A stretch of DNA of 64,000 nucleotides from a virus: IMG/VR virus record IMGVR_UViG_3300048033_001554, positions 1 to 64,000 of that record; one strand, given 5' to 3'. A model generated the notes under the pieces. That model saw only the letters and a program-made list of their open reading frames with translations, searched no databases and was not told the origin of the DNA. Shown here one piece after another: positions 1 through 64,000 of the stretch (positions are counted from its first letter, which is position 1; every line of letters starts with the position of its first letter). A program made the translations under genes and the position numbers.

Positions 1-1291
1 CGTAACCTTCAAACTGTCCATCTTCAGCATTAAAGCGAACCATACCGGTTTGTTCAGTAGGTCTTTGAATTGTGTTACCAACAGGAAGCTTAATCGCTCC
101 AGTACCAGATATAACTTCAATATCTTGAGTTTTATCTACTTGGAAAGTTGTTCCATTAAGTGTTAAGCCACGGCCTGCGTTGTAAGTTCCTTCACCTTGG
201 AATTGAACCCAGTTAATAGCATCAACACCAAGATTAAATGTGGATGCATCATTAACTGTAACTACCCAACCAGTACCACCATTCTCGGTACCATCTGTAA
301 TAAATTCATAAGAGCCAGGAAGTTCATCGCTTTCGTTTGACCAAGATGTTCTTTGGAAAACCCATTCAGTATTAGCGCTACCAGTTTGAATAAGATCATA
401 TGAACCATTTTCTAACGGGTTTGTTTGGTCTTTAACTACTAGGTTATCACCAATACTCCAAGACGTAACGTCATCAATATATAAAACATTTACTGGAGGA
501 AGTGTAATAGTTGCATCAAAAGAAGAGTTGCCAGAGTCATAAGAACCACCAAGATCTGCAGTTGTTGCTGCAAGAGCTGACGGTCTAACACGTAAACCTT
601 TTGCTATGTTATCAACATATTTTTTGTTTGCAGCATCTGTTTCTAGAATTGGATCGTCGAAAACTTTAATAGTAGTTTCAACACGATCTAATTCAAATTC
701 TAAATATCTTTTATTTACTACATCTTTATCGTCAACTGGGTTATCAACATTAACAATACGTCTTGTACCAAAGTCGAATACACCAAGTGGAGCTGTTGTT
801 GTAAATAAAACAGTATTTGCGTCAGAAGAAATCTCATCGTCAGATATTGTAAAACCACCAATCTCAACAAGATCTAATCCTCTTATTTCTCCAATGGTTT
901 CACCTAGTGTAACAGGAGTAGAACCAAGAGTAATATCTTTTGATGATATAATGTAGTTTGTAGATACGAAATTATTTGCGTCAAGGCTGGTAGAAGAAAG
1001 TGCAGTTATATGACCAAACTGGTCTATAGAAGCATTTTGTACAAACTCTAAAACACCGTTGTTACTGCTTACTTCTGATGTTGTAAATGCATGACTAATT
1101 ACTAGATTAGCAGATTCCGTATCAGACTCTGGAGTTACTACAATGCCAGCGCCAGCGTCAATTGCACGAACGTATTCGCCAGTAGTATCAGAACCTAAGG
1201 CAATAGAATCAGGAACAATAGAAGGTCTTTTTTCGCCTGTAGCAACTAGTCTGACATTTCTAGTTTGGCCTACTTTTACTTTAACTGACAC
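1..1291 (-). CDS. Tail fibre / virion structural protein, partial (runs off the left edge)
   Basis: Not in the ORF track. My translation from GTG at 1291 (MSVKVKVGQTRNVRL...) stays open to the window edge and has phage fibre motifs DAANKKYVD, LVVKDQTNPLENGSY and GAIKLPVGNTIQRP...GMVRFNAEDGQFEGY. Confidence 0.75.
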   Translation of the reverse strand, partial: MSVKVKVGQTRNVRLVATGEKRPSIVPDSIALGSDTTGEYVRAIDAGAGIVVTPESDTESANLVISHAFTTSEVSSNNGVLEFVQNASIDQFGHITALSSTSLDANNFVSTNYIISSKDITLGSTPVTLGETIGEIRGLDLVEIGGFTISDDEISSDANTVLFTTTAPLGVFDFGTRRIVNVDNPVDDKDVVNKRYLEFELDRVETTIKVFDDPILETDAANKKYVDNIAKGLRVRPSALAATTADLGGSYDSGNSSFDATITLPPVNVLYIDDVTSWSIGDNLVVKDQTNPLENGSYDLIQTGSANTEWVFQRTSWSNESDELPGSYEFITDGTENGGTGWVVTVNDASTFNLGVDAINWVQFQGEGTYNAGRGLTLNGTTFQVDKTQDIEVISGTGAIKLPVGNTIQRPTEQTGMVRFNAEDGQFEGY

Positions 1292-1293
1292 CC

Positions 1294-1620
1294 TTATACC
1301 TCCGTGATAGTCGAAATAACGAACGCGACTCCATTAAGAATCTTTGATAGTTCTCCAGTTGGTTTTTTCATTATCACGTCATATTGGTATTTTCCAGGCT
1401 TAAGTTGTGCTGTAGTATCAGCATCCATAACTAATGTTATATCATTTTCAGATTTTTCAAATTCAAATTCGGCTGTTCTTTTTTCAGAATACAGCTTTTT
1501 AACATCGCCATAAAAACTATAGTTAGCGATAGGCAAGTCTAAGTCGTTGTCATCAAACAACTCGACTGTAAGTCTAAAATCAGTACCTTGATCTATGTAA
1601 ATATTTAATTGAGAACTCAT
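1294..1620 (-). CDS. Small virion structural protein (beta-sandwich, fibre/baseplate-associated)
   Basis: NIYIDQGTDF...LKPGKYQYDV pattern typical of T4-like marine phage structural proteins; late promoter directly upstream. Confidence 0.65.
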   Translation of the reverse strand: MSSQLNIYIDQGTDFRLTVELFDDNDLDLPIANYSFYGDVKKLYSEKRTAEFEFEKSENDITLVMDADTTAQLKPGKYQYDVIMKKPTGELSKILNGVAFVISTITEV

Positions 1621-1639
1621 TTTAAATCTCTTTTTTCTT

Positions 1640-1647
1640 TATTTATA
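1640..1647 (-). promoter_or_regulatory. T4-type late promoter TATAAATA
   Basis: Exact TATAAATA on the minus strand, 20 nt upstream of the ATG at 1620. Confidence 0.8.
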
Positions 1648-1662
1648 ATAGAAGAACACCGC

Positions 1663-1686
1663 AAAAAGGGGGCAAAAGCCCCCTTT
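1663..1686 (-). terminator. Rho-independent terminator
   Basis: Minus-strand stem AAAGGGGGC-TTTT-GCCCCCTTT ending in a T-run, just downstream of the collagen-fibre stop. Confidence 0.8.
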
Positions 1687-1708
1687 ATTAGATTCATTGA
1701 CGTCAATT

Positions 1709-4700
1709 TTATCGACCCTTCAGGTCATCAACTTGATCTTTTAGCTCCTTGATAGCTTCAACTAATAGACCAACAATGTTTCCGTATGCAACGCTCTTAA
1801 TTTGCTCACCATCAGATTCAGTCTTAACAACTTCAGGTAAGACTTCTTCAACTTCTTGAGCAATAAGACCTGTTTTTCTAACACCTGGATCAGCTTTCAT
1901 ATCAAAGTATACGCCTCTCATAGATGCAACTTTATCTAGAGCATTAGGAATTGTTTCGATATTTTCCTTCAATCTTCTATCTGAGTTAGCTGCAATGTCA
2001 CCCGCTGCAGTAAACTCGCCAGTAACCATATCAAAATCAAATCTAGTCGCAGTTGGGGATCTAAATTCAATTGCTGCTAAGTTAGCTCCGTATCCTTGCA
2101 TAACCAACGCATTTTGAGTTGAGTTATATTCAATCTTAGAGAATGGAGCTGCATTTGTACCACCTAATGTAACCGGTTGGTCTGTATTAAAGTGGAAAGG
2201 ATCTGTACCGCTTTGTGCAAAGGAGAAAGCAGATACTGTTCCTACGACATTAATATTACCTTCAACTTGAATGTTCTCAACTGTAAGTTCGTCAGCATCG
2301 TTGGTGTAGAAGAAGTTAGATTCGCCGCCTGGGTTTGGACCCAATGTAGCAAGTAGCGGACGATATTCTTGGCCACCTTCAAAGAATGGAATAAACAGTG
2401 CAGTGTCTTGCAATGGAGATTCGTGTACGTTCTGGAGGTTTTTAACACCACCTTCTGGTCCAAAGCCTTGCATACCCTGCGTACCTTGGAAACCACGTTC
2501 ACCTTGAACACCCTGTGCAGCTTGAGTACCTTGAATACCTTGTGTACCTTGGCCTGGGAAACCTTGAACACCAAGACCACCTTGGAAACCTTGAGTACCT
2601 TGTAAACCTTGTGTACCAGTACCTTCGGGTCCTTGGAAGCCTGGGCCACCCTGGATACCTTGAGCACCTTGGCCACCAGTTTCACCTAATCCACCGTCAG
2701 TACCTTGAAAGCCTTGAATACCAAAGAAACCTTGAACACCTTGAGTACCGCCAACACCCGATTCACCAATGGTACCTTGAACACCTTGGTTACCGTCGTT
2801 ACCTTGAATACCATCAGCACCGATACCCGCAGCACCTTGGAAACCTTGGGTACCTTGGTTACCAGTACCGCTAGTACCCTGTCCACCTTGGGCACCCTCG
2901 TCGCCGTCAAGACCTTGGATACCTTGAATACCAGATGTACCTTGACCCGGAAGACCTTGAACACCCTGCGAACCAATTTCACCCGTAGTACCTTGCGAAC
3001 CTTGGAAACCTTGTGTACCTTGATTACCAAATCCAGCAGGACCTGTAGTACCTTGGTTACCTTGAACACCTTGGTTTGCTACACCTTGTAGACCTTGGAA
3101 ACCTTGGATACCCGTAGCACCAATACCAGCAATACCTTGCGCACCAGATTCACCTTGTATACCTTGTGCACCTACGCCGTCTCTACCTTGGATACCTTGA
3201 ACACCTTGGATGCCTTCACCGTCAGCACCTTCGGCACCTTGGATACTTCGGCCTTGAATACCCTGTGTACCTTGTGTACCTTGAGTACCATCACCACCAA
3301 CAAAACCCGCAGAACCTTGGAAGCCCTGTAAACCTTGAATGCTTGTGCCTTGGTTACCTTGAACACCTTGGCCGCCACCGCCACCTTGGATACCACCAGG
3401 ACCTTGGAAGCCTTCAAAACCTTGAACACCTTGAGGACCAGATGGACCAACATCACCAGTTCTAGCAAAAGTAATAATAACGTCAGCATCATTAGCAAAA
3501 CCAGATACTGATCCGCTTACGAATGCTGATACAATAGTGAAGTAGCCTGAGTTTTCAGCTAAAGATGATATTGTAAAGATAGCAAAATTAGAAGGTGTAT
3601 TCTTTTCAGATACTTTATAGTGACCTTTAATTGGGCTAGTAGAATCATCAACTGTTCTTAGGAATGGCTGGATATCTGTAAAGTTATCATCACGGTCGTC
3701 CATGTACATTTCAGTAGCAGATGGCAAGTTTGAGCTATTAAACTTAAGGTAGCCAACACCAGGATCTGAAGAAACTGTATTTGTGCTGTGAGTATAATCA
3801 AATGTTACACCGCCAAATCCACCTGTTGAACCTTGGAAGCCAGGACCACCTTGTAGACCATCAGTACCTTGAATTCCTTGTGGACCAATAGGACCTGGGA
3901 AACCTTGAGTACCTTGGAAACCAAAGTCACCTTGGAAACCTTGAATACCTTGTGAACCAGCACCATCGCTACCTTGTAGACCGGCATCACCTTGTAGACC
4001 ATCCGTACCTTGGAAGCCTTGGATACCTTGGACACCTTGAGGACCTAATTCACTAGTACGAAGTTCACCACCCATTCCTGAATGAATTGAACACTGGTAA
4101 TAAAGAGTATCTGGAGCATCGCCTGGAACTCTAAATGTAATCGTTCCAACATCCACACCGTTGTTTGTAACACCAGTATTATATTGGTCAGCTGTACCAG
4201 TTGAAGGATTTGTTTTAATATAGAAAGGATGCCCCGGAGCATTTACAATAAATCTATAAGTAAATCCTTTTAGGAGATTTAAGTCAGGATTGTTGTTTCC
4301 ATCGATTACATAAGCAATTGATGAGAGGTTAGTAACATTAAAGTCACGAGCACCTTCTGTACCTTGAACTCCTTGAATACCCTGATTACCTTGGATACCT
4401 TGTACAGATTGCATACCTTGGATGCCTTGCGGTCCAAAGTCACCTTGAATACCTTGGAAGCCCTGTGCACCTTGAGTACCTGCATCACCTCTTGGAACAA
4501 AGTTAATAAGAGATTTAGCTGGGTGTCCAGTTCCAATAACACTTGTTTGCCAATTAAATGATGTTACACCATACTGGCCTACGTATTGGATTGCAAATGA
4601 GTACCAATCATCACCATAAGAGGTAACATCAGTAAATTCGTAAACAACTTGGTGGTGGCCACCAGGACCAAAACCATCGTCAAAGCTCTCAATAACAATA

Positions 4701-6844
4701 AGGCCTTTAGAACCAGATCCACCAGGAATTGCATCTAACCATTGGAATACTTCATCAACACCTGAGTTAAAGTTGTTAAGAGGTACATCGTCAATAGTTA
4801 ATAGTGTAGCACTTCTGATATCTGCGTTATTAAGTTTCCATTTACTTAAGCCAGGATCAGATCCAGGTGATTGATCGTTTAAGAATTCCCACTCATATGT
4901 TAATCCACCATAGTGACCAATTGCACCCTGTACGCCTTGGAAACCTTGAGTACCTTGGAAACCAGTTGTTCCTTGGAAACCTTGTACACCAACATCACCT
5001 TGAACACCCTGAGTACCTTGTGCTCCTTGGAAGCCTTGAATACCCTGTGTACCAACATCGCCTTGGATACCTTGTACACCTTGGAAACCCTGAGTACCTT
5101 GGAAGCCTTGAATACCTTGCGCACCTTTTTCGCCCGAAGGAATAAAGTCAACAACAGTCGTAGTTCCAAATGTAGGTACAGCACCCGATGTCCAGCTTGA
5201 TCCTGGAAGAGCATCTGTTCCGCCTAACGTAGAACTTGCAACATAAGTGATATCAAAATGGCCCCAGTCTCTACCAGTTCCTGTTGGACTCCATGTCCAA
5301 TCACTTACGTTGTATATAAGGAATTCGTAATCGTCACTACTTGTATCTTTTAAAGTCCTAAGGAAAATTTGTCCTTTTGGATTACTTAAACGGCTATCTA
5401 AGAAATCAAAAAGCTCATCAACTCGACGACCTGTTTCTGTTAAATCGTCAATGTAAAGTCTAGTTGCTGATGTAACATCGTTACTGTTAAGCAACCAACC
5501 ATTTAATCCTGGGAAACCTTCAGTAGTAGAAGGATTATATGTAAAGTTGAATGTTAGGCCACCGCTGTAGCCAATAAAGCCTTGAACACCGGTATCACCT
5601 TGAATTCCTTGAATTCCTTGGTTGCCCTGAATACCTTGAATACCTTGATGGCCTTGAGTACCTTGCATACCTTGGAAACCAGTAGTCCCTTGGAAACCTT
5701 GAACACCTTGGAAACCTCTATCACCAGCAATATTAAAATCTACTAATAGCGGGTAAGAAGTAAATGTTCCAGGCGTTGCTTCTTCGCAAAAATCTGATTT
5801 GATTGCAGCACCAGAAACAAATGCAACATCTAATTCTCTGTATCCTGTTTTATCTGTTACTTCAGTTACTGCAAAAATTACGTAATTTTGAGGAGAGCCA
5901 CGTTGAGTGACTTTCATGTATGCTTTATTTGTAGAAGAAGATGCATCAATTGCATCAAATAAGTTTTGTAGATCTACGCCATAAAATGCTTCGTTGTCTA
6001 TCCAAATCTTTGTAACAGTAGTAAAGTCATCAGTTTGAGCAGCTGCAGCATTAAAGAACATATTACCTTGAGTAGGATCTGCGTCCGCCACATTGTTTAA
6101 CAGTCTGTATTCTACTACGGAACCAGCGTCATCACCGTTGAAGCCTTGAAAACCAACATCACCTTGCACACCTTGAATACCCTGAGCGGCTTGCATGCCT
6201 TGAATACCTTGGATACCTTGCACACCTTGCAAGCCTTGGATACCCTGTACAGATTGCATACCTTGGATGCCTTGTACACCTTGGAAACCTTGAATACCCT
6301 GATTACCTTGTATGCCAATTGTACCTTGTACACCTTGAATACCTTGGTTACCACGGAAACCACGAGAACCTTGAATACCAGTTTCACCAACAACGCCTTG
6401 CGTTCCTTGGTTACCTTGAACACCTTGGAAACCTTGAACACCTCTAAAGGATCCAACGTTTACCCAAGTTGTGCCGTTATAAACCCAAAGCTCGTCATCT
6501 GTTTCGTCAATAGCACCTTGACCAGTAGTAACACTTGGAAAAGCTGTATTAAGAGTAGCTTGTGGATCTCCACCTGCATCAACATCAGCGACAGAGCCAA
6601 TAACATCAAATCCAGGACCGTAAGTACCTTGTACACCTTGGTTGCCTTGAACACCTTGAGTACCCTGTGAACCGGTTGCACCAGATCCTACATCGCTCCA
6701 AGCAGTGCCATCAGAGACATATACTCGGCCGTCAGTGCCATAAGCAATTGCACCTTTATACGGTGCTGGATCTAATTGAATAGGTACTTGTTGTGGAGTA
6801 CCCTGGCCAATAATTTTACTGCCAGCTAGAGATCTAAAAGCCAT
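1709..6844 (-). CDS. Collagen-like long tail fibre with repeated globular inserts, cupredoxin-like module and C-terminal intramolecular chaperone (peptidase S74)
   Basis: Long G-X-Q triplet runs; C-terminal SDRRLKENI...GLIAQEVEEVLPEVV...YGNIVGLLVEAIKEL chaperone motif; GHPF...YYQCSIHSGM motif. Confidence 0.85.
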   Translation of the reverse strand: MAFRSLAGSKIIGQGTPQQVPIQLDPAPYKGAIAYGTDGRVYVSDGTAWSDVGSGATGSQGTQGVQGNQGVQGTYGPGFDVIGSVADVDAGGDPQATLNTAFPSVTTGQGAIDETDDELWVYNGTTWVNVGSFRGVQGFQGVQGNQGTQGVVGETGIQGSRGFRGNQGIQGVQGTIGIQGNQGIQGFQGVQGIQGMQSVQGIQGLQGVQGIQGIQGMQAAQGIQGVQGDVGFQGFNGDDAGSVVEYRLLNNVADADPTQGNMFFNAAAAQTDDFTTVTKIWIDNEAFYGVDLQNLFDAIDASSSTNKAYMKVTQRGSPQNYVIFAVTEVTDKTGYRELDVAFVSGAAIKSDFCEEATPGTFTSYPLLVDFNIAGDRGFQGVQGFQGTTGFQGMQGTQGHQGIQGIQGNQGIQGIQGDTGVQGFIGYSGGLTFNFTYNPSTTEGFPGLNGWLLNSNDVTSATRLYIDDLTETGRRVDELFDFLDSRLSNPKGQIFLRTLKDTSSDDYEFLIYNVSDWTWSPTGTGRDWGHFDITYVASSTLGGTDALPGSSWTSGAVPTFGTTTVVDFIPSGEKGAQGIQGFQGTQGFQGVQGIQGDVGTQGIQGFQGAQGTQGVQGDVGVQGFQGTTGFQGTQGFQGVQGAIGHYGGLTYEWEFLNDQSPGSDPGLSKWKLNNADIRSATLLTIDDVPLNNFNSGVDEVFQWLDAIPGGSGSKGLIVIESFDDGFGPGGHHQVVYEFTDVTSYGDDWYSFAIQYVGQYGVTSFNWQTSVIGTGHPAKSLINFVPRGDAGTQGAQGFQGIQGDFGPQGIQGMQSVQGIQGNQGIQGVQGTEGARDFNVTNLSSIAYVIDGNNNPDLNLLKGFTYRFIVNAPGHPFYIKTNPSTGTADQYNTGVTNNGVDVGTITFRVPGDAPDTLYYQCSIHSGMGGELRTSELGPQGVQGIQGFQGTDGLQGDAGLQGSDGAGSQGIQGFQGDFGFQGTQGFPGPIGPQGIQGTDGLQGGPGFQGSTGGFGGVTFDYTHSTNTVSSDPGVGYLKFNSSNLPSATEMYMDDRDDNFTDIQPFLRTVDDSTSPIKGHYKVSEKNTPSNFAIFTISSLAENSGYFTIVSAFVSGSVSGFANDADVIITFARTGDVGPSGPQGVQGFEGFQGPGGIQGGGGGQGVQGNQGTSIQGLQGFQGSAGFVGGDGTQGTQGTQGIQGRSIQGAEGADGEGIQGVQGIQGRDGVGAQGIQGESGAQGIAGIGATGIQGFQGLQGVANQGVQGNQGTTGPAGFGNQGTQGFQGSQGTTGEIGSQGVQGLPGQGTSGIQGIQGLDGDEGAQGGQGTSGTGNQGTQGFQGAAGIGADGIQGNDGNQGVQGTIGESGVGGTQGVQGFFGIQGFQGTDGGLGETGGQGAQGIQGGPGFQGPEGTGTQGLQGTQGFQGGLGVQGFPGQGTQGIQGTQAAQGVQGERGFQGTQGMQGFGPEGGVKNLQNVHESPLQDTALFIPFFEGGQEYRPLLATLGPNPGGESNFFYTNDADELTVENIQVEGNINVVGTVSAFSFAQSGTDPFHFNTDQPVTLGGTNAAPFSKIEYNSTQNALVMQGYGANLAAIEFRSPTATRFDFDMVTGEFTAAGDIAANSDRRLKENIETIPNALDKVASMRGVYFDMKADPGVRKTGLIAQEVEEVLPEVVKTESDGEQIKSVAYGNIVGLLVEAIKELKDQVDDLKGR

Positions 6845-7275
6845 TATACATCATCCTCTTCAGACTGTCCAAGCGTGAATGATAATGTAGCATCAACAGA
6901 AAAATCTGCATCAGCTTTAATTTCTAACAAGTCACCCGATTTAAAGAACTGTCCATTGAGAGGAAGAGGAACGGTGTCGTATGATGGAATTTGAAGATTT
7001 CTTACAATCCAAAATTCATCATTAACTTCGTACCTATGAGTTCTAACGTCAACTGCTACAGTGTTTGCTGTAAAGTTACAAAGCATTAAAGGAGAAATAA
7101 CTTCTCCAACGCCTGGTTCGACTACACTAGATCCACCAAATACAAGTTCCGGAACTTCATAGTTAGGAACCTCGATCATAGTTTGCCAATTAGTCGTCAA
7201 GGTGAATGATCGGGCAACCGGTTTGGCGTCCGGTGCCTGAGACGTTTTGACTGTTGTAATTACTGTATTTGCCAT
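6844..7275 (-). CDS. Hypothetical virion protein
   Basis: 143-aa ORF overlapping both neighbours by 1 nt within the structural operon. Confidence 0.6.
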   Translation of the reverse strand: MANTVITTVKTSQAPDAKPVARSFTLTTNWQTMIEVPNYEVPELVFGGSSVVEPGVGEVISPLMLCNFTANTVAVDVRTHRYEVNDEFWIVRNLQIPSYDTVPLPLNGQFFKSGDLLEIKADADFSVDATLSFTLGQSEEDDV

Positions 7276-10200
7276 TATAGTGATGCCCTACTGTTAGATG
7301 CTCTTCTAGCAAGTTTTCTTACGGATGAAGTAAATGGTCTACCTTCGATACGACCTGTTCTACCGTTAATTCTTAGACCTCTTGCGAAGTACTGGTTATT
7401 TAATTCGTCTGAACCTGACCATCTGATTCGTCCACCATTTTCTGATAGGACCGAAGCATTAGCACCAATTGCAGCACCCACGTTTCTAAAGTTCAATGGC
7501 AAGGCGTTTCTGTTAACACCTGCCGATGCACCGTTGAACTGGTGAGCGATAGATTCGACCAACGATCCAAATACTAGGAAGTTAGGTCTAATTACACTAT
7601 CAATTAGTACGTTATCAATTAATTCAGTTATCATTGTTCTCTGTGGTATTGTTACTGCGACATTGTTATTTATATAGTCTCGCATGTGCTCCCAAGCTCC
7701 AACGAAGGAATCTAACAAATCAGTGTTGTTATTTCCTGCTGAGGCCCAAGCTGCGCCTGTCCAATACCAGATTTCACCTTCATAACGATTACCACTATTA
7801 TTTGTTGGAATGATATAAGCATCCCAGCGTTTCATACCTTCTAGAGCATCTCTATCTGTTCCATTTGCAACAGTACCTTTAAATTTCAGGTTACGCCAGT
7901 TAGCAAATGCAGCCGGTGGATTGAATACTGGGAATACATGCTGTGCATCAATGTTAAACAATGCACCAACAAAAGATCTTGTAGCTTTATCCGAACCTTC
8001 AAACCCAAGAGCTGGATCAATAAACCTAAAGTCGTTTGCAAGGATTTTAAGTAAGTTGCCGGCATCACGGTAAGTTTTAGGTAAGTCGATAAACTTGTAT
8101 TCTGAAGTAATAAATCTTTGAACTTCGCGTTGTAGCTTAGTTCTATTATTATCAAGAATATCTTTAGCAAATTTGAACTTTTGAGTTTCTTCCCATGCAA
8201 AGTCTGGTTCAATTGTTGGACCAAGATACTTAGGTGAGTTAAAGAATAGTGCATTGTAGAAGATCAAGCCAAGATCGTAAGCTTGTGTTACTTGTTCTTC
8301 AGCACCAACTTCTGGTCTCATTGCTTGGCCAGGATATTTACCTGCTACAACTTTACTTACGATATCACCCAACTTGCGGTAAGATTGAGCAGTTGCTTCT
8401 CTTGTATTTTCAGGAATACGTAATTCGTTATTCCAGAAGTAGAAGTCTGCATTCCAACGTGATGCTAAGTTACCACCGTAGTTCAAGTCCCAGCTCATCG
8501 CATCCAGGATATAACCTGAATCTCTACGACATTTCGCTTTGCTGTAATCTACGATTGTGAAGTTATCTGCAATAAAGTCAGTAACATCATCAGCAAGATC
8601 GTTTAAGTTAGAATCAATTTCTTCAGCAGCTGCTAATTTGTCTGCAGCAACCCAAGATGTATTTGGCTCAATAAGAGCAGGCATTGCATCTAAGCTATCT
8701 CTACGGATTGCTTCTTCAATAACACGTACCATGTCTGCAACCCATTCACCTTCAACAGATGTTGCTGGAGTTCCAGATGAATCTTGGCCAACTGCAAGTT
8801 CTTGTACGACGTTATCAACAAGATTAGCCATTGTAACGTAGAAGTCAGCTGTTTGAGTTCTTTGATCAAATGGTAATACGCTTGTTGCATTATCGAAGTA
8901 CATATTTGCACAAAGTCTTGTTGCATAGTTTGTTTCGTATTGAACGTCGTGTGATAGTGCATCAACAATAATACCAACATCTCTGCGACATTTCTCTTTA
9001 GGATAGCTGATACCTTTGTATTCAGAAGAGATAAAGTTAATCATGTTTGTTACGAGAGTTTCAAGCTCGTTGTCAACTAGATCTTTTTGATCTTTAACCA
9101 TCGCTGGCATCCAAGCCGTGTGTGGTTCAACTCTAGATGGTAAGTTATCAGGATTGTTATCGTCAGCAATATTCGCAACCATCATGCCAAGCTCTTTAGC
9201 TTCCATGGCAATAGCTCTTCTTGCTGTTAGGTTTGACATGTCTTGTACTGATGAATTAGCAGGAGATGCTGTAACCGCTTCGTTACGAATAACGTCGTGG
9301 ATTACTTCAGACATTCTAGTGAATGCTTCTCTTGTTGCATCTCTTTGATCCAATGGTAACAAGTTGGTCATGTTAACAAAGTAGATTTGAGCTGAATTCC
9401 ACATCGCCGCATTACCACCATATTGGATATCGTGGGAAATTGCATCAACCATGTAGCCAACATCTCTGCGGCATTTAACTGAGTTATACTCAAGGTAATC
9501 AAACTTATCTTGAAGATATTTGTTAATACCTGCAGCTAGCGTAGCTTTGCGTCCTTCAACTATTGCTACATCAGTCTCATAATCATAACCGGTTGCAGCT
9601 GGATCTGAAGTATTAGCTTCTTGGGCTGCTGGCATATTGATTAATGAATTTTCAGTAATAATAGTTGTTACGATGTTAATAAGATCTTGTACTTCTTGGC
9701 CTGTTGCCGCAACTACGTTACCGAATCCTACAACAGTTTGTGTTTGTGTATTACCGGCAGTAGGAGTAACTACTTGCTTAAGAACAACTCTTTCAGCAAT
9801 TGTCGCCACGTGGCTAAATACTGCTGCTGTTTCTGTTCTTTGATCAGCTGGTAAAACTGAGTTACCTTCTTCAAAGTAAAGTCTTGCCACATCTCTCATT
9901 GCAACATTAGAACCATGTCTAATATCGTATGATGCTGCATCAACTAAGAATCCAATATCTCTTTCACACTTATCTCTTTGAGCTGCAGTTAATGACCCCC
10001 ATAGTGTTGGGTAGTATAACTGGAAGTATGCTCTACCTTCGCCAGCCAAGAATGCTCTGTTAAGCTGTAAGCCGTCAGTAGCTGCGTTATCGCTGTTGCC
10101 AACGTTTGCTGTACCAAAGCTTGCATAAGTAAGACCAGTTGTGCCATTCTTCATAACATTAATGATATTATCGAATGCACCAATCGCTCTTGTTTTTGCA

Positions 10201-13200
10201 TCTCCAGTAAGTCTAGCTTCAACATCAGCTCTAATGTATTTAATACCTTCGATTGTTTCAGCTAATTGCTCGTTAATTACAACATCTGTTCCAACTGTAC
10301 CTGCACGATAAGCTCTACCCGCATATTTACTTGGGTAATCAGAACCAGTTTGAATATCACGTTTAACTGCATCTAGGATGTAGCCAACGTCTCTTTCACA
10401 TTTGCCTTCGTCATAGACAAAGTACTTGTCATTAATAAATGCAACAACTTCATCTTGAATAAAGCCTTTGTTCATCTGTAATGATTTACGAGCAAATGTT
10501 CTGCTTGGTTCAATTGCAGGTTTTGTATCTGCATCAGCTGTTGGCAATGCTTCTGGGATTTGTTGGCCAACACTCTTATCAAGCGAACCTTCGTATCCTG
10601 GAACAACCAATCTATTATCAACTGTAGCTGAAACTGTATTGAATAGTGTCTTAGCTCTTAATGCTGTAGTAGCTGTTGCTGTGTTGCCAGAGGTGATCTG
10701 AGTAGTTGTGTTACCAGCGGTTGGTGTAACCGCAGTACCTTGAACAACGTCTTCAGCGACATCTGCTAAGTGTTCGAATGCCATTCTAGTTGGCTCTCGT
10801 TGCTCGTAAGGTAAGATATTAATTGCATTTTTGAAGTAGTATTGAGCAGCATTTGCTGTAGCAGCATCGCCACCATATTCCATATCTTCAGTGATTGCAT
10901 CAATAATTAAACCAGTATCTCTGTAGCAAAGTTCGGTATCGAATCCAAGACCATTGTATTCTTCACGAATAAAGTCAATGATTTCTGTTTGATACTTAAC
11001 TGTTTCACCAGCAACTCTTTCGTACATTTCATTAATTGCAGTATCGTAACCAGTACCAACAAGTGTTGGTTCTTTAATTTCAGGAATACCAGTTCCGTAT
11101 CCTGCATTAGTGAATGTTTCTGTAAAGTTATCTTCGAGTACAATATTACCAATTGCATTGAATAAGTCAACTGCTTCGCCAGCAACATTTGGTGCAACTG
11201 AAGGTCTAATCGCATTGGCTACTGCACTTACGAATGTATGTGGTTCAGTATATGTTCCAGCGTTACCAACTTGCATTGTGAATGTCGTTGCTGTTGTTGC
11301 ATCGATACGAATTGGAGTATTGAAGTATGGGTCAGTTGCTCTTGGGTGAGAAATCTGAGTAGCAGGTGAACCACATTCTAATGTGATACCACCTTCTTCA
11401 ATTACTACATAATCGCCAACTGCTAATGTATGAGAAGCAACTGTTACTGTCATTACACCGGTTACTGGGTTGTAAGCAACGTCGGTTGGTGTTAATGCAT
11501 TAGATGCAGCGTTGAAAGTTTGAGTAGTAACGGCTTGATCAGGATTCTGAATTTCTTCTTCTCTAACAATTTGACCAACCAACTCACCAATATGTTTGTA
11601 AGCTGCTGCTGTAATTGGTTTTTCAGCTTCAGCCAATACGCCTACCGCATTATCAAAGTAAAGTCTTGCATTTTTAAGAGTTGCGGCATTTGAACCATGC
11701 TGTACATCCCAAGAAATAGCATCGATAAAGTAACCTAAGTCTCTTTCGCAATCTGCTACGTTGTATGTAAATGATGGGTAGTTAGCTGCAATCCATGCTG
11801 TAACTTCATCTTGTAAGAATGCTTTGTTAGCTTGTAATGCTTGACGAGCTTGTAACGCATGAGCTGAAACATAAGATGTACCAAAAGTAATAGTATCTGC
11901 ACTTCCGACACCGTTATTCATAATATCAATGATTTCATCAAATGCAGCATCTGCTCTTGTTTCACCAGTACCAGAAGTAATACCTTGAATCTTACCTTTT
12001 AGCCATGTAATTGCACCAACTGTTTCAGTTAGCTCATTTGCAATTACTGATTCTGTAGATGGGTTACCTGAACGGTACGCCAAACCAGCAAATACTGAGT
12101 TGACGTTTGATCCAGTTGCCATGTCTCTACGAACTGCATCTAAGATAAGACCAGTGTCTCTTGCACAAAGTTTGTCATTATAAACGAAGTAGTTATCTTT
12201 AATCCAAGCATCTACTTCATCTTGTAAGAATGTTCTATTTTCTTGTAATTTGTCTGCCGCAATGCGACCTTCACGTGTCACACCTGCTGGAAGCTTGATC
12301 AATGATCCTTCTTCAGCACTTACAAATGTATGTGTTCCGGTATAACCACCAGCATCACCAGGATTAACTGTAATAGTTGTTGCATCAACTGCAGTAATTT
12401 CAAGTGGCATCATGTAATTTGGTTCACCAATTCTTGGAGAAGAAATTTCAGTAACTACACTTGTATCTGTGTTTGCACAACTAAATACAACACTGTTTGG
12501 TTTGAACTCGATATGATCGTCGGTAGTTAAACCGTGATTTGCGCCGAGTGTAACAACCATTTCGCCATTTGCAGGATTGTAAGTTGCAGTACTTGGAGTA
12601 TGGAAAGATTCAATTTTAGCAGGATCTGTCCAGTAAATTGCATTTGCATCAATACAATCAATATTAGCACTTACGAATGTATGAGCACCAGTGTAACCAT
12701 TAGCATTTGCAACGTTGACTGTAATAGAATCAGCAGTAACTGCAGTAATTCTTACAGGTTGTCTAAATGCAGGATCAGTTGCACGTGGGTGAGAAATATT
12801 GATTGGTGTTGGATCAACATCTGATGTTGGGCAAGATAGTGTAATTGAATTATCAGCAATTGAAATCCATTTACCAACTGGCAAGTTGTGTTGTCCAATG
12901 GTAAGAGTCATATCACCACTAATTGGATCATAATCCGCATTTGAAGGAGTAAACTTACCGTCGTAAATACCAGCATCTCTAATTGCATTAGCATTAGCAC
13001 TTACAAATGTATGAGCACCTGTGTAACCACCGGCATATCCAACATTAACTATAATTGTAGTAGCTGTTTTGCCGCTGATTGTTAATGGTGTGTTAAATGC
13101 AGGATCAGTTGCACGTGGGTGAGAAATCTCAACAGGATCGCCAGCACCATCTAAGCAAGAGAATGTCATGCTTTCTTGTTCAATAATAATAGTATCACCA

Positions 13201-16200
13201 AGTTGGAAATCATGAGAACCAATTGTTACTTCCATGATACCAGTATCTACATCGTATGTAGCATCAGTTGGTGTATACTTTTTGCTATTATTTCTTGCGA
13301 TGTTAATGATTTCGTTATAACCATCATCAACACGTTGGATTGCAATCGCATCAGTTACTGTGTTTGCAGTATCTTGTCTTAAGAAGTCAATCGCTCCAAT
13401 TGTTTCAGTTAACTGCTCACTTACAGCTACCTTAGCAATACCTTGACGATAAGCAATACCAGATTGGATTGAGTTAAAGTTTGTACCAGTTTGCATATCT
13501 CTAAGAACTGCTGGTACAATGTAATCTTTCATGTCACGCTGGCATTTTTTGCTATCGTAGAAGAACCACTCGTTATCAGCCCAATCCATCATGTAATCTT
13601 GGATGAATGATTTATTTGACTGAAGTTGTTTACGTGCATTTCTGTTGTTAGCTGGAATGTTTGCATCATCGCTAAATTCGATAGCTGATCCAAGTACAAT
13701 CACTGCATCATTTGCAACTGCTTTAAGTGTATGAACACCTTTATAACCAGTTGAACCAACATTAACAGTAATAGTAGTTGATGTTGATGATGTGATTGGC
13801 AACGCAGATTTAAATGCAGGATCTGATTTTCTTGGGTGCTTAAATTCTAGTACATTACCATCAGTATCACAAGTGAATGTGAATGCTTCTGGTGAAAGAA
13901 GAATATATCTGCCAGTTGTTAGGCCATGCTCACCCAATGTGATTACAAAATCACCAGTTGCTGGATCATATGTTGCTGCGGATGGTGTAAACTTATCACC
14001 TTCCATTTTAAGAATGTTAATGATTTCATTGAATTTTTCGTAAGCGTCAACTGCAAGAGCTGGTGACTCAGATTCAATAAGAGCATCTGTTGATTGACGT
14101 AATCTTTCGTAAGCTGCAATTGTTTCATTGCGCTGAGCACCAATTACGTTTTTAGCTGCTTTAAAGTAGTAAGCATTACCGGCTGTAACTGAGTTATAGT
14201 TTGTGCCAAGTAATGAGTCATATTTAACCGCTGGAAGAATAAAGTCTCTTACGTCACGTTTACACTTAGTGCTATCGTAAGCATAGAAATCTTCGTTATT
14301 GTCTAACCAGTCAATGAATTCTTCAATAATGAATTCACGGTTGTCTTGTACTAATTCACGAGCTGCTACGCCTGATCCGTTGCCGGTATCAGTGAAGATA
14401 ATATCAGATGCGAACTCTTCACCATTTTGAAGAACATTTAATGTTTCGCTAATTGATACATCAATACGATCTTTAACATCTTGCGTTGTATTTTGGAAAA
14501 TGTGATCCATTGACTCTTTAAGATGCTCAATAGAACCAACAGTTTCTGTAAGCTGTTCGTTAACAACTACGTATGAGATAGGTGAACGATATGTGATACC
14601 GTTTAAGCGACCCCAGTAGTTAGAATTTGTTGCTAAGTCATAACCAGTATTATCAACAATAATACCTGTATCACGGAAACACTTATCAGCATTGTAACCT
14701 TGATAACCCAATCCGCCTGATGTCGTGTTAGAAGTCAAGTAATCAATCATGCTATCGATGATTTCTTCTTTGTTATCTTCTATTACATCGGCAAACTCAG
14801 TGTTAGCAATTAGGTTTATGCCATTACCATCTTCATCACGAGAAGCTTCAGCTGGTTTAATAATAACTGTGTTACCACGTGCACGCATTGAGATGTCACC
14901 AAACTGTGAACCTGAGTTGTTCAATGTCATTTGGCCGCCGTCAAGTGCAAAGAAAGCTTGGCGAGTAAAGATTGAAAGTGAACCGATACCGTTAACACCA
15001 GCACCATTCTTAGCAACGTAACCTGTACCGTTTTGTGTACGAGGTGTGAAACCAAAACATAGTACGTAGGTATATAGTGAGTCAGTATCTAGTACCGCTC
15101 TGTCTGCTAATAGACAACCGCCGCCACGACCAACTAGTCTGTTAGGGAAGTCGTCGATACCAATTTTTTCTACTGTACCTGTACCGCCTCGTTGAGCATA
15201 TAAAATATCTCCAACTTCTACGTTACCTTTTAAGTTACGGATGTAAATCTGGCTATTTGAATCAATGTCATTGATGTAAGAGATATAACCTGATGCACCA
15301 GATGAGAATGTAACTTCGTCATCTACTTCAAACTGATTTTGTAAGCTGTGACCTGCTTCTAAATACAACTCTTGGCCAAGGTCAAGAATAGTGCCTTTTG
15401 AGTTAAATGGATTTAGCGGTGGTTCAACATCCAAACGATTGAAGTTAGAAAGCTGTGAGCTATCTCGAATGTATGGAGATCTTCTCATTAATGCACCTGG
15501 GCGATAAGCAATAGCAAAACCACCTTCAGGTTGGTCGAAGTTGTCGACTTCGAAGTTCATATATGAGAAACCTTGAACATAGCAACCAGAACCAACTAGG
15601 ATACCATTAGTTTTTTCCCAACCTGGTTTCTTTTGAATTACTGTAGCATACTGACCAGATGTAGATGTTAATGAACAATCATCTGGCAAAGGAACAGGTT
15701 CATCCACGTAGTAAGTACCAGGACCACACGAAATGTGAATTGCGTTATTAATATCATTTCTGTCGTATTTGCCACCAGCTTTTTCTAAAGCAATTTCGCC
15801 TGCTCGTTTTAGAGTACGAACCGGTCTTAAAATAGTACCATCATAGTTGTCATTACCGTCAGAAGCAACGTGAACTTTTAGCGCTTTTTCAGTTGTACGA
15901 GATACTTCATCATACAACTGACGATATGTCATTCTTTGAGTTTCGCCGGTTTTCTCGTTCTTTAAAGCAAAGTATGAGTCTTCATCAATTGGAGCCTCAA
16001 ATACTTTCTTAAGATCCATGTCAAAGTCAACGAGAGAAGAACCATCTATCGTTGAATTAGCAATTGCTACTTCGCTTAGATCAGAATTTTTAATAGAAGA
16101 TCTGTCTTGGATTAATCCTTCAGAAGATGAAGAACCAATTTGCATGTTTTGAGCAACAACGCCATCCATTGTACCAGTAAATGACGCATTAGCAATTTCA

Positions 16201-17093
16201 GCAGTGTTAAGAACTGAGTTGCTAAATACGTTATTATTACCAGTGCCATCTGAGAAATCAGAGTTTGTAATAAGGATATTGTTTGCCGTGCCGTCATTGA
16301 ATACGGAATTCGTAATTACAATGTTATTAGCATTTGTATCGAAAATATCTGAGTTACTAACTACGGTATTCCAAATTTGCCCGTTAGCAAATCTAGAATT
16401 TGTAATTGTAACGTTATCTAAATCGGTATCTCGTATGTCGCCATTCGCAAAACTAGAATCTGTGATTCCTACATTTGAAACAGAAGAATCTGCGATGCTA
16501 CCGTTTGCAAATATTGTTGAATCAATCTCAGAGTTAGAAATAAACGCATCTTCAAGGATGAGCTCATCAATCTCGATGTTTGTTAAGATAAGACCGTTTG
16601 CCGTACCTTGATCGATTGTAACGTTATTATAGAATGAATCATCAATTGTAGAGTTGGTAAAGATATTGTTATTACCAGTTGAGTTATCAAGCGCTCCAAA
16701 GTCTACAATTGTATTTGTAAATACGTTATTATTACCAGTACCATCTGAGAAATCTGATGTTACGATTTCAGAGTTTGACATTTCAATGTCAACTGCAACA
16801 ACGCGAGTAGCAGTACCACCAGAGATATTAGAATCGTTGATGTCACCGTTGTTAAATTCGTTGTTATCCATAATGTTATTATCGATCTGAGATCGAGTTA
16901 TGGTAACGTTTGTAATAGTACCGCCAGTAATCGTTATTCTATCAAAGATTTCATATTGTAGTGCTTGAACTAACTCTTTTCTGGTGATGTTTTTAGTACC
17001 GTCATCACCTTGAATAAGGTTAACGATTACAAACAGGTCCTCTGATCTGGTATTACTTCCTTTAATTGGACCTAATTCTGAAATCTTTGACAT
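7275..17093 (-). CDS. Giant (3272 aa) virion structural repeat protein
   Basis: N-terminal N/D/S/I-rich beta-helix-like repeats, a VASDGNDNYDG..RPVRTLKRA motif, 11 CxRD helical repeats and 5 beta-rich YxPxxG..HTFVSA-type repeats; own late promoter. Confidence 0.75.
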   Translation of the reverse strand: MSKISELGPIKGSNTRSEDLFVIVNLIQGDDGTKNITRKELVQALQYEIFDRITITGGTITNVTITRSQIDNNIMDNNEFNNGDINDSNISGGTATRVVAVDIEMSNSEIVTSDFSDGTGNNNVFTNTIVDFGALDNSTGNNNIFTNSTIDDSFYNNVTIDQGTANGLILTNIEIDELILEDAFISNSEIDSTIFANGSIADSSVSNVGITDSSFANGDIRDTDLDNVTITNSRFANGQIWNTVVSNSDIFDTNANNIVITNSVFNDGTANNILITNSDFSDGTGNNNVFSNSVLNTAEIANASFTGTMDGVVAQNMQIGSSSSEGLIQDRSSIKNSDLSEVAIANSTIDGSSLVDFDMDLKKVFEAPIDEDSYFALKNEKTGETQRMTYRQLYDEVSRTTEKALKVHVASDGNDNYDGTILRPVRTLKRAGEIALEKAGGKYDRNDINNAIHISCGPGTYYVDEPVPLPDDCSLTSTSGQYATVIQKKPGWEKTNGILVGSGCYVQGFSYMNFEVDNFDQPEGGFAIAYRPGALMRRSPYIRDSSQLSNFNRLDVEPPLNPFNSKGTILDLGQELYLEAGHSLQNQFEVDDEVTFSSGASGYISYINDIDSNSQIYIRNLKGNVEVGDILYAQRGGTGTVEKIGIDDFPNRLVGRGGGCLLADRAVLDTDSLYTYVLCFGFTPRTQNGTGYVAKNGAGVNGIGSLSIFTRQAFFALDGGQMTLNNSGSQFGDISMRARGNTVIIKPAEASRDEDGNGINLIANTEFADVIEDNKEEIIDSMIDYLTSNTTSGGLGYQGYNADKCFRDTGIIVDNTGYDLATNSNYWGRLNGITYRSPISYVVVNEQLTETVGSIEHLKESMDHIFQNTTQDVKDRIDVSISETLNVLQNGEEFASDIIFTDTGNGSGVAARELVQDNREFIIEEFIDWLDNNEDFYAYDSTKCKRDVRDFILPAVKYDSLLGTNYNSVTAGNAYYFKAAKNVIGAQRNETIAAYERLRQSTDALIESESPALAVDAYEKFNEIINILKMEGDKFTPSAATYDPATGDFVITLGEHGLTTGRYILLSPEAFTFTCDTDGNVLEFKHPRKSDPAFKSALPITSSTSTTITVNVGSTGYKGVHTLKAVANDAVIVLGSAIEFSDDANIPANNRNARKQLQSNKSFIQDYMMDWADNEWFFYDSKKCQRDMKDYIVPAVLRDMQTGTNFNSIQSGIAYRQGIAKVAVSEQLTETIGAIDFLRQDTANTVTDAIAIQRVDDGYNEIINIARNNSKKYTPTDATYDVDTGIMEVTIGSHDFQLGDTIIIEQESMTFSCLDGAGDPVEISHPRATDPAFNTPLTISGKTATTIIVNVGYAGGYTGAHTFVSANANAIRDAGIYDGKFTPSNADYDPISGDMTLTIGQHNLPVGKWISIADNSITLSCPTSDVDPTPINISHPRATDPAFRQPVRITAVTADSITVNVANANGYTGAHTFVSANIDCIDANAIYWTDPAKIESFHTPSTATYNPANGEMVVTLGANHGLTTDDHIEFKPNSVVFSCANTDTSVVTEISSPRIGEPNYMMPLEITAVDATTITVNPGDAGGYTGTHTFVSAEEGSLIKLPAGVTREGRIAADKLQENRTFLQDEVDAWIKDNYFVYNDKLCARDTGLILDAVRRDMATGSNVNSVFAGLAYRSGNPSTESVIANELTETVGAITWLKGKIQGITSGTGETRADAAFDEIIDIMNNGVGSADTITFGTSYVSAHALQARQALQANKAFLQDEVTAWIAANYPSFTYNVADCERDLGYFIDAISWDVQHGSNAATLKNARLYFDNAVGVLAEAEKPITAAAYKHIGELVGQIVREEEIQNPDQAVTTQTFNAASNALTPTDVAYNPVTGVMTVTVASHTLAVGDYVVIEEGGITLECGSPATQISHPRATDPYFNTPIRIDATTATTFTMQVGNAGTYTEPHTFVSAVANAIRPSVAPNVAGEAVDLFNAIGNIVLEDNFTETFTNAGYGTGIPEIKEPTLVGTGYDTAINEMYERVAGETVKYQTEIIDFIREEYNGLGFDTELCYRDTGLIIDAITEDMEYGGDAATANAAQYYFKNAINILPYEQREPTRMAFEHLADVAEDVVQGTAVTPTAGNTTTQITSGNTATATTALRAKTLFNTVSATVDNRLVVPGYEGSLDKSVGQQIPEALPTADADTKPAIEPSRTFARKSLQMNKGFIQDEVVAFINDKYFVYDEGKCERDVGYILDAVKRDIQTGSDYPSKYAGRAYRAGTVGTDVVINEQLAETIEGIKYIRADVEARLTGDAKTRAIGAFDNIINVMKNGTTGLTYASFGTANVGNSDNAATDGLQLNRAFLAGEGRAYFQLYYPTLWGSLTAAQRDKCERDIGFLVDAASYDIRHGSNVAMRDVARLYFEEGNSVLPADQRTETAAVFSHVATIAERVVLKQVVTPTAGNTQTQTVVGFGNVVAATGQEVQDLINIVTTIITENSLINMPAAQEANTSDPAATGYDYETDVAIVEGRKATLAAGINKYLQDKFDYLEYNSVKCRRDVGYMVDAISHDIQYGGNAAMWNSAQIYFVNMTNLLPLDQRDATREAFTRMSEVIHDVIRNEAVTASPANSSVQDMSNLTARRAIAMEAKELGMMVANIADDNNPDNLPSRVEPHTAWMPAMVKDQKDLVDNELETLVTNMINFISSEYKGISYPKEKCRRDVGIIVDALSHDVQYETNYATRLCANMYFDNATSVLPFDQRTQTADFYVTMANLVDNVVQELAVGQDSSGTPATSVEGEWVADMVRVIEEAIRRDSLDAMPALIEPNTSWVAADKLAAAEEIDSNLNDLADDVTDFIADNFTIVDYSKAKCRRDSGYILDAMSWDLNYGGNLASRWNADFYFWNNELRIPENTREATAQSYRKLGDIVSKVVAGKYPGQAMRPEVGAEEQVTQAYDLGLIFYNALFFNSPKYLGPTIEPDFAWEETQKFKFAKDILDNNRTKLQREVQRFITSEYKFIDLPKTYRDAGNLLKILANDFRFIDPALGFEGSDKATRSFVGALFNIDAQHVFPVFNPPAAFANWRNLKFKGTVANGTDRDALEGMKRWDAYIIPTNNSGNRYEGEIWYWTGAAWASAGNNNTDLLDSFVGAWEHMRDYINNNVAVTIPQRTMITELIDNVLIDSVIRPNFLVFGSLVESIAHQFNGASAGVNRNALPLNFRNVGAAIGANASVLSENGGRIRWSGSDELNNQYFARGLRINGRTGRIEGRPFTSSVRKLARRASNSRASL

Positions 17094-17121
17094 TCTAAGA
17101 TACCCTTGTATGTTTTTCTAT

Positions 17122-17129
17122 TATTTATA
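17122..17129 (-). promoter_or_regulatory. T4-type late promoter TATAAATA
   Basis: Exact motif about 30 nt upstream of the ATG at 17093. Confidence 0.8.
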
Positions 17130-17133
17130 ATAT

Positions 17134-17751
17134 CTAGAAGAAGCGGTTTGGATCTACTAGAAAATAACCTTGATCTTTTTTATTTTTTGATGCTATGTTA
17201 TATTTAAAACCTGCGTTTTTAACTGCGCCAAAAAGTTCTTTTGATCCACCCCATATTTCATAGTTTTCTGGATCAGCGATTGATTCACCGTCATGATTGA
17301 TTTTATTGTTATTAGAATCATAGTAGTCAATATCTAAAGAACGAGTTTCTAAATTTGCGTTGTAATCTTTTTTACCTAAAACTTCGCCGTTTTTATTAAG
17401 GTAATAACCAACGCCATATAGAAAGCTTGTTTCGTTTATATTTCTACGACTACTTTTATCACTTACATATATTCTTAAATAATCTTGGTTTTCTTCTGTT
17501 AAATCTAAACCGATCAGTCCGACCGTGTTTTCATTATCATCTGCTGTTAAATACAAATGTTTAGGTATTTCAAATCCAGCTAGCTGATCAATAATTTTTT
17601 GTTCTTCAATAGAATGATTATGTAAAACTATAGTAACAGTATGCACATTTTCTCTTCTACAAAAAACAAATGCGTATACTTTTTCTATATTAATTATATC
17701 TAAAGCTTTGTCTAAGCTTTTATAATATCCTTTAAATACATCTGAATTCAT
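17134..17751 (-). CDS. Hypothetical protein
   Basis: 205-aa AT-rich ORF with an AAGGAG RBS; no motif recognised. Confidence 0.6.
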   Translation of the reverse strand: MNSDVFKGYYKSLDKALDIINIEKVYAFVFCRRENVHTVTIVLHNHSIEEQKIIDQLAGFEIPKHLYLTADDNENTVGLIGLDLTEENQDYLRIYVSDKSSRRNINETSFLYGVGYYLNKNGEVLGKKDYNANLETRSLDIDYYDSNNNKINHDGESIADPENYEIWGGSKELFGAVKNAGFKYNIASKNKKDQGYFLVDPNRFF

Positions 17752-17769
17752 TACAACGAGCTCCTTAAA

Positions 17770-18693
17770 TTATACACTAAAAGTATCTACTTGTCCGCCA
17801 CGAGTAATTCTAAATCCAAAAAATCTATTTCCAGTATAATCGAGGGCAGCCGGTGCAGTAATTTCTGGTGGTTTAAATGTAAAAGTACCAGTGTCAGTAT
17901 CAACTGTAAATTCTAAGTAACCTGGCATTCCACGTCCACCTCTATGGTTACCCGCACTTGAAGAAGCACCGCCCCCGCCAATTACTACTACATATTCTAC
18001 TTCTACATCTATATCTATAGTGCCTGTGGTTTTAACGCCAGCCAAGCCCCCATCGCCACCGGCGCCAGCATCATCGCCACCGCCTTCTGGAATAATGATA
18101 AAATAATCATCGCCTTTACCACCATCGCCGCCACCGCCGCCGCCGCCAACTCCCCATCTACCCCATACAGGTTGAGGTGCTGCGTTGTTAAGAGAGCCAC
18201 CATTACCGCCTGCACCAAAATCAGTACCTCCACCTGTAAGGCCGGGTTCACCCAGTTTATGTCCACCGTTTTCTCCTCCTGAACCTCCACTTGCAAGAGC
18301 TTTACTAGAAGATCCACCAGTGGTTGCTGCTAAAAAGTCAGCAGGTGCGGGAGTACTAGCTAGAGAATCGTAAGTAGATTTAAGCATGATTCCGGTAATT
18401 TTACCAGCACCAGCAAATGATCCAGAGTTCAATCCTCCGTTTTCATATCCTGATCCTCCAGCTCCACCACCACCATAAGCAGTGAAAGAAAGAGTAATGA
18501 TTTTGCTTGCGCCATAAAAATCGTCAAAGGCAATAGGATCACCAGAACCAACTGCTGCAATATTACTGTTTACATTCTTATTTGGCACATAGCTTCCACC
18601 TCGGTAGTAGTCGGCTATTGAATACGGCTTTACACCGCCAAATTCATCGACGATGTCTTGTAATGATATAGGCCCAGAAGTTTTTATAGGCAT
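17770..18693 (-). CDS. Glycine-rich tail fibre tip adhesin (gp38-like architecture)
   Basis: N-terminal SGPISLQDIVDEFGG and multiple poly-Gly loops; directly follows a chaperone-bearing fibre gene. Confidence 0.6.
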   Translation of the reverse strand: MPIKTSGPISLQDIVDEFGGVKPYSIADYYRGGSYVPNKNVNSNIAAVGSGDPIAFDDFYGASKIITLSFTAYGGGGAGGSGYENGGLNSGSFAGAGKITGIMLKSTYDSLASTPAPADFLAATTGGSSSKALASGGSGGENGGHKLGEPGLTGGGTDFGAGGNGGSLNNAAPQPVWGRWGVGGGGGGGDGGKGDDYFIIIPEGGGDDAGAGGDGGLAGVKTTGTIDIDVEVEYVVVIGGGGASSSAGNHRGGRGMPGYLEFTVDTDTGTFTFKPPEITAPAALDYTGNRFFGFRITRGGQVDTFSV

Positions 18694-18696
18694 AAG

Positions 18697-19878
18697 TTAC
18701 TTACCTACTTTTTCTTGAAGTTCCTTGATGGCTTCAATGAGTAAACCTATTACGTTGCCATGTCGGACTGCAAATACTGTTTCTTTTGTTTTTGGATCTT
18801 GAGTTTCGTAAACCGCTTCAGGTAAAACTTTTTGTAACTCTTGAGCCATAACACCAGTCATTGGAGTTTCATCACCCTTGTAATTAAAGGTGTAACCACC
18901 AAGCTGAGAAATTTTATCTAGCGCGTTTGTAATTGGATTGATATTTTCTTTTGTTGTAATATCTGAAACAGTTCCATATGCGGTAATATTTCCAGAAGCT
19001 GTAACTGAAGCAAACTGTACGTTTGAAGTTATGTTTACTGCTTGGCCAATACCAATTACAGTTTTAGTAGAATCATTAGGATCGATCGTTATTCCAACAC
19101 CAGTGCCTTGTGTAAGCGTCTCGCGTACTCTAAGTCTTGTAAAATAAAGATTAGTGCCTTCGGTAAGATTAGTTGTTTTGTGGTTGGTTAAAGAACTAAC
19201 TGTACCATTCACGTTACCGGTAAATGTTGCAGGAACATTTGCAGCTGGGCCACCGTTTTCAAATATTTTGTTTCCGGCTGGATGGTAAATATCTCCAGTG
19301 AATTGGCCACGAATATTATTACTTGTAAGTGATTGTATTGTTGCGTTGTTTGCTGTTAAGCTTTGTGCCACTGTTAAGTTGTCAACTGCAATATCACCGC
19401 CTGCTACAGAAATACCAGTTTCAGCAACAATACTGTCTACTGTAAGAACGCCAGATGGTGATAATTTAAATAAGTCAGCTCCATTATAACCCATAACAAA
19501 GTCTTGGTCGCTAACATTATTAATGCCGGTATCCCAAGAATTAGTACCTTCAGTAAATCTTGTCTTAGCTCCAGATCCACCGAAATTAAAGGTTGCTACA
19601 ATTTCACTTGCAGCTCCAGTGATTTCAATTGGAGATCCAAAATCAATGGATCCACCCGGAGTAGTAGCAATAAACTCGTCAGCATGCAAAGAAGGATAAG
19701 CTACAATTGTATTAGCTCCAAACTCGCCAATTAAATTTGCATCGCCTGAAGTTGAATCGCCAGAAACAGAAGCAGTGATTGCGGAGTCTCTAAATATGTT
19801 AACCATTTCATTGGTCTTATCAAGCCAATTTTGAAATGTTTGCGTTGTTGTAACGTTTTGTATATTAGGCTTTGACAT
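18697..19878 (-). CDS. Tail fibre protein with C-terminal peptidase S74 chaperone
   Basis: SDITTKENI...GVMAQELQKVLPEAV...IGLLIEAIKEL at the C-terminus; N-terminal TFQNWLDKTN motif. Confidence 0.75.
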   Translation of the reverse strand: MSKPNIQNVTTTQTFQNWLDKTNEMVNIFRDSAITASVSGDSTSGDANLIGEFGANTIVAYPSLHADEFIATTPGGSIDFGSPIEITGAASEIVATFNFGGSGAKTRFTEGTNSWDTGINNVSDQDFVMGYNGADLFKLSPSGVLTVDSIVAETGISVAGGDIAVDNLTVAQSLTANNATIQSLTSNNIRGQFTGDIYHPAGNKIFENGGPAANVPATFTGNVNGTVSSLTNHKTTNLTEGTNLYFTRLRVRETLTQGTGVGITIDPNDSTKTVIGIGQAVNITSNVQFASVTASGNITAYGTVSDITTKENINPITNALDKISQLGGYTFNYKGDETPMTGVMAQELQKVLPEAVYETQDPKTKETVFAVRHGNVIGLLIEAIKELQEKVGK

Positions 19879-20071
19879 CTATTTGCTTCTCTATTTTTTC
19901 TAATCTTGAATTAACATTTTCTAAACATTGTTTAGCACTTGAGAGTTCTTTGGTTAATTGAGCTATTTTACGATGTAAAGCTCTTTCTTGTTTATATTTA
20001 TTCAAAGCGACAACGTCGGTACTAATGACCGCGCTGCTATTTTCGTCTCTTGCTAAACCTTGATTAATCAT
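19865..20071 (-). CDS. Small coiled-coil hypothetical protein
   Basis: 68-aa ORF (GLARDENSSAVI...) overlapping the end of the VrlC-like gene, an arrangement I recall from marine T4-like phages. Confidence 0.6.
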   Translation of the reverse strand: MINQGLARDENSSAVISTDVVALNKYKQERALHRKIAQLTKELSSAKQCLENVNSRLEKIEKQIDVKA

Positions 20072-23000
20072 GTTAATGCAATCCCTCTATAATCTTTTAC
20101 AAACGGTACATTGAAAATATCTTCTGCAAGCAATTCGATTTTAATAGCAAATTTTCTATAACTTGCAAATGTACCAGCAGTACTTGTGTATTTTATTACA
20201 CCAAGCGAGTCTTTATTAGCTTCAGGTACCGCATAACGATATTCTCTAAAGTCACTTGTATTTATTGACGATGAGTAAGTATTAACACCTTCAGTCATTT
20301 CTAATTCTATCCAAGGAAGAGTATTAAACGAAGCATTATCTTGCGCGTGCTGTGGTCTAATATAAACTTTAATATTAGTTCCATTTGGTCTATAACCAGT
20401 TAAATAAAGATTTAAATCTTCTGCATCTAAATCTTCAGCTAATTCAACAGTTTTAGAAATATATTTAGATGTTGTCGCTGCATCATTAGTTGCTTGATAT
20501 TGATAAGCAATCAAAGTAGACAATTCTAAATCAATTATTGGAGTTGATGTTACATTAGATCTGTTAGCCATTGCAATATTAATATCAAAAGATTTTGGAT
20601 TAATAAAGTTGTTAGACTTACTGTATATAACAGCACCTTTGCGAGTAAATTCGTTATTATCACCGAATCTCATTGGCATATTATAAGTTGTGCTTAAATC
20701 ATTAGGATCAGTAAATGTACCGCTCATCTCTGTAGTAGTAATAGAGTCATTTGATTTTTGAATCAAAGGCTGAACATAACTAATATTAATGTTATCAACA
20801 CTACCAATAGTAGCTTCGGTTCCACTTTCAAATCCATAAATGGTATCACCTGCTTCAAATCTCTTAGCAAGAGTTGCAGAACTTTCTTTAATATGCAATT
20901 CGTTTGCAGTAAATTTATTATAGTGAGAAACTTCTCCAGCAATAACTGGCTTACCATTACCGTTTGAGAAATTAAATGGTGTTGGAAATGTAGTAGTCAT
21001 TTGAGTAGCGCTATCAACACTTGCAATCTTAAAGATTTCTGAAGTATCATTCCCACTATTTGTTACTAAGATGTAATCACCAGCAGAATAATCAGTTCTA
21101 AAGTCATTTCCTATAGTAGTAACCACGTTCGTATTTTGAACCATGTTTACAGTATAACCAGTTGCGTCTACTTCTTTGTATACAAATTCGCCAGGATTAA
21201 ATCTACCATCCCAGTCGCTTAATGTAAAGAATTCAAGGTCATTTGGAGCAAGTGCGATTGTACCCGTGGCGCTGTTAAAGTTATGACGATATAACGTAAA
21301 TTTAATATCTTCATCTTGAACTGATTGCCATGCCCTGTTGTTTGTTGATGTAAATAGAACACCGTCACCCCAGTCCATAACAACAGATTGGCCGTTTGTT
21401 GCACCTGGGCTTAGGTCAATACCGCCAACTTTAGATGTAAAGTGTAAGTAATTAGGATCGTTTGCATCAGGTATAATTACAACGGCATATTCTTTTTCAA
21501 CGTCCATTCTAACCGGAGCATCAAATGTTACCTCAGTGATTGCTGAAGCGTCATCAGATACATTCACTTCAGTTGCTGGTATATGCACTTTAGAGAAAGG
21601 TAATACTTCTGCTGAAGGATACCCATTAACTACTTCTCTTAATTGAATTGTTACACCATTAACATTACTCTTACGCTTGAAGTACAAGTCAACTTTTGAA
21701 ACAAAGATTGAATTAGATCCAGCACCCATACCTTTTTTGATAAAGAATGTTTGTGATAAAGGGTCTGTTGTTGTTCTGGGATCACCGGTATCTCGTTGTT
21801 CTGGGCGGGTCACGCTTGAGACTCTAGAAGGTAAGTTTCTAGTTGTAGCTCCGCCATCTACAATTGACAGTTCTGGAACACGTGTAGAAAGATTAGAACT
21901 ATTTTGCGATATAGAATATGCGTGGTATTCGATTGCTGTAAGAGAAGTAGATCCTGAAGTAATAGCACCAAAAGAATCAACATCAGTGATAGTGATTGTT
22001 CTATCGCCTACATAAAAAGTATCGCTTGGAATAGTAAATACTGCTCTAATTACACCATTTGCATCTGTCATCACGGCTGCTTCAAGCTCACCAAATCTTC
22101 CTACAGATCTAGCATCCATAGCGTCAGTTGTACCTGGTCTAACGTGAGCGTTTACATCAACGCCATCAAAGAAGAAATAATGTCGTGTATTAGGACGCAA
22201 GCCTGATGCATATATCTTAATATTTCTAGATCTCATAAATGGATTAAAATTAACGTTAGTAAGGAAGTCACCTACTTTATTTAATCCGCCATCTTGAACA
22301 TTTAAAACTTGTTCTATACCAGATTGAGTTACTGGTACAGTAGTTGTTGTAGTTCTACCTGCACGTGTTACAACTGGTCTACCATTAACTACTTCACCCC
22401 AGTTAACGCCAGTGACTGGCATTAACGATTGAAGCTCTTGGAAAGGAGAAAGCAAGTCAATTTCAACTGGAGTTGGATTAGCAATTGTATCAATACCCAT
22501 ATCATGACTAGGAGAAATTTGAGCTTGTCCTTGATATTTCCAAAAGTTACTTACGCAGTTTCTAAAGCTTGTAGCATAAGGCTGACCAATTACTTTAATA
22601 TTATCATTTCTTCCAAGTGTACCAATTTCAGCATCGTTAGTAGATGGGAAAATAGAAGCACCCGTTCCAGACTTATATTTCAAGTCAATCATGAAAGTGT
22701 TTAACGCTGGAGTAAGAATTCTTTTGTCAAAGTGAATCGCTGCTTTATAATTAGGATCATTAATGTTTGCTATGTCAGAATCATTCATTGGATCTACAAC
22801 ATAACCATTTTTAAATCTTGTTAAACCGTTTTCATCAAGAATAAGTAAGTTTTCAGATTCTTGTTCTAACTGGTTCAAAGAAATATAATATTCTAATCCT
22901 TCAATTCTTTTTTCGATTTTTTCAATGTCTCGCATTGTGTAATTACGAGTTGCTTTCGCGGTAAGTTTAAGACCAGCTTCTACTTTTCCAGATTCCAAAG

Positions 23001-25458
23001 CTTCTCTAGGACTTAAAGCAGGATAGCCTGGAATTTTAATTTGACCGATAATTAATTTATCTTGATCAGTAACTGGAGTCAATGGTCTTTCTGATTCTTT
23101 ACCTTTAATGATTTCCATTCCCCCGTAAGAATCTACTGCAATTGCATCAATTCTTGAAAGGTAATGTTCTAAATCTGCAGTAACATTAGATCTTAAAGCT
23201 GGTACTGTAGTATTACCAGTGAACTGGTTAGTATATCCGCCAACCGCAGTCGTAATTAAACCTGCATCCCCGGTTGTTGTATCCGAATAGCTAACAGCTG
23301 CGTCTATAGTTGCATGAGGTCTAAAGTCAACAGAGTTTCTTAAGTTATATACTTTTCCGTTTGTCGCGCGATAAGTTTCAATATCAATAGATCTAACAGT
23401 GTCTGCAGCTGGAGTATCGCTATCATCAACAGGGTAACTATTAATATTAAAGAAGTGTGTGCCAGAAGTAACAACTTTTTCAAAAGCTCTAAGCTTAATT
23501 TCAATAATGCCTGCGGCTGGTGCAGGTCTACCACTAATATATTCAATGTATGAAATATCGTAGAAATGGTCGTTTTGATTTGACTCGAGCCTAAAGCTAT
23601 TTGTTACATCAGTATTTGTTGAATCTAAAATTCTTTCAATTTTAAATACATCTGGGAAGCCTACACTATACTTAGTAGTTCCAGGAACAAAAGCATTTCT
23701 TACATATAATGTTTTAACGCCTTTACTGGCTGGTATAGATTTGTCGGCATTGAGTCTTTTGTTGTAATATAATGTTCCGTTTCCAGCAGCGCCATCTGCA
23801 GGATCTAAATCTACTGTTAAGAATTGTTCTGATCCATTAATTGTAACATTATAATTTGTGATACCAATAAGAGTATTTGTATCATCAACAAACACCATAT
23901 CATCTTGGTTAATACCAAAATCTTCATTTGGCAATTGCTGAACATTTACTTGGTTACTAACGACTGTTAAGTTTGTTTGAGCTCTTACCGGAATAATAGC
24001 ATCTGATATTTCTTTAAGATAGTTCGTGCCAGAATCAAATACCATAGGAGAGTTTTTAAACTCTTGTACTTTTGATCCAGCTGCTATTGTAATGATGCCA
24101 GATGTTCCAATAACACGAGTAACAGCTTCAAAAACATTTGGTGACTGCATTTTAATATTAAACAAATACAGTTTAGTTTCTGTAATATTTTTTACAATTG
24201 CAGAACCAATAGAAACTCCACCGGCATTTTGCAAGTCTACAGTTTCATAGTTAATATCAATTCTGCCGCTAATATCAGTAATGTTTACATAAGAACCGTA
24301 ATCAATTGAAATTGCTTGGTTTTGTTGAATATTAGTTTCAGTAACGTTATCTATTTCAAAAGAGCGAGTACCAACATTTTCTGCGCGGTATCCTTTAACA
24401 TACGCTGTACCTTTACCGACAAGCGCATTCAACGTTCCATTTCTTCTATCTAAATCAATTTTAAATTTATCAGAGACATAGTTACCAGATTCTTCATATG
24501 TTCTTTTAGCCATTTCTTCATTAATAGAATTAAACTGAGTTACATCACGTAACGTAACAGCATTACCATTATCATATCTAATTAAGCTAAAGAAGTTTGA
24601 ATCTACGTCAGCTTCTGCGGCTGATTTAACAGCAAGCTTAGGAACCATTTTAAGTCTATCAGCGCCTGGTGCATTTTCGTTTAATGAACCATTTGCGTTG
24701 TCATATAATCTTCCATCTTGCAATGCGTTAATAAGTTGCTCTTCAACTACGAAGCCAACTGAAACATCTGTAGGTTGATTATCGTATTTAGAAACAACCA
24801 ATGTTTGGTCGTCTGTAAATAGGAAGTGTCCTTTTTGGAAAACGATACCAGGTGTCGATTGAACACCAAACGAGTTTCCTACATGAGGAGAAAGAAGAGT
24901 GACGTTAATTTGTTCAACATTTAATTCTGTTAAATCTGTTCTTAAAGTAGAACCTTCATAAATGTATTTGTTGATTGTTAGCGCTTCACCAGCTGAGAAA
25001 ACAGCCCTGCCACCAGTTTCGGTGTTTAAGTAATTGACATAGAATGTGTTTAAGTTTGGTGGACGTGTTTCGAAACCACGAGAAGCTGTAACAATAGATG
25101 CCTTAAGTCCTGTTGAGCTTTCGAGTTCGTAAACTACGCTGATGTCTTTAACAACACCACCTTCTGTAAGAGTATCTTCTCCGCCAATATACGATTCAAC
25201 GTCAAATCCAGTTTTATCTACAAGTTTAACAAATTGAAGGCTGTCCAACTCAGTAAAGTTACACCCTTTAATAACACTACCTTCTTGGTAAATGTTATCG
25301 CCAAATTGCTCAATCTGATTTTGAAGAATCGTTTGAAGTTGAGTCAGCTCTCTTGCCTGCACGGCATATGCTGGTTTAAACAGAATTTTATAAAACTGTT
25401 TCTCGAGATCAAAGTCATCGAAATATGGAGCAATGTTTAAGTCTGTATTAATAGGCAT
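20068..25458 (-). CDS. VrlC-like / DUF4815 large virion structural protein
   Basis: Characteristic start TDLNIAPYFDDFD...FYKILFKPAYAVQARELTQLQTILQNQI, plus APGADRLK, RTYEESGNY and YTMRDI motifs. Confidence 0.85.
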   Translation of the reverse strand: MPINTDLNIAPYFDDFDLEKQFYKILFKPAYAVQARELTQLQTILQNQIEQFGDNIYQEGSVIKGCNFTELDSLQFVKLVDKTGFDVESYIGGEDTLTEGGVVKDISVVYELESSTGLKASIVTASRGFETRPPNLNTFYVNYLNTETGGRAVFSAGEALTINKYIYEGSTLRTDLTELNVEQINVTLLSPHVGNSFGVQSTPGIVFQKGHFLFTDDQTLVVSKYDNQPTDVSVGFVVEEQLINALQDGRLYDNANGSLNENAPGADRLKMVPKLAVKSAAEADVDSNFFSLIRYDNGNAVTLRDVTQFNSINEEMAKRTYEESGNYVSDKFKIDLDRRNGTLNALVGKGTAYVKGYRAENVGTRSFEIDNVTETNIQQNQAISIDYGSYVNITDISGRIDINYETVDLQNAGGVSIGSAIVKNITETKLYLFNIKMQSPNVFEAVTRVIGTSGIITIAAGSKVQEFKNSPMVFDSGTNYLKEISDAIIPVRAQTNLTVVSNQVNVQQLPNEDFGINQDDMVFVDDTNTLIGITNYNVTINGSEQFLTVDLDPADGAAGNGTLYYNKRLNADKSIPASKGVKTLYVRNAFVPGTTKYSVGFPDVFKIERILDSTNTDVTNSFRLESNQNDHFYDISYIEYISGRPAPAAGIIEIKLRAFEKVVTSGTHFFNINSYPVDDSDTPAADTVRSIDIETYRATNGKVYNLRNSVDFRPHATIDAAVSYSDTTTGDAGLITTAVGGYTNQFTGNTTVPALRSNVTADLEHYLSRIDAIAVDSYGGMEIIKGKESERPLTPVTDQDKLIIGQIKIPGYPALSPREALESGKVEAGLKLTAKATRNYTMRDIEKIEKRIEGLEYYISLNQLEQESENLLILDENGLTRFKNGYVVDPMNDSDIANINDPNYKAAIHFDKRILTPALNTFMIDLKYKSGTGASIFPSTNDAEIGTLGRNDNIKVIGQPYATSFRNCVSNFWKYQGQAQISPSHDMGIDTIANPTPVEIDLLSPFQELQSLMPVTGVNWGEVVNGRPVVTRAGRTTTTTVPVTQSGIEQVLNVQDGGLNKVGDFLTNVNFNPFMRSRNIKIYASGLRPNTRHYFFFDGVDVNAHVRPGTTDAMDARSVGRFGELEAAVMTDANGVIRAVFTIPSDTFYVGDRTITITDVDSFGAITSGSTSLTAIEYHAYSISQNSSNLSTRVPELSIVDGGATTRNLPSRVSSVTRPEQRDTGDPRTTTDPLSQTFFIKKGMGAGSNSIFVSKVDLYFKRKSNVNGVTIQLREVVNGYPSAEVLPFSKVHIPATEVNVSDDASAITEVTFDAPVRMDVEKEYAVVIIPDANDPNYLHFTSKVGGIDLSPGATNGQSVVMDWGDGVLFTSTNNRAWQSVQDEDIKFTLYRHNFNSATGTIALAPNDLEFFTLSDWDGRFNPGEFVYKEVDATGYTVNMVQNTNVVTTIGNDFRTDYSAGDYILVTNSGNDTSEIFKIASVDSATQMTTTFPTPFNFSNGNGKPVIAGEVSHYNKFTANELHIKESSATLAKRFEAGDTIYGFESGTEATIGSVDNINISYVQPLIQKSNDSITTTEMSGTFTDPNDLSTTYNMPMRFGDNNEFTRKGAVIYSKSNNFINPKSFDINIAMANRSNVTSTPIIDLELSTLIAYQYQATNDAATTSKYISKTVELAEDLDAEDLNLYLTGYRPNGTNIKVYIRPQHAQDNASFNTLPWIELEMTEGVNTYSSSINTSDFREYRYAVPEANKDSLGVIKYTSTAGTFASYRKFAIKIELLAEDIFNVPFVKDYRGIALT

Positions 25459-25472
25459 CTATTTTCGTTTCC

Positions 25473-27146
25473 TTAAAATTCTAAGACCAGTTTATATTCT
25501 TCTCGTGAAGTTACGCTTCTTTCTAAAGGAACAAAATCTTCCATGAAGTATACTGTTCCTGATCTTTGAGTATATCTTGATTCAATTACATTGTTGGCTA
25601 CAGGTGTATTTATCTGTAATGTTTGGCCAGTCTCGTTGATTAATGGCTTAGTGTAATCAAAAGATATATCGTTATTTGATTGATTAGTATAAGGACCGCT
25701 ATAACTTGTAATAAAAATTGAGTTAGAGCTTGCTTGGACTGCGTGTACTCTACCTTCAAACGTTTTGTTGTTGTTAATGTCAGTTTGTTTTACTAACGTA
25801 TTAACTTCTACTTTGCCATAATCGTTTGTGATAATTTGAATTCTGTTATCAAACACAAGAGGAGAAGCAGTATTTGCGTTGTCCGGATCTGCTGCAAACT
25901 CTGGGTTTTTAATTAAACCTACGGCAGAGTATGAATTTGATTGCCCAATTTGGTTATTGTCTGATTCTGTAATGTATGCATACATTAGTATATTTCTGCA
26001 ATGCATTTCATCAATCAAATTAAAGTTATGACCACCAAACGGAGAAAGAACAGGTCTTAAAACAGCTCTAACGTCGATAGTGTTTCTATTTGATGGATCA
26101 AAGTTAATTTGTGGATCTACTACCGTTGCAGTAACGTTATTATAATCATTACCTGCTTGCAATACTTCGACGCCTGTTACTCGACCTTCTGTAACAATAG
26201 CAACTACTTCACCACCATGACCATCGCCTTCGAGTTTAATAGTTGGAACAATTCTAAAAGAAGAAGATCCAACAATTCCATCTCCAAGAGGATCGCCAAT
26301 AACTCTAACTTTAGCAATGTCTGACGCTGGGTTTTCATCCCATCTGTATGTATCAATTATATAGCTTTTAGATACTTCATTTGCTTTATTCGTAATGTAA
26401 ATAGTCATCCCAGAATAAAAGTTAGAAGTTTCTGATAAGTTGGCATTTCTAATCAAGAATGTGCCATCATTGTTTGGAGTATTAATAATGATTCCATTTT
26501 CAACTGATGGATACCCAAAGTTATCAAAAGCATTTTCTACTATAACGTCACTAATTTGAGAACCAGTAATTTCAACATTAGTATTAGCCACAGGATCAAA
26601 TCTTTCTGCAACTGGATTAATATCAAATACTTTTTCTAAAGGAATGTAACCAACCGCGTTATATGCTTCAAACTCTTGTTCAGTCAAATAGTACATAAAT
26701 TTCCAGACATATCCATCTGTTTCCGCGTATATTTGACCTTTAGTTTCAGCATTATAGTTTGGAGGAGAAATTGATGCAGCTCCGTTGTTATTGTCTAAAC
26801 ACTTATAAACTCGATAATCGCCAGAGTCATTATTGTTTGGTCCAACTACCGCATAAAACTTTTTATCTTCCAAGTTTGATTCGTCATCATATTGATCGTA
26901 CACCGCGTCAGATTGCCAAGGATAATACTTAATCATAAACTTAATATCTTCTGGGTATACTTTTTTACCAAAAACGATATTTTCTTTAAATTGAGTTTTA
27001 CTATTCAACGAATTTACAGCATTAACGCGCGAAAGCTCATCTATCGTAATAGATGAAACTGCGAAATAGTATTCATTATTAAGAATGTCATCGTAGACTA
27101 TTCTTATTGTATCATTCTTTAATTTTGTAGTTAATACTTCTGCCAT
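25473..27146 (-). CDS. gp8: Baseplate wedge subunit gp8-like
   Basis: YDQYDD, YRVYKCLDNNNGA, DGYVWKFMY and terminal EEYKLVLEF motifs. Confidence 0.8.
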   Translation of the reverse strand: MAEVLTTKLKNDTIRIVYDDILNNEYYFAVSSITIDELSRVNAVNSLNSKTQFKENIVFGKKVYPEDIKFMIKYYPWQSDAVYDQYDDESNLEDKKFYAVVGPNNNDSGDYRVYKCLDNNNGAASISPPNYNAETKGQIYAETDGYVWKFMYYLTEQEFEAYNAVGYIPLEKVFDINPVAERFDPVANTNVEITGSQISDVIVENAFDNFGYPSVENGIIINTPNNDGTFLIRNANLSETSNFYSGMTIYITNKANEVSKSYIIDTYRWDENPASDIAKVRVIGDPLGDGIVGSSSFRIVPTIKLEGDGHGGEVVAIVTEGRVTGVEVLQAGNDYNNVTATVVDPQINFDPSNRNTIDVRAVLRPVLSPFGGHNFNLIDEMHCRNILMYAYITESDNNQIGQSNSYSAVGLIKNPEFAADPDNANTASPLVFDNRIQIITNDYGKVEVNTLVKQTDINNNKTFEGRVHAVQASSNSIFITSYSGPYTNQSNNDISFDYTKPLINETGQTLQINTPVANNVIESRYTQRSGTVYFMEDFVPLERSVTSREEYKLVLEF

Positions 27147-27168
27147 GTCACACCTTGTGCTTTTCTAA

Positions 27169-27176
27169 TATTTATA
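27169..27176 (-). promoter_or_regulatory. T4-type late promoter TATAAATA
   Basis: Exact motif upstream of the gp8 ATG. Confidence 0.8.
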
Positions 27177-27183
27177 AACTATT

Positions 27184-28851
27184 TTAGCCGCGTCTTCTAA
27201 TACGTGGCCTTGGATACGTTGCGCCAGACGATGGCCTTGGTTTAAAATTTCTTTGTGGAAAAGTAGATCCATTTATAGCTCTTTGATTAATCCACCTTAA
27301 ATATCTATTTGGTGCTCCTTGGAGACTATTCACATCAGTTGAATCGTCAGTACCAGTATCAAACATTTGATCTATTGAAGCATTGTCAATTAACCATTGT
27401 TGAGCTTCAGCCTGTGTAATACTTGGCCAAGATTCTGCTAATAAAGCCAAGACTCCAGCTACTTGAGGTCCTGACATGCTCGTTCCTTGATATTTGTCAA
27501 AATTATAACCAGATAATCTTGGATCTGCAATATCACCAGTCCTAGCATGCACGCTACTTTGGATGGCTTCGCCCGCAGCATATATGTCTACTTGATTGCC
27601 ACAATTAGAAAACGGAGCTTTTTCTTCAGTTGTTCTATTGGACGTTGCACCAACAACAATAGCAGGTGCATAACCTGCGCCTGAACCGGTACCTTTGTTT
27701 AGTGCCCATTGTAAATTGAATCCGTTATAAGTCATGTAATATATGTTATTGAAATCTTGATCTGAAGAATTTACGATTTTCCAAGAGTCATTACCAGCAG
27801 AAGCAACTACAATAATACCATCATTCATTGCATCTTGTATATCTGCTTCTCGTGAATTAAAATAATTTGGGATGCTTGTTGTAGTAGAAGTAGCATAAAA
27901 CCCGCGAGAAGTCATTTCGTTCAATGTTAATTCTCTGCCTGGATTAAAATCAACACCTCTATAATTTACTCTGGTTACTCCACCGGTAGTATACGCATCA
28001 CTATAATTTGAAATAATAGTAGATCCATAGCTATTGTTCGTAATAGTTGGATTTCTTCTACCGGTTTCTGGATTGATTGGTTTACTGTTGTGCCAAGCAC
28101 GTATGTAGTCCCACATAACGGCACTAGAGAGACTGTTAGGGTTCGTACCGTATGGACTTATATTATAAATGTTAGCATCTCTAGCCCACCCCTGAGTGTT
28201 TCCAGCAACAGTTCCTGCGCAGTGACAACCATGATTATTATCTTCGGCATCTATAGAATTAGTGTAAGAACCAGCTCTATCATAAACGTAAGTACCATTA
28301 GCACCACCCGTTACAGCATTTGTATGTTGAAACCAATTATATTGAACTACTCTAGATCCGCCAGATCCATCAGGATTAACTGCAAACTCTGGGTGATTAG
28401 GATCTATATGTCCATCAACAATTAAAACATCTACATTTTTACCTGATGCGGTGATGGTTAAATTATCTGTTACTAGTGAAGAACCGTTGTCGCCCCAATT
28501 AGTTCTATTTGTTTCTTCGGTGTGTCTAAGCAAACCCCAGTTTAAATCACTAGCATCATCAAACCAGCTTTTATCAAATTCACCATTTGTGATAGAATAA
28601 CCATGTGGTATTGTTGTTAACTCTAAAAGCTCAGCCAAATCAACGCCAACAACTCTATCATCAGCTTTAATTAATTCTACTTCATCTAGTGTTAACATAT
28701 AATGTGTATTTCTAGAAGTAGGTCTTTTGTTTACTACGTCAACGGCTCTATCTGGAATAAACAAATTGCCACCAGGTGTTTCCATGTCTTCATAAAAAGA
28801 TTCTAAATCTTCTTTGCTACGAAGAGTAACAATCCATTCCATCAGTTCCAT
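27184..28851 (-). CDS. Subtilisin-like (S8) serine protease
   Basis: Catalytic triad motifs IVDGH, NHGCHCAGTVAG and GTSMSGPQVAG; oxyanion-hole SAGN. Confidence 0.9.
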   Translation of the reverse strand: MELMEWIVTLRSKEDLESFYEDMETPGGNLFIPDRAVDVVNKRPTSRNTHYMLTLDEVELIKADDRVVGVDLAELLELTTIPHGYSITNGEFDKSWFDDASDLNWGLLRHTEETNRTNWGDNGSSLVTDNLTITASGKNVDVLIVDGHIDPNHPEFAVNPDGSGGSRVVQYNWFQHTNAVTGGANGTYVYDRAGSYTNSIDAEDNNHGCHCAGTVAGNTQGWARDANIYNISPYGTNPNSLSSAVMWDYIRAWHNSKPINPETGRRNPTITNNSYGSTIISNYSDAYTTGGVTRVNYRGVDFNPGRELTLNEMTSRGFYATSTTTSIPNYFNSREADIQDAMNDGIIVVASAGNDSWKIVNSSDQDFNNIYYMTYNGFNLQWALNKGTGSGAGYAPAIVVGATSNRTTEEKAPFSNCGNQVDIYAAGEAIQSSVHARTGDIADPRLSGYNFDKYQGTSMSGPQVAGVLALLAESWPSITQAEAQQWLIDNASIDQMFDTGTDDSTDVNSLQGAPNRYLRWINQRAINGSTFPQRNFKPRPSSGATYPRPRIRRRG

Positions 28852-28852
28852 C

Positions 28853-29767
28853 TTAAGCCTCCAGCTGGAGAACTGTGAGAGTTACTTGTACGGTTCCTGT
28901 TGAACCTGATTTGTTTGTAACTCTGCAAGGAATATTTGTAGTAGGAGTAGATTCCATGTTATATCCTATTGCACCTGGAGATACAAGTACTGTTTCGGCT
29001 CCAGTTGTAATTACTTCAGCAATAACTCCCGCGTCCGGCGCAGGGTCAGATGTTTCAGCTCTGCCAGCGTCAGCAGTTCTTGATGCGCCGTTTGCATAAA
29101 TTCTTACCCAAGCTGCTTTATCGGTTTGGATTGATAAAAGACCATAGCCTTTAAATCCATCGATATCTAAATTTGCAGCAGCACCGTTTGCCAAAGATGA
29201 AGTTGTGCCCGCTTTAGCAGATCTTGTCTGCAATGATCCACCACTTAGCAATCCACCTGTATCTGTTAAATCACTAACATCAGCTGGAATAACTGGTGGT
29301 GTATAAGTGAATACGCCGTTTGTATTATTATATGCAATGCTGCCATCACCTGAAGCGGATCCTTCAGCACCAACACTTAAATCTGTTAATGCAATACCGC
29401 CGCCAGACGCTGCGTTTATCCAATCGTAATCTGTACCAGTCCAAGATAAAATCTGGTTATTTGATGCTGTACTTGTATTTAAATGTGCATCAACATCTGA
29501 GTTAAAATATCCAGCTGCGGTATTAGCAAATGTAAATCCGCCATCACCGTCTGTTGTAAGAACCTGCCCAGTATTTCCATCTGTTATTCCAAGATCTATT
29601 AATTCGGCTGGGATTACTGGTTTATCGGTAAGATCGTCATAACTCCCGCTGAAAGATAAATTGTATAATTCATCAAAATTAGAAACGATTTTAATCATGG
29701 CATTTCTTAGCGCATCGCCTGTACCATCGTTTTCGTTTAGGCCATAATTGATAACTTGCTTAGCCAT
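28853..29767 (-). CDS. Baseplate wedge / fibre connector with gp9/gp10-like N-terminus
   Basis: MAKQVINYG...NDGTGDALRNAMIKIVSNFDELY N-terminal motif. Confidence 0.7.
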   Translation of the reverse strand: MAKQVINYGLNENDGTGDALRNAMIKIVSNFDELYNLSFSGSYDDLTDKPVIPAELIDLGITDGNTGQVLTTDGDGGFTFANTAAGYFNSDVDAHLNTSTASNNQILSWTGTDYDWINAASGGGIALTDLSVGAEGSASGDGSIAYNNTNGVFTYTPPVIPADVSDLTDTGGLLSGGSLQTRSAKAGTTSSLANGAAANLDIDGFKGYGLLSIQTDKAAWVRIYANGASRTADAGRAETSDPAPDAGVIAEVITTGAETVLVSPGAIGYNMESTPTTNIPCRVTNKSGSTGTVQVTLTVLQLEA

Positions 29768-29798
29768 GATAGCTCCTGTTTAATTTATAGTTATTTAT

Positions 29799-32114
29799 CT
29801 AAGAGTTGTCTACGGTAATATTTATAGAATCTACAGAGTAAATAACACTATCAGATCTTACCGTTTGATCGCCGACATCTTGGTTTGGACCTACAATGTC
29901 TGCACCGCCTACAATATAATCGTCTTTCACTCTTATTGAGAACTTGTGTTTTAATGTTGGGCCTACTGAGTTTTTGTACGTGAAGTTGCCGAACATTTTT
30001 GTTCCGGCAAGGTGCATAGTATCTTTTAACACTGTTTGATACTTATTAAGTGATACAGTAGACTTTAGATCATAAGAATACTCTTGGTAGTAATCACTAT
30101 CTTGAACTCTTTGGTTACTGTCGTAATATTCAAAAATATTTGTGTCGGGATTCGTTCTATAACCGTTGATATGTGAAGATCGACTACCCCAGAATCCTGC
30201 AGTAATACCCTGCGAATCAACTTGAAGTATACCTTCAGCAACTTTTCTTCCATCATCATCAATTAAGTAACCGGTTTCTTCATTCAAATAACCAAAGCCA
30301 GAATTTTGTATCGAAACAGCGGCAATTTTACCTTGCGAAAACTCTGTTCTATTTTTAACAATCGCGTTCTCACCAAACTTTTTAGAAGTATAATCACGTT
30401 CAACTGCAATCAAATCATAAGTGTTGCCTTTGTATGTGATAGCATCACCTGCACCGGTCTTAAACCCATAATAACTATATGGCCTTACGTAAAGAGCTTG
30501 CGCATCATTATCAATTTTGGTAATTAAACCAGACGTTCCTGTAAGTCCTTGAGATACAGTATCACCAACTGAGAAACCAGCATTAAAATTATCAACTAAT
30601 AGCACTTGGTCAAATCTTTCAAATGCTGCCATTTGTTCGTCGATAACAAGAGTGAACGTATCATTAACATAGTCTTCGCCAGGATTTATATTTTCAAATG
30701 ATTTAATAGTACCAATATCAAATGGAGTTAAATCAAACGCTTGATTCATTGGCGTGGCTAATGTTACTGGGCTTGCAGTTCCTGACATTGCTGTTGGGCC
30801 TGCAGATGCAGTATTAAAATCTGAAGAATTTAATTGAACATCTTTAAATGGATTAATAATATCTGTGATTAGTTCGATGTTTTCAATGTTTATTAATTCT
30901 TCAATTTTAGCATGATTAATGTCACCAGTGTTTGCATACAATGGCCCAGGAGAAGAATCGTTTTTAGGTGAAACACTTAATATGTCTCCCGTCATTGTTG
31001 CTATGTCATAAGGCAACAATGTGATATTAGTAGCTCTATCTCTTGTAGAAATAGCTCTCGTTTTATCAAACTCTTCTCCTGGCTCCATTTTAACGCCAAC
31101 TGAAGAAGAGTTTTGTCCAATAACAGTACCTTCGTTACCTGCACTATCTCTTAAAACTTCTAATATTTCAAATTTAAAATCTGAATTATCTAAAATAACA
31201 ACTTGGTTTGATGTTTGAATTTTAGTGTTTGGAATAGTATATCCAAAACCGCCATCTTCTAATATGTACCTAATTGTGCCAGTAAATTCTTCAACTAGCT
31301 CAGTGACGATAACTTTACCGCCACCGCCATATTCACTTTCTATTCTAAGTATGTCGCCAATTTCGTTTCCAACGGTAGCCCATTGTGACTCAGTATCAAT
31401 TTCCATGCCAGCAACAGATCCATTGAGTTTTCCAAAGTTGACGTCTTGGCCACCAAATCTAGCAATAATATCGTCGTACTTTCTAAACTCACCTTTTACA
31501 TCCACTAAGTAAATAATAGGAGTTAAAGTATTGTTTAAATATACGAAGTTAATCTTATCAACAATAGCTTTTGCTTGCGAAATTGTGCCGTAAATATCTT
31601 TGCTTAAAAGATCTGCATAAGAGTATTCTGTTTGTCCATCAGGAGAAAAGAATCTACCGTTATTAGAAAACATTTGCAAAAATGCACCCGTTCTCCATTT
31701 TGAGTCAGACGGCTTGAGCATATTTTTTGCTGGGTATTTAATTTCAACGTCTTCTTCGTAAAACATTCTAAAGAATAGTTTAATACCACTTTCAGTACCT
31801 TTACGTCTATAAAGGTCCATTATGTTTCTAATTACAAATCTTGCAGTTTTATCGTCTTCAATATTAGGAAGATCAGCCATGTATTTTTTCTTAAAGAAAA
31901 TAATCATGTCTGAAAGTGTTGTGCCAATATCTCTGTATTCAAACATTCTACGAGTGTTATAAACACCCATGTTAGATTCGCTTTCAACAAATCTGTAATA
32001 TTGCTCAACCATGTCAACGAGTTCCGGGCCTTGCTCTCTAAAGTAGGCGGGGAACTGATTAGCAATTTTAAATGCTATATCCTTTTCAACTAATGTGACT
32101 TGGTTATCAGCCAT
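29799..32114 (-). CDS. gp7: Baseplate wedge subunit (gp7-like)
   Basis: LYRRKGTESGIKLFFR and VQDSDYYQEYSY...HLAGTKMFG motifs; directly after gp6. Confidence 0.7.
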   Translation of the reverse strand: MADNQVTLVEKDIAFKIANQFPAYFREQGPELVDMVEQYYRFVESESNMGVYNTRRMFEYRDIGTTLSDMIIFFKKKYMADLPNIEDDKTARFVIRNIMDLYRRKGTESGIKLFFRMFYEEDVEIKYPAKNMLKPSDSKWRTGAFLQMFSNNGRFFSPDGQTEYSYADLLSKDIYGTISQAKAIVDKINFVYLNNTLTPIIYLVDVKGEFRKYDDIIARFGGQDVNFGKLNGSVAGMEIDTESQWATVGNEIGDILRIESEYGGGGKVIVTELVEEFTGTIRYILEDGGFGYTIPNTKIQTSNQVVILDNSDFKFEILEVLRDSAGNEGTVIGQNSSSVGVKMEPGEEFDKTRAISTRDRATNITLLPYDIATMTGDILSVSPKNDSSPGPLYANTGDINHAKIEELINIENIELITDIINPFKDVQLNSSDFNTASAGPTAMSGTASPVTLATPMNQAFDLTPFDIGTIKSFENINPGEDYVNDTFTLVIDEQMAAFERFDQVLLVDNFNAGFSVGDTVSQGLTGTSGLITKIDNDAQALYVRPYSYYGFKTGAGDAITYKGNTYDLIAVERDYTSKKFGENAIVKNRTEFSQGKIAAVSIQNSGFGYLNEETGYLIDDDGRKVAEGILQVDSQGITAGFWGSRSSHINGYRTNPDTNIFEYYDSNQRVQDSDYYQEYSYDLKSTVSLNKYQTVLKDTMHLAGTKMFGNFTYKNSVGPTLKHKFSIRVKDDYIVGGADIVGPNQDVGDQTVRSDSVIYSVDSINITVDNS

Positions 32115-33914
32115 TTACTTGACCTCTTTCATGTTAACAGTTACGTCATCATCTTTAATCAAGAAAATTCTACCAGCTGGAGCTTTGATATCGTCGAGCT
32201 TAGTTGTAACCATAATTGTGATACCTGATCCATCAGCAAAGCCGCCAACTTTAAAGTTAGTCAAATTAACTTCACCTGTAGCATAGTTTACTTTACCAGC
32301 AATAGGGTTTACTACCTGCGGGTTTACAATATCGGATGTTACAATTTGAATGTTTCCTAAGCCATCATCTTGGAAGAATGAATCAACAAAGTTATATTCA
32401 AATACACTACTTTTAACCGCTGGTTTATAATCAGTAAAACCATTTGAATCTTTAAACGGATAAGGTTTAACTAATTCAGCATAAAACTTAAATGATGGAG
32501 ATTCAGCTTGGTTTAAAGCAGGAGAATATCTTACATAAGGACATACTGATAAACTATTACTTTCAATAGAAGATTCGGATGCATCGATGTCTTTAGAAAG
32601 CTTTGAAAGTCTTAAAGTAACATTAAAGTTATCCAAACTAGACGTATTGTAATTTTCAATAGCAGATCTAACTAAATTTTCGATTTGACCGGCTGATTTG
32701 CCAGTAACTTTAGGATTGAAGTTAACATCTACGTTAACACAACCGTACATAAATTCTGATTTAACAAATGTAGGTTCAACCGCAACTGGACTTTTATCTT
32801 TTAAGTAATCAATATAAGAAGCTGAAATAGTTTCTGATAATCCTTCTCGGCCTTCGCCAAGATAAACTGAAATAGCAACTCGTCCAAATTGAGGTGGATC
32901 TAGTTCTTCACCACCGTATGCAGCAATTGCTTTGATTTCTGGGAAACGCTGTTGTAATATAACTTCATAGTCTTTAGATGTTACAGCTCTTTCTTGAATT
33001 TGCAAAGACTTAGGAGCGTAATATCTAATACTTTCTAAAGTTTCTCTTTCAGCACCACCTGCAGCAGGTTCAATAGTTACCGTACTAGATTGAGCGGTGT
33101 CTGATACTAATAATAACTCAAAAGTATTTGCGCCGTTGGATTCAGGACCTGAAGTAATACGATATCTTACGCGAACGTCTTGGAAAACTTCTGGTTGTAT
33201 ACCAAATTTATTATTGCCAAAGTAGATAACATAACGGCCATCATAATATGGTTCTACATAGAATACTTTATCTAAAGGCTGGACGCCGAAGATATCATTT
33301 TTACGAATAAACACGTTTTCGTTATCTGTTGCTTCGGCATCTACGAATACTACAATTGAATCTGTATCAGCATTTTCGTTTGAAAGGATAACGCGAAGAA
33401 CTCCGTCGTCACCAATAAAGTAGCCTTCTCTCTCAAAGCTTGCTAGCATCTCACCTTCAAAGATTTCTACATTTTCGGCAACAAACGTTCCTGGGGCAGT
33501 TTTACGAGCAACGTAAGCTTTATCAGTAACATAATTAAATGTTTGGCCTTGGAAGTTAGTCTTAAACTGAGAATAAGCAGGAATAGTAATAGTCTGCCCT
33601 GCAATGCTCGTATCAGTAATAGTAGTTGTCACTACAGCTTTTGGCGACCTACGAGATCTAGGAACATAATTCAATTCCTTAGCGTGTGACATGACTGAGT
33701 TTTTAAGAACAGCTGAATCAAGGAACATCTCATTGATTGCCATGTTAGCATAAAAGTTATTTTGGAATGTATTATATGATAACACATCCAAGAATACACT
33801 CATATTCGACCCTTCAAAGTTATAATCTTTGAATTGAGTTTGGTTCCTCAGATAAGTTTTAAACTGAGTTTTGATCTCTTCAAAGTCTAATTCTGAAATG
33901 TTTAACTTGGCCAT
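32115..33914 (-). CDS. gp6: Baseplate wedge subunit gp6
   Basis: SELDFEEIK...FKDYNFEGSNMSVFLDVLSYNT...EMFLDSA and QERAVTSKDY motifs. Confidence 0.92.
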   Translation of the reverse strand: MAKLNISELDFEEIKTQFKTYLRNQTQFKDYNFEGSNMSVFLDVLSYNTFQNNFYANMAINEMFLDSAVLKNSVMSHAKELNYVPRSRRSPKAVVTTTITDTSIAGQTITIPAYSQFKTNFQGQTFNYVTDKAYVARKTAPGTFVAENVEIFEGEMLASFEREGYFIGDDGVLRVILSNENADTDSIVVFVDAEATDNENVFIRKNDIFGVQPLDKVFYVEPYYDGRYVIYFGNNKFGIQPEVFQDVRVRYRITSGPESNGANTFELLLVSDTAQSSTVTIEPAAGGAERETLESIRYYAPKSLQIQERAVTSKDYEVILQQRFPEIKAIAAYGGEELDPPQFGRVAISVYLGEGREGLSETISASYIDYLKDKSPVAVEPTFVKSEFMYGCVNVDVNFNPKVTGKSAGQIENLVRSAIENYNTSSLDNFNVTLRLSKLSKDIDASESSIESNSLSVCPYVRYSPALNQAESPSFKFYAELVKPYPFKDSNGFTDYKPAVKSSVFEYNFVDSFFQDDGLGNIQIVTSDIVNPQVVNPIAGKVNYATGEVNLTNFKVGGFADGSGITIMVTTKLDDIKAPAGRIFLIKDDDVTVNMKEVK

Positions 33915-34331
33915 TTACCTAGTCCTCTCTATGAATACATCAAGGTCGATAGGCTGTTCTACGTTTTTGATGTAAAAAGTAATTCGTATGTTCACTGCGT
34001 TGTCATCTATGTTAGATGTTACAGTAACGTCCTGGAGTTCTGCTCTAGGCTCGTATAGGTTAATTGTTGTTCTTACGTTTTCTTCTATTAGTTTAAGAAC
34101 TGAAGGAGTAAGATTTTCAAATAGCATGGCTTGGATATTACCACCCAAGTTTGGCTGCATTAATCGTTCGCCGCGATCAGTAAGAATTAAATTTTTAATT
34201 GATTCTTTTACTGCGTCTTCATCTTTATTTAAAGTAAGATCTTGCGACAAAGGGCTAACCTCAAGATTTTTCTTGAAGTCCGAATAAATCGTTACCTTTT
34301 TAGTTTTAGGTGTAAATAACCTAGCTACCAT
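33915..34331 (-). CDS. gp25: Baseplate wedge subunit gp25
   Basis: AVKESIKNLILTDRGERLMQPNLG and YEPRA motifs. Confidence 0.92.
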   Translation of the reverse strand: MVARLFTPKTKKVTIYSDFKKNLEVSPLSQDLTLNKDEDAVKESIKNLILTDRGERLMQPNLGGNIQAMLFENLTPSVLKLIEENVRTTINLYEPRAELQDVTVTSNIDDNAVNIRITFYIKNVEQPIDLDVFIERTR

Positions 34332-34334
34332 TTC

Positions 34335-35972
34335 TTAACCTCGTTTATCCCAAGACCTTGCTGGTCCAATATCGCAATGAAGGAAACTGTTATAGTAACC
34401 AAATCCTTTGAATCCTACGCTTTGCGCTAATTTTACAAATTCTCTTAAATCATTTCCTCTAGGATTAAACCCATCCCACTTCAGATCACATGCAGTGCCT
34501 TTGAGGTGTTGCGATGCTTTAGCACCCGGTGGTTTTATGATTGAATTATAGTACGGACTTCTATAGCCACTATTTAAATATAGTGGGCCACTAATAATTC
34601 CTGCATCTTTAGCTAATCTTTGTAGCTGCATAATTTTTAACCTTACATCCGGATCCATTTTAGTCCAGCCTTCGTGAGTTGGTATCATTCTAGTAGTCCA
34701 CCCACCTCTAATTCGTAAATTAGGATGTGTGTTATCTTTTATTTCTTCCCAGCTTGGAACTCCATTAATATCTTCTATAGTAGGAGGAATAGGATTATTA
34801 TTCGTTCCTTCAGGATGATCGTCAGTAATTCCATACCATGGTATCTTTGCTATATTTATTAAAGCTTGCCTGTTTTCTTCTGTAGCTCTGATGGCACCTG
34901 CTCGAACTGCTTCACTAGTAACTCTATTAGAAACGTTTGAAAGAGTATTAAATACTTCGTCGTAGCGATCCGCAAAATCATTTAATGGATCTTTAAGCTT
35001 TTTAAATAAACCTTCAATACCTGCAGCCATGCCACATAAGCGAGCTATAAGCATAAAGATTTCTTCTATGGATGGGTTTTCGAATAAACCAACCGCGTAG
35101 TCAATAATACCTTGAATTTTAGCTTTAATTTTATCAGCGTTTTCATCACCACAAATATTTTGCAACGCTGATTTCTTTTCTTCAGCATCTGCTGCAACTT
35201 TAATTTGAGCAGGAGTTACTACTGGTAGATTTCTACCAATAATTGCTGATACATCAAAGTTAGCTATTGATTGGCAAACTTTTTGAATAGCTTGCTTAAC
35301 CATTTCACTGATTTTTTCTTTGATTGCTTCAATGATTGCTTTAACTTTAAGTGCTTCAAATGCTGCAAGTAATTCATTCTTAATGTTTTTAATTTTTCTA
35401 ATAAAAGCAAATACATCTTGAATAAAGCCATCAATTTTATTAAGCATATTAAAGAAAGAATTAATAGCACCAAACACGCTATTAAACAATCCACAAAACC
35501 CGCCTAATATACTATCAGAAAAATCTCCATTATAATATTTGTCAAGCTCATCCAAGAATCTAGATCCTTTAGCATTACTAGATTCTATGGCTGATGCTGG
35601 AGTATAGTTGCTACTTTTCATAAAAGAAGCCCACTCTAAAGCAGTAATAGGACCGTGCTTTAATCTTTCATTAAGTACTTCATATTGAGGCAATTGATCT
35701 CTTACATATTCTCTACCAAAAAAGTCTTGGTTAATCTGTTTAACAGTATCGTAGAAAGTAGGATATCTAGTAACATATTGAGATAAAGGATTATTATTTT
35801 GAACATCCTCTACAATAGTATCTCTAAATTTCTTTTCGAACTCTGATACTTGGTTTAAAGTGTATTCACCGTTTCCATTATCGGTCGGGCCGTTTTGAAT
35901 GGCATTACGCTCATATACTGTTTGTAAACAGCTAGTACAAAGACCTTTTCCTGGCTGACATGTGCATGACAT
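34335..35972 (-). CDS. Helical virion protein with C-terminal peptidase M15A-type zinc peptidoglycan peptidase domain
   Basis: NSGYRSPYYN...SQHLKGTACD...FLHCD motif at the C-terminus; Cys-rich N-terminus. Confidence 0.75.
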   Translation of the reverse strand: MSCTCQPGKGLCTSCLQTVYERNAIQNGPTDNGNGEYTLNQVSEFEKKFRDTIVEDVQNNNPLSQYVTRYPTFYDTVKQINQDFFGREYVRDQLPQYEVLNERLKHGPITALEWASFMKSSNYTPASAIESSNAKGSRFLDELDKYYNGDFSDSILGGFCGLFNSVFGAINSFFNMLNKIDGFIQDVFAFIRKIKNIKNELLAAFEALKVKAIIEAIKEKISEMVKQAIQKVCQSIANFDVSAIIGRNLPVVTPAQIKVAADAEEKKSALQNICGDENADKIKAKIQGIIDYAVGLFENPSIEEIFMLIARLCGMAAGIEGLFKKLKDPLNDFADRYDEVFNTLSNVSNRVTSEAVRAGAIRATEENRQALINIAKIPWYGITDDHPEGTNNNPIPPTIEDINGVPSWEEIKDNTHPNLRIRGGWTTRMIPTHEGWTKMDPDVRLKIMQLQRLAKDAGIISGPLYLNSGYRSPYYNSIIKPPGAKASQHLKGTACDLKWDGFNPRGNDLREFVKLAQSVGFKGFGYYNSFLHCDIGPARSWDKRG

Positions 35973-38101
35973 TATCCAGCACCTCCACTAATTATATTTT
36001 GTTCAGTTGATTTTACTGCATCAATCGCGTTTAAGAATTCTTGTACCGTGGTAAGAGCTCTATTTCCAGCTGAATCACCTGCATATTTACTTCTACCTGT
36101 ATTTGGACCTGTTACCAGTGGTAAGGAAGCCCATTCACTTGCAAGATTGTTTGCAAATTGCTCGCGTGTAAGTTCGCCTTTTAAGAATCTAGTTAAGCCT
36201 CTGCCTTCGAGTAGCACAATTGCCATTTTGTCTTGATTGATAGGACTAAACAAATCACCCGCACTTAAGCCTGCTCTTACATACAATGGATTTCCAGGGC
36301 CTGTTGTTAAGTCATTGTTATAACCACGCAAGGTGTCTTCCATAATTTGGTATCTACCAACTGCTTCTGAGTTTTGAGTTGCATCAATACTTTCTTGCCA
36401 ATCTAGTACTTCCTGGATAGTCATTTCTATAATGGGCTTGGTAGGATACCTAGTTTTAGATACAAGACCAGATATGTCATCATAACCTTCTGATTCTTTA
36501 TTACCAATAAAATCTAGCAATGGAGTTGCTGCTGATTGTATTTCAGCTGATACGTTGCCAAGAGTTCCACCAAACGACGTGTTACCACCATTACCCTCAC
36601 CAGCATGATCTTTTGAAACATAGCCAGTTCCACCCAACGAACCTTCATCACCTTCCGGCAAAATAGATGTTGATTTAGCAACTGGTTCTGGAGCTTCAAC
36701 TTTAGCTGCGCGCCATGCAATTTCTGGAGTTTGAGATCCAGGAACAAACGGTAATTGACCGATTGGTGGAATAGCAACCCTTGCAGTTGCAACTGTTGTT
36801 AAAGCACTCGCGAGATTAGGTCTTGCAAATCCACCGGCTAAGTTAACAAAAGTATCTATGTTAACAATAGGCGAATTAATATTTGTCTGCACACCGCCGC
36901 CAATTGCAACGTCTATTCCTGCGCCAATATCAAATGTAACACCTGCGCTTAGCGCTGCTGATGTTGTTGATCTTGCTGCCCAAGTAAGTGACGATTGGTT
37001 GATTGCACCAAGTGGAGCGGTAATATTCATTTCAACGCCAGCTTGGATGTTAGTCTGCGTAAGACCTCTTAATCCTAATTTATCTGTAGCATCAACAAGA
37101 ATCTTTTCACCTTTAATAGAAATACCGCCGTAAGTAGGTGGTAATCCTAGACCACCCGCAGAAAGCTGCAATTCTTTATTTGCATTAATAGCAAGTGTAC
37201 CTGCATTGGCATGAATTTTAACATCGCCACCACGAATTTGAGCCATTTCAGCGTTTATAGTAGATTGACCACCAACCGAAAGATGATGGTTACCATGTAC
37301 TAATGTTTGCAAATCACCTTCAATTTCTTCAACTTTATTACCACGGACATAAACATAACTATTACCCATAATAGTAACAGTGCTCATTCCACCAACAACT
37401 ACGTGCTGCTTTCTATCCATTACATCGTATTGATCGCCGGTGGTTTTATTTGTGGTAGTACCACGAGAATCAATTTCAATAAATGAACCAGACTTATGCC
37501 TAACAGTAATACGCTCAGCTCCAGATGTATCATCTAATTCAATGCTATGATGGGCTGTTTCTATAACTTTATTATGAGGATATTCTGCGTTATAACTTGC
37601 GTTAGGCTGATCCCATGTTTCTTCTGAGCCACCAATTTTAACATCAACTGCTCTACCCATTTCTTGAGTAAGCACTGCAGTTTCTTGAATGTATTCACCA
37701 CGGGCTAATCGGGATTGCTGTGGTTGCATTATATCTTCTGGTTTAGATCCATGTGCCAATTCGTTAGCATCTGTATCGGGCACTCTGCCCCATCCAGTCT
37801 TATCAGGGTCAATAACTGTAGCATATTGAGTTGGAATTAGACCAAGAACCATAGGCTCTTGCGCGTCTCTTCCGTCTAAGAAAACACCAAATACCCAGCT
37901 ATTTACTTTTGGAATATTGTTTGGATTATAATCACCTTGAACAACAATAGCCCAAGGCAATTCATCAGATGGAACTTCTTTGTTTGTACCATGTACACCA
38001 AATGCACGTACTTGTGCTCTTCCTTCTTTACGAGGATCTACGTTATTTTCAATTACGCCAATAAAAAATAAAGGATCTTTAATCCCTACACCGTTTTGCA
38101 T
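35972..38101 (-). CDS. gp5: Baseplate hub / tail needle gp5 with C-terminal lysozyme-like domain
   Basis: OB-fold motifs (FIGVIENNVDP..GRAQVRAFGVH, LPWA, FLDG), YPHNKV..HSIELDDT beta-helix start, C-terminal ES..Y / AVGRYQI / EWASLP muramidase motifs. Confidence 0.88.
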   Translation of the reverse strand: MQNGVGIKDPLFFIGVIENNVDPRKEGRAQVRAFGVHGTNKEVPSDELPWAIVVQGDYNPNNIPKVNSWVFGVFLDGRDAQEPMVLGLIPTQYATVIDPDKTGWGRVPDTDANELAHGSKPEDIMQPQQSRLARGEYIQETAVLTQEMGRAVDVKIGGSEETWDQPNASYNAEYPHNKVIETAHHSIELDDTSGAERITVRHKSGSFIEIDSRGTTTNKTTGDQYDVMDRKQHVVVGGMSTVTIMGNSYVYVRGNKVEEIEGDLQTLVHGNHHLSVGGQSTINAEMAQIRGGDVKIHANAGTLAINANKELQLSAGGLGLPPTYGGISIKGEKILVDATDKLGLRGLTQTNIQAGVEMNITAPLGAINQSSLTWAARSTTSAALSAGVTFDIGAGIDVAIGGGVQTNINSPIVNIDTFVNLAGGFARPNLASALTTVATARVAIPPIGQLPFVPGSQTPEIAWRAAKVEAPEPVAKSTSILPEGDEGSLGGTGYVSKDHAGEGNGGNTSFGGTLGNVSAEIQSAATPLLDFIGNKESEGYDDISGLVSKTRYPTKPIIEMTIQEVLDWQESIDATQNSEAVGRYQIMEDTLRGYNNDLTTGPGNPLYVRAGLSAGDLFSPINQDKMAIVLLEGRGLTRFLKGELTREQFANNLASEWASLPLVTGPNTGRSKYAGDSAGNRALTTVQEFLNAIDAVKSTEQNIISGGAG

Positions 38102-39531
38102 TAACCGGCACCTCCTGAAGTAACAACATTATCAATAAAATCTTGTGATTGTTCTGGTTTATCGCCAGCATCCCAATCAAATTTAACAAGCTTCAAAGTA
38201 GTAGAAAGAGTGCTTGCTTCATCAACAGAATGGTTTGTTGCATACACTAAATACCTACCGGCTAAACTATTATTTACAACCGACTTACCATCTGAATCTA
38301 AAGCTTTGATATCTAAATTAACAATTTCACCAGGAGTAATATCTAACCTTCCTTTTAAAGAAGCAGAAAGTGTAGTGTTATTTAAATGGTGATAGTAAGA
38401 TACTCTATTTTGAACAATATCTGCATAGTGCTTATCTTGTGATAAGTTACTTGGAATATCGCCAGGGCTAGAATAATTTCTAAATACCATAAATCTTTTA
38501 GCATTTTCATCTGTAAATATATCTTGTCTAAAAGACTCACTATGCGGATTTGCATCTGATTTTCTTTTAGTACCAGACATATCATAATATTCTGTATTGT
38601 CGAAATTAAACTTGCTAATAGTAAATTTTCTTCGTACTAAATCAACTTCTACTACTTCGTTTCTATAAGAACCTGAAGCTAAATCCATTGCAGAATCAAT
38701 ACCTTTAGAAATAACATTAATTGCTTCTACTCTTTTAAACTGAGCTTCGATATTTTGTGGACCAAGATCTACTACAGGTGCATAGAATAATTCGTGAACG
38801 ACCTTAGGATCTTTAACAAAATATTCATCTGGGCAAAAATAGTAATTATTAAAGGTTTCAAAAAACCTAAATGTTTGAGAAGGTGTTCCTGGATTATATG
38901 ATCTAGAACACATAAAGTTGATTGCTTCTGCTGGAGTCATATCAGGAATAATGAACTTGGCTACTCCGACTGTAGGAGTGATGAATAAGTTTCTTCCATA
39001 TTGCTCGTCTTTTAATTCATATCTTTGAGTAGCAAACGGCAATACTTTTGTTTTGTCATCTGGGTCTAACGCATCGCCTTGAGCTTTGTTAGGCAGATTT
39101 CTATAATTATTTTTAAATACTTTATGAACCGCGCCTGATATTGAGCTAGTAAAAGGTTCTATTAAACTTTTGGTAGATGCATCAAATGTTGCTTCTGAAA
39201 CAAAGTGTATTGTATAGGTTACTGAGTTAGAGTTTAATGATGGCTGAATATTGTTTATTCTAAATACTCTAACATTAAGTTTTACGAGAGTATCTAAATC
39301 GTAACTTCTAAACCAAAGATCTAATCTTTCTTCTCCTCTGAGAGGAAAGCTTTCAAGTATCCCAGTGGTATCTAATATGTTTGCAGATCCGGTGTACGCA
39401 ACAGACCCCATTGATTGAGTTAACTCAAACGAGGTTATAAAGTTAGTAGATAGATCTACTTTTTGCGTCAAGTCATGCGAACGAAATATCGCTCGTTCAA
39501 TTTCACATCTTGTTGTGTTAATTTCTGCCAT
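38101..39531 (-). CDS. Baseplate hub protein (gp27-like)
   Basis: Position between gp53 and gp5; FRFFET and LAGRYLVYATNH motifs resemble hub proteins. Confidence 0.6.
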   Translation of the reverse strand: MAEINTTRCEIERAIFRSHDLTQKVDLSTNFITSFELTQSMGSVAYTGSANILDTTGILESFPLRGEERLDLWFRSYDLDTLVKLNVRVFRINNIQPSLNSNSVTYTIHFVSEATFDASTKSLIEPFTSSISGAVHKVFKNNYRNLPNKAQGDALDPDDKTKVLPFATQRYELKDEQYGRNLFITPTVGVAKFIIPDMTPAEAINFMCSRSYNPGTPSQTFRFFETFNNYYFCPDEYFVKDPKVVHELFYAPVVDLGPQNIEAQFKRVEAINVISKGIDSAMDLASGSYRNEVVEVDLVRRKFTISKFNFDNTEYYDMSGTKRKSDANPHSESFRQDIFTDENAKRFMVFRNYSSPGDIPSNLSQDKHYADIVQNRVSYYHHLNNTTLSASLKGRLDITPGEIVNLDIKALDSDGKSVVNNSLAGRYLVYATNHSVDEASTLSTTLKLVKFDWDAGDKPEQSQDFIDNVVTSGGAG

Positions 39532-39788
39532 TAGCCTTGTCTAATCTTACGTGAAAAATCTGATTCAATAATAGGCAAATAAGTCCTATCAATTAGGAAT
39601 ATTTCTTTTTTGTTTTCGTTATCATAAAGTTCTTGGTCGTAAACTTTCCATTCTTTCCACTCGTTAGGAATAATACGCTTAATAATAATTTTACGACCTT
39701 GTTCAGTACGCAAAATAACCCGATCTTCTTTACGAAGGTAAATTGTTTGGAAAGATTCTGGCGCTAGCTTAATAATATCTACAGCCAT
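39531..39788 (-). CDS. gp53 C-terminal-like protein
   Basis: VYDQELYDNENKKEIFLI resembles the gp53 C-terminal motif; has its own GAGG RBS. Confidence 0.6.
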   Translation of the reverse strand: MAVDIIKLAPESFQTIYLRKEDRVILRTEQGRKIIIKRIIPNEWKEWKVYDQELYDNENKKEIFLIDRTYLPIIESDFSRKIRQG

Positions 39789-39791
39789 TTG

Positions 39792-40163
39792 TTATACCTC
39801 TCTATAATAATAAATGATATTATCACCATTATCTTCTCGAGTCCAGTCAACAACATCTTCACCAACTCTTCCTGATTCTTCTGAATACTTTTCAATTAAG
39901 TAGTCGTTAAACTCTGCTTCTGCCAAAGGCCATTGGTGATATGGATCTAAAATATTATTAGACAAATACACAAGCCAAACATAATCAACAGAACCGTAAT
40001 AATAATTTGCAATATCTTCAGCACGTTCACCTTCTTTAATAGTAAAAGGCAAATACAAAGCTGGATTAGAAACTACCAATTGAGTAAAATTAGTACGGCG
40101 AGTAATATCTTTTACTTTATAGCCTTCGTAATCTACTGTTGGAAAATTTTCGAAATATTTCAT
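39792..40163 (-). CDS. gp53: Baseplate wedge subunit gp53 (N-terminal part)
   Basis: MKYFENFPTVDY, IKEGERAEDIANYYYGS..WLVYLSNNILDPYHQWP motifs. Confidence 0.85.
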   Translation of the reverse strand: MKYFENFPTVDYEGYKVKDITRRTNFTQLVVSNPALYLPFTIKEGERAEDIANYYYGSVDYVWLVYLSNNILDPYHQWPLAEAEFNDYLIEKYSEESGRVGEDVVDWTREDNGDNIIYYYREV

Positions 40164-41236
40164 TATTGAGCTCCTGGATCTTGTGGTGGAGTCTCAACAG
40201 CTTCGTCAACAGCACCACTTGTAGTGTCATCACCTTCTTCATAGTCGTCGGCCGTTTGAATAGAAAGTTCTTGTAATGACAGTGATATGCTAACTCCAGC
40301 AGGTTTACCACCTTTCATAATAGAAACACCGCCACCTGCACCATAGTCAACAGTAAAGTTTTGAACCATTGCTGGCTTAAAGCTCATAAAAGAGTTTTCA
40401 TCAATACCAATTAAATATATCTTAACAACGTGCGGATATTTAAGAAAAGCTCTTTCAAAATCAACCACAGTACCAAGGCTAAAGTTTTCAGTTGCTGGAA
40501 GAACAGATCTTTTCATAACATTTATTATTTTGTTGATTTGATCTGAATCTTCTTTATTGCTTGGAAACAACTCCCAATTAAATTGATGGGATCTTAAACC
40601 AACACCTTCAAAAGCTAATGTTTCTTTTGGGTTTAAAGCTGAACCGAAAACTTGGTTTGCAGTAGATCCCATATTGTCACTAACATAAGGACTAAACTTT
40701 TGAAGCAAGTATTGAGCTGCTTTTGCTGTATTGGCAACACCCATATCAGACAGTGTTTTAGTTAAGCTTCCCATCACATCGCCGCTGCCACCTGCCATGG
40801 CACTACCCATGAACTGCGCAAAGTTTGCTCCACCTTGTTGTAGTTTTCCAGCCACATCACCAATAGTAGTATCTCCGCCAGCTAAACCTGCAAGGCCTGA
40901 CGCTAGCTTTTCTGCAATAGGATCCATACTAAAACCGTTTAAAGTAATATCAGTTGAGTCAGAAAGTTGTTTTGGAAATGGCAATTCTATTGCTCTACTA
41001 TTTCTTAAATTGGCTCCAGATGTTCTGCCAGCTTCGCCAAGCGCATTAGCTGATAATAGACCAGAGACGTATTCGCTAGATCCGCCATTATTTTTAGTAT
41101 ATCCTTTTTCAAAGCTATATTCTTCGAAAACTAAAAGCATAGTATGAGGATGTGGTTTAGAAGGAAATCTATAGATGTTAGCGGTAGCGCTTTGCTTTTC
41201 GCTTGCCCTTCTATATACCTCTGGTCTACTGCTCAT
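40163..41236 (-). CDS. gp48: Baseplate tail tube cap gp48
   Basis: LNPKETLAFEGVGLRSHQFNWELFP and FLKYPHV motifs; divergent from gp4. Confidence 0.8.
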   Translation of the reverse strand: MSSRPEVYRRASEKQSATANIYRFPSKPHPHTMLLVFEEYSFEKGYTKNNGGSSEYVSGLLSANALGEAGRTSGANLRNSRAIELPFPKQLSDSTDITLNGFSMDPIAEKLASGLAGLAGGDTTIGDVAGKLQQGGANFAQFMGSAMAGGSGDVMGSLTKTLSDMGVANTAKAAQYLLQKFSPYVSDNMGSTANQVFGSALNPKETLAFEGVGLRSHQFNWELFPSNKEDSDQINKIINVMKRSVLPATENFSLGTVVDFERAFLKYPHVVKIYLIGIDENSFMSFKPAMVQNFTVDYGAGGGVSIMKGGKPAGVSISLSLQELSIQTADDYEEGDDTTSGAVDEAVETPPQDPGAQ

Positions 41237-41253
41237 TGTGTTGTGCCCTTGAT

Positions 41254-41261
41254 TATAAATA
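41254..41261 (+). promoter_or_regulatory. T4-type late promoter for the gp4 operon
   Basis: Exact TATAAATA on the plus strand. Confidence 0.8.
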
Positions 41262-41273
41262 GTTTATTAGTTC

Positions 41274-41281
41274 TATTTATA
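41274..41281 (-). promoter_or_regulatory. T4-type late promoter for the gp48 operon
   Basis: Exact TATAAATA on the minus strand. Confidence 0.8.
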
Positions 41282-41300
41282 ACAAATCGTGAGGTAACAT

Positions 41301-41756
41301 TTGGCGTATAATGGAAGGTTTCGGCCTAAAAACCCTCATAAATACAAGGGTGATCCAACTAAGATTATTTATAGATCTTCTTGGGAGCTAAGATTTTTTA
41401 GCACTTGCGATAGACACCCAGATGTAATATGGTGGCAAAGTGAAGAAGTAGTTGTACCATATGTTTCTCCAATTGATGGGCGTAGGCATAGATATTTCCC
41501 TGATGTGATTACTCATGTTAGAACTTCTGATGGAAAGACAAAAACGATTATGATTGAAATTAAACCGAAGGCTCAAACCAAGCCTCCGGATAGATCTAAA
41601 AAGAATACTGCCAAGGGACGAGTATCTAGAAGATATTTGAACGAGGTTAAAACATACGGGATTAACGAAGCAAAGTGGAAAGCAGCTAAAATATACTGCG
41701 CACAACGTGGATGGGAATTCAAAATTTATACTGAAGATACATTAGGAATCAAATAG
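41301..41756 (+). CDS. gp4: Head completion protein gp4 (TnsA-like nuclease fold)
   Basis: PKNPHKYKGDPTKIIYRSSWE...WQSEE...HRYFPD...IEIKP...NEAKWKAA motifs. Confidence 0.92.
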   Translation: MAYNGRFRPKNPHKYKGDPTKIIYRSSWELRFFSTCDRHPDVIWWQSEEVVVPYVSPIDGRRHRYFPDVITHVRTSDGKTKTIMIEIKPKAQTKPPDRSKKNTAKGRVSRRYLNEVKTYGINEAKWKAAKIYCAQRGWEFKIYTEDTLGIK

Positions 41757-42380
41757 ATGGCTGAAATATTTAACGATATATTGCTTAGAGGTATTAGATC
41801 AGGACAAGCTCCTGCTCGTTCAGCTGCTGCCCGCGATTGGTATAGAACACAAGCTAAAGAAGTTACACGAACAAAAAGAAATAGATCACAAGGTGATAAG
41901 CTTATTCGAGAGCTAAGATCTGATAAAGATCGTAGGCAGGATAGCAAATTTATGATGGGTAATATGTACCTATTTGCTTATGATCCTAAACATAAAGACA
42001 CACTACCATATTATGATAGGTTTCCACTCATATTTCCAATAAATAAAGCAAAGGGTGGATTTCTTGGAATTAACATGCATTATTTGCCACCGATATTAAG
42101 GGCAAAACTAATGGATCAATTATATACCATACTCAATAATAAGAATTTTGACGAATCAACAAGACTTACAGCATCATATAAAGTTTTAAATGGAGCAGCT
42201 AAATTTAAAGAATTTGGTCCTTGTATTAAACATTATTTGAATGCGCATGTAAGAGCAAAGCCAGCGTATATTAACCCAGCAGAATGGGATATCGCATTGT
42301 TCTTACCGACGCAGAAATTTGTTGGTGCTACTGCAAGTCAAGTATATGCTGATTCTAGAAAAATCATAAGAGGCAAATAA
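41757..42380 (+). CDS. gp2: DNA end protector protein gp2
   Basis: YDPKHKDTLPYYDRFPLIF...GINMHYLPP motif. Confidence 0.92.
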   Translation: MAEIFNDILLRGIRSGQAPARSAAARDWYRTQAKEVTRTKRNRSQGDKLIRELRSDKDRRQDSKFMMGNMYLFAYDPKHKDTLPYYDRFPLIFPINKAKGGFLGINMHYLPPILRAKLMDQLYTILNNKNFDESTRLTASYKVLNGAAKFKEFGPCIKHYLNAHVRAKPAYINPAEWDIALFLPTQKFVGATASQVYADSRKIIRGK

Positions 42381-43126
42381 TGGCATTTAGGATAAACGAA
42401 TTTAAATCACAAATGGATTACTTTGGAGGTCCAGCTCGTGGATCTTTGTTTGAAGTGCAAATCGTTACTCCAAAAGGAGTTAAGTCTAGAGCAAATTCAA
42501 GAGACTTAATTTTCTTTTGTAAAAATGCTTCTATACCTGGAATGACCATCAATGCTGCTCAAAATGAACAGGTTGGCCAGTTTCGTAAAATGATGCCACA
42601 ATCTATACAAATTGAACCAGTACAAGCTATCTTTATGCTCGATTCAGATCACCAAGTATTATCTTTTTTCCATTCATGGATGCAAAACATTGTTAACTAT
42701 GGTACTGCAGCTGGTGATTTTGCTGAGGTGGGTGGCAAACTTCCTTTTGAAATTGGATATAAAGATGAATATTCTTGTCGTGTTATCATTAGACAATACT
42801 CAACAAACTATCAAACATCAGGTCAATATTATGAAGTAATATTAGATAATGCGTTTCCAATTGCGGTTGGTGACGTTGATCTCGCGTGGGAATCCAGCGA
42901 CAGCTATTCAGTACTACCAGTGAGTTTCCAGTATGATCGTATTGAAGTTACTGGCGAACAAATTGGTTCACCTACTGCTCGGTTTGGTAGAGGTAATGGT
43001 GTACTTGATTTATTCAATGCAATCGGATCTTTTGGGCAATTGATTGGTCAAAACTTGGTTCCACGCTCAGTACAAGAAGCAGTAGATAAATATACGCGCG
43101 TCAGAAACGCAATTGATAGATTTTAA
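42380..43126 (+). CDS. gp54: Baseplate tail tube initiator (gp54 / gp19-like fold)
   Basis: Tube-fold motifs FFHSWMQNI, YKDEY and AFPIAVGDVDLAW; conserved position between gp2 and gp26. Confidence 0.7.
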   Translation: MAFRINEFKSQMDYFGGPARGSLFEVQIVTPKGVKSRANSRDLIFFCKNASIPGMTINAAQNEQVGQFRKMMPQSIQIEPVQAIFMLDSDHQVLSFFHSWMQNIVNYGTAAGDFAEVGGKLPFEIGYKDEYSCRVIIRQYSTNYQTSGQYYEVILDNAFPIAVGDVDLAWESSDSYSVLPVSFQYDRIEVTGEQIGSPTARFGRGNGVLDLFNAIGSFGQLIGQNLVPRSVQEAVDKYTRVRNAIDRF

Positions 43127-43148
43127 AATGAATTTGGAGAAATAAATT

Positions 43149-43850
43149 ATGGCATTACCTAAGATTGACTTACCTATTTTTGAAGTAAAACTTCCTTCTA
43201 CCCGTGAAAAGGTAAAACTTAGACCTTTTACTGTTAAAGAAGAAAAAATACTTTTGGTTGCTCGGGAATCTGGAGCAGGTGAAGATACTATTATTGGTAT
43301 TAAACAAGTAGTTAATAATTGCTTAATTGATAAAGATGTGTCAGAACTTGCGATGTTTGATTTAGAATTTGTATTAGTTGTTTTAAGATCAAGATCAGTA
43401 GACAACAACGTTTCTTTCCAAATCCAAGATCCTGATACTGAAGAAGTAGTAGACTTATCAGTTGACCTAGACGATATTACTATTGTTAGAAAAGAAGATC
43501 ACACTAATAAAGTTCAAATTAACGAAGATTATACTTTATTTTTAAAGTATCCAACGATAGACGAATTTATTAAGATTTCTTCTTTGGATGATGGCGATCC
43601 ATTGGCAAGTTATTTTATTATGATTTCTTGTTTGGATAGTGTAGTATCTGAAGATGAAGTACACTATTTTAAAGACTACACTGAAGAAGAAATTAATGAT
43701 TTCATGGAAAATACATCCGGTGAAGTTATTAAAGGAATTCAACATTTCTTTGAAACAGTTCCAAAGCTTAGACATGAAATGAAATATACGAATAAAAATG
43801 GCGATGAAAAAACTTTCGTACTTGAAGGAATGAATAGTTTTTTTATCTAG
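43149..43850 (+). CDS. gp26: Baseplate hub assembly protein gp26
   Basis: MALPKIDLP..RPFTVKEEKILL..FDLEF..LRSRSV..LEGMNSFF motifs. Confidence 0.9.
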   Translation: MALPKIDLPIFEVKLPSTREKVKLRPFTVKEEKILLVARESGAGEDTIIGIKQVVNNCLIDKDVSELAMFDLEFVLVVLRSRSVDNNVSFQIQDPDTEEVVDLSVDLDDITIVRKEDHTNKVQINEDYTLFLKYPTIDEFIKISSLDDGDPLASYFIMISCLDSVVSEDEVHYFKDYTEEEINDFMENTSGEVIKGIQHFFETVPKLRHEMKYTNKNGDEKTFVLEGMNSFFI

Positions 43851-44017
43851 TGCTGTGCCACATCAATTTAGGGGATTACTATAAAATGATATTTTCTATG
43901 GCACAGCACCATAAATATTCTATATCTGAGATTGAAAGTATGCTACCTTATGAAAGAGATTTATATTTTGGTATGTTAGTTGATTATATAGAAAAACAAA
44001 ACGAAAAAAATAGTTAA
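43850..44017 (+). CDS. gp51: Baseplate hub assembly catalyst gp51-like (start at GTG 43850 or ATG 43886; possibly made by frameshift)
   Basis: Not in the ORF track; my translation is (V)LCHINLGDYYKMIFSMAQHHKYSISEIESMLPYERDLYFGMLVDYIEKQNEKNS. Confidence 0.8.
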   Translation: MLCHINLGDYYKMIFSMAQHHKYSISEIESMLPYERDLYFGMLVDYIEKQNEKNS

Positions 44018-44031
44018 ATAGGAATAATTTA

Positions 44032-45981
44032 ATGGCCGAGCTGTCAGACGAAACAAAAGCTATATTAAAAGGACTAAAAGATGAAGGGTTGCTTACCAGG
44101 AATACTGGTGCTAACTCTATCAAGTCTTTGGGCATTAAATTTGATAAATTTTCCGGAGTTCTTAATAGTATTAATACTAACATTATTTCTCAAAATGAAA
44201 TGATGGCTAAACAATTAGACATATCTTATGATGCTGCTGCAGCGGCTAGAAATAAAGAACAATTCGATGAAATTGATTCATCAAATGATAGTAAGCCTTC
44301 TTTACCGCAGACAGACACTGGAGGTGAAGATAAAACATATAAAGTTATTGATACGATAGGTGAGAAAATGGCGAGTGCATTTTCTCTCAAAAACATAGCA
44401 ATGGGTTTAGCGGGCGGTTTTGTAGGATACAACCTGTTAAAAGGATTTGTGGATGAAAAAACGAATGGTGGATTTACTGCATTTGAAAGCAATATTGGAA
44501 AGATAATTACCGATATTTCTGCAGTAGACTTTAGCAAGTTTGCTCCTAGTATGGAAACTTTAACTGCAACTATTGATAAAATGAAAGAAGCAGTAGATAA
44601 AATATCAGACACAATAACAAAAATTACAGAGTTTGGTTGGGATGATTTGTTTGGTGCTTTATGGAATACTATGGGTGCTATTACTGCGTATAACTTGACT
44701 ATGGGTGTTCTTAATAAAGTCATGGCGGGCAGAGCAGGTAAAGCGTCTGGGGCAGGTAAAAAAGGACTACTCAAAAAACTATTAGCAGGTGGACTTGGCG
44801 TAGGAGCAATCGCGGCGTCTGGTGCATTAACACCGGATGAAATTAAAGCGGGCAAAGCAGAAATAGATGCAGATAAAGCAAACTTAGAAAAATCACGAGC
44901 AGCACAAGCTAAATATTCAAGAGGCGGAGCTGGTAATACTAGCATTACACCAAGACCCGGCGCTATACCAGACGCGGATGGAAACGTAACTTCTAAAAGT
45001 GGTAAAGTATACGCAGCTGATAGCCCACAAGGCAAAATGATAACAACAGCCGGTGGTACCATAACACCAGATCAAAGAGCAGCACTTGGTGGGTATGATA
45101 ACTATAGACCAAATGCGGCGGTGCCTTCACCAAGGGCAGCTGCAGGCGTGGCGGCAGATGCAGTAGCTGATAGCGGTGGTACTGTAGGTAAAGAAGTTTT
45201 AGCTAGAAATAAAGGTAGAATAGCTAAATTAGTTGCACAAAAAATTAGTGGTGTATTCATTAAAGCAGTTCCTGGTTTGGGTATGATAGCTGGAGCTGGT
45301 TTTGCTTTGTGGAGTTTAGCTCGTGGTGATTTTACTACAGCAGCTTTAGAAGCAGCTTCTATCCCGGCTCCTTCATTAGCTGGTGCTCCATTAGACGTAG
45401 GAGCTGTTGCTACTGCAGTATTCTTTGAAGTTACTGGTGAAACTTACAACCAAGGAAATGAAGACCACCGAGCAATTATGATTGGAATTGGTGAAGAAGT
45501 TGCTAAGCAATGGGAAGAGTGGAAAGCTAAAAGAGAACAAGAAGGCAAAGATTTTGAGCAAAAAGTTAACCAAATGGCAGCTGATGAAAGAATGGCTGGC
45601 GGTGGTGTAGATACTTCTACTACTGTTGGTGCATTTAGCGGTCAAACTCCTGAGGAATACTTCCAAAGCTTATCTGACGATCCTAACTTTAAAGGAAACT
45701 ATACTTATGATAAGTATGGTACTCAATACGTCACTCGTCCAGGTAATCCTATGCGCCAAAGAGTATCATCTAGACAAGAAAGAGCGGCGCAACTGTCTTC
45801 TGTAGGAAACGGTGCAGGTGGCGGAGGTGCGGTAATAGTTAACAACAATACTAGCGCTCCAAACTATGTAACTAATGTTTCAAATGGTGGAGATACAGTA
45901 GCAGTTTCTCAAAATAGCGTTAGCGGTGGAGGTGATGGAAGTGCAACTAATTTCTATAATCTGCCAGGTGGAATCCAATAA
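44032..45981 (+). CDS. Tape-measure-like / gp29-like baseplate hub protein
   Basis: Ala/Gly-rich helical protein with KAVPGLGMIAGAGFA..RGDF motif and a VIVNNNTS tail; follows gp26/gp51. Confidence 0.6.
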   Translation: MAELSDETKAILKGLKDEGLLTRNTGANSIKSLGIKFDKFSGVLNSINTNIISQNEMMAKQLDISYDAAAAARNKEQFDEIDSSNDSKPSLPQTDTGGEDKTYKVIDTIGEKMASAFSLKNIAMGLAGGFVGYNLLKGFVDEKTNGGFTAFESNIGKIITDISAVDFSKFAPSMETLTATIDKMKEAVDKISDTITKITEFGWDDLFGALWNTMGAITAYNLTMGVLNKVMAGRAGKASGAGKKGLLKKLLAGGLGVGAIAASGALTPDEIKAGKAEIDADKANLEKSRAAQAKYSRGGAGNTSITPRPGAIPDADGNVTSKSGKVYAADSPQGKMITTAGGTITPDQRAALGGYDNYRPNAAVPSPRAAAGVAADAVADSGGTVGKEVLARNKGRIAKLVAQKISGVFIKAVPGLGMIAGAGFALWSLARGDFTTAALEAASIPAPSLAGAPLDVGAVATAVFFEVTGETYNQGNEDHRAIMIGIGEEVAKQWEEWKAKREQEGKDFEQKVNQMAADERMAGGGVDTSTTVGAFSGQTPEEYFQSLSDDPNFKGNYTYDKYGTQYVTRPGNPMRQRVSSRQERAAQLSSVGNGAGGGGAVIVNNNTSAPNYVTNVSNGGDTVAVSQNSVSGGGDGSATNFYNLPGGIQ

Positions 45982-46010
45982 AAAAGGGAGCGTTAAGCTC
46001 CCTTTCTCTT
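45980..46010. terminator. Bidirectional rho-independent terminator
   Basis: AAAGGGAGC-GTTAA-GCTCCCTTT stem with an A-run on the left and a T-rich run on the right, between convergent operons. Confidence 0.8.
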
Positions 46011-46022
46011 GTTCTTTAAATG

Positions 46023-46244
46023 TTAGTCTTTCTTAGATACGAAAGAATACATCTCTTTAGCTTTTTCCATCAAATCATCCATGCTATATGGAGTCATTGC
46101 TTCTTTAAGCTCTTCAGCATTCTTTTTTCCAGCTTCAAACATTTTTGTAGCGAACTCGACGTTCATTTGAGTTTGCTTATCCATATAATCTTTAGCCATT
46201 TCAAGGACTTCAGTACGGATTTCGAATGGGTTTTTATTTGACAT
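46023..46244 (-). CDS. Conserved small phage hypothetical protein
   Basis: NPFEIRTEVLEMAKD...KAKEMYSFV pattern; AGGAG RBS. Confidence 0.7.
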   Translation of the reverse strand: MSNKNPFEIRTEVLEMAKDYMDKQTQMNVEFATKMFEAGKKNAEELKEAMTPYSMDDLMEKAKEMYSFVSKKD

Positions 46245-46271
46245 AATAGTTCTCCTAGTGTGTGTATGTGT

Positions 46272-46460
46272 TTAACCAGAAATGTATACACCTTTTGGTC
46301 TATACCAGTTTTTCTGGTGGAAAATCTTAGCTTTAAGATCTTCGATTGATTGAACCTCAAATCCTACTGATCCCATGCGTTGATGTTGTAGTAGTATAAG
46401 AGCTTCTTCTATTAAGTTGATGTCTTCAACATCTAACTCAAATGTTGTATTTGGTTTCAT
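46272..46460 (-). CDS. Hypothetical protein
   Basis: 62-aa ORF (KPNTTFELDVEDINLIE...IFHQKNWYRPK) co-oriented with its neighbours. Confidence 0.65.
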   Translation of the reverse strand: MKPNTTFELDVEDINLIEEALILLQHQRMGSVGFEVQSIEDLKAKIFHQKNWYRPKGVYISG

Positions 46461-46473
46461 AATATAGCTTTCA

Positions 46474-46501
46474 ATAAATGAGACGACCCGAAGGCCGTCT
46501 C
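46474..46501 (-). terminator. UUCG-tetraloop hairpin, probable terminator after hsp20
   Basis: Minus strand GAGACGGCC-TTCG-GGTCGTCTC followed by ATTTATT. Confidence 0.65.
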
Positions 46502-46512
46502 TTTAGAGTTAT

Positions 46513-46983
46513 TTATCCTTTAAGAAGTTCTTTCTCAGTATTGCCAATAGGGATTTTACGAGGTTTCTTCTCTTCAGGAATTACATTCTCTAGATCAATG
46601 TACAACATTCCGTGGCTAAGATCTGCGCCTCGAACTACAATTGTATCTGAGAGTGTAAAGCTTCTACAAAAAGAACGAGTTGAAATACCCTTATGCAAGT
46701 AATGTGCTTCTTCTTGATCTTCTTTTTTACCCTCGACGTGTAGAACGCCTTCTCTTACTTCGATATTAATTTCGTCTTCAAGAAAACCAGCTACAGCTAT
46801 GTCGATAGTGTAGTTGTTTTCATCTACTTTAATAATATTGTATGGAGGGTAATTGTTTGTTTGACCTGGAGTTGATGCATGCATCTTGTTTAGAATTTTA
46901 TCTAATCCAATAAACATTGGGTCGTTGAGCATGCTCGCGTTTATTCTACGTGTTTGCGGATCAACTGGTTTAGTGTATGTCAT
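46513..46983 (-). CDS. hsp20: Small heat shock protein (Hsp20/IbpA family)
   Basis: NYPPYNIIK..IAVAGF..YLHKGISTRSF..IPEEKKPRKI motifs; ATG at 46983 has an AAGGAG RBS. Confidence 0.93.
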   Translation of the reverse strand: MTYTKPVDPQTRRINASMLNDPMFIGLDKILNKMHASTPGQTNNYPPYNIIKVDENNYTIDIAVAGFLEDEINIEVREGVLHVEGKKEDQEEAHYLHKGISTRSFCRSFTLSDTIVVRGADLSHGMLYIDLENVIPEEKKPRKIPIGNTEKELLKG

Positions 46984-47070
46984 ATTGCTATCTCCTTTAT
47001 TAAGCAAGATTTATGTTTGCCGTTATAAACCGGCGATTAAAGTGTAGGAACCCGAAGCATTCCTACACTA
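46984..47070 (-). promoter_or_regulatory. ROSE-like RNA thermometer in the hsp20 5-prime UTR
   Basis: Three hairpins; the last is AUCUU-G-CUU-AAUA-AAGGAGAU, with UUGCU and a bulged G opposite the Shine-Dalgarno. Confidence 0.7.
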
Positions 47071-47071
47071 T

Positions 47072-47079
47072 TATTTATA
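47072..47079 (-). promoter_or_regulatory. T4-type late promoter upstream of the hsp20 leader
   Basis: Exact TATAAATA on the minus strand. Confidence 0.75.
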
Positions 47080-47083
47080 TAGC

Positions 47084-47596
47084 TTATTCTGTTCCTGTGC
47101 TACCAAAACCACCATTTCGGTCAGTTTTTTGTACTGGTTTTTCTTTTGTTTCAGTAATTTTAACTCGAAGAGTTTTTTCAATCAAACATTGAGCAATGCG
47201 CTCGCCATGTTCAATTGTTGCCATACTGTCTGAAACATTCTCCAACATCATGAAAGATTCTTCCACATAGTCTGAGTCAATTATACCAACTCCATTCGCC
47301 ATTGTCAATCCTTTTTTAAGAGCTTGACCAGAACGAATATACATTTTCATTACATGTTTTTCAGGAATATCAAAGATAAGACCTGTTGGCACAAGTACTC
47401 GAATGCCTGGCGGTAATTGAAAGGAATTTGGAATTGCGCCAACACCTTTAACAACAATAGACATTTCTTTGTTGAAGGCGTTAAAAGATTTTAAACGTTG
47501 TCCATTTTGAATACATGCTTTAATATCAAAACAGGCCGATCCATCTGTAGCATACTCAGGTAGCTCTGCTCTATCATTCACTTTATATACGTTCAT
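47084..47596 (-). CDS. dut: Trimeric dUTPase
   Basis: SACFDI, RSGQALKKG, GIIDSDY, GERIAQ and RNGGFGSTG motifs I-V. Confidence 0.93.
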   Translation of the reverse strand: MNVYKVNDRAELPEYATDGSACFDIKACIQNGQRLKSFNAFNKEMSIVVKGVGAIPNSFQLPPGIRVLVPTGLIFDIPEKHVMKMYIRSGQALKKGLTMANGVGIIDSDYVEESFMMLENVSDSMATIEHGERIAQCLIEKTLRVKITETKEKPVQKTDRNGGFGSTGTE

Positions 47597-47599
47597 AAT

Positions 47600-48001
47600 T
47601 TATTTCTTCCCAATGTTATATTTTGCTTCAAGTGTCCAATTTGATTTTTCTTTGTGAGAAAGAATCTTAACTTGATTTAACGGAGCAATTGGATCGTTAG
47701 AACTTTCAGGATCTACGACCTCAATAAGTTCCCACTCTTCTAGCAGGTTTACAATCGTGTTTCTTCTTGCTTCGTCTTCGTCAGTAAATGTATTCTTCTT
47801 TCCATCTAAAATAAACAACTCTTTAAAATGAAGAATTGCATAACGACCTTGTTTATGTAGAATGTGGCATGTTTGATATAGCTTCTTTTCTTTACGAGAA
47901 GAAATGCCAATTCGAGTTAAAGTTTCTTTAACTTTTAGAAAACTGTCTGGAGAAGGAAGTGAGATTTCTATACCGACACCTTTAAAAATGTCTTCTTGCA
48001 T
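47600..48001 (-). CDS. regA: Translational repressor RegA
   Basis: FLKVKETLTRIGI...LYQTCHILHKQGRYAILHFKELF motif. Confidence 0.95.
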   Translation of the reverse strand: MQEDIFKGVGIEISLPSPDSFLKVKETLTRIGISSRKEKKLYQTCHILHKQGRYAILHFKELFILDGKKNTFTDEDEARRNTIVNLLEEWELIEVVDPESSNDPIAPLNQVKILSHKEKSNWTLEAKYNIGKK

Positions 48002-48074
48002 AACAACAGCACCTTATTATTAATTGTTTTTTATGGTTTCACGATGCTCACTTTGACCATCAATTATATTTATT

Positions 48075-48479
48075 TTATTTTGAAACTCCACCTGTAGTCA
48101 TCTTATTATGGATTGACTTCAGGTCTTCCTTCGAAAGAGCTTTTAAATAAAGTTTAGCAACGGTGCGGTTGCATTGATATACATGTTGAATTGCGTCTAG
48201 GTCGCCGCTTTTATCAGCCTTAGGCCATTTAGAAAAACGTTTACGTTTACGCAATGCTCCACGGTAATATTGAAACTGAGCATCATGGAATAGATGATGT
48301 CTCATATTCATTTCGTTTGCATGAAGAACAGTATCTTCAAAGTTTGTGAAACCTTTATTAACAAGATAAGGTGTGTATTGCTTTTCAATTAAATCGGGAG
48401 TTTCATGGCTATGTATGAGGTCTTCCTTTGAGAAAGAAACAGCGTTCATAAAATCAAATGGGCTATAGTCCTTCGCCAT
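48075..48479 (-). CDS. gp62: Clamp loader small subunit gp62
   Basis: YTPYLVNKG..ANEMN..RKRKRFSKW motifs; ATG at 48479 has a GAGGAGG RBS. Confidence 0.9.
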   Translation of the reverse strand: MAKDYSPFDFMNAVSFSKEDLIHSHETPDLIEKQYTPYLVNKGFTNFEDTVLHANEMNMRHHLFHDAQFQYYRGALRKRKRFSKWPKADKSGDLDAIQHVYQCNRTVAKLYLKALSKEDLKSIHNKMTTGGVSK

Positions 48480-48669
48480 ACTTAACCTCCTCAATAGCTT
48501 TTAGCACATCATTCACATCGTCAGCACATTGTTGGCATGCTTTAAGAGTAAGCAAACCTTCAGCTGTATTTAATTTTACATTAAAAGCAGTCTTTTTGTC
48601 AACTCTTTCTTTGCAATAAAAGCATTCAACAGTACGAGAACCGATGAGCTTTTTCATCCACTCACTCAT
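48463..48669 (-). CDS. Small zinc-finger-like hypothetical protein
   Basis: Two CxxC pairs (CFYC, CQQC). Confidence 0.6.
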   Translation of the reverse strand: MSEWMKKLIGSRTVECFYCKERVDKKTAFNVKLNTAEGLLTLKACQQCADDVNDVLKAIEEVKYGEGL

Positions 48670-48820
48670 TGTTTTTACCAATTGGATTATCGTAGTAATC
48701 AGTCAAGCCTTTACGTTGGCGTTCTTTCTTTTCTTCGATTATCACAGACGATTGCCAAACGGCGATTGCACCTAAAACTAAGATTGGCAATCCAATCAAG
48801 TATTGGATAATAGTTTCCAT
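48662..48820 (-). CDS. Small putative membrane protein
   Basis: Not in the ORF track; 52 aa (METIIQYLIGLPILVLGAIAVWQSSVIIEEKKERQRK...) that fills the gap and overlaps both neighbours. Confidence 0.6.
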   Translation of the reverse strand: METIIQYLIGLPILVLGAIAVWQSSVIIEEKKERQRKGLTDYYDNPIGKNNE

Positions 48821-49773
48821 TATTGATACTCCGATTCCATCATAACTTCAGTAAGGAAAGCTACCATGTTAACTTCAAGGTCAGCCACAAAGTTTGCTTT
48901 GTACATATAGTCAGCAAGTGTTACAACAAATCCTGGCATTGATTTAAGCTGAACTTTGTCTGTTGCCATGTCATAGATACGACGGAACATTTCGTTCATA
49001 TCTTGGTCAGAGTTAGATGCAACCCACTTACGCATACCAGTAAAGTTTTTTGTTTTAAGAAGATTGAACAATTCATCCATAGATTCTTGTTTAAGGTTAA
49101 CAAAGATACCTTCATCAATTTTACCAGAGCCAGCATATGTTTGAAGCTCGGTTAGTACTCGACGAAAATCTGGGAAGTGGCGTTCAATTACTTTAGCAAC
49201 TACAGCTTTGTCATATGCTACAGATTCGTTATCAAGTACGTTACATACTCGTTTAAAGAATTGCATAGCCATTTTAGGACGTTGTGTTGTTTCAATTGTG
49301 AAGTCAACTTCAGACAACCGAGAACGAAGTGGTTCAATAATACGATTTTTAAAATTACAAGTAAAGATAAAACCACAGTTAGAGGAATATTCTTCAATAA
49401 AGTTACGAAGAGCTGGTTGAACAGACGCAGCGTTTAGATAATCAGCTTCATCAAAGATAACATACTTACGACCACCGGATAGAGACATAGAGGAAGCGTA
49501 TGTAGAGATTTCATATCGAAGTGTATCGATATTAACATTAAGTGAACCATTCTTAACGATATAATCGCAACCTAGCTCTTCGAGCATAGCTTTTGCGATT
49601 GTAGTTTTACCTACGCCAGGTCCACCAGTAAGAAGGAGGTTAGGAATACTTTCATCTTCAACAAACTTTTTGAAAGCAGCCTTTGTTTTTTCAGGAAGGA
49701 TTGTATCATCAATCTTTTGTGGGCGATACTTTTCGACCCAGAGTACTTCATTTGCTTTTGCATCAATAGACAT
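48820..49773 (-). CDS. gp44: Clamp loader large subunit gp44 (AAA+)
   Basis: LWVEKYRP, Walker A GGPGVGKTT, Walker B IFDEAD and FPDFRR motifs. Confidence 0.95.
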   Translation of the reverse strand: MSIDAKANEVLWVEKYRPQKIDDTILPEKTKAAFKKFVEDESIPNLLLTGGPGVGKTTIAKAMLEELGCDYIVKNGSLNVNIDTLRYEISTYASSMSLSGGRKYVIFDEADYLNAASVQPALRNFIEEYSSNCGFIFTCNFKNRIIEPLRSRLSEVDFTIETTQRPKMAMQFFKRVCNVLDNESVAYDKAVVAKVIERHFPDFRRVLTELQTYAGSGKIDEGIFVNLKQESMDELFNLLKTKNFTGMRKWVASNSDQDMNEMFRRIYDMATDKVQLKSMPGFVVTLADYMYKANFVADLEVNMVAFLTEVMMESEYQ

Positions 49774-49861
49774 GTCATCACCATCATAATATAAAAATAA
49801 GATGCAGGTTTGTTTAGCAACGAGAGCCTGCTTCGTTCGGTCCCTAGGTAGCGCCTAGTTA

Positions 49862-50131
49862 TTAGTTTGCTACTTTATCAGCAAGTGGTGCTTCGTCAGG
49901 TACAGCAGCTGGTGCTTCTGCTGGCATTTGACCTTCAGGTACTTCACCCTGTGGCGCATTTTGACGAAGGAACAATTCAAGCTTATTACGCAGCATACCT
50001 ACGCCTGCCATTTCATTGCCTTCAAATCCACCGCGACGTGATACCACGTCTACCATTTGTACTACAGTAGCAATATCTTGTAGAGAAAGCTGTACTGGTT
50101 CTTGCTGTTGTGCTTGTTCACTCATTTTCAT
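49862..50131 (-). CDS. Hypothetical protein
   Basis: 89-aa ORF (LSLQDIA..VDVVSRRGGFEGNEM) between gp45 and gp44. Confidence 0.65.
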   Translation of the reverse strand: MKMSEQAQQQEPVQLSLQDIATVVQMVDVVSRRGGFEGNEMAGVGMLRNKLELFLRQNAPQGEVPEGQMPAEAPAAVPDEAPLADKVAN

Positions 50132-50800
50132 TTATCCTTTTTTATAAGTCGACTTAGTATCGATAGCAATAAAGTATTTCACATTGCCATCACTGCTTTT
50201 AAACTCAGAGATACCCTTCGCGCAAAGAGTAACATTATAGTCCTGAGGTAAAAGTTTAAGATTATCAGTTTTTACAATAATCTTAAATTCATCAGATGTA
50301 GTGCCAATTTCAACACCATAATCATCTGAGTTGCTGTTATTGCTATCAATGGCTTTAAGGAAGATTTTACCATCTTCACCAACGAAAGCAATCTCACCAA
50401 ATTGGAGAACGCCGGCTGCTTTGATAACAGACTGCATATCATCCCATGAAACATCAACTTCAACATCAGTTGTTGGTAGCTGAATTTCTTTCTTTGGAGC
50501 TGCATGGATCATAGAAACATCAGCATAAACATACTTTGTACGCTGTTTACCATCTCTAATCATAAAGTATTTATCTTCAAATTCTACATCTGGATCCTTA
50601 TAAAGGCTAAGGATTGACAAGAAACGAGATAGATCGTAAACACAAGCCTGGGCTGGAATTTGATCGGGAATTGTTGCTGACGCAACCAATGTTTTTTCTG
50701 GTGTTACAGTTTTAAGAACATTACCTTCCTCCATAAGAATGGATTTGTTAATGGTTGAAAAACTTTTAAGAATCGTAAGAGTACGTTCACTAAATTTCAT
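50132..50800 (-). CDS. gp45: Sliding clamp gp45
   Basis: MKFSERTLTILKSFSTINKSI...VYDLSRFL...NLKLLPQDYNV motifs. Confidence 0.93.
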   Translation of the reverse strand: MKFSERTLTILKSFSTINKSILMEEGNVLKTVTPEKTLVASATIPDQIPAQACVYDLSRFLSILSLYKDPDVEFEDKYFMIRDGKQRTKYVYADVSMIHAAPKKEIQLPTTDVEVDVSWDDMQSVIKAAGVLQFGEIAFVGEDGKIFLKAIDSNNSNSDDYGVEIGTTSDEFKIIVKTDNLKLLPQDYNVTLCAKGISEFKSSDGNVKYFIAIDTKSTYKKG

Positions 50801-50837
50801 TATGTAGAGCTCCTTGTTTCACGTTTGGTATTGATTA

Positions 50838-50866
50838 ATAATATAACAGTATTCATTGAATGTCAA
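50838..50866 (-). promoter_or_regulatory. Sigma70-like promoter upstream of gp45
   Basis: TTGACA-N17-TATTAT. Confidence 0.65.
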
Positions 50867-51721
50867 CTACTTTTTGTAGGTTTTTTTGCGGCTAGCTTGG
50901 TTTGCCGTTGCAGACATTCCAAGCTGTCCCATGTCGGCCAAAGATCCTTTGAAGATATAAGAACCAATATGATGTAGATTCATCCACGGGCACATCCATA
51001 CTTGCATCCCAGCTTTACGAGCCCACTTACAAAAGAAATAATCTTCAGACAAGTAACGCTTTGTTTCTGGATCAATGACGCAGTCAAAGAAAGCCGTAAT
51101 TTCTCTACTACCATCAAAGTTATCAGTACGAACATGATCTGGCTTATAGCTTAATTCAGGATAAGCTTCTTTGAATTTTTCAAGAGTAGCTCGTGGAATA
51201 AGCATAAATCCTGTACCTGCTTCAGCTACTTCAAGCGGCTCAGCCACATTAAAAGATGCTTGCTTTTTAACAGGATTAAATACGTAATCGGCTGTATATT
51301 TTTCAAGATCAAAAGGATTATCTTTTCCTTTACCTTGCTGAGCAGCTTGAGAAACTTTTTCCCATGCAATTGTTTTCTTAGGATATGGTCCTGTTACGAT
51401 GTTATACTTATCAGGATCTTGGAGGTTAACTGCCATCAATCCTAAAATATCTCTTGGATTAAAACCAATGTCTGCATCAATAAACAATAGATGAGTACAA
51501 TCAGAACGAAGGAATTCATCTACAATATAGTTACGTGCTCGTTGGATCAAGCTTTCATTAAACAAAAAGTAAAACTGTACTTGAATGCCATTAGCACCAG
51601 CCATTAAGGCCAAATCAGTGCAAGCTTTTGTATATGTACCGGCCGCTTGTGCGCCATACATTGGCGTACCAATAAAGATTTTATGCTTTCTTAGCTCATC
51701 GATACTTAATTCGATTTTCAT
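50867..51721 (-). CDS. GT-A fold glycosyltransferase-like protein
   Basis: IGTPMYG, ESLIQRARN, LLFIDADI (DxD), GTGFMLI and YLSEDYFFC motifs. Confidence 0.7.
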   Translation of the reverse strand: MKIELSIDELRKHKIFIGTPMYGAQAAGTYTKACTDLALMAGANGIQVQFYFLFNESLIQRARNYIVDEFLRSDCTHLLFIDADIGFNPRDILGLMAVNLQDPDKYNIVTGPYPKKTIAWEKVSQAAQQGKGKDNPFDLEKYTADYVFNPVKKQASFNVAEPLEVAEAGTGFMLIPRATLEKFKEAYPELSYKPDHVRTDNFDGSREITAFFDCVIDPETKRYLSEDYFFCKWARKAGMQVWMCPWMNLHHIGSYIFKGSLADMGQLGMSATANQASRKKTYKK

Positions 51722-52362
51722 ATTTCTACTTGCTCCAAATCTGCTTCTGCTCTTACAATGGCCTGCAGCCGCAGAATATCTGCTGCAACATCATGTTTAG
51801 CGTCGTGTGCGTTAAAATTATAATTCCATTTTTCAATGTCTGATACAGGAATGAATCCGTTGTTGCCGCCAGGAACATTAAAATCAAATTTAGCATCAAT
51901 AAATGTTCGTGTATCTCTTACCAAGTAATACTTTAAGAAAGAACTAAGTAGATCAGCCTTATTAGCATTATGTGCAAGACGATCTAATACTACCGGATCA
52001 AACGAATTTGATCTTGACCACCAGTAATCAATCTTACCAGCAGCACGTAGATAGTTAATTAAACCTTCAATAAATTGCGGTGCTTTCATATCATCACTTG
52101 AAGGCTTTAAGTTTCTTCTAAGTTCAGCTGGTTTATCCAACCACCATTGCAAATCACTTTGGCTATACTTACATCCATGGTTTTCCATTTGATCTTTAAT
52201 ATCAAACTTAGCATGCTCCATACCAAGAACTAACTCTTTAAAAGAGTATGGGTTATCACAAAACCTATCCCACTCAAAAGTCGTGTATGCGACATCAATA
52301 GCTGGAATTTCACGAGAGCATCCGCCAATAGTTTCAAAATCAAGAATAAAATGTGTGCTCAT
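51718..52362 (-). CDS. dexA: 3-prime to 5-prime exonuclease, DEDDh (DexA-like)
   Basis: ILDFET, WSRSNSFD, RDTRT and HDAKHD motifs. Confidence 0.75.
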   Translation of the reverse strand: MSTHFILDFETIGGCSREIPAIDVAYTTFEWDRFCDNPYSFKELVLGMEHAKFDIKDQMENHGCKYSQSDLQWWLDKPAELRRNLKPSSDDMKAPQFIEGLINYLRAAGKIDYWWSRSNSFDPVVLDRLAHNANKADLLSSFLKYYLVRDTRTFIDAKFDFNVPGGNNGFIPVSDIEKWNYNFNAHDAKHDVAADILRLQAIVRAEADLEQVEI

Positions 52363-53564
52363 AAAAATGCCTCTAATGTATTACCGCGTTCAATATAATC
52401 TGCCTTCTGTCTATGATTATACTGCAAAATGTAGTCTGTGTCAACCATTACTAACTCATTATTCAAATATTTTTTAACTTCAGTTGCCATGTCAGTAGCA
52501 GTTTGAACTGGTACGTTTTGACAAATATGGTTAGCAACCTTAGGACCAGCATTTACGAGTTCAAAATCTTCGGGCAAACCCATGATTGTCATAGCTTCTC
52601 GATAGTTAATAAAGCGATCTTCATCTGGATGGGCAAGCATAAGAGGATAGTGGCCAACAAAAGCACCAATGCGATCCTTAGGAATGGTTACACCACGGCG
52701 CATAATACTTTTACCTGATTCGAGTTTTGCATGTTTGTATTTGCATTTCTCTACTTCACGATCAAAACCATTTTCAGCCATCCAATCAGCAACTTGCAAA
52801 TAGCTATATCCTTGTTGTTCAATGTAACTGTAAACACAAGCGCCACGAGCTGATGTTGGTTCAATCAAAGCAGCATGTTCTTTATGAGTACGACCACCGT
52901 GAATATGTTCTAAGATGAAACGGTAATAAGGATTGTCTGTTGGTTTCTTTTTATGGTTAATTACTTCAGTTTGGAAGTTAGATGTAACACCTCGGATTAC
53001 CTCTTCGATGGGCGTATGAGGCTTGTTATAGTAGTTTAAGAGAGGAGTTTTAGTACCTTTCCAGAAAAAGTAGAATGATCTCTCGCGTACCTGTGGTGCA
53101 CCGTGCAATAGAGATTTAGTTCTATATACAGACATTGTATATCCATTTTCTCTACCAATTTCTTTTAACTGGGTACGAACTTTAGCTCCAATTTTACCAG
53201 CAAACCCCGGTGCATTCTCTCCCCAAAACACTTTTGGTTTATACTCGCCAAGGATATATTTAGCGGTTTCTACCATCCACTTGTTGTTTTCATTGTCATC
53301 ACCATATCCCATAGACATAGTTGATAGACCGGCACATGGGCAAACTGAAGATACAACATCAGCTCTTTCATTGGTTGGTGGAGCCATTCCTTTATCTAAA
53401 ACATAGTAGGGAATTTCGTTATTATAGTAATTTAGGATGTGACTATCATTAGAAGCAAAAGCCTCATATGACATAAAATGCAATGGCTTAGTGCCAAAAG
53501 CATTTTGTGATCCAATTGTTTCACCGCCAATTAGTGGTACAATGGCTGCATGTGTTATGCTCAT
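52359..53564 (-). CDS. Cytosine-C5 DNA methyltransferase-fold protein with atypical SAM-binding motifs
   Basis: Motif IV CPCAGLS, VI GENAPG, VIII PQVRER and IX REAMTIMGLPEDF; motif I reads IVPLIGG. Confidence 0.8.
   Translation of the reverse strand: MSITHAAIVPLIGGETIGSQNAFGTKPLHFMSYEAFASNDSHILNYYNNEIPYYVLDKGMAPPTNERADVVSSVCPCAGLSTMSMGYGDDNENNKWMVETAKYILGEYKPKVFWGENAPGFAGKIGAKVRTQLKEIGRENGYTMSVYRTKSLLHGAPQVRERSFYFFWKGTKTPLLNYYNKPHTPIEEVIRGVTSNFQTEVINHKKKPTDNPYYRFILEHIHGGRTHKEHAALIEPTSARGACVYSYIEQQGYSYLQVADWMAENGFDREVEKCKYKHAKLESGKSIMRRGVTIPKDRIGAFVGHYPLMLAHPDEDRFINYREAMTIMGLPEDFELVNAGPKVANHICQNVPVQTATDMATEVKKYLNNELVMVDTDYILQYNHRQKADYIERGNTLEAFL
52416..52444 (-). promoter_or_regulatory. Internal consensus sigma70 promoter
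   Basis: Perfect TTGACA-N17-TATAAT inside the 3-prime end of the methyltransferase-like gene. Confidence 0.7.
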
Positions 53565-54028
53565 AATTTACCTTTCAAGCTCGCGTCAGCAACACGCTTT
53601 CTCAAATCAGTTGATGAGAAAGAATGTTTTCGTTTATTGTAATGGATCGGACAAAGACCTTTTGCGGTGTGCTCAGTATCACGGTATTCTTCACCAACAA
53701 TACGGACATGAGGCTGAATAGTTAGCACCATATCAACAATTTCTTGTTCTGTTGTAAAAGGAATTACCTCGTCAACAAATCGACAAGCCGATAGTTGAAC
53801 ATATCTTTCAAAGGGAGTTTGAACGGGTTTTTGTTTGCTGTCTGGACGGTCTACTGTTGGATCTACTAGCAGACCGCAAATGAGGTAGTCACAAAGGCTT
53901 TTAGCTTCTTGTAACATTACAATATGACCTGCATGTAGCAAATCAAAAGTAGAACAAGTAAAACCAATTTTAACTTCATCAGCTGGTTTACCCAAACGCT
54001 GAGCAATCTCAGAGATATTCGTAAACAT
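53561..54028 (-). CDS. Cytidylyltransferase (TagD/RfaE-like HxGH nucleotidyltransferase)
   Basis: STFDLLHAGH, ER..QL..CRFVDEV and RKHSFSSTDLR motifs. Confidence 0.88.
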   Translation of the reverse strand: MFTNISEIAQRLGKPADEVKIGFTCSTFDLLHAGHIVMLQEAKSLCDYLICGLLVDPTVDRPDSKQKPVQTPFERYVQLSACRFVDEVIPFTTEQEIVDMVLTIQPHVRIVGEEYRDTEHTAKGLCPIHYNKRKHSFSSTDLRKRVADASLKGKL

Positions 54029-55046
54029 TATTCATACACTCCATAATAAAATCTTTATTAGGGTGGTATTTGTACACCCTAGTAATTTCAGCACCAACCA
54101 ACGCTGACAGCATACCTTTATTTATATCATTTGCTAGCGCCATATATTTAAAAGACTTAACAACTTTATCCATATCATATTTGTTAATCAATAGACTTGC
54201 AATAAATTTAGCAGCATCCAACTCAGTGCAACCAAACACACCACAAATAGGATCAATCAGCGTAACGTTGCAATCTTTAAAGAGCATATTTTTAATGCCA
54301 AAATCACCGTGAGAAAATGTTCTTTTTAAATCAAACTTATAAAGCTTAAAGGCATTATCACGGAAAATCTCATGGCCACCGTGATTATATGCGTTCTCAG
54401 CATGCTGTTCAATTCGATGAATATAAGATACGTAGCTTAATTCGTCTTTTACTTTAAGTGATTTAAGCTTATCCAATTGAGTTTGAATAATGCCAAGCGC
54501 CATGTGAATATTATTTTCAAAGTAGTTTTCATCGTTATCAATATAATCCATTGTAATCGTTTCGCCAACAACACGGTGTACTACTGGAACTTTAACGTTA
54601 ACAATTTCAGCCTGTTCAAACCATTCACGAGTAGCATGAGCTGCTGAATCTTGCTTATGGACTACTTTACCATCTGTATAAATTTCAGTACCTGACAAAC
54701 CACCTTCAAGCTCGCGAATATCTACCTCAAGGAAGTCCTCAGGCATAATACCTTTATCGTCGATGTAATAAGCTGCCAAAGGTTTATCAAACGAAAGCAT
54801 ATTATATTTTACATTATACTTTTTAAGCCAAGCTACAATGCTTGACTCATATTTTTCTCGAGCTTCTTCACGAGTATTACATGAAATAGAACCACGAGCT
54901 GTGAAGATATCAATCTGCCAACCTTGATCGTATAAGTGATTAAGTTTATTAATCAAAACTTCATTTGGTTGAGCAGAATCGAACTTACGACCTTGATGGA
55001 ACGCTAGTGTGTCGTCAAAGTCAACAACGATTCGTTTATGATACAT
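54009..55046 (-). CDS. HAD phosphatase fused to an APH/choline-kinase-like phosphotransferase
   Basis: N-terminal VVDFDDTL, FTARG, KP..AYYIDDK; C-terminal GGLSG, HGDFGIKNML, LIDP. Confidence 0.8.
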   Translation of the reverse strand: MYHKRIVVDFDDTLAFHQGRKFDSAQPNEVLINKLNHLYDQGWQIDIFTARGSISCNTREEAREKYESSIVAWLKKYNVKYNMLSFDKPLAAYYIDDKGIMPEDFLEVDIRELEGGLSGTEIYTDGKVVHKQDSAAHATREWFEQAEIVNVKVPVVHRVVGETITMDYIDNDENYFENNIHMALGIIQTQLDKLKSLKVKDELSYVSYIHRIEQHAENAYNHGGHEIFRDNAFKLYKFDLKRTFSHGDFGIKNMLFKDCNVTLIDPICGVFGCTELDAAKFIASLLINKYDMDKVVKSFKYMALANDINKGMLSALVGAEITRVYKYHPNKDFIMECMNNVYEYL

Positions 55047-56470
55047 TAGAAAAATCCTTCAAGAGTAGATCCAACTTGCTTAGGCTCTTTAATTTCATTT
55101 TGTCTTCCATCAACAAGAGTATAAGCCTTTTCAAGTAGTACACTGCCGGGAGTTGAAACAATAATTTCCCCGCGTTCACGACGTTCTCGAGCACTTGGAA
55201 AGTAACTCGAAATCCTATCTATAAAATCTACTTTATCATGTCTTTTACCTTTTGTCAACACAAAATCTAAGAATTTTGGACCAAGGACTTCAATATCATT
55301 AAACTTGTAAATTAGTTCACGGCATGCTTCAGTACGAGCTTTCCATTCCTTAGGATTATTAGCAATACGGTTCAATTCAGCAGCAAGTTCTTCTTCCTTA
55401 GTAGCTTCTGAAATAAGTGGACCATAATATTCTCCCCACTTTTTACCTTCAGGAGATACAGCGTTTTCAGCAAAGTGACGGCTAATAACAGGTAGAGACA
55501 ATAGGAATGATTCAATTACTGTATATTCCATGCGGTGGCCATACTCTTTTGGATCGCCAAGACGGTAACCACACCATGCAGCCATAGAAGAACCAAGTTC
55601 ACCCATGCCAAAATCATACTTATAACCATCGTACGCAGTAATTGTAGTACCGGTCTTTTCTTTCTCTTTACCTGGGAGGTAATGTTCGCCAGCTGAGTTT
55701 GTTCCAATGAACCTAATTTTTGGCTGATAAGATTTATGGTATGGAGCTGGATCTGTTGCAAGAGTTTTAGAATCAGGATCTCCAATAGAAGAAATAGAAC
55801 GTTCACAACCCATCAAGGTAAGATCCCATTCATTTTTCAAAAATGGTTCAATACGGCAAATCATTCCTGGATCTTTAAGTGTTGACATACGACCCATGTA
55901 CATAAAGTGTTTACGACGTTCTTCAAGGTCAGCACGATATTGATCGTAGTCTCCTGTACGAACCCAAATAGGATTCTCAAGTAATCTACCTTCAAGGCCA
56001 AGATCAGTTGCTAGATAACACTCTTGTGAATACCCTTCAAATGACTGGGTAATACCAATGTCTGCCAAAGCAAACAACTCACCAGCACCGGTTTGGCGAT
56101 TAATAGTATTTTTAGTAATAGCATGATCGTGTACTACAATAATTGGATCATTAATCTCTTCTACAAATTCACGGAATCGATCAATGTATTTCCCATTCTT
56201 GCGAGTTGGAAATGAATGCACAATAGCAATATCGCAAGTATTAACCGCATCAACCACCGGTTGTACATCTTTTACTTCTTGGTTGCTTTCAACACGAAGC
56301 ACTTCACCGTGCCATGAAACGTTTTGTGCTCGACCAAATTTTTGTTTGTTATCAAAATCAATAACCATTGTTTCATGGCCTTGAGATACTAGCCAATCTT
56401 CGAAGATATTAGCGCCTTTAGTAACACCACAACCTTCAATGCCTTTTCCAAAGATAAAAGCAACCTTCAT
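55046..56470 (-). CDS. a-gt: DNA alpha-glucosyltransferase-like (GT-B) enzyme
   Basis: N-terminus FIFGKGIEGCGVTK..DWLVSQGHE matches the T4 AGT start as I recall it (FMARGLEGCGVTK..DWFIKNGHE); also GR...KDP and EYT.IE. Confidence 0.8.
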   Translation of the reverse strand: MKVAFIFGKGIEGCGVTKGANIFEDWLVSQGHETMVIDFDNKQKFGRAQNVSWHGEVLRVESNQEVKDVQPVVDAVNTCDIAIVHSFPTRKNGKYIDRFREFVEEINDPIIVVHDHAITKNTINRQTGAGELFALADIGITQSFEGYSQECYLATDLGLEGRLLENPIWVRTGDYDQYRADLEERRKHFMYMGRMSTLKDPGMICRIEPFLKNEWDLTLMGCERSISSIGDPDSKTLATDPAPYHKSYQPKIRFIGTNSAGEHYLPGKEKEKTGTTITAYDGYKYDFGMGELGSSMAAWCGYRLGDPKEYGHRMEYTVIESFLLSLPVISRHFAENAVSPEGKKWGEYYGPLISEATKEEELAAELNRIANNPKEWKARTEACRELIYKFNDIEVLGPKFLDFVLTKGKRHDKVDFIDRISSYFPSARERRERGEIIVSTPGSVLLEKAYTLVDGRQNEIKEPKQVGSTLEGFF

Positions 56471-56474
56471 AATA

Positions 56475-56804
56475 TTATCCTTCTACAAATTGTTCCCATT
56501 TGTTTGGCATACCATCGAACAATTCAGCATCCTCGAGAGGTTCTTTTTGTTCATTGATGTTTGGCCAAACCTGAGAGTATTTAGTATTTCTTTCCATCCA
56601 TATAATCTTATCTGGTTCTGGCAAATCTACGTCAGCAACAATAGCACTAACAGGACATTCAGGAACGCAAACTCCACAGTCAATACATTCATCAGGATTA
56701 ATTACTAAAGTATCTTCACCTTCATAAAAACAATCAACTGGACATACAGCAACGCAATCGGTGTGTTTACACTTAACACAATTATCCGTTACCAGATAAG
56801 TCAT
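56475..56804 (-). CDS. fdxA: 7Fe ferredoxin (FdxA type)
   Basis: [46 protein letters not shown]; ATG at 56804 has a GGAGG RBS. Confidence 0.93.
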
Positions 56805-56805
56805 A

Positions 56806-57372
56806 TTATACCTCCAAAAGAGTGATTTGTACACCACTTTCTTTAAACATTAAAGAACTTTGTTCTTCCCAAATTTCTTGCCAATTACCTTTGTCTGTTT
56901 TAGTACTAGGAATTACTACACGCTTAATGCCAGCTTGGATAATGCATTTAGTACAAGACGGACAAATAGGTAATCCATAGACATACAATGTAGCATCTTT
57001 AACGGCAACACCATTATATAGAGCGTTCATTAATGCATTCATTTCAGCATGGATGATACGAGGATATTTTTCCTCCCTACTATTTAGCCTTTCTGGAGTA
57101 TCCGAAATACCACGAGGAAAGCCATTGTAGCCGGTGGCTAGAATACGTCGTTCATCATTAACAATTACAGCACCAATTTTACTTGATGGATCTTTACTCC
57201 AACTTGCAATAAGCTCAGCCTGCTCCATGAAACGTCGATCCCATTTAGTAATGTTATCTTCTACTTCTTTATTCATACGTCGCATGTAGTCTTCGTAAAA
57301 TTCGTATTCGCCCATGTACTCTTCTTTCTCTTGAAGTTCCATTACATATTGTCCAATTTTACTCATAATCAT
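56806..57372 (-). CDS. cd: dCMP deaminase
   Basis: [26 protein letters not shown] and PICPSC zinc motifs. Confidence 0.92.
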
Positions 57373-58046
57373 TTTACTAAGTGGAAATGGCGGCTATACA
57401 CGTGCAGGTTCATTACTTGCCAGATTAGATCACCTTTCGTAAGTTCATAACCGAGATCTGCTTCATTTAGATTATCAATAGCACGATCCATAAGATGTTG
57501 TGCCCAAGCATAATCATTCTTATAGCCAAAGACTACATCATTTGAACGCATTTGCGATACCATATGCAGTTTACCATCACGAATATAAAACGTTTGAGCG
57601 TTGGTACAGATGAAATCAGACTTACCACCTTCATTGAATTCAACCCAGATAGATGGACGGTTATAGATCATTTGAGCACGGCGGCTATCTGGATTTGCAA
57701 TCAATTCATCAATTGCGTTGTAATATTGATTATAAAACTTTGGTGAGTCTACAAGATGCCCGTAGTTTGAGTTGATATTACCATGTGCATCAGCTGCATA
57801 TTTCCAGGCGGCAGGCGGTTCTTTGTCTTTGCCATGGATATCGTTAATGTTAGTACTTTGGCTTTCATACCAAGCCAATTCAGAATCGATATAAGATTGT
57901 ACTGGAGTACCAAAGATAGCAGGTTCATCAGCAATAAAGCTTGCGCCTAGAATTTCAATTGTTTTAGCACCAGTTTTGTCAGTTGTAAATCGTTCAGCTT
58001 TAAGTTCATTAATAAAGTACTGACGAATATCAGTTACAGTTTTCAT
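57369..58046 (-). CDS. gp42: dCMP hydroxymethylase (T4 gp42 homologue)
   Basis: DKTGAKTIEILGASFIADEP, INSNYG, SDFICTN, MRSNDVVFGYKNDYAW and LHVYSRHF closely follow T4 gp42, including the dCMP-specifying Asp in KNDY. Confidence 0.9.
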   Translation of the reverse strand: MKTVTDIRQYFINELKAERFTTDKTGAKTIEILGASFIADEPAIFGTPVQSYIDSELAWYESQSTNINDIHGKDKEPPAAWKYAADAHGNINSNYGHLVDSPKFYNQYYNAIDELIANPDSRRAQMIYNRPSIWVEFNEGGKSDFICTNAQTFYIRDGKLHMVSQMRSNDVVFGYKNDYAWAQHLMDRAIDNLNEADLGYELTKGDLIWQVMNLHVYSRHFHLVK

Positions 58047-58372
58047 TCCATTTCCTCCGGTTTAAAGCGATCATCAACGTCAGTGCCTTGCATTTCGCAC
58101 ATAACTAAAATCATAAGTTGTGTAAGAGCATGGTGTGTATGAGGAAGACCACTTTCGGGATCAGTATCCTCGCCACTAAACCAAGCCAATAGATGACGTT
58201 GAATAGAACCATAGTGACGTGAATAAGGAAACTTATTTAGATCCTTACGCCAATTGTTTTCACCATACTTTTGAGCACCAAAAGCATAAACTTGCGAAGC
58301 CGCAAGGATTACTTCTGGTGGAACAAGGTTAACAGGTGGTTTGCCATTATCAAATTTCATTATTTTCTCCAA
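58043..58372 (-). CDS. DUF5664-like dNTP diphosphohydrolase
   Basis: KFDNGKP..LVP, GAQKYGENNW, RHLLAW..GEDTDPESGLPH..HA motifs. Confidence 0.8.
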   Translation of the reverse strand: MEKIMKFDNGKPPVNLVPPEVILAASQVYAFGAQKYGENNWRKDLNKFPYSRHYGSIQRHLLAWFSGEDTDPESGLPHTHHALTQLMILVMCEMQGTDVDDRFKPEEME

Positions 58373-59181
58373 GTTGAAATATCTTTAGAATTATCATATA
58401 TGATTTTAGATTGTTCTGGAGTCATTATAAACTGCTTAAGACAGCTTGTCAACGGATAATTCCGCAACTTGTTGCCTTTGTTATTATAAACGTAATTATA
58501 GCAAGTTTTATGATTAACACAAAGATAAGCTACAGCAAGATCGGTTTCCTTATGAGGAACTCTAATAAAGAAAAGTATGTCAACGCCATCAAGTTTTTTC
58601 CATTGAGATTGATCAATCCAAAAACCTTGCTCTCTTTGGTTCAACTGAATTGTTTTAAGCTCGTAAGTAAGCTCGCCAATCATGCCATCTTTTTTGCTGT
58701 CATACCAGTCTTCAGAACGTTCGGCTCCGTAAAACTTTTCTATAGCCATTTCGCCGATGTCACCAATTTTTACCGCGGTGGTTTCTTTTGGCATTGACGG
58801 TGTATCTACAAATCCTACTACAGGAATAGTACCCTTTTCTGTAACTTCAAATTTCTTACTATAGAGCTTAAACAAACCATTGCGATGCATTAGTAATGTT
58901 GGAAACCACGGATATCCACTTGAGTTCTTAGCAATTACATTTTTTACTGTAGAATGGCGTTGAATATCAGACCAGCTAGAATATTCTGCGACTATTTTGC
59001 CTTTTTGCAAAACTCGCAAAGGCTTATTAGACATTTTCCAGTATTTATCCTGCCCACGGTGATAGTGAAAAATATTAGAAACTTCCGCCGCGGTCAACGG
59101 AAGTTCCAGTTCAAAGTATGCTGTTTCAACAAGATCTTCAAGCATTTTTTGTGTTCCAGTTTTTTTCAAATTGAGTTTCAA
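58360..59181 (-). CDS. Hypothetical protein with possible C-terminal PD-(D/E)xK nuclease domain (start uncertain)
   Basis: GDIGE...KDG...YELKT arrangement in the C-terminal half. Confidence 0.5.
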   Translation of the reverse strand: MKLNLKKTGTQKMLEDLVETAYFELELPLTAAEVSNIFHYHRGQDKYWKMSNKPLRVLQKGKIVAEYSSWSDIQRHSTVKNVIAKNSSGYPWFPTLLMHRNGLFKLYSKKFEVTEKGTIPVVGFVDTPSMPKETTAVKIGDIGEMAIEKFYGAERSEDWYDSKKDGMIGELTYELKTIQLNQREQGFWIDQSQWKKLDGVDILFFIRVPHKETDLAVAYLCVNHKTCYNYVYNNKGNKLRNYPLTSCLKQFIMTPEQSKIIYDNSKDISTWRK

Positions 59182-59413
59182 AGTGATAGTTATTAGAATT
59201 AAGATTCCAAAAACCAGGACAGGATTTTTGTTGTCTGTTGAAATACCAATATTTGATCAAATCTTTAAGTTTAGGTGATTTTGTATTGATATGACATTTC
59301 TCAAGAATTTGAAATAGTTGGTTGAGTTGCGATTCACAGGTTTTATTTTGAGGATTAAGTGTAGCGATGAGATAAGCACCGTCAAAGTCGTGACTGAGTT
59401 TAGAATTTAACAT
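59138..59413 (-). CDS. Hypothetical protein
   Basis: 91-aa ORF with an AAGGAG RBS and an upstream promoter. Confidence 0.6.
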   Translation of the reverse strand: MLNSKLSHDFDGAYLIATLNPQNKTCESQLNQLFQILEKCHINTKSPKLKDLIKYWYFNRQQKSCPGFWNLNSNNYHFETQFEKNWNTKNA

Positions 59414-59437
59414 TGTTGTTTCTCCTTAACAGGATAT

Positions 59438-59466
59438 TTTATAACACATTTAAAAACGTTTGTCAA
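59438..59466 (-). promoter_or_regulatory. Sigma70-like early promoter
   Basis: TTGACA-N17-TATAAA with extended TG. Confidence 0.6.
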
Positions 59467-60110
59467 CCGCAAAGTTCATTTTGCCATTCTTTAGGCAGGT
59501 TGTTAATAGCTTTTTTCCAACAACGAAGAATGCCGTTTACAAGAGTATCGTAAGCTTCTTCGTAAGAACGTTCAATAGCGTTAGAAGCTTTCTCTTTAGT
59601 CCAGTTGATTTGTAAACAATTAGCAATATTAGCATTTTCGCCGTAATTAGCAATCTGCTTAGCACCACGTACCATTACATTAGAAGAGTCTTTTTTATCT
59701 ACAGACAAAAACCAGTAGTCTTTATTTGGAATATCTGCTTTGTTTTCGTTTATCAAATCAACATACTTTTTCCATCCCATCGCAAATGGAATTTGATCAA
59801 AATCTAGATCAGTAAGAGCATAAACAAAACCACCTTTAGAAGTAGCGTTATCAGAACTACCAATAGATGTTTTGATATTAACAGGATGAGTAGTTACACC
59901 ATCATAGTCGATCACAAACATATCAGCCGAGTGGCGTGGCTTTTCAGTATCGATATGTTTACTGAGTGTAGGATGTGATTGAAGAAAACGAATTACTGAA
60001 CCTTCATCCTGAAGAGAAGCTACGCGACCTTCACCTTCAATTTTTTCAGCAATTTTGATTTTTTCTTCTTTAAGAGCTGCTACAACGTCAATTAAGATTT
60101 GTGGTGTCAT
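59463..60110 (-). CDS. Restriction-endonuclease-like hypothetical protein
   Basis: E...ADMFV...PVNIKTS resembles a PD-(D/E/N)xK active site; ATG at 60110 chosen from promoter and RBS position. Confidence 0.5.
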   Translation of the reverse strand: MTPQILIDVVAALKEEKIKIAEKIEGEGRVASLQDEGSVIRFLQSHPTLSKHIDTEKPRHSADMFVIDYDGVTTHPVNIKTSIGSSDNATSKGGFVYALTDLDFDQIPFAMGWKKYVDLINENKADIPNKDYWFLSVDKKDSSNVMVRGAKQIANYGENANIANCLQINWTKEKASNAIERSYEEAYDTLVNGILRCWKKAINNLPKEWQNELCG

Positions 60111-60139
60111 AATATAATATTCCTTTTGTTGATAAATCA

Positions 60140-60167
60140 ATTATACCATACAATCAGAGTTTGTCAA
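60140..60167 (-). promoter_or_regulatory. Sigma70-like early promoter
   Basis: TTGACA-N16-TATAAT with extended TG. Confidence 0.7.
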
Positions 60168-60174
60168 CTGTTTT

Positions 60175-60408
60175 TTAGTAGTATTTTTTCTTCCAAGCAG
60201 AACCAACAGTAGCAAGACCACTACCGGACAAATACACTTGCCACATGATACGAGACACTTCAGCTGAGTTCGGAGCCTTAGAGATGTCGTACTGAAGACG
60301 TTCTAGAACACGCTGCTTAGTCTTCTTTGGATCTATTAGGTTCACTGCAGCAAAGCGAGCTTCATTCAGAGGTAGCTTATCTAGCTTTTGTAGCATGTTC
60401 ATATCCAT
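60175..60408 (-). CDS. Hypothetical protein
   Basis: ORF starting MDMNMLQ, coupled to the upstream small ORF by TAATG. Confidence 0.65.
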   Translation of the reverse strand: MDMNMLQKLDKLPLNEARFAAVNLIDPKKTKQRVLERLQYDISKAPNSAEVSRIMWQVYLSGSGLATVGSAWKKKYY

Positions 60409-60530
60409 TAGTCTTCTCCAATCCAAATATTCAAGTGAGCGATAGTTTCATCTTTACGAGTTACTACATAATCCAAACCAGCTTTTCTTAACGCTGCTTT
60501 GAGCTTTTCGAGTTTTTCGTTATCAGACAT
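60408..60530 (-). CDS. Small hypothetical protein (40 aa)
   Basis: Not in the ORF track; MSDNEKLEKLKAALRKAGLDYVVTRKDETIAHLNIWIGED with an AGGA RBS, fills the gap. Confidence 0.6.
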   Translation of the reverse strand: MSDNEKLEKLKAALRKAGLDYVVTRKDETIAHLNIWIGED

Positions 60531-60538
60531 TGATTATC

Positions 60539-60793
60539 CTATCGTGTGTAAACGTAAACGTCAGCAGTAGTAGCCATACCAAGTGGCAAAGACTGATGGA
60601 AGCGACGTGAAGGGCGAGGACCGCGACCTTGAAGTTTTACATACATTTGATCACTAAACAATCTGTTGCTTTGCTTAACAAGCTGACGAAGCTCTGCAAC
60701 CAATTCTGCATCTTTTCCAACTGGACGACCGTCTTTCATTTCAACAGTAAAACGGTAAGCATCTGAGGTGCGGTTTGTAGAAGTGAATTTCAT
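60539..60793 (-). CDS. Hypothetical early protein
   Basis: 84-aa basic ORF (YVKLQGRGPR) behind a promoter cassette. Confidence 0.7.
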   Translation of the reverse strand: MKFTSTNRTSDAYRFTVEMKDGRPVGKDAELVAELRQLVKQSNRLFSDQMYVKLQGRGPRPSRRFHQSLPLGMATTADVYVYTR

Positions 60794-60823
60794 GATGTAT
60801 TCCTTATTTGATTTGATAAGACT

Positions 60824-60852
60824 ATATTATATCATACTAGAACGAATGTCAA
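60824..60852 (-). promoter_or_regulatory. Early promoter cassette
   Basis: TTGACA-N17-TAATAT followed by TCTTATCAAATCAAATAAGG. Confidence 0.7.
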
Positions 60853-60865
60853 CAGTTAATTTCAT

Positions 60866-61042
60866 TTAATTTGAAATATTTTTTGTAACACTCTTAGTTG
60901 CATTTGATTTAGTACTGCATTTTTCACAGTAGTGATACTTATCTTCGTGTTTAATGCCGGTGGCAATGATAACATCACATCCGTTACAGAGCAATGCACC
61001 ACGACCTCCATTAAATTTCACTTGTGCTTTTTTGAAACTCAT
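60866..61042 (-). CDS. Small zinc-ribbon-like protein (58 aa)
   Basis: Not in the ORF track; MSFKKAQVKFNGGRGALLCNGC...HYCEKC, with an ATGA overlap to the upstream gene. Confidence 0.6.
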   Translation of the reverse strand: MSFKKAQVKFNGGRGALLCNGCDVIIATGIKHEDKYHYCEKCSTKSNATKSVTKNISN

Positions 61043-61302
61043 CCTTTCATACCCAACTTCATAAACTCAGTTGCCTCATCGGCAGTTACACCTGAAGTTT
61101 TAAGAATATCTTGAACCTTTGAAGGACCAAAGATAGCTCCTACACGAGTAAGAGTATCGCCAAAAGAAGCCATTCGATTGTAACGACCAATTTCAGCATC
61201 CTTCAAACCTTTCATAGGAGTGGTTGCTGCGATATCCATTAGACGACGGCCAATGCCAGCAAGTTTGATTTCGTTTGGAGTTGGATCATAGTAGCTTTTC
61301 AT
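61039..61302 (-). CDS. Hypothetical early protein
   Basis: MKSYYDPTPNE...; ATG at 61302 lies after the promoter and an AAGGTG RBS. Confidence 0.7.
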   Translation of the reverse strand: MKSYYDPTPNEIKLAGIGRRLMDIAATTPMKGLKDAEIGRYNRMASFGDTLTRVGAIFGPSKVQDILKTSGVTADEATEFMKLGMKG

Positions 61303-61332
61303 AATGTTCACCTTTTTTGATTTGATAAGATA

Positions 61333-61361
61333 ATTATAAACAATTTGAGAGTGAATGTCAA
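61333..61361 (-). promoter_or_regulatory. Early promoter cassette
   Basis: Perfect TTGACA-N17-TATAAT followed by TATCTTATCAAATCAAAAAAGGTG. Confidence 0.8.
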
Positions 61362-61380
61362 CGGTTATTTTCAATTATTT

Positions 61381-61602
61381 TCAATTAATTTCTTCTACAG
61401 TAACTCGGTAAGATTTGCCATTAAAATCAGTGACTACAATGGTCCTCTTAGTAGACAGAAAGTAACCTTCAGTAGGATGTAGATCCATAGATGGATTACC
61501 TACATGTTCTAGAATAGCGTCTCCGGTGCTCTCTGCATCAATCATTTCACGCTTTAGCAGTACACTAATGATATCTGCAATGTAATCACAATATGCTAAC
61601 AT
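61381..61602 (-). CDS. Hypothetical protein
   Basis: 73-aa ORF, co-oriented and tightly packed. Confidence 0.65.
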   Translation of the reverse strand: MLAYCDYIADIISVLLKREMIDAESTGDAILEHVGNPSMDLHPTEGYFLSTKRTIVVTDFNGKSYRVTVEEIN

Positions 61603-61604
61603 AA

Positions 61605-61979
61605 TTAAGCCGCCATCTTAGGGTTAAAGGAAAATGCTACGAAACCAACCGGAGCAACCACTGCGCATTGACCTTCTTCGTCAACAATGACATCACCAAC
61701 AGACAAGGAAGACATACGAGACAGACGTTCGATGTTTTCTTCTGGACCAATATTGCCAACTTCGAAGCAATCGTTATAGTCATTGGCTGTGATGTTTGCA
61801 ACATGAGTGTAAAGGCCGGTTTCAAATGCGTCAGAAGCAATACCACCAATTTTGTGGCCATCAAAGTCCATCATCATTTTCAATTTGGCTGATTGAGCTG
61901 GGACAGCATCATGGCCTTCAGCATTTATAAGGTCGATTTGAGCTTCTGTCAGCTGGATCTGGTAAATTGCAAATTTCAT
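61605..61979 (-). CDS. YodL-like domain protein
   Basis: FAIYQI...MSSLSVGDVIV motif. Confidence 0.55.
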   Translation of the reverse strand: MKFAIYQIQLTEAQIDLINAEGHDAVPAQSAKLKMMMDFDGHKIGGIASDAFETGLYTHVANITANDYNDCFEVGNIGPEENIERLSRMSSLSVGDVIVDEEGQCAVVAPVGFVAFSFNPKMAA

Positions 61980-62009
61980 GTTTGACACCTTTTTTCATTT
62001 GATAAGATA

Positions 62010-62038
62010 ATTATATATCATCTAAAAACGAATGTCAA
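62010..62038 (-). promoter_or_regulatory. Early promoter cassette
   Basis: Perfect TTGACA-N17-TATAAT followed by TATCTTATCAAATGAAAAAAGGTG. Confidence 0.8.
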
Positions 62039-62047
62039 CAACTTTTT

Positions 62048-63139
62048 TCATTTTATTTCAAGTTTTTTAGTATGTTTTAAGCTATTTTTCCATCTGCCAT
62101 TTCTTTTGTTACATGTCTGTGCACAAACTCTGAATGGAACACTACTCCAAGATTCTTCTATATGCTTAAACAAACCAGCGTTAAGAATATCTGTGATATC
62201 GTGTTTAGTTACATTATTGAATTCTCGGTCTAGTTTTAGCTCAGTGTAAAGCTTTTTAGAAAGCAATCCTTCTGTATTCTTTAAGACATCACTTTGGACT
62301 TCTTGCCCTATCCAACAACAAGGCCACAATTTCTTTTCAGCGGACAAGTAAACCATAGCATCTTGATCTGCTTGACATTGAATATCAGCTGTAATATCAT
62401 AGCTTTCGTCATATGTTTTGGGATATTGCGGTTGAAAATCCCTAACGGTGTCATTTCGCCTGTGCTTATAGTTATCTTCGATCGCTGACGCAGGTTCTAA
62501 AGAGTATTCTGGTTTGTGCTTCTTATCATATACTATAAGATCCTTGGTGCCCCATCTCATAGACACCCTAGATTTAAATTGTTTAAATCCATATTGCTTC
62601 GCAAGTTCACGGCATTCTTGTTCTTGGTGCTCATTATGTTTAAAGATGGTCATAGCCCAATTCGCCTCTCCACCTGCGTCTATGTAGGCTTTAGCATTTT
62701 TCATTACAACACTAAATAACGTATTTCTTCTGTATAAATGATGCGTATCTTCGAGACCATCTATACCAAATTCTACATTGACGTTATGTTGTTTACCTAA
62801 CCAAGCCCAAAAATCTGTAGATAAAGCTCCACCATTTGTGTTAATTTTTATACGCATACTACGATTTAATAAAACTTCAATTAATCCTTTTGGATTTGAA
62901 TGTTTAACTATATCTCCAAAATTTCCATTTACTACTACAGTAAAAACATTAGAAAAATATTCGTGGTCAAGAACCTTTTCTAGCTCTTCTGTAGACCACT
63001 CATTTATTTCTAATCCTGGCATTGTTTTAAAAAAAGTATCATAAGTTCTTGGGCACTGAGGGCATCGAGCATTACATCCGCTAGTAGGCTCTAAGTGTAT
63101 AGTTCTAATAAGCCTTTTGTATATTCCATAATCAACCAT
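62048..63139 (-). CDS. Radical SAM protein with SPASM/twitch-like C-terminal Cys cluster
   Basis: CNARCPQC (CxxxCxxC), NTNGG, GIDG, then C...WPCCW...VCAQTC. Confidence 0.88.
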   Translation of the reverse strand: MVDYGIYKRLIRTIHLEPTSGCNARCPQCPRTYDTFFKTMPGLEINEWSTEELEKVLDHEYFSNVFTVVVNGNFGDIVKHSNPKGLIEVLLNRSMRIKINTNGGALSTDFWAWLGKQHNVNVEFGIDGLEDTHHLYRRNTLFSVVMKNAKAYIDAGGEANWAMTIFKHNEHQEQECRELAKQYGFKQFKSRVSMRWGTKDLIVYDKKHKPEYSLEPASAIEDNYKHRRNDTVRDFQPQYPKTYDESYDITADIQCQADQDAMVYLSAEKKLWPCCWIGQEVQSDVLKNTEGLLSKKLYTELKLDREFNNVTKHDITDILNAGLFKHIEESWSSVPFRVCAQTCNKRNGRWKNSLKHTKKLEIK

Positions 63140-63159
63140 TTGTACGCCTATATTTGATT

Positions 63160-64000
63160 TTAACCAAAAGCTTCTACTCTATCTATGATATTGTAGTTGC
63201 ATAAATTTTTTATAATTTTTGTATAGCTCTCGTTTGTATCAATAAACGCAACTGGAATATTTCCAATAGCATTCTTAGGATCGCCTTTAGTAAAACCCAG
63301 AGCAGTAAGATAATTGTTATTTTGATCCCACCAATTATTCATTCCTTCTAAGAATTTATTAACGTTGTCTTCTTGCCTATTATGAAAGTAAGCGGTGAAA
63401 TCTGGGCTATACCATCTTAGTGGACGAATATTATCTTCGCCAACTACGTCGTCGCCATCTTTAAACACATCATATAAAGGCTTTCCTACTTCACAATAGT
63501 TTATATAGACTTCTCCAAATTTTCTTTTTAGAGTGAACAACTCATAATCTGAATCTTGTAGATTCAATCTATTTCTGTTATTGAATGTTACAACTATTCT
63601 TGGGTAATAACTAGTCTTGCTTTGAAAAGCATTTGCGTAATAATTTTCAGCTCTATGTATTATTACGTTGTATCTTTCTAAAGCTATTTTTTGAGCATCG
63701 TCGCATTCCATAAAAAAGTCAGAAGGTAGCAGAGTGCTACCTCTTAGGTTTTCAAAATAATGGTGTAAATGATTTAGCTGCTCTTGAGGCATACCAACAT
63801 ATGCTTCATGATGAATTACTTTTTTGTTTTTGTTTATTGTGCTAATACAAGAATTTAATTCTTCAACCAGTCTTTCTTCAGTCCATTCACCAGAAGGAAA
63901 ATTATACATTCTATCCGGTTCTTTTGCAGTATTATCTTTTTCAATTACTTGCTCTTTTAAACATTGAAACCATCTAATTGCAATGTCGGTATTGTAAACA
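63160..64000 (-). CDS. Hypothetical protein, partial (true start probably beyond the right edge)
   Basis: The frame of the 249-aa ORF stays open upstream of 63909 to the window end (VYNTDIAIRWFQCLKEQ...). Confidence 0.65.
   Translation of the reverse strand, partial: VYNTDIAIRWFQCLKEQVIEKDNTAKEPDRMYNFPSGEWTEERLVEELNSCISTINKNKKVIHHEAYVGMPQEQLNHLHHYFENLRGSTLLPSDFFMECDDAQKIALERYNVIIHRAENYYANAFQSKTSYYPRIVVTFNNRNRLNLQDSDYELFTLKRKFGEVYINYCEVGKPLYDVFKDGDDVVGEDNIRPLRWYSPDFTAYFHNRQEDNVNKFLEGMNNWWDQNNNYLTALGFTKGDPKNAIGNIPVAFIDTNESYTKIIKNLCNYNIIDRVEAFG

Follow-up and report, generated by a model that had tools for sequence, protein, structure and literature searches.

The ten genes beside the sliding clamp gene of an uncultured aquatic T4-like phage raise the question of which modified base they build, and from which sugar. 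In the window analysed, a 64,000-nucleotide stretch of this genome, they form ten abutting minus-strand ORFs (50867-58372) that end at gp45 (50132..50800, also minus strand; PF09116, E 1.4e-13), beyond which lie gp44, gp62 and RegA in that order. Most neighbouring ORFs of the cluster share 1-20 nt, with 4-nt overlaps at 58043/58046, 57369/57372, 53561/53564, 52359/52362 and 51718/51721, a single-nucleotide overlap at 55046 and a 20-nt overlap at 54009-54028. Gaps of 4 nt (56470/56475) and 66 nt (between the cluster and gp45) also occur. The initial annotation had described a tightly packed, mostly overlapping ten-gene run ending at gp45; its coordinates, strand and overlaps agree with this layout, and nine of its ten family calls hold. 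The cluster probably combines a T4-type pre-replicative 5-hydroxymethylcytosine (hmC) pathway with a DNA glycosyltransferase and a sugar-nucleotide module that the phage itself encodes. Linkage was surveyed in 80 related IMG/VR loci, with counts limited to loci with room for the gene in question; because many of these loci are near-duplicates, the counts overstate independence.

The first genes of the cluster are predicted to act on nucleotide pools. A 109-aa all-alpha pyrophosphohydrolase of the MazG/MazZ-like dNTP type (58043..58372) matches phrog_801 (E 3.2e-35) and the dATP/dGTP diphosphohydrolase N-terminal domain PF18909 (E 1.3e-29), which we take to be the former DUF5664. In 23 of the 47 related loci with room, its gene immediately precedes that of the synthase, and its product may be a dCTPase analogue, supplying dCMP and excluding dCTP. 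The 225-aa thymidylate synthase (TS) homolog (57369..58046) aligns over residues 3-224 with T4 deoxycytidylate hydroxymethylase (PDB 1b49/1b5e, E 4.6e-67), is 52-54% identical to T4-type enzymes and has an active-site stretch nearly identical to that of T4. The residues L143D, D169 and N177D form the signature that separates hmC synthases from 5-hydroxycytosine (5hoC) synthases (PMC13326640). Motifs SDFICTN and MRSNDVVFGYKNDYAW of the phage enzyme place Asp at ThyA position L143, retain it at D169 and place Asp at N177, whereas the RB69 5hoC synthase gp48, only 26% identical, reads RSQN as the control (QN) in the same alignment. The full D..ND..D signature is found in 57 of 63 related loci with a synthase match, two more show it in the part that is readable and four are cut by the locus end; the RB69 form occurs in none of the 63. 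The enzyme is therefore predicted to be, as initially annotated, a gp42-type dCMP hydroxymethylase; its signature is that for hmC rather than that of RB69.

A 188-aa dCMP deaminase follows (56806..57372; PF00383, E 7.4e-24; phrog_174, E 3.6e-49), its gene being found in 28 of the 47 related loci that have room for it. The adjoining FdxA-type 7Fe ferredoxin (56475..56837; NF045490, 149.3 bits against a cut-off of 135) had been listed within the run, but it is found in only six of the 80 loci and is accessory, outside the core. The NF045490 alignment covers the protein only from residue 12 onwards; translation therefore probably begins downstream of the listed GTG, near codon 12, in which case the 32 nt shared with the deaminase gene are probably no true overlap.

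The putative donor genes begin with a fusion (54009..55046) of an HAD phosphatase (about residues 1-115) and an APH/choline-kinase-like kinase (about 120-345). A Pfam scan of the fusion gave no match; its family profile, searched against the PDB, found HAD proteins over residues ~5-115 (9iqw, E 2e-15; 1xpj, E 3.8e-14) and methylthioribose kinase over residues 223-291 (2olc, E 0.0021). 1xpj is the top fold match of the RB69 and DLP3 HAD phosphatases (PMC13326640, Table 1), and the HAD half is 30% identical to that of RB69p051 (E 4.4e-11). By these comparisons the domain appears as close to arabinose-pathway phosphatases as to GmhB-type ones. The kinase half contains the APH catalytic loop and has an anomeric pentose kinase as its sole PDB match; with RB69p052 and phage G gp311 it shares the catalytic loop only (hhalign probability 9.7% and 42%). 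Motifs DxDxT (DFDDT) and HGDxxxxN...IDP (HGDFGxxN...IDP) are invariant across 14 relatives. A large protein collection holds 230 homologs, and among 386 matching phage records only one, an uncultured faecal scaffold, contains the full-length fusion. Its two halves would act as an anomeric sugar-phosphate kinase and a distal phosphatase.

The partner of this fusion is a 155-aa nucleotidyltransferase (53561..54028) of the HIGH, or cytidylyltransferase-like, family (PF01467, E 9.6e-13), with an HAGH motif and PDB matches to 3elb, 1coz, 5x9q and 3glv. Its best-scoring model is heptose-1-phosphate adenylyltransferase domain II (TIGR02199, rfaE domain II, E 9.4e-21), and TagD also matches (E 3.5e-13), both far below equivalog cut-offs. 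The protein is likely a sugar-1-phosphate nucleotidyltransferase, its scores naming neither nucleotide nor sugar. It lies next to the fusion in all 69 loci with room, and the two are predicted to constitute a sugar-activation module. The PDB profile matches of the fusion, and PF01467 with HAGH, confirm the HAD-phosphatase/kinase and HxGH cytidylyltransferase families named at the outset. A search of 84 kb, ~39% of the genome, found no sugar isomerase (SIS), arabinose-5-phosphate isomerase included; the sugar substrate must therefore be supplied by the host or by genes in the rest of the genome.

The candidate transferase for this donor is a 474-aa AGT-like GT-B DNA glycosyltransferase (55046..56470). 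It matches phrog_2888 over residues 1-392 (E 2.2e-31) and PF11440 in its N-terminal part only (29.4 bits, cut-off 25). In a Foldseek search with its AlphaFold model (pLDDT 70, pTM 0.76), PDB ranks 1-9 are all chains of T4 alpha-glucosyltransferase (AGT; E 9.7e-17 to 4.9e-15), some six orders of magnitude ahead of other GT-B enzymes, of which BshA comes next (1.8e-10). T4 AGT is thus the nearest solved fold of the model, consistent with the original AGT-like assignment. A C-terminal extension of ~80 residues ends in TLEGFF, and a C-terminal (S/T)LExFF peptide is kept across 37 AGT-like homologs. Homologs of the transferase are present in 37 of 64 related loci. Four of the five inspected loci that lack it have a 413-425-aa ORF at that place beside the module, and two of three such ORFs scanned gave sub-threshold GT-B Pfam matches.

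The module is also linked to a 401-aa enzyme of C5-cytosine-methyltransferase fold (52359..53564), whose initial family call is upheld by PF00145 (E 1.9e-19, from model position 61). Its predicted structure (pLDDT 82, pTM 0.83) matches M.HhaI (5.7e-11), M.HaeIII, MET1 and CmoX (8yf3) in Foldseek. PCA, EN, QxRxR and QNxPV are invariant among 12 relatives; the catalytic motifs are retained and the cofactor motifs altered. Of 46 loci with room, 45 have the gene next to the module, of which it is part by linkage. The protein ends in TLEAFL, and gp45 is a possible, weakly suggested docking site for both this enzyme and the AGT-like one; a predicted complex of gp45 with the AGT-like tail gave weak support.

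Two further genes lie nearest gp45. One encodes a 214-aa DEDD-type 3'-5' exonuclease (51718..52362), in keeping with its first annotation as an exonuclease, putatively DexA-like (PF16473, E 3.7e-10; phrog_255 'exonuclease', E 2.8e-23), and is probably a neighbour outside the pathway. The other encodes a 284-aa protein (50867..51721) of phrog_1574 (E 7.3e-59), a family without assigned function. A GT-A fold had been proposed for it, and the case is weak: Anp1 (E 0.0042) and GT21 (E 0.0089) match below threshold, Anp1 or Glycos_transf_2 is found on 32-33% of members of its Atlas neighbour clusters, and no glycosyltransferase match exceeds threshold. Its suggested role as a second glycosyltransferase of the pathway is not borne out, as both genes keep beside gp45 rather than the module and are missing where the module abuts uvsX. 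The phrog_1574 protein has homologs of 46-52% identity among cultured T4-like phages, namely Stenotrophomonas DLP_6, Caulobacter Cr30 and those of Sinorhizobium phiM12 type, in contrast to the rarity of the full-length fusion in phage records. Ferredoxin, exonuclease and GT-A-like gene all lie outside the conserved core of the 80 loci.

Within that core, 46 of the 47 loci with room pair the fusion with an hmC-type synthase. The same logic is found in independent lineages. On a human-faecal PolIII-alpha phage scaffold, an HAD-kinase fusion and a CTP-transferase accompany a kinase, a dUTPase_2-like protein and a TS homolog of the D/D/D type. Pseudoalteromonas phage XG4, which is cultured, combines a D/D/D TS homolog with a C5-MTase-like gene, two GT-B-like genes, an HAD protein and a fusion of NTP-transferase and APH, and Bacillus phage G has a parallel gene set.

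Several known systems resemble parts of this cluster. In the T4 glucosyl-hmC pathway (gp56, gp42, cd, alpha-GT and beta-GT), a dCMP deaminase, an AGT-fold transferase and the gp42 hydroxymethylase, to which the phage enzyme is 52% identical, are likewise encoded among the replication genes close to gp45. However, T4 relies on host UDP-glucose and has neither donor-synthesis genes nor a C5-methyltransferase-like gene, and its pyrophosphatase is not of the PF18909 family. The closest parallel to the donor module is the subclass III hypermodification cluster 'contig 53' of Pyle, Lund, O'Toole and Saleh (bioRxiv 10.1101/2023.12.21.572611; Cell Rep 2024;43:114631 according to the reference list of PMC12619734). 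In that work, heptosyl- and di-heptosyl-5hmC were obtained in E. coli with three enzymes, all of them required (Hep-5mC, 449 amu; di-Hep, 641 amu): a cytidylyltransferase, a GT-B DNA transferase and a bifunctional enzyme of HAD/APH type. The same source places GT-B matches near ThyS, dCMP deaminase, gp45/clamp, methyltransferases and APH phosphotransferases. Compared by domain architecture only, contig 53 and the phage share these three neighbouring enzyme types, a 5hmC acceptor in DNA and a C5-methyltransferase inside the cluster. They differ in that contig 53 forms hmC post-replicatively by a C5-MT and a TET-like dioxygenase, whereas the phage would use a pre-replicative gp42-type synthase; its GT resembles T4 beta-GT, that of the phage T4 alpha-GT with a clamp-binding-like tail. 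The pathway is therefore not new, as had been claimed, since a matching enzyme kit was functional in the 2023 work.

Nor is a self-made NDP-sugar for DNA glycosylation a novelty, because RB69, DLP3 and HY126 make their own UDP-arabinose for this purpose (PMC13326640). This Afh pathway shares with the phage an NDP-sugar made via kinase, HAD phosphatase and nucleotidyltransferase, homologous HAD phosphatases, GT-B DNA transferases and, in T4-like relatives, the same variable genome slot beside uvsX. Its base, however, is 5-hydroxycytosine from a D169N flavin-dependent synthase, its kinase is fused to a MurU-like nucleotidyltransferase instead of an HAD domain, and Afh-type phages encode an arabinose-5-phosphate isomerase (PMC13326640). 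The 5-carboxymethylcytosine system CmoX/CmoA/CmoY of Synechococcus phage S-B43 also includes a phage-encoded C5-methyltransferase-fold enzyme; in CmoX a motif X residue sets the transferred group, and the enzyme shows by precedent that this fold can use a cofactor other than SAM (PMC12783734). The defining SPPC motif and Arg350 of CmoX are absent from the phage enzyme, which has VCPC and Gln, and CmoA had no match in the 84 kb.

The identity of the sugar is where other explanations compete. Arabinose 5-phosphate is a Kdo precursor in Gram-negative hosts, and an arabinose-like NDP-pentose, made from this compound or ribose 5-phosphate by the same pathway, would give pentosyl-hmC. Such a product would follow the Afh precedent, and suits the 9iqw and RB69p051 similarities of the HAD domain, the C1 phosphorylation of a pentose by methylthioribose kinase, and the presence in XG4 of an AfhE-like NTP-transferase/APH fusion alongside an hmC-type synthase. 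We consider it unlikely, as the nucleotidyltransferase is of the HIGH/cytidylyltransferase family rather than the MurU-like family of AfhE, the only reconstituted set of HAD/APH, CTP-transferase and GT-B enzymes yields heptose, and the 84 kb lack the isomerase.

A distinctly improbable account has the AGT-like enzyme glucosylating hmC from host UDP-glucose, as in T4, while the module serves a second DNA sugar, virion proteins or host surface glycans. The closest solved relative of the transferase does use UDP-glucose, and in T4-like cyanophages such as P-SSM2 the HAD, kinase and nucleotidyltransferase functions are encoded by individual genes in the company of sugar-modifying ones; the 12-kb stretch inspected there contained no hmC synthase. 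Yet here the fusion and nucleotidyltransferase lie between a DNA transferase and a DNA methyltransferase-like gene in overlapping reading frames, the module is tied to hmC-type synthases across the survey and three other phage lineages, and for contig 53 the donor genes proved essential to forming the DNA adduct. Very improbable indeed is post-replicative hmC formation by the C5-MTase-like enzyme and a 5-methylpyrimidine dioxygenase, with the TS homolog confined to nucleotide supply. The tight linkage of the methyltransferase-like gene and the location of contig 53 within an MT/5mYOX cluster would suit this route, but the gp42 signature of the TS homolog is complete and its identity to T4-type enzymes 52-54%, and scanned ORFs of related loci gave no dioxygenase match. 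Tet_JBP had no match in the 84 kb, in a search likewise silent on every control genome.

The preferred pathway, in all its substrates, its sugar and its product, is a proposal read from families, folds, catalytic motifs and gene linkage. The MazG-like pyrophosphatase would convert dCTP to dCMP, which the gp42-type enzyme would turn into 5-hydroxymethyl-dCMP, part of the dCMP passing to dUMP via the deaminase. Kinases encoded elsewhere or by the host would then provide hm-dCTP for incorporation by the polymerase. In parallel, the APH-like half of the fusion would take a sugar phosphate from the host, most likely D-glycero-D-manno-heptose 7-phosphate, with a pentose 5-phosphate as second choice, and phosphorylate its anomeric carbon; the HAD half would remove the distal phosphate, and the HIGH-type nucleotidyltransferase would form the NDP-sugar. 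The AGT-like enzyme, perhaps kept at the replisome by its C-terminal clamp-binding peptide, would use this donor to glycosylate hmC at its hydroxymethyl group within duplex DNA. The resulting glycosyl-hmC, probably heptosyl-hmC, would protect the DNA against CRISPR nucleases and restriction. Homology, synteny and published reconstitution support hmC synthesis, the activated-sugar route and the AGT-like transferase, which makes a glycosyl-hmC with a sugar other than glucose the likeliest product. To this extent the initial proposal of a self-made donor and a non-glucose group on hmC stands, while its alternative, a CDP-polyol, fits poorly with a GT-B, AGT-like transferase.

Related loci also contain a recurrent 305-aa ORF without family match between the fusion and the nucleotidyltransferase. 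Genes for a GNAT, an epimerase/dehydratase or a UDP-glucose dehydrogenase occur in relatives, and the glycan therefore clearly differs from phage to phage.

The cluster spans 50867-58372 on the minus strand and comprises ten ORFs upstream of gp45, each abutting or overlapping its neighbor, which agrees with the tightly packed ten-gene run described in the initial annotation. In transcription order these encode a PF18909 pyrophosphatase (58043-58372), a gp42-type TS homolog (57369-58046), a dCMP deaminase (56806-57372), a ferredoxin (56475-56837) whose start is probably about 11 codons downstream of the listed one, an AGT-like GT-B transferase (55046-56470), a HAD-phosphatase/APH-like-kinase fusion (54009-55046), a nucleotidyltransferase (53561-54028), a methyltransferase-like enzyme (52359-53564), an exonuclease (51718-52362) and a GT-A-like phrog_1574 protein (50867-51721). 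The family calls made earlier for these genes are borne out by the present assignments, except that the GT-A call for 50867-51721 depends on sub-threshold hits and Atlas neighbors. A T4-type replication block (RegA, gp62, gp44 and gp45) is present in the window, whose parent is an IMG/VR virus record of 84,353 bp with a completeness rating of about 39%. No near-identical DNA was found for the 7.5-kb region of this uncultured phage by megablast against 50,697 phage records, and the nearest cultured clamp-loader genes, those of Methylophilales phage Melnitz, share merely 54.5% identity. The reading given in the initial annotation is partly supported, and the cluster most probably joins a T4-type pre-replicative route to 5-hydroxymethylcytosine (hmC) with a published donor-and-transfer kit of HAD/APH protein, cytidylyltransferase and GT-B enzyme.

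The hmC half of this reading depends on the TS homolog, which matches PF00303 (E 3.5e-15) and aligns over its full length with T4 deoxycytidylate hydroxymethylase (1b49/1b5e, E 4.6e-67). Its catalytic Cys lies in FICTN, in register with FMCTN of T4, and it shares 54.5% identity with gene-42 products of Klebsiella T4-like phages. Lee et al. describe diagnostic positions, numbered after E. coli ThyA, at which N177D marks cytosine specificity, L143D/E a non-methyl product and D169N the 5-hydroxy-dCMP synthases (PMC13326640); section 24 of the same article equates an acidic residue at L143 with a hydroxymethyl product. The window protein reads SDFIC...RSND...KND, that is, Asp, a retained Asp and Asp at positions 143, 169 and 177 (D/D/D), as in T4. 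RB69 gp48, included as a control, has RSQN at the aligned site and is 26% identical to the window protein. A 5-hydroxy-dCMP synthase of the RB69 gp48/DLP3 gp80 type was thus ruled out, the diagnostic Asn at D169 being absent and Asp169 kept. Because the signature is that of T4, unlike RB69 gp48, the modified base is predicted to be hmC rather than 5-hydroxycytosine. Among synthases of related loci, 57 of 63 have the full hmC-type signature, two have it in part and four are cut off, while the RB69 type occurs in none. No second ThyA or ThyX was found in the 84-kb record, about 39% complete.

The genes predicted to supply a sugar donor are the fusion and the nucleotidyltransferase. Synthesis of ADP-heptose proceeds by kinase, phosphatase and nucleotidyltransferase steps. 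The fusion (345 aa) has no Pfam match; a profile of 14 relatives matches the small HAD proteins 9iqw and 1xpj over residues ~5-115 and methylthioribose kinase, an APH-family enzyme that phosphorylates an anomeric hydroxyl, over residues 223-291. Both DFDDT and HGDFGxxN...IDP are invariant among the 14. The neighboring nucleotidyltransferase (155 aa) belongs to the HIGH-motif cytidylyltransferase family; the top-ranking model is domain II of heptose-1-phosphate adenylyltransferase, followed by TagD and ethanolamine-phosphate cytidylyltransferase, all below their equivalog cut-offs. The sugar may be a heptose or a pentose.

Two characterized systems resemble this donor module. According to Pyle, Lund, O'Toole and Saleh, a fusion protein, a CTP-transferase and a GT-B enzyme from the metavirome contig 53, a heptosyl-5hmC hypermodification cluster, are all essential in E. 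coli for producing 5hmC with one heptosyl group (449 amu) or two (641 amu) (10.1101/2023.12.21.572611). The likeness to the window is one of domain architecture: here too HAD-like and APH-like domains share one protein beside a cytidylyltransferase-family enzyme and a GT-B DNA transferase. Their glycosyltransferase is described as beta-GT-like, whereas that of the window is alpha-GT-like. The initial annotation proposed that the phage makes its own activated donor as a new pathway. That proposal is right in kind, but Pyle et al. had already reconstituted and published the three-enzyme set. Their survey, as they report it, found GT-B matches linked more often to ThyS than to dioxygenases, with dCMP deaminase, gp45/clamp, methyltransferases and APH phosphotransferases among the neighbors (10.1101/2023.12.21.572611). 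Among the matches listed for literature from 2022 on that combines heptose, 5-hydroxymethylcytosine and phage, there was no gp42-type phage with the module.

The second system is Afh, the NDP-arabinose pathway of RB69, DLP3 and HY126, whose UDP-arabinose route likewise consists of kinase, phosphatase and nucleotidyltransferase (PMC13326640). In its favor as a counterpart, the HAD half of the fusion resembles the AfhF-type phosphatase RB69p051 (E 4.4e-11; 29.7% identity across 101 residues) and matches 9iqw and 1xpj. Of these two, 1xpj heads the fold matches that Lee et al. give for the sugar-bisphosphate phosphatases of RB69 and DLP3 (PMC13326640). For the kinase domain, homology to RB69p052, the AfhE-like kinase of RB69, was rejected, the match being confined to 42 columns of the catalytic loop (hhalign probability 9.7%), as was homology to phage G gp311, again limited to the catalytic loop (42%). 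AfhE is moreover a kinase fused to a MurU-like nucleotidyltransferase, whereas the window has a separate HIGH-family protein, and RB69p053 gave no significant match in the comparison with it. The arabinose-5-phosphate isomerase domain SIS (PF01380) was unmatched in the 84-kb record, about 39% complete, with positive controls in 14/14 genomes. A Tet_JBP dioxygenase, which an MT/5mYOX route would call for, was also unmatched there, in a search that matched 0/14 control genomes as well and so carries no weight.

Relatives of the fusion are numerous, with 230 in a large protein collection; several lie on 170-211 kb contigs, and Tara samples are the source of some. When IMG/VR was scanned with a profile as guide, 137 relatives were confirmed, and the best 80 loci were kept. 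Linkage was counted only at loci with enough flanking DNA, many of which are near-duplicates, so that the counts do not represent independent events. The initial annotation had proposed a gene-neighborhood survey; here, the fusion is accompanied by the nucleotidyltransferase at 69/69 loci with room and by the TS homolog at 46/47. The C5-methyltransferase-like gene is present at 45/46, a homolog of the AGT-like gene at 37/64, the dCMP deaminase at 28/47 and the PF18909 pyrophosphatase at 23/47. The ferredoxin was ruled out as a core part of the pathway because only 6/80 loci carry it (4/47 with room). The GT-A-like gene and exonuclease, earlier grouped with the pathway, gain no support as parts of it, since they occur at 15/27 loci that have 7 kb or more of downstream sequence, and never without gp45. 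Both are missing where the module adjoins uvsX, in the related loci L064, L083, L004 and L036. The methyltransferase-like gene is missing from L036 although room exists, and from L004, where uvsX occupies that position.

Five loci without an AGT-like homolog were inspected (L053, L064, L070, L083 and L089), and 4/5 have an ORF of 413-425 aa beside the module; sub-threshold Glyco_trans_1_2 matches were seen in 2/3 of these ORFs scanned. Some relatives carry extra sugar-tailoring genes, of UDP-glucose/GDP-mannose dehydrogenase, NAD-dependent epimerase/dehydratase and GNAT types, which are swapped in at the same spot (L036 4007-5789; L012 10581-11399; L039 7682-8143; L013 7913-8602), and one relative has a second DNA methyltransferase (phrog_799). 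As sugar-tailoring genes are exchanged among relatives, the glycan is therefore expected to differ between close phages. Several relatives have an ORF of 305 aa between fusion and nucleotidyltransferase that is missing from the window (L013 11007-11924; L053 11022-11939; L064 11011-11928). It has no Pfam match above threshold (one faint match, E 0.0074) and no PHROG match.

The candidate DNA transferase of the window is the AGT-like protein (474 aa). Its AlphaFold model has a pLDDT of 70 and a pTM of 0.76, with a weak C-terminal Rossmann domain. In Foldseek, ranks 1-9 are all chains of T4 alpha-glucosyltransferase (E 9.7e-17 to 4.9e-15), with TM-scores of 0.75-0.80 on the target and 18-20% identity, ahead of the first non-AGT GT-B enzyme at 1.8e-10. 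PF11440 matches above cut-off, yet over model positions 1-131 of 355 only. The predicted structure thus has a GT-B fold nearest to AGT, and the donor is not readable from the sequence.

The AGT-like protein also shares a feature with the methyltransferase-like protein. Both families end in a conserved (S/T)LExF(F/L/M) peptide preceded by linkers that vary, as seen in 37 homologs of the AGT-like protein and 62 of the methyltransferase-like protein across loci L001-L084; in the window the tails map to 55046-55120 and 52359-52380. The tail is absent from the fusion, the nucleotidyltransferase, the exonuclease and the GT-A-like protein. This peptide resembles a sliding-clamp-binding motif. T4 AGT is said, in work by Sommer et al. 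from 2004, to bind gp45. A complex predicted for AGT-like residues 430-474 with one gp45 chain scored a median of 0.53, against 0.00 for the best of three controls. Between runs, 33% or more of the contacts agree, with a partner pLDDT of no less than 39. The docking mark is reached by 58/80 solved complexes and 2/110 mismatched pairs, and at scores of 0.60 or less by no more than seven of the solved complexes but by each of the two mismatches that pass. As clamp-peptide complexes have already been solved, the pass may reflect likeness to them. The prediction lends weak support to docking of the AGT-like tail on gp45.

Comparable gene sets occur in other phage lineages. MT837767.1 (3352-7552), a phage scaffold from human faeces that also bears genes for DnaG and PolIII-alpha, encodes dUTPase_2-like and thymidylate-kinase-like proteins, a HAD-kinase fusion (29% identity), a CTP-transferase (45%) and a D/D/D-type TS homolog. 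It thus places the donor module with a predicted cytosine-specific synthase outside the T4-like phages. In the cultured Pseudoalteromonas phage vB_Psh_XG4 (PP712099.1 100-6580, locus L089; an unannotated record), a single row of genes encodes a D/D/D TS homolog, an AfhF-like HAD protein, an NTP-transferase/APH fusion of AfhE architecture, two GT-B-like proteins and a methyltransferase-like protein. XG4 would offer a ready laboratory model of glycosyl-hmC with a self-made donor and a methyltransferase-like gene. The jumbo Bacillus phage G (NC_023719.1 219303-234494) has a parallel set within 16 kb, consisting of gp301 (methyltransferase-like), gp306 and gp313 (AGT-like), gp309 (nucleotidyltransferase), gp310 (HAD), gp311 (APH-type catalytic loop), gp317 (dCMP deaminase) and gp319 (TS homolog with the D/D/D signature). 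In the S-TIM5 cyanophage (NC_019516.2), the sole TS-family gene (5775-6611) has Asp at ThyA N177 and Cys at L143, so its product may act on dCMP; a methyltransferase-like homolog (8995-10212, 32% identity) lies 2.4 kb away.

Cultured-phage homologs of the methyltransferase-like gene are limited to eight records, namely XG4, five S-TIM5-type cyanophage and two phage G records, and in the one genome checked from each of these three groups a TS homolog carries Asp at the N177 position. By these signatures, the gene tracks predicted cytosine-specific TS homologs in four unrelated lineages: aquatic T4-like phages, XG4, phage G and S-TIM5. The model of the window protein (401 aa; pLDDT 82) matches M.HhaI (5.7e-11) and also CmoX (8yf3). 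Catalytic motifs IV (PC; reads PCA), VI (EN) and VIII (QxRxR) are invariant in 12 relatives that share 32-91% identity with it; the modeled protein has a C5-cytosine methyltransferase fold with the catalytic motifs kept. The cofactor side is atypical. Motif I, FxGxG in SAM enzymes, is an invariant PLIGG, and motif X, GN[A/S]V in SAM enzymes, reads CQNVP, with an invariant Gln aligned with Asn of M.HaeIII and Arg350 of CmoX. By alignment with M.HhaI the motif II acid would be E34, whose column varies among relatives. Residues 1-58 are uncovered by any Pfam or PDB alignment.

The structural match to CmoX raises the question of a carboxymethyltransferase. CmoX is defined by an SPPC motif, by the residue Arg350 and by having CmoA as its partner, Arg350 being described as the residue that selects carboxy-SAM (PMC12783734). 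Such an activity was ruled out, as the window protein has VCPC instead of SPPC and Gln instead of Arg350; the incomplete 84-kb record holds no TIGR00740 match for CmoA. Where cytosines are already C5-substituted, as predicted here, a C5-directed enzyme might have one of several tasks. It could transfer a non-methyl group. It could also take hmC itself as substrate, with Cys attacking C6 and the exocyclic carbon being substituted; C5-methyltransferases reportedly act on hmC, a finding associated with Liutkeviciute and Klimasauskas. The enzyme might instead act behind the fork on those cytosines that were left unmodified. That it is a real hypermodification step rather than an ordinary SAM methylase, giving an undescribed mixed or further elaborated base, is considered rather unlikely. 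The function of the gene is directly testable, as cultured XG4 carries it and it tracks the cytosine-specific type of TS homolog.

Should the predicted pathway exist, abundant uncultured aquatic T4-like phages would commonly armor their DNA with hmC that bears a heptose-type or other non-glucose group, and such hmC would be more than a curiosity of a few metavirome contigs. Such bases bear on restriction and CRISPR evasion, on targeting by type IV restriction and on sequencing bias against these phages.

At the start of the cluster, an overlapping ORF of 273 aa (58360-59181) belongs to neither a Pfam nor a PHROG family, and none of the 80 related loci contains a homolog. Just upstream, a 225-aa ORF (59463-60140) matches the endonuclease family phrog_3978 (E 2.8e-19), and the corresponding edge of L036 carries a GIY-YIG/NUMOD3 homing endonuclease.
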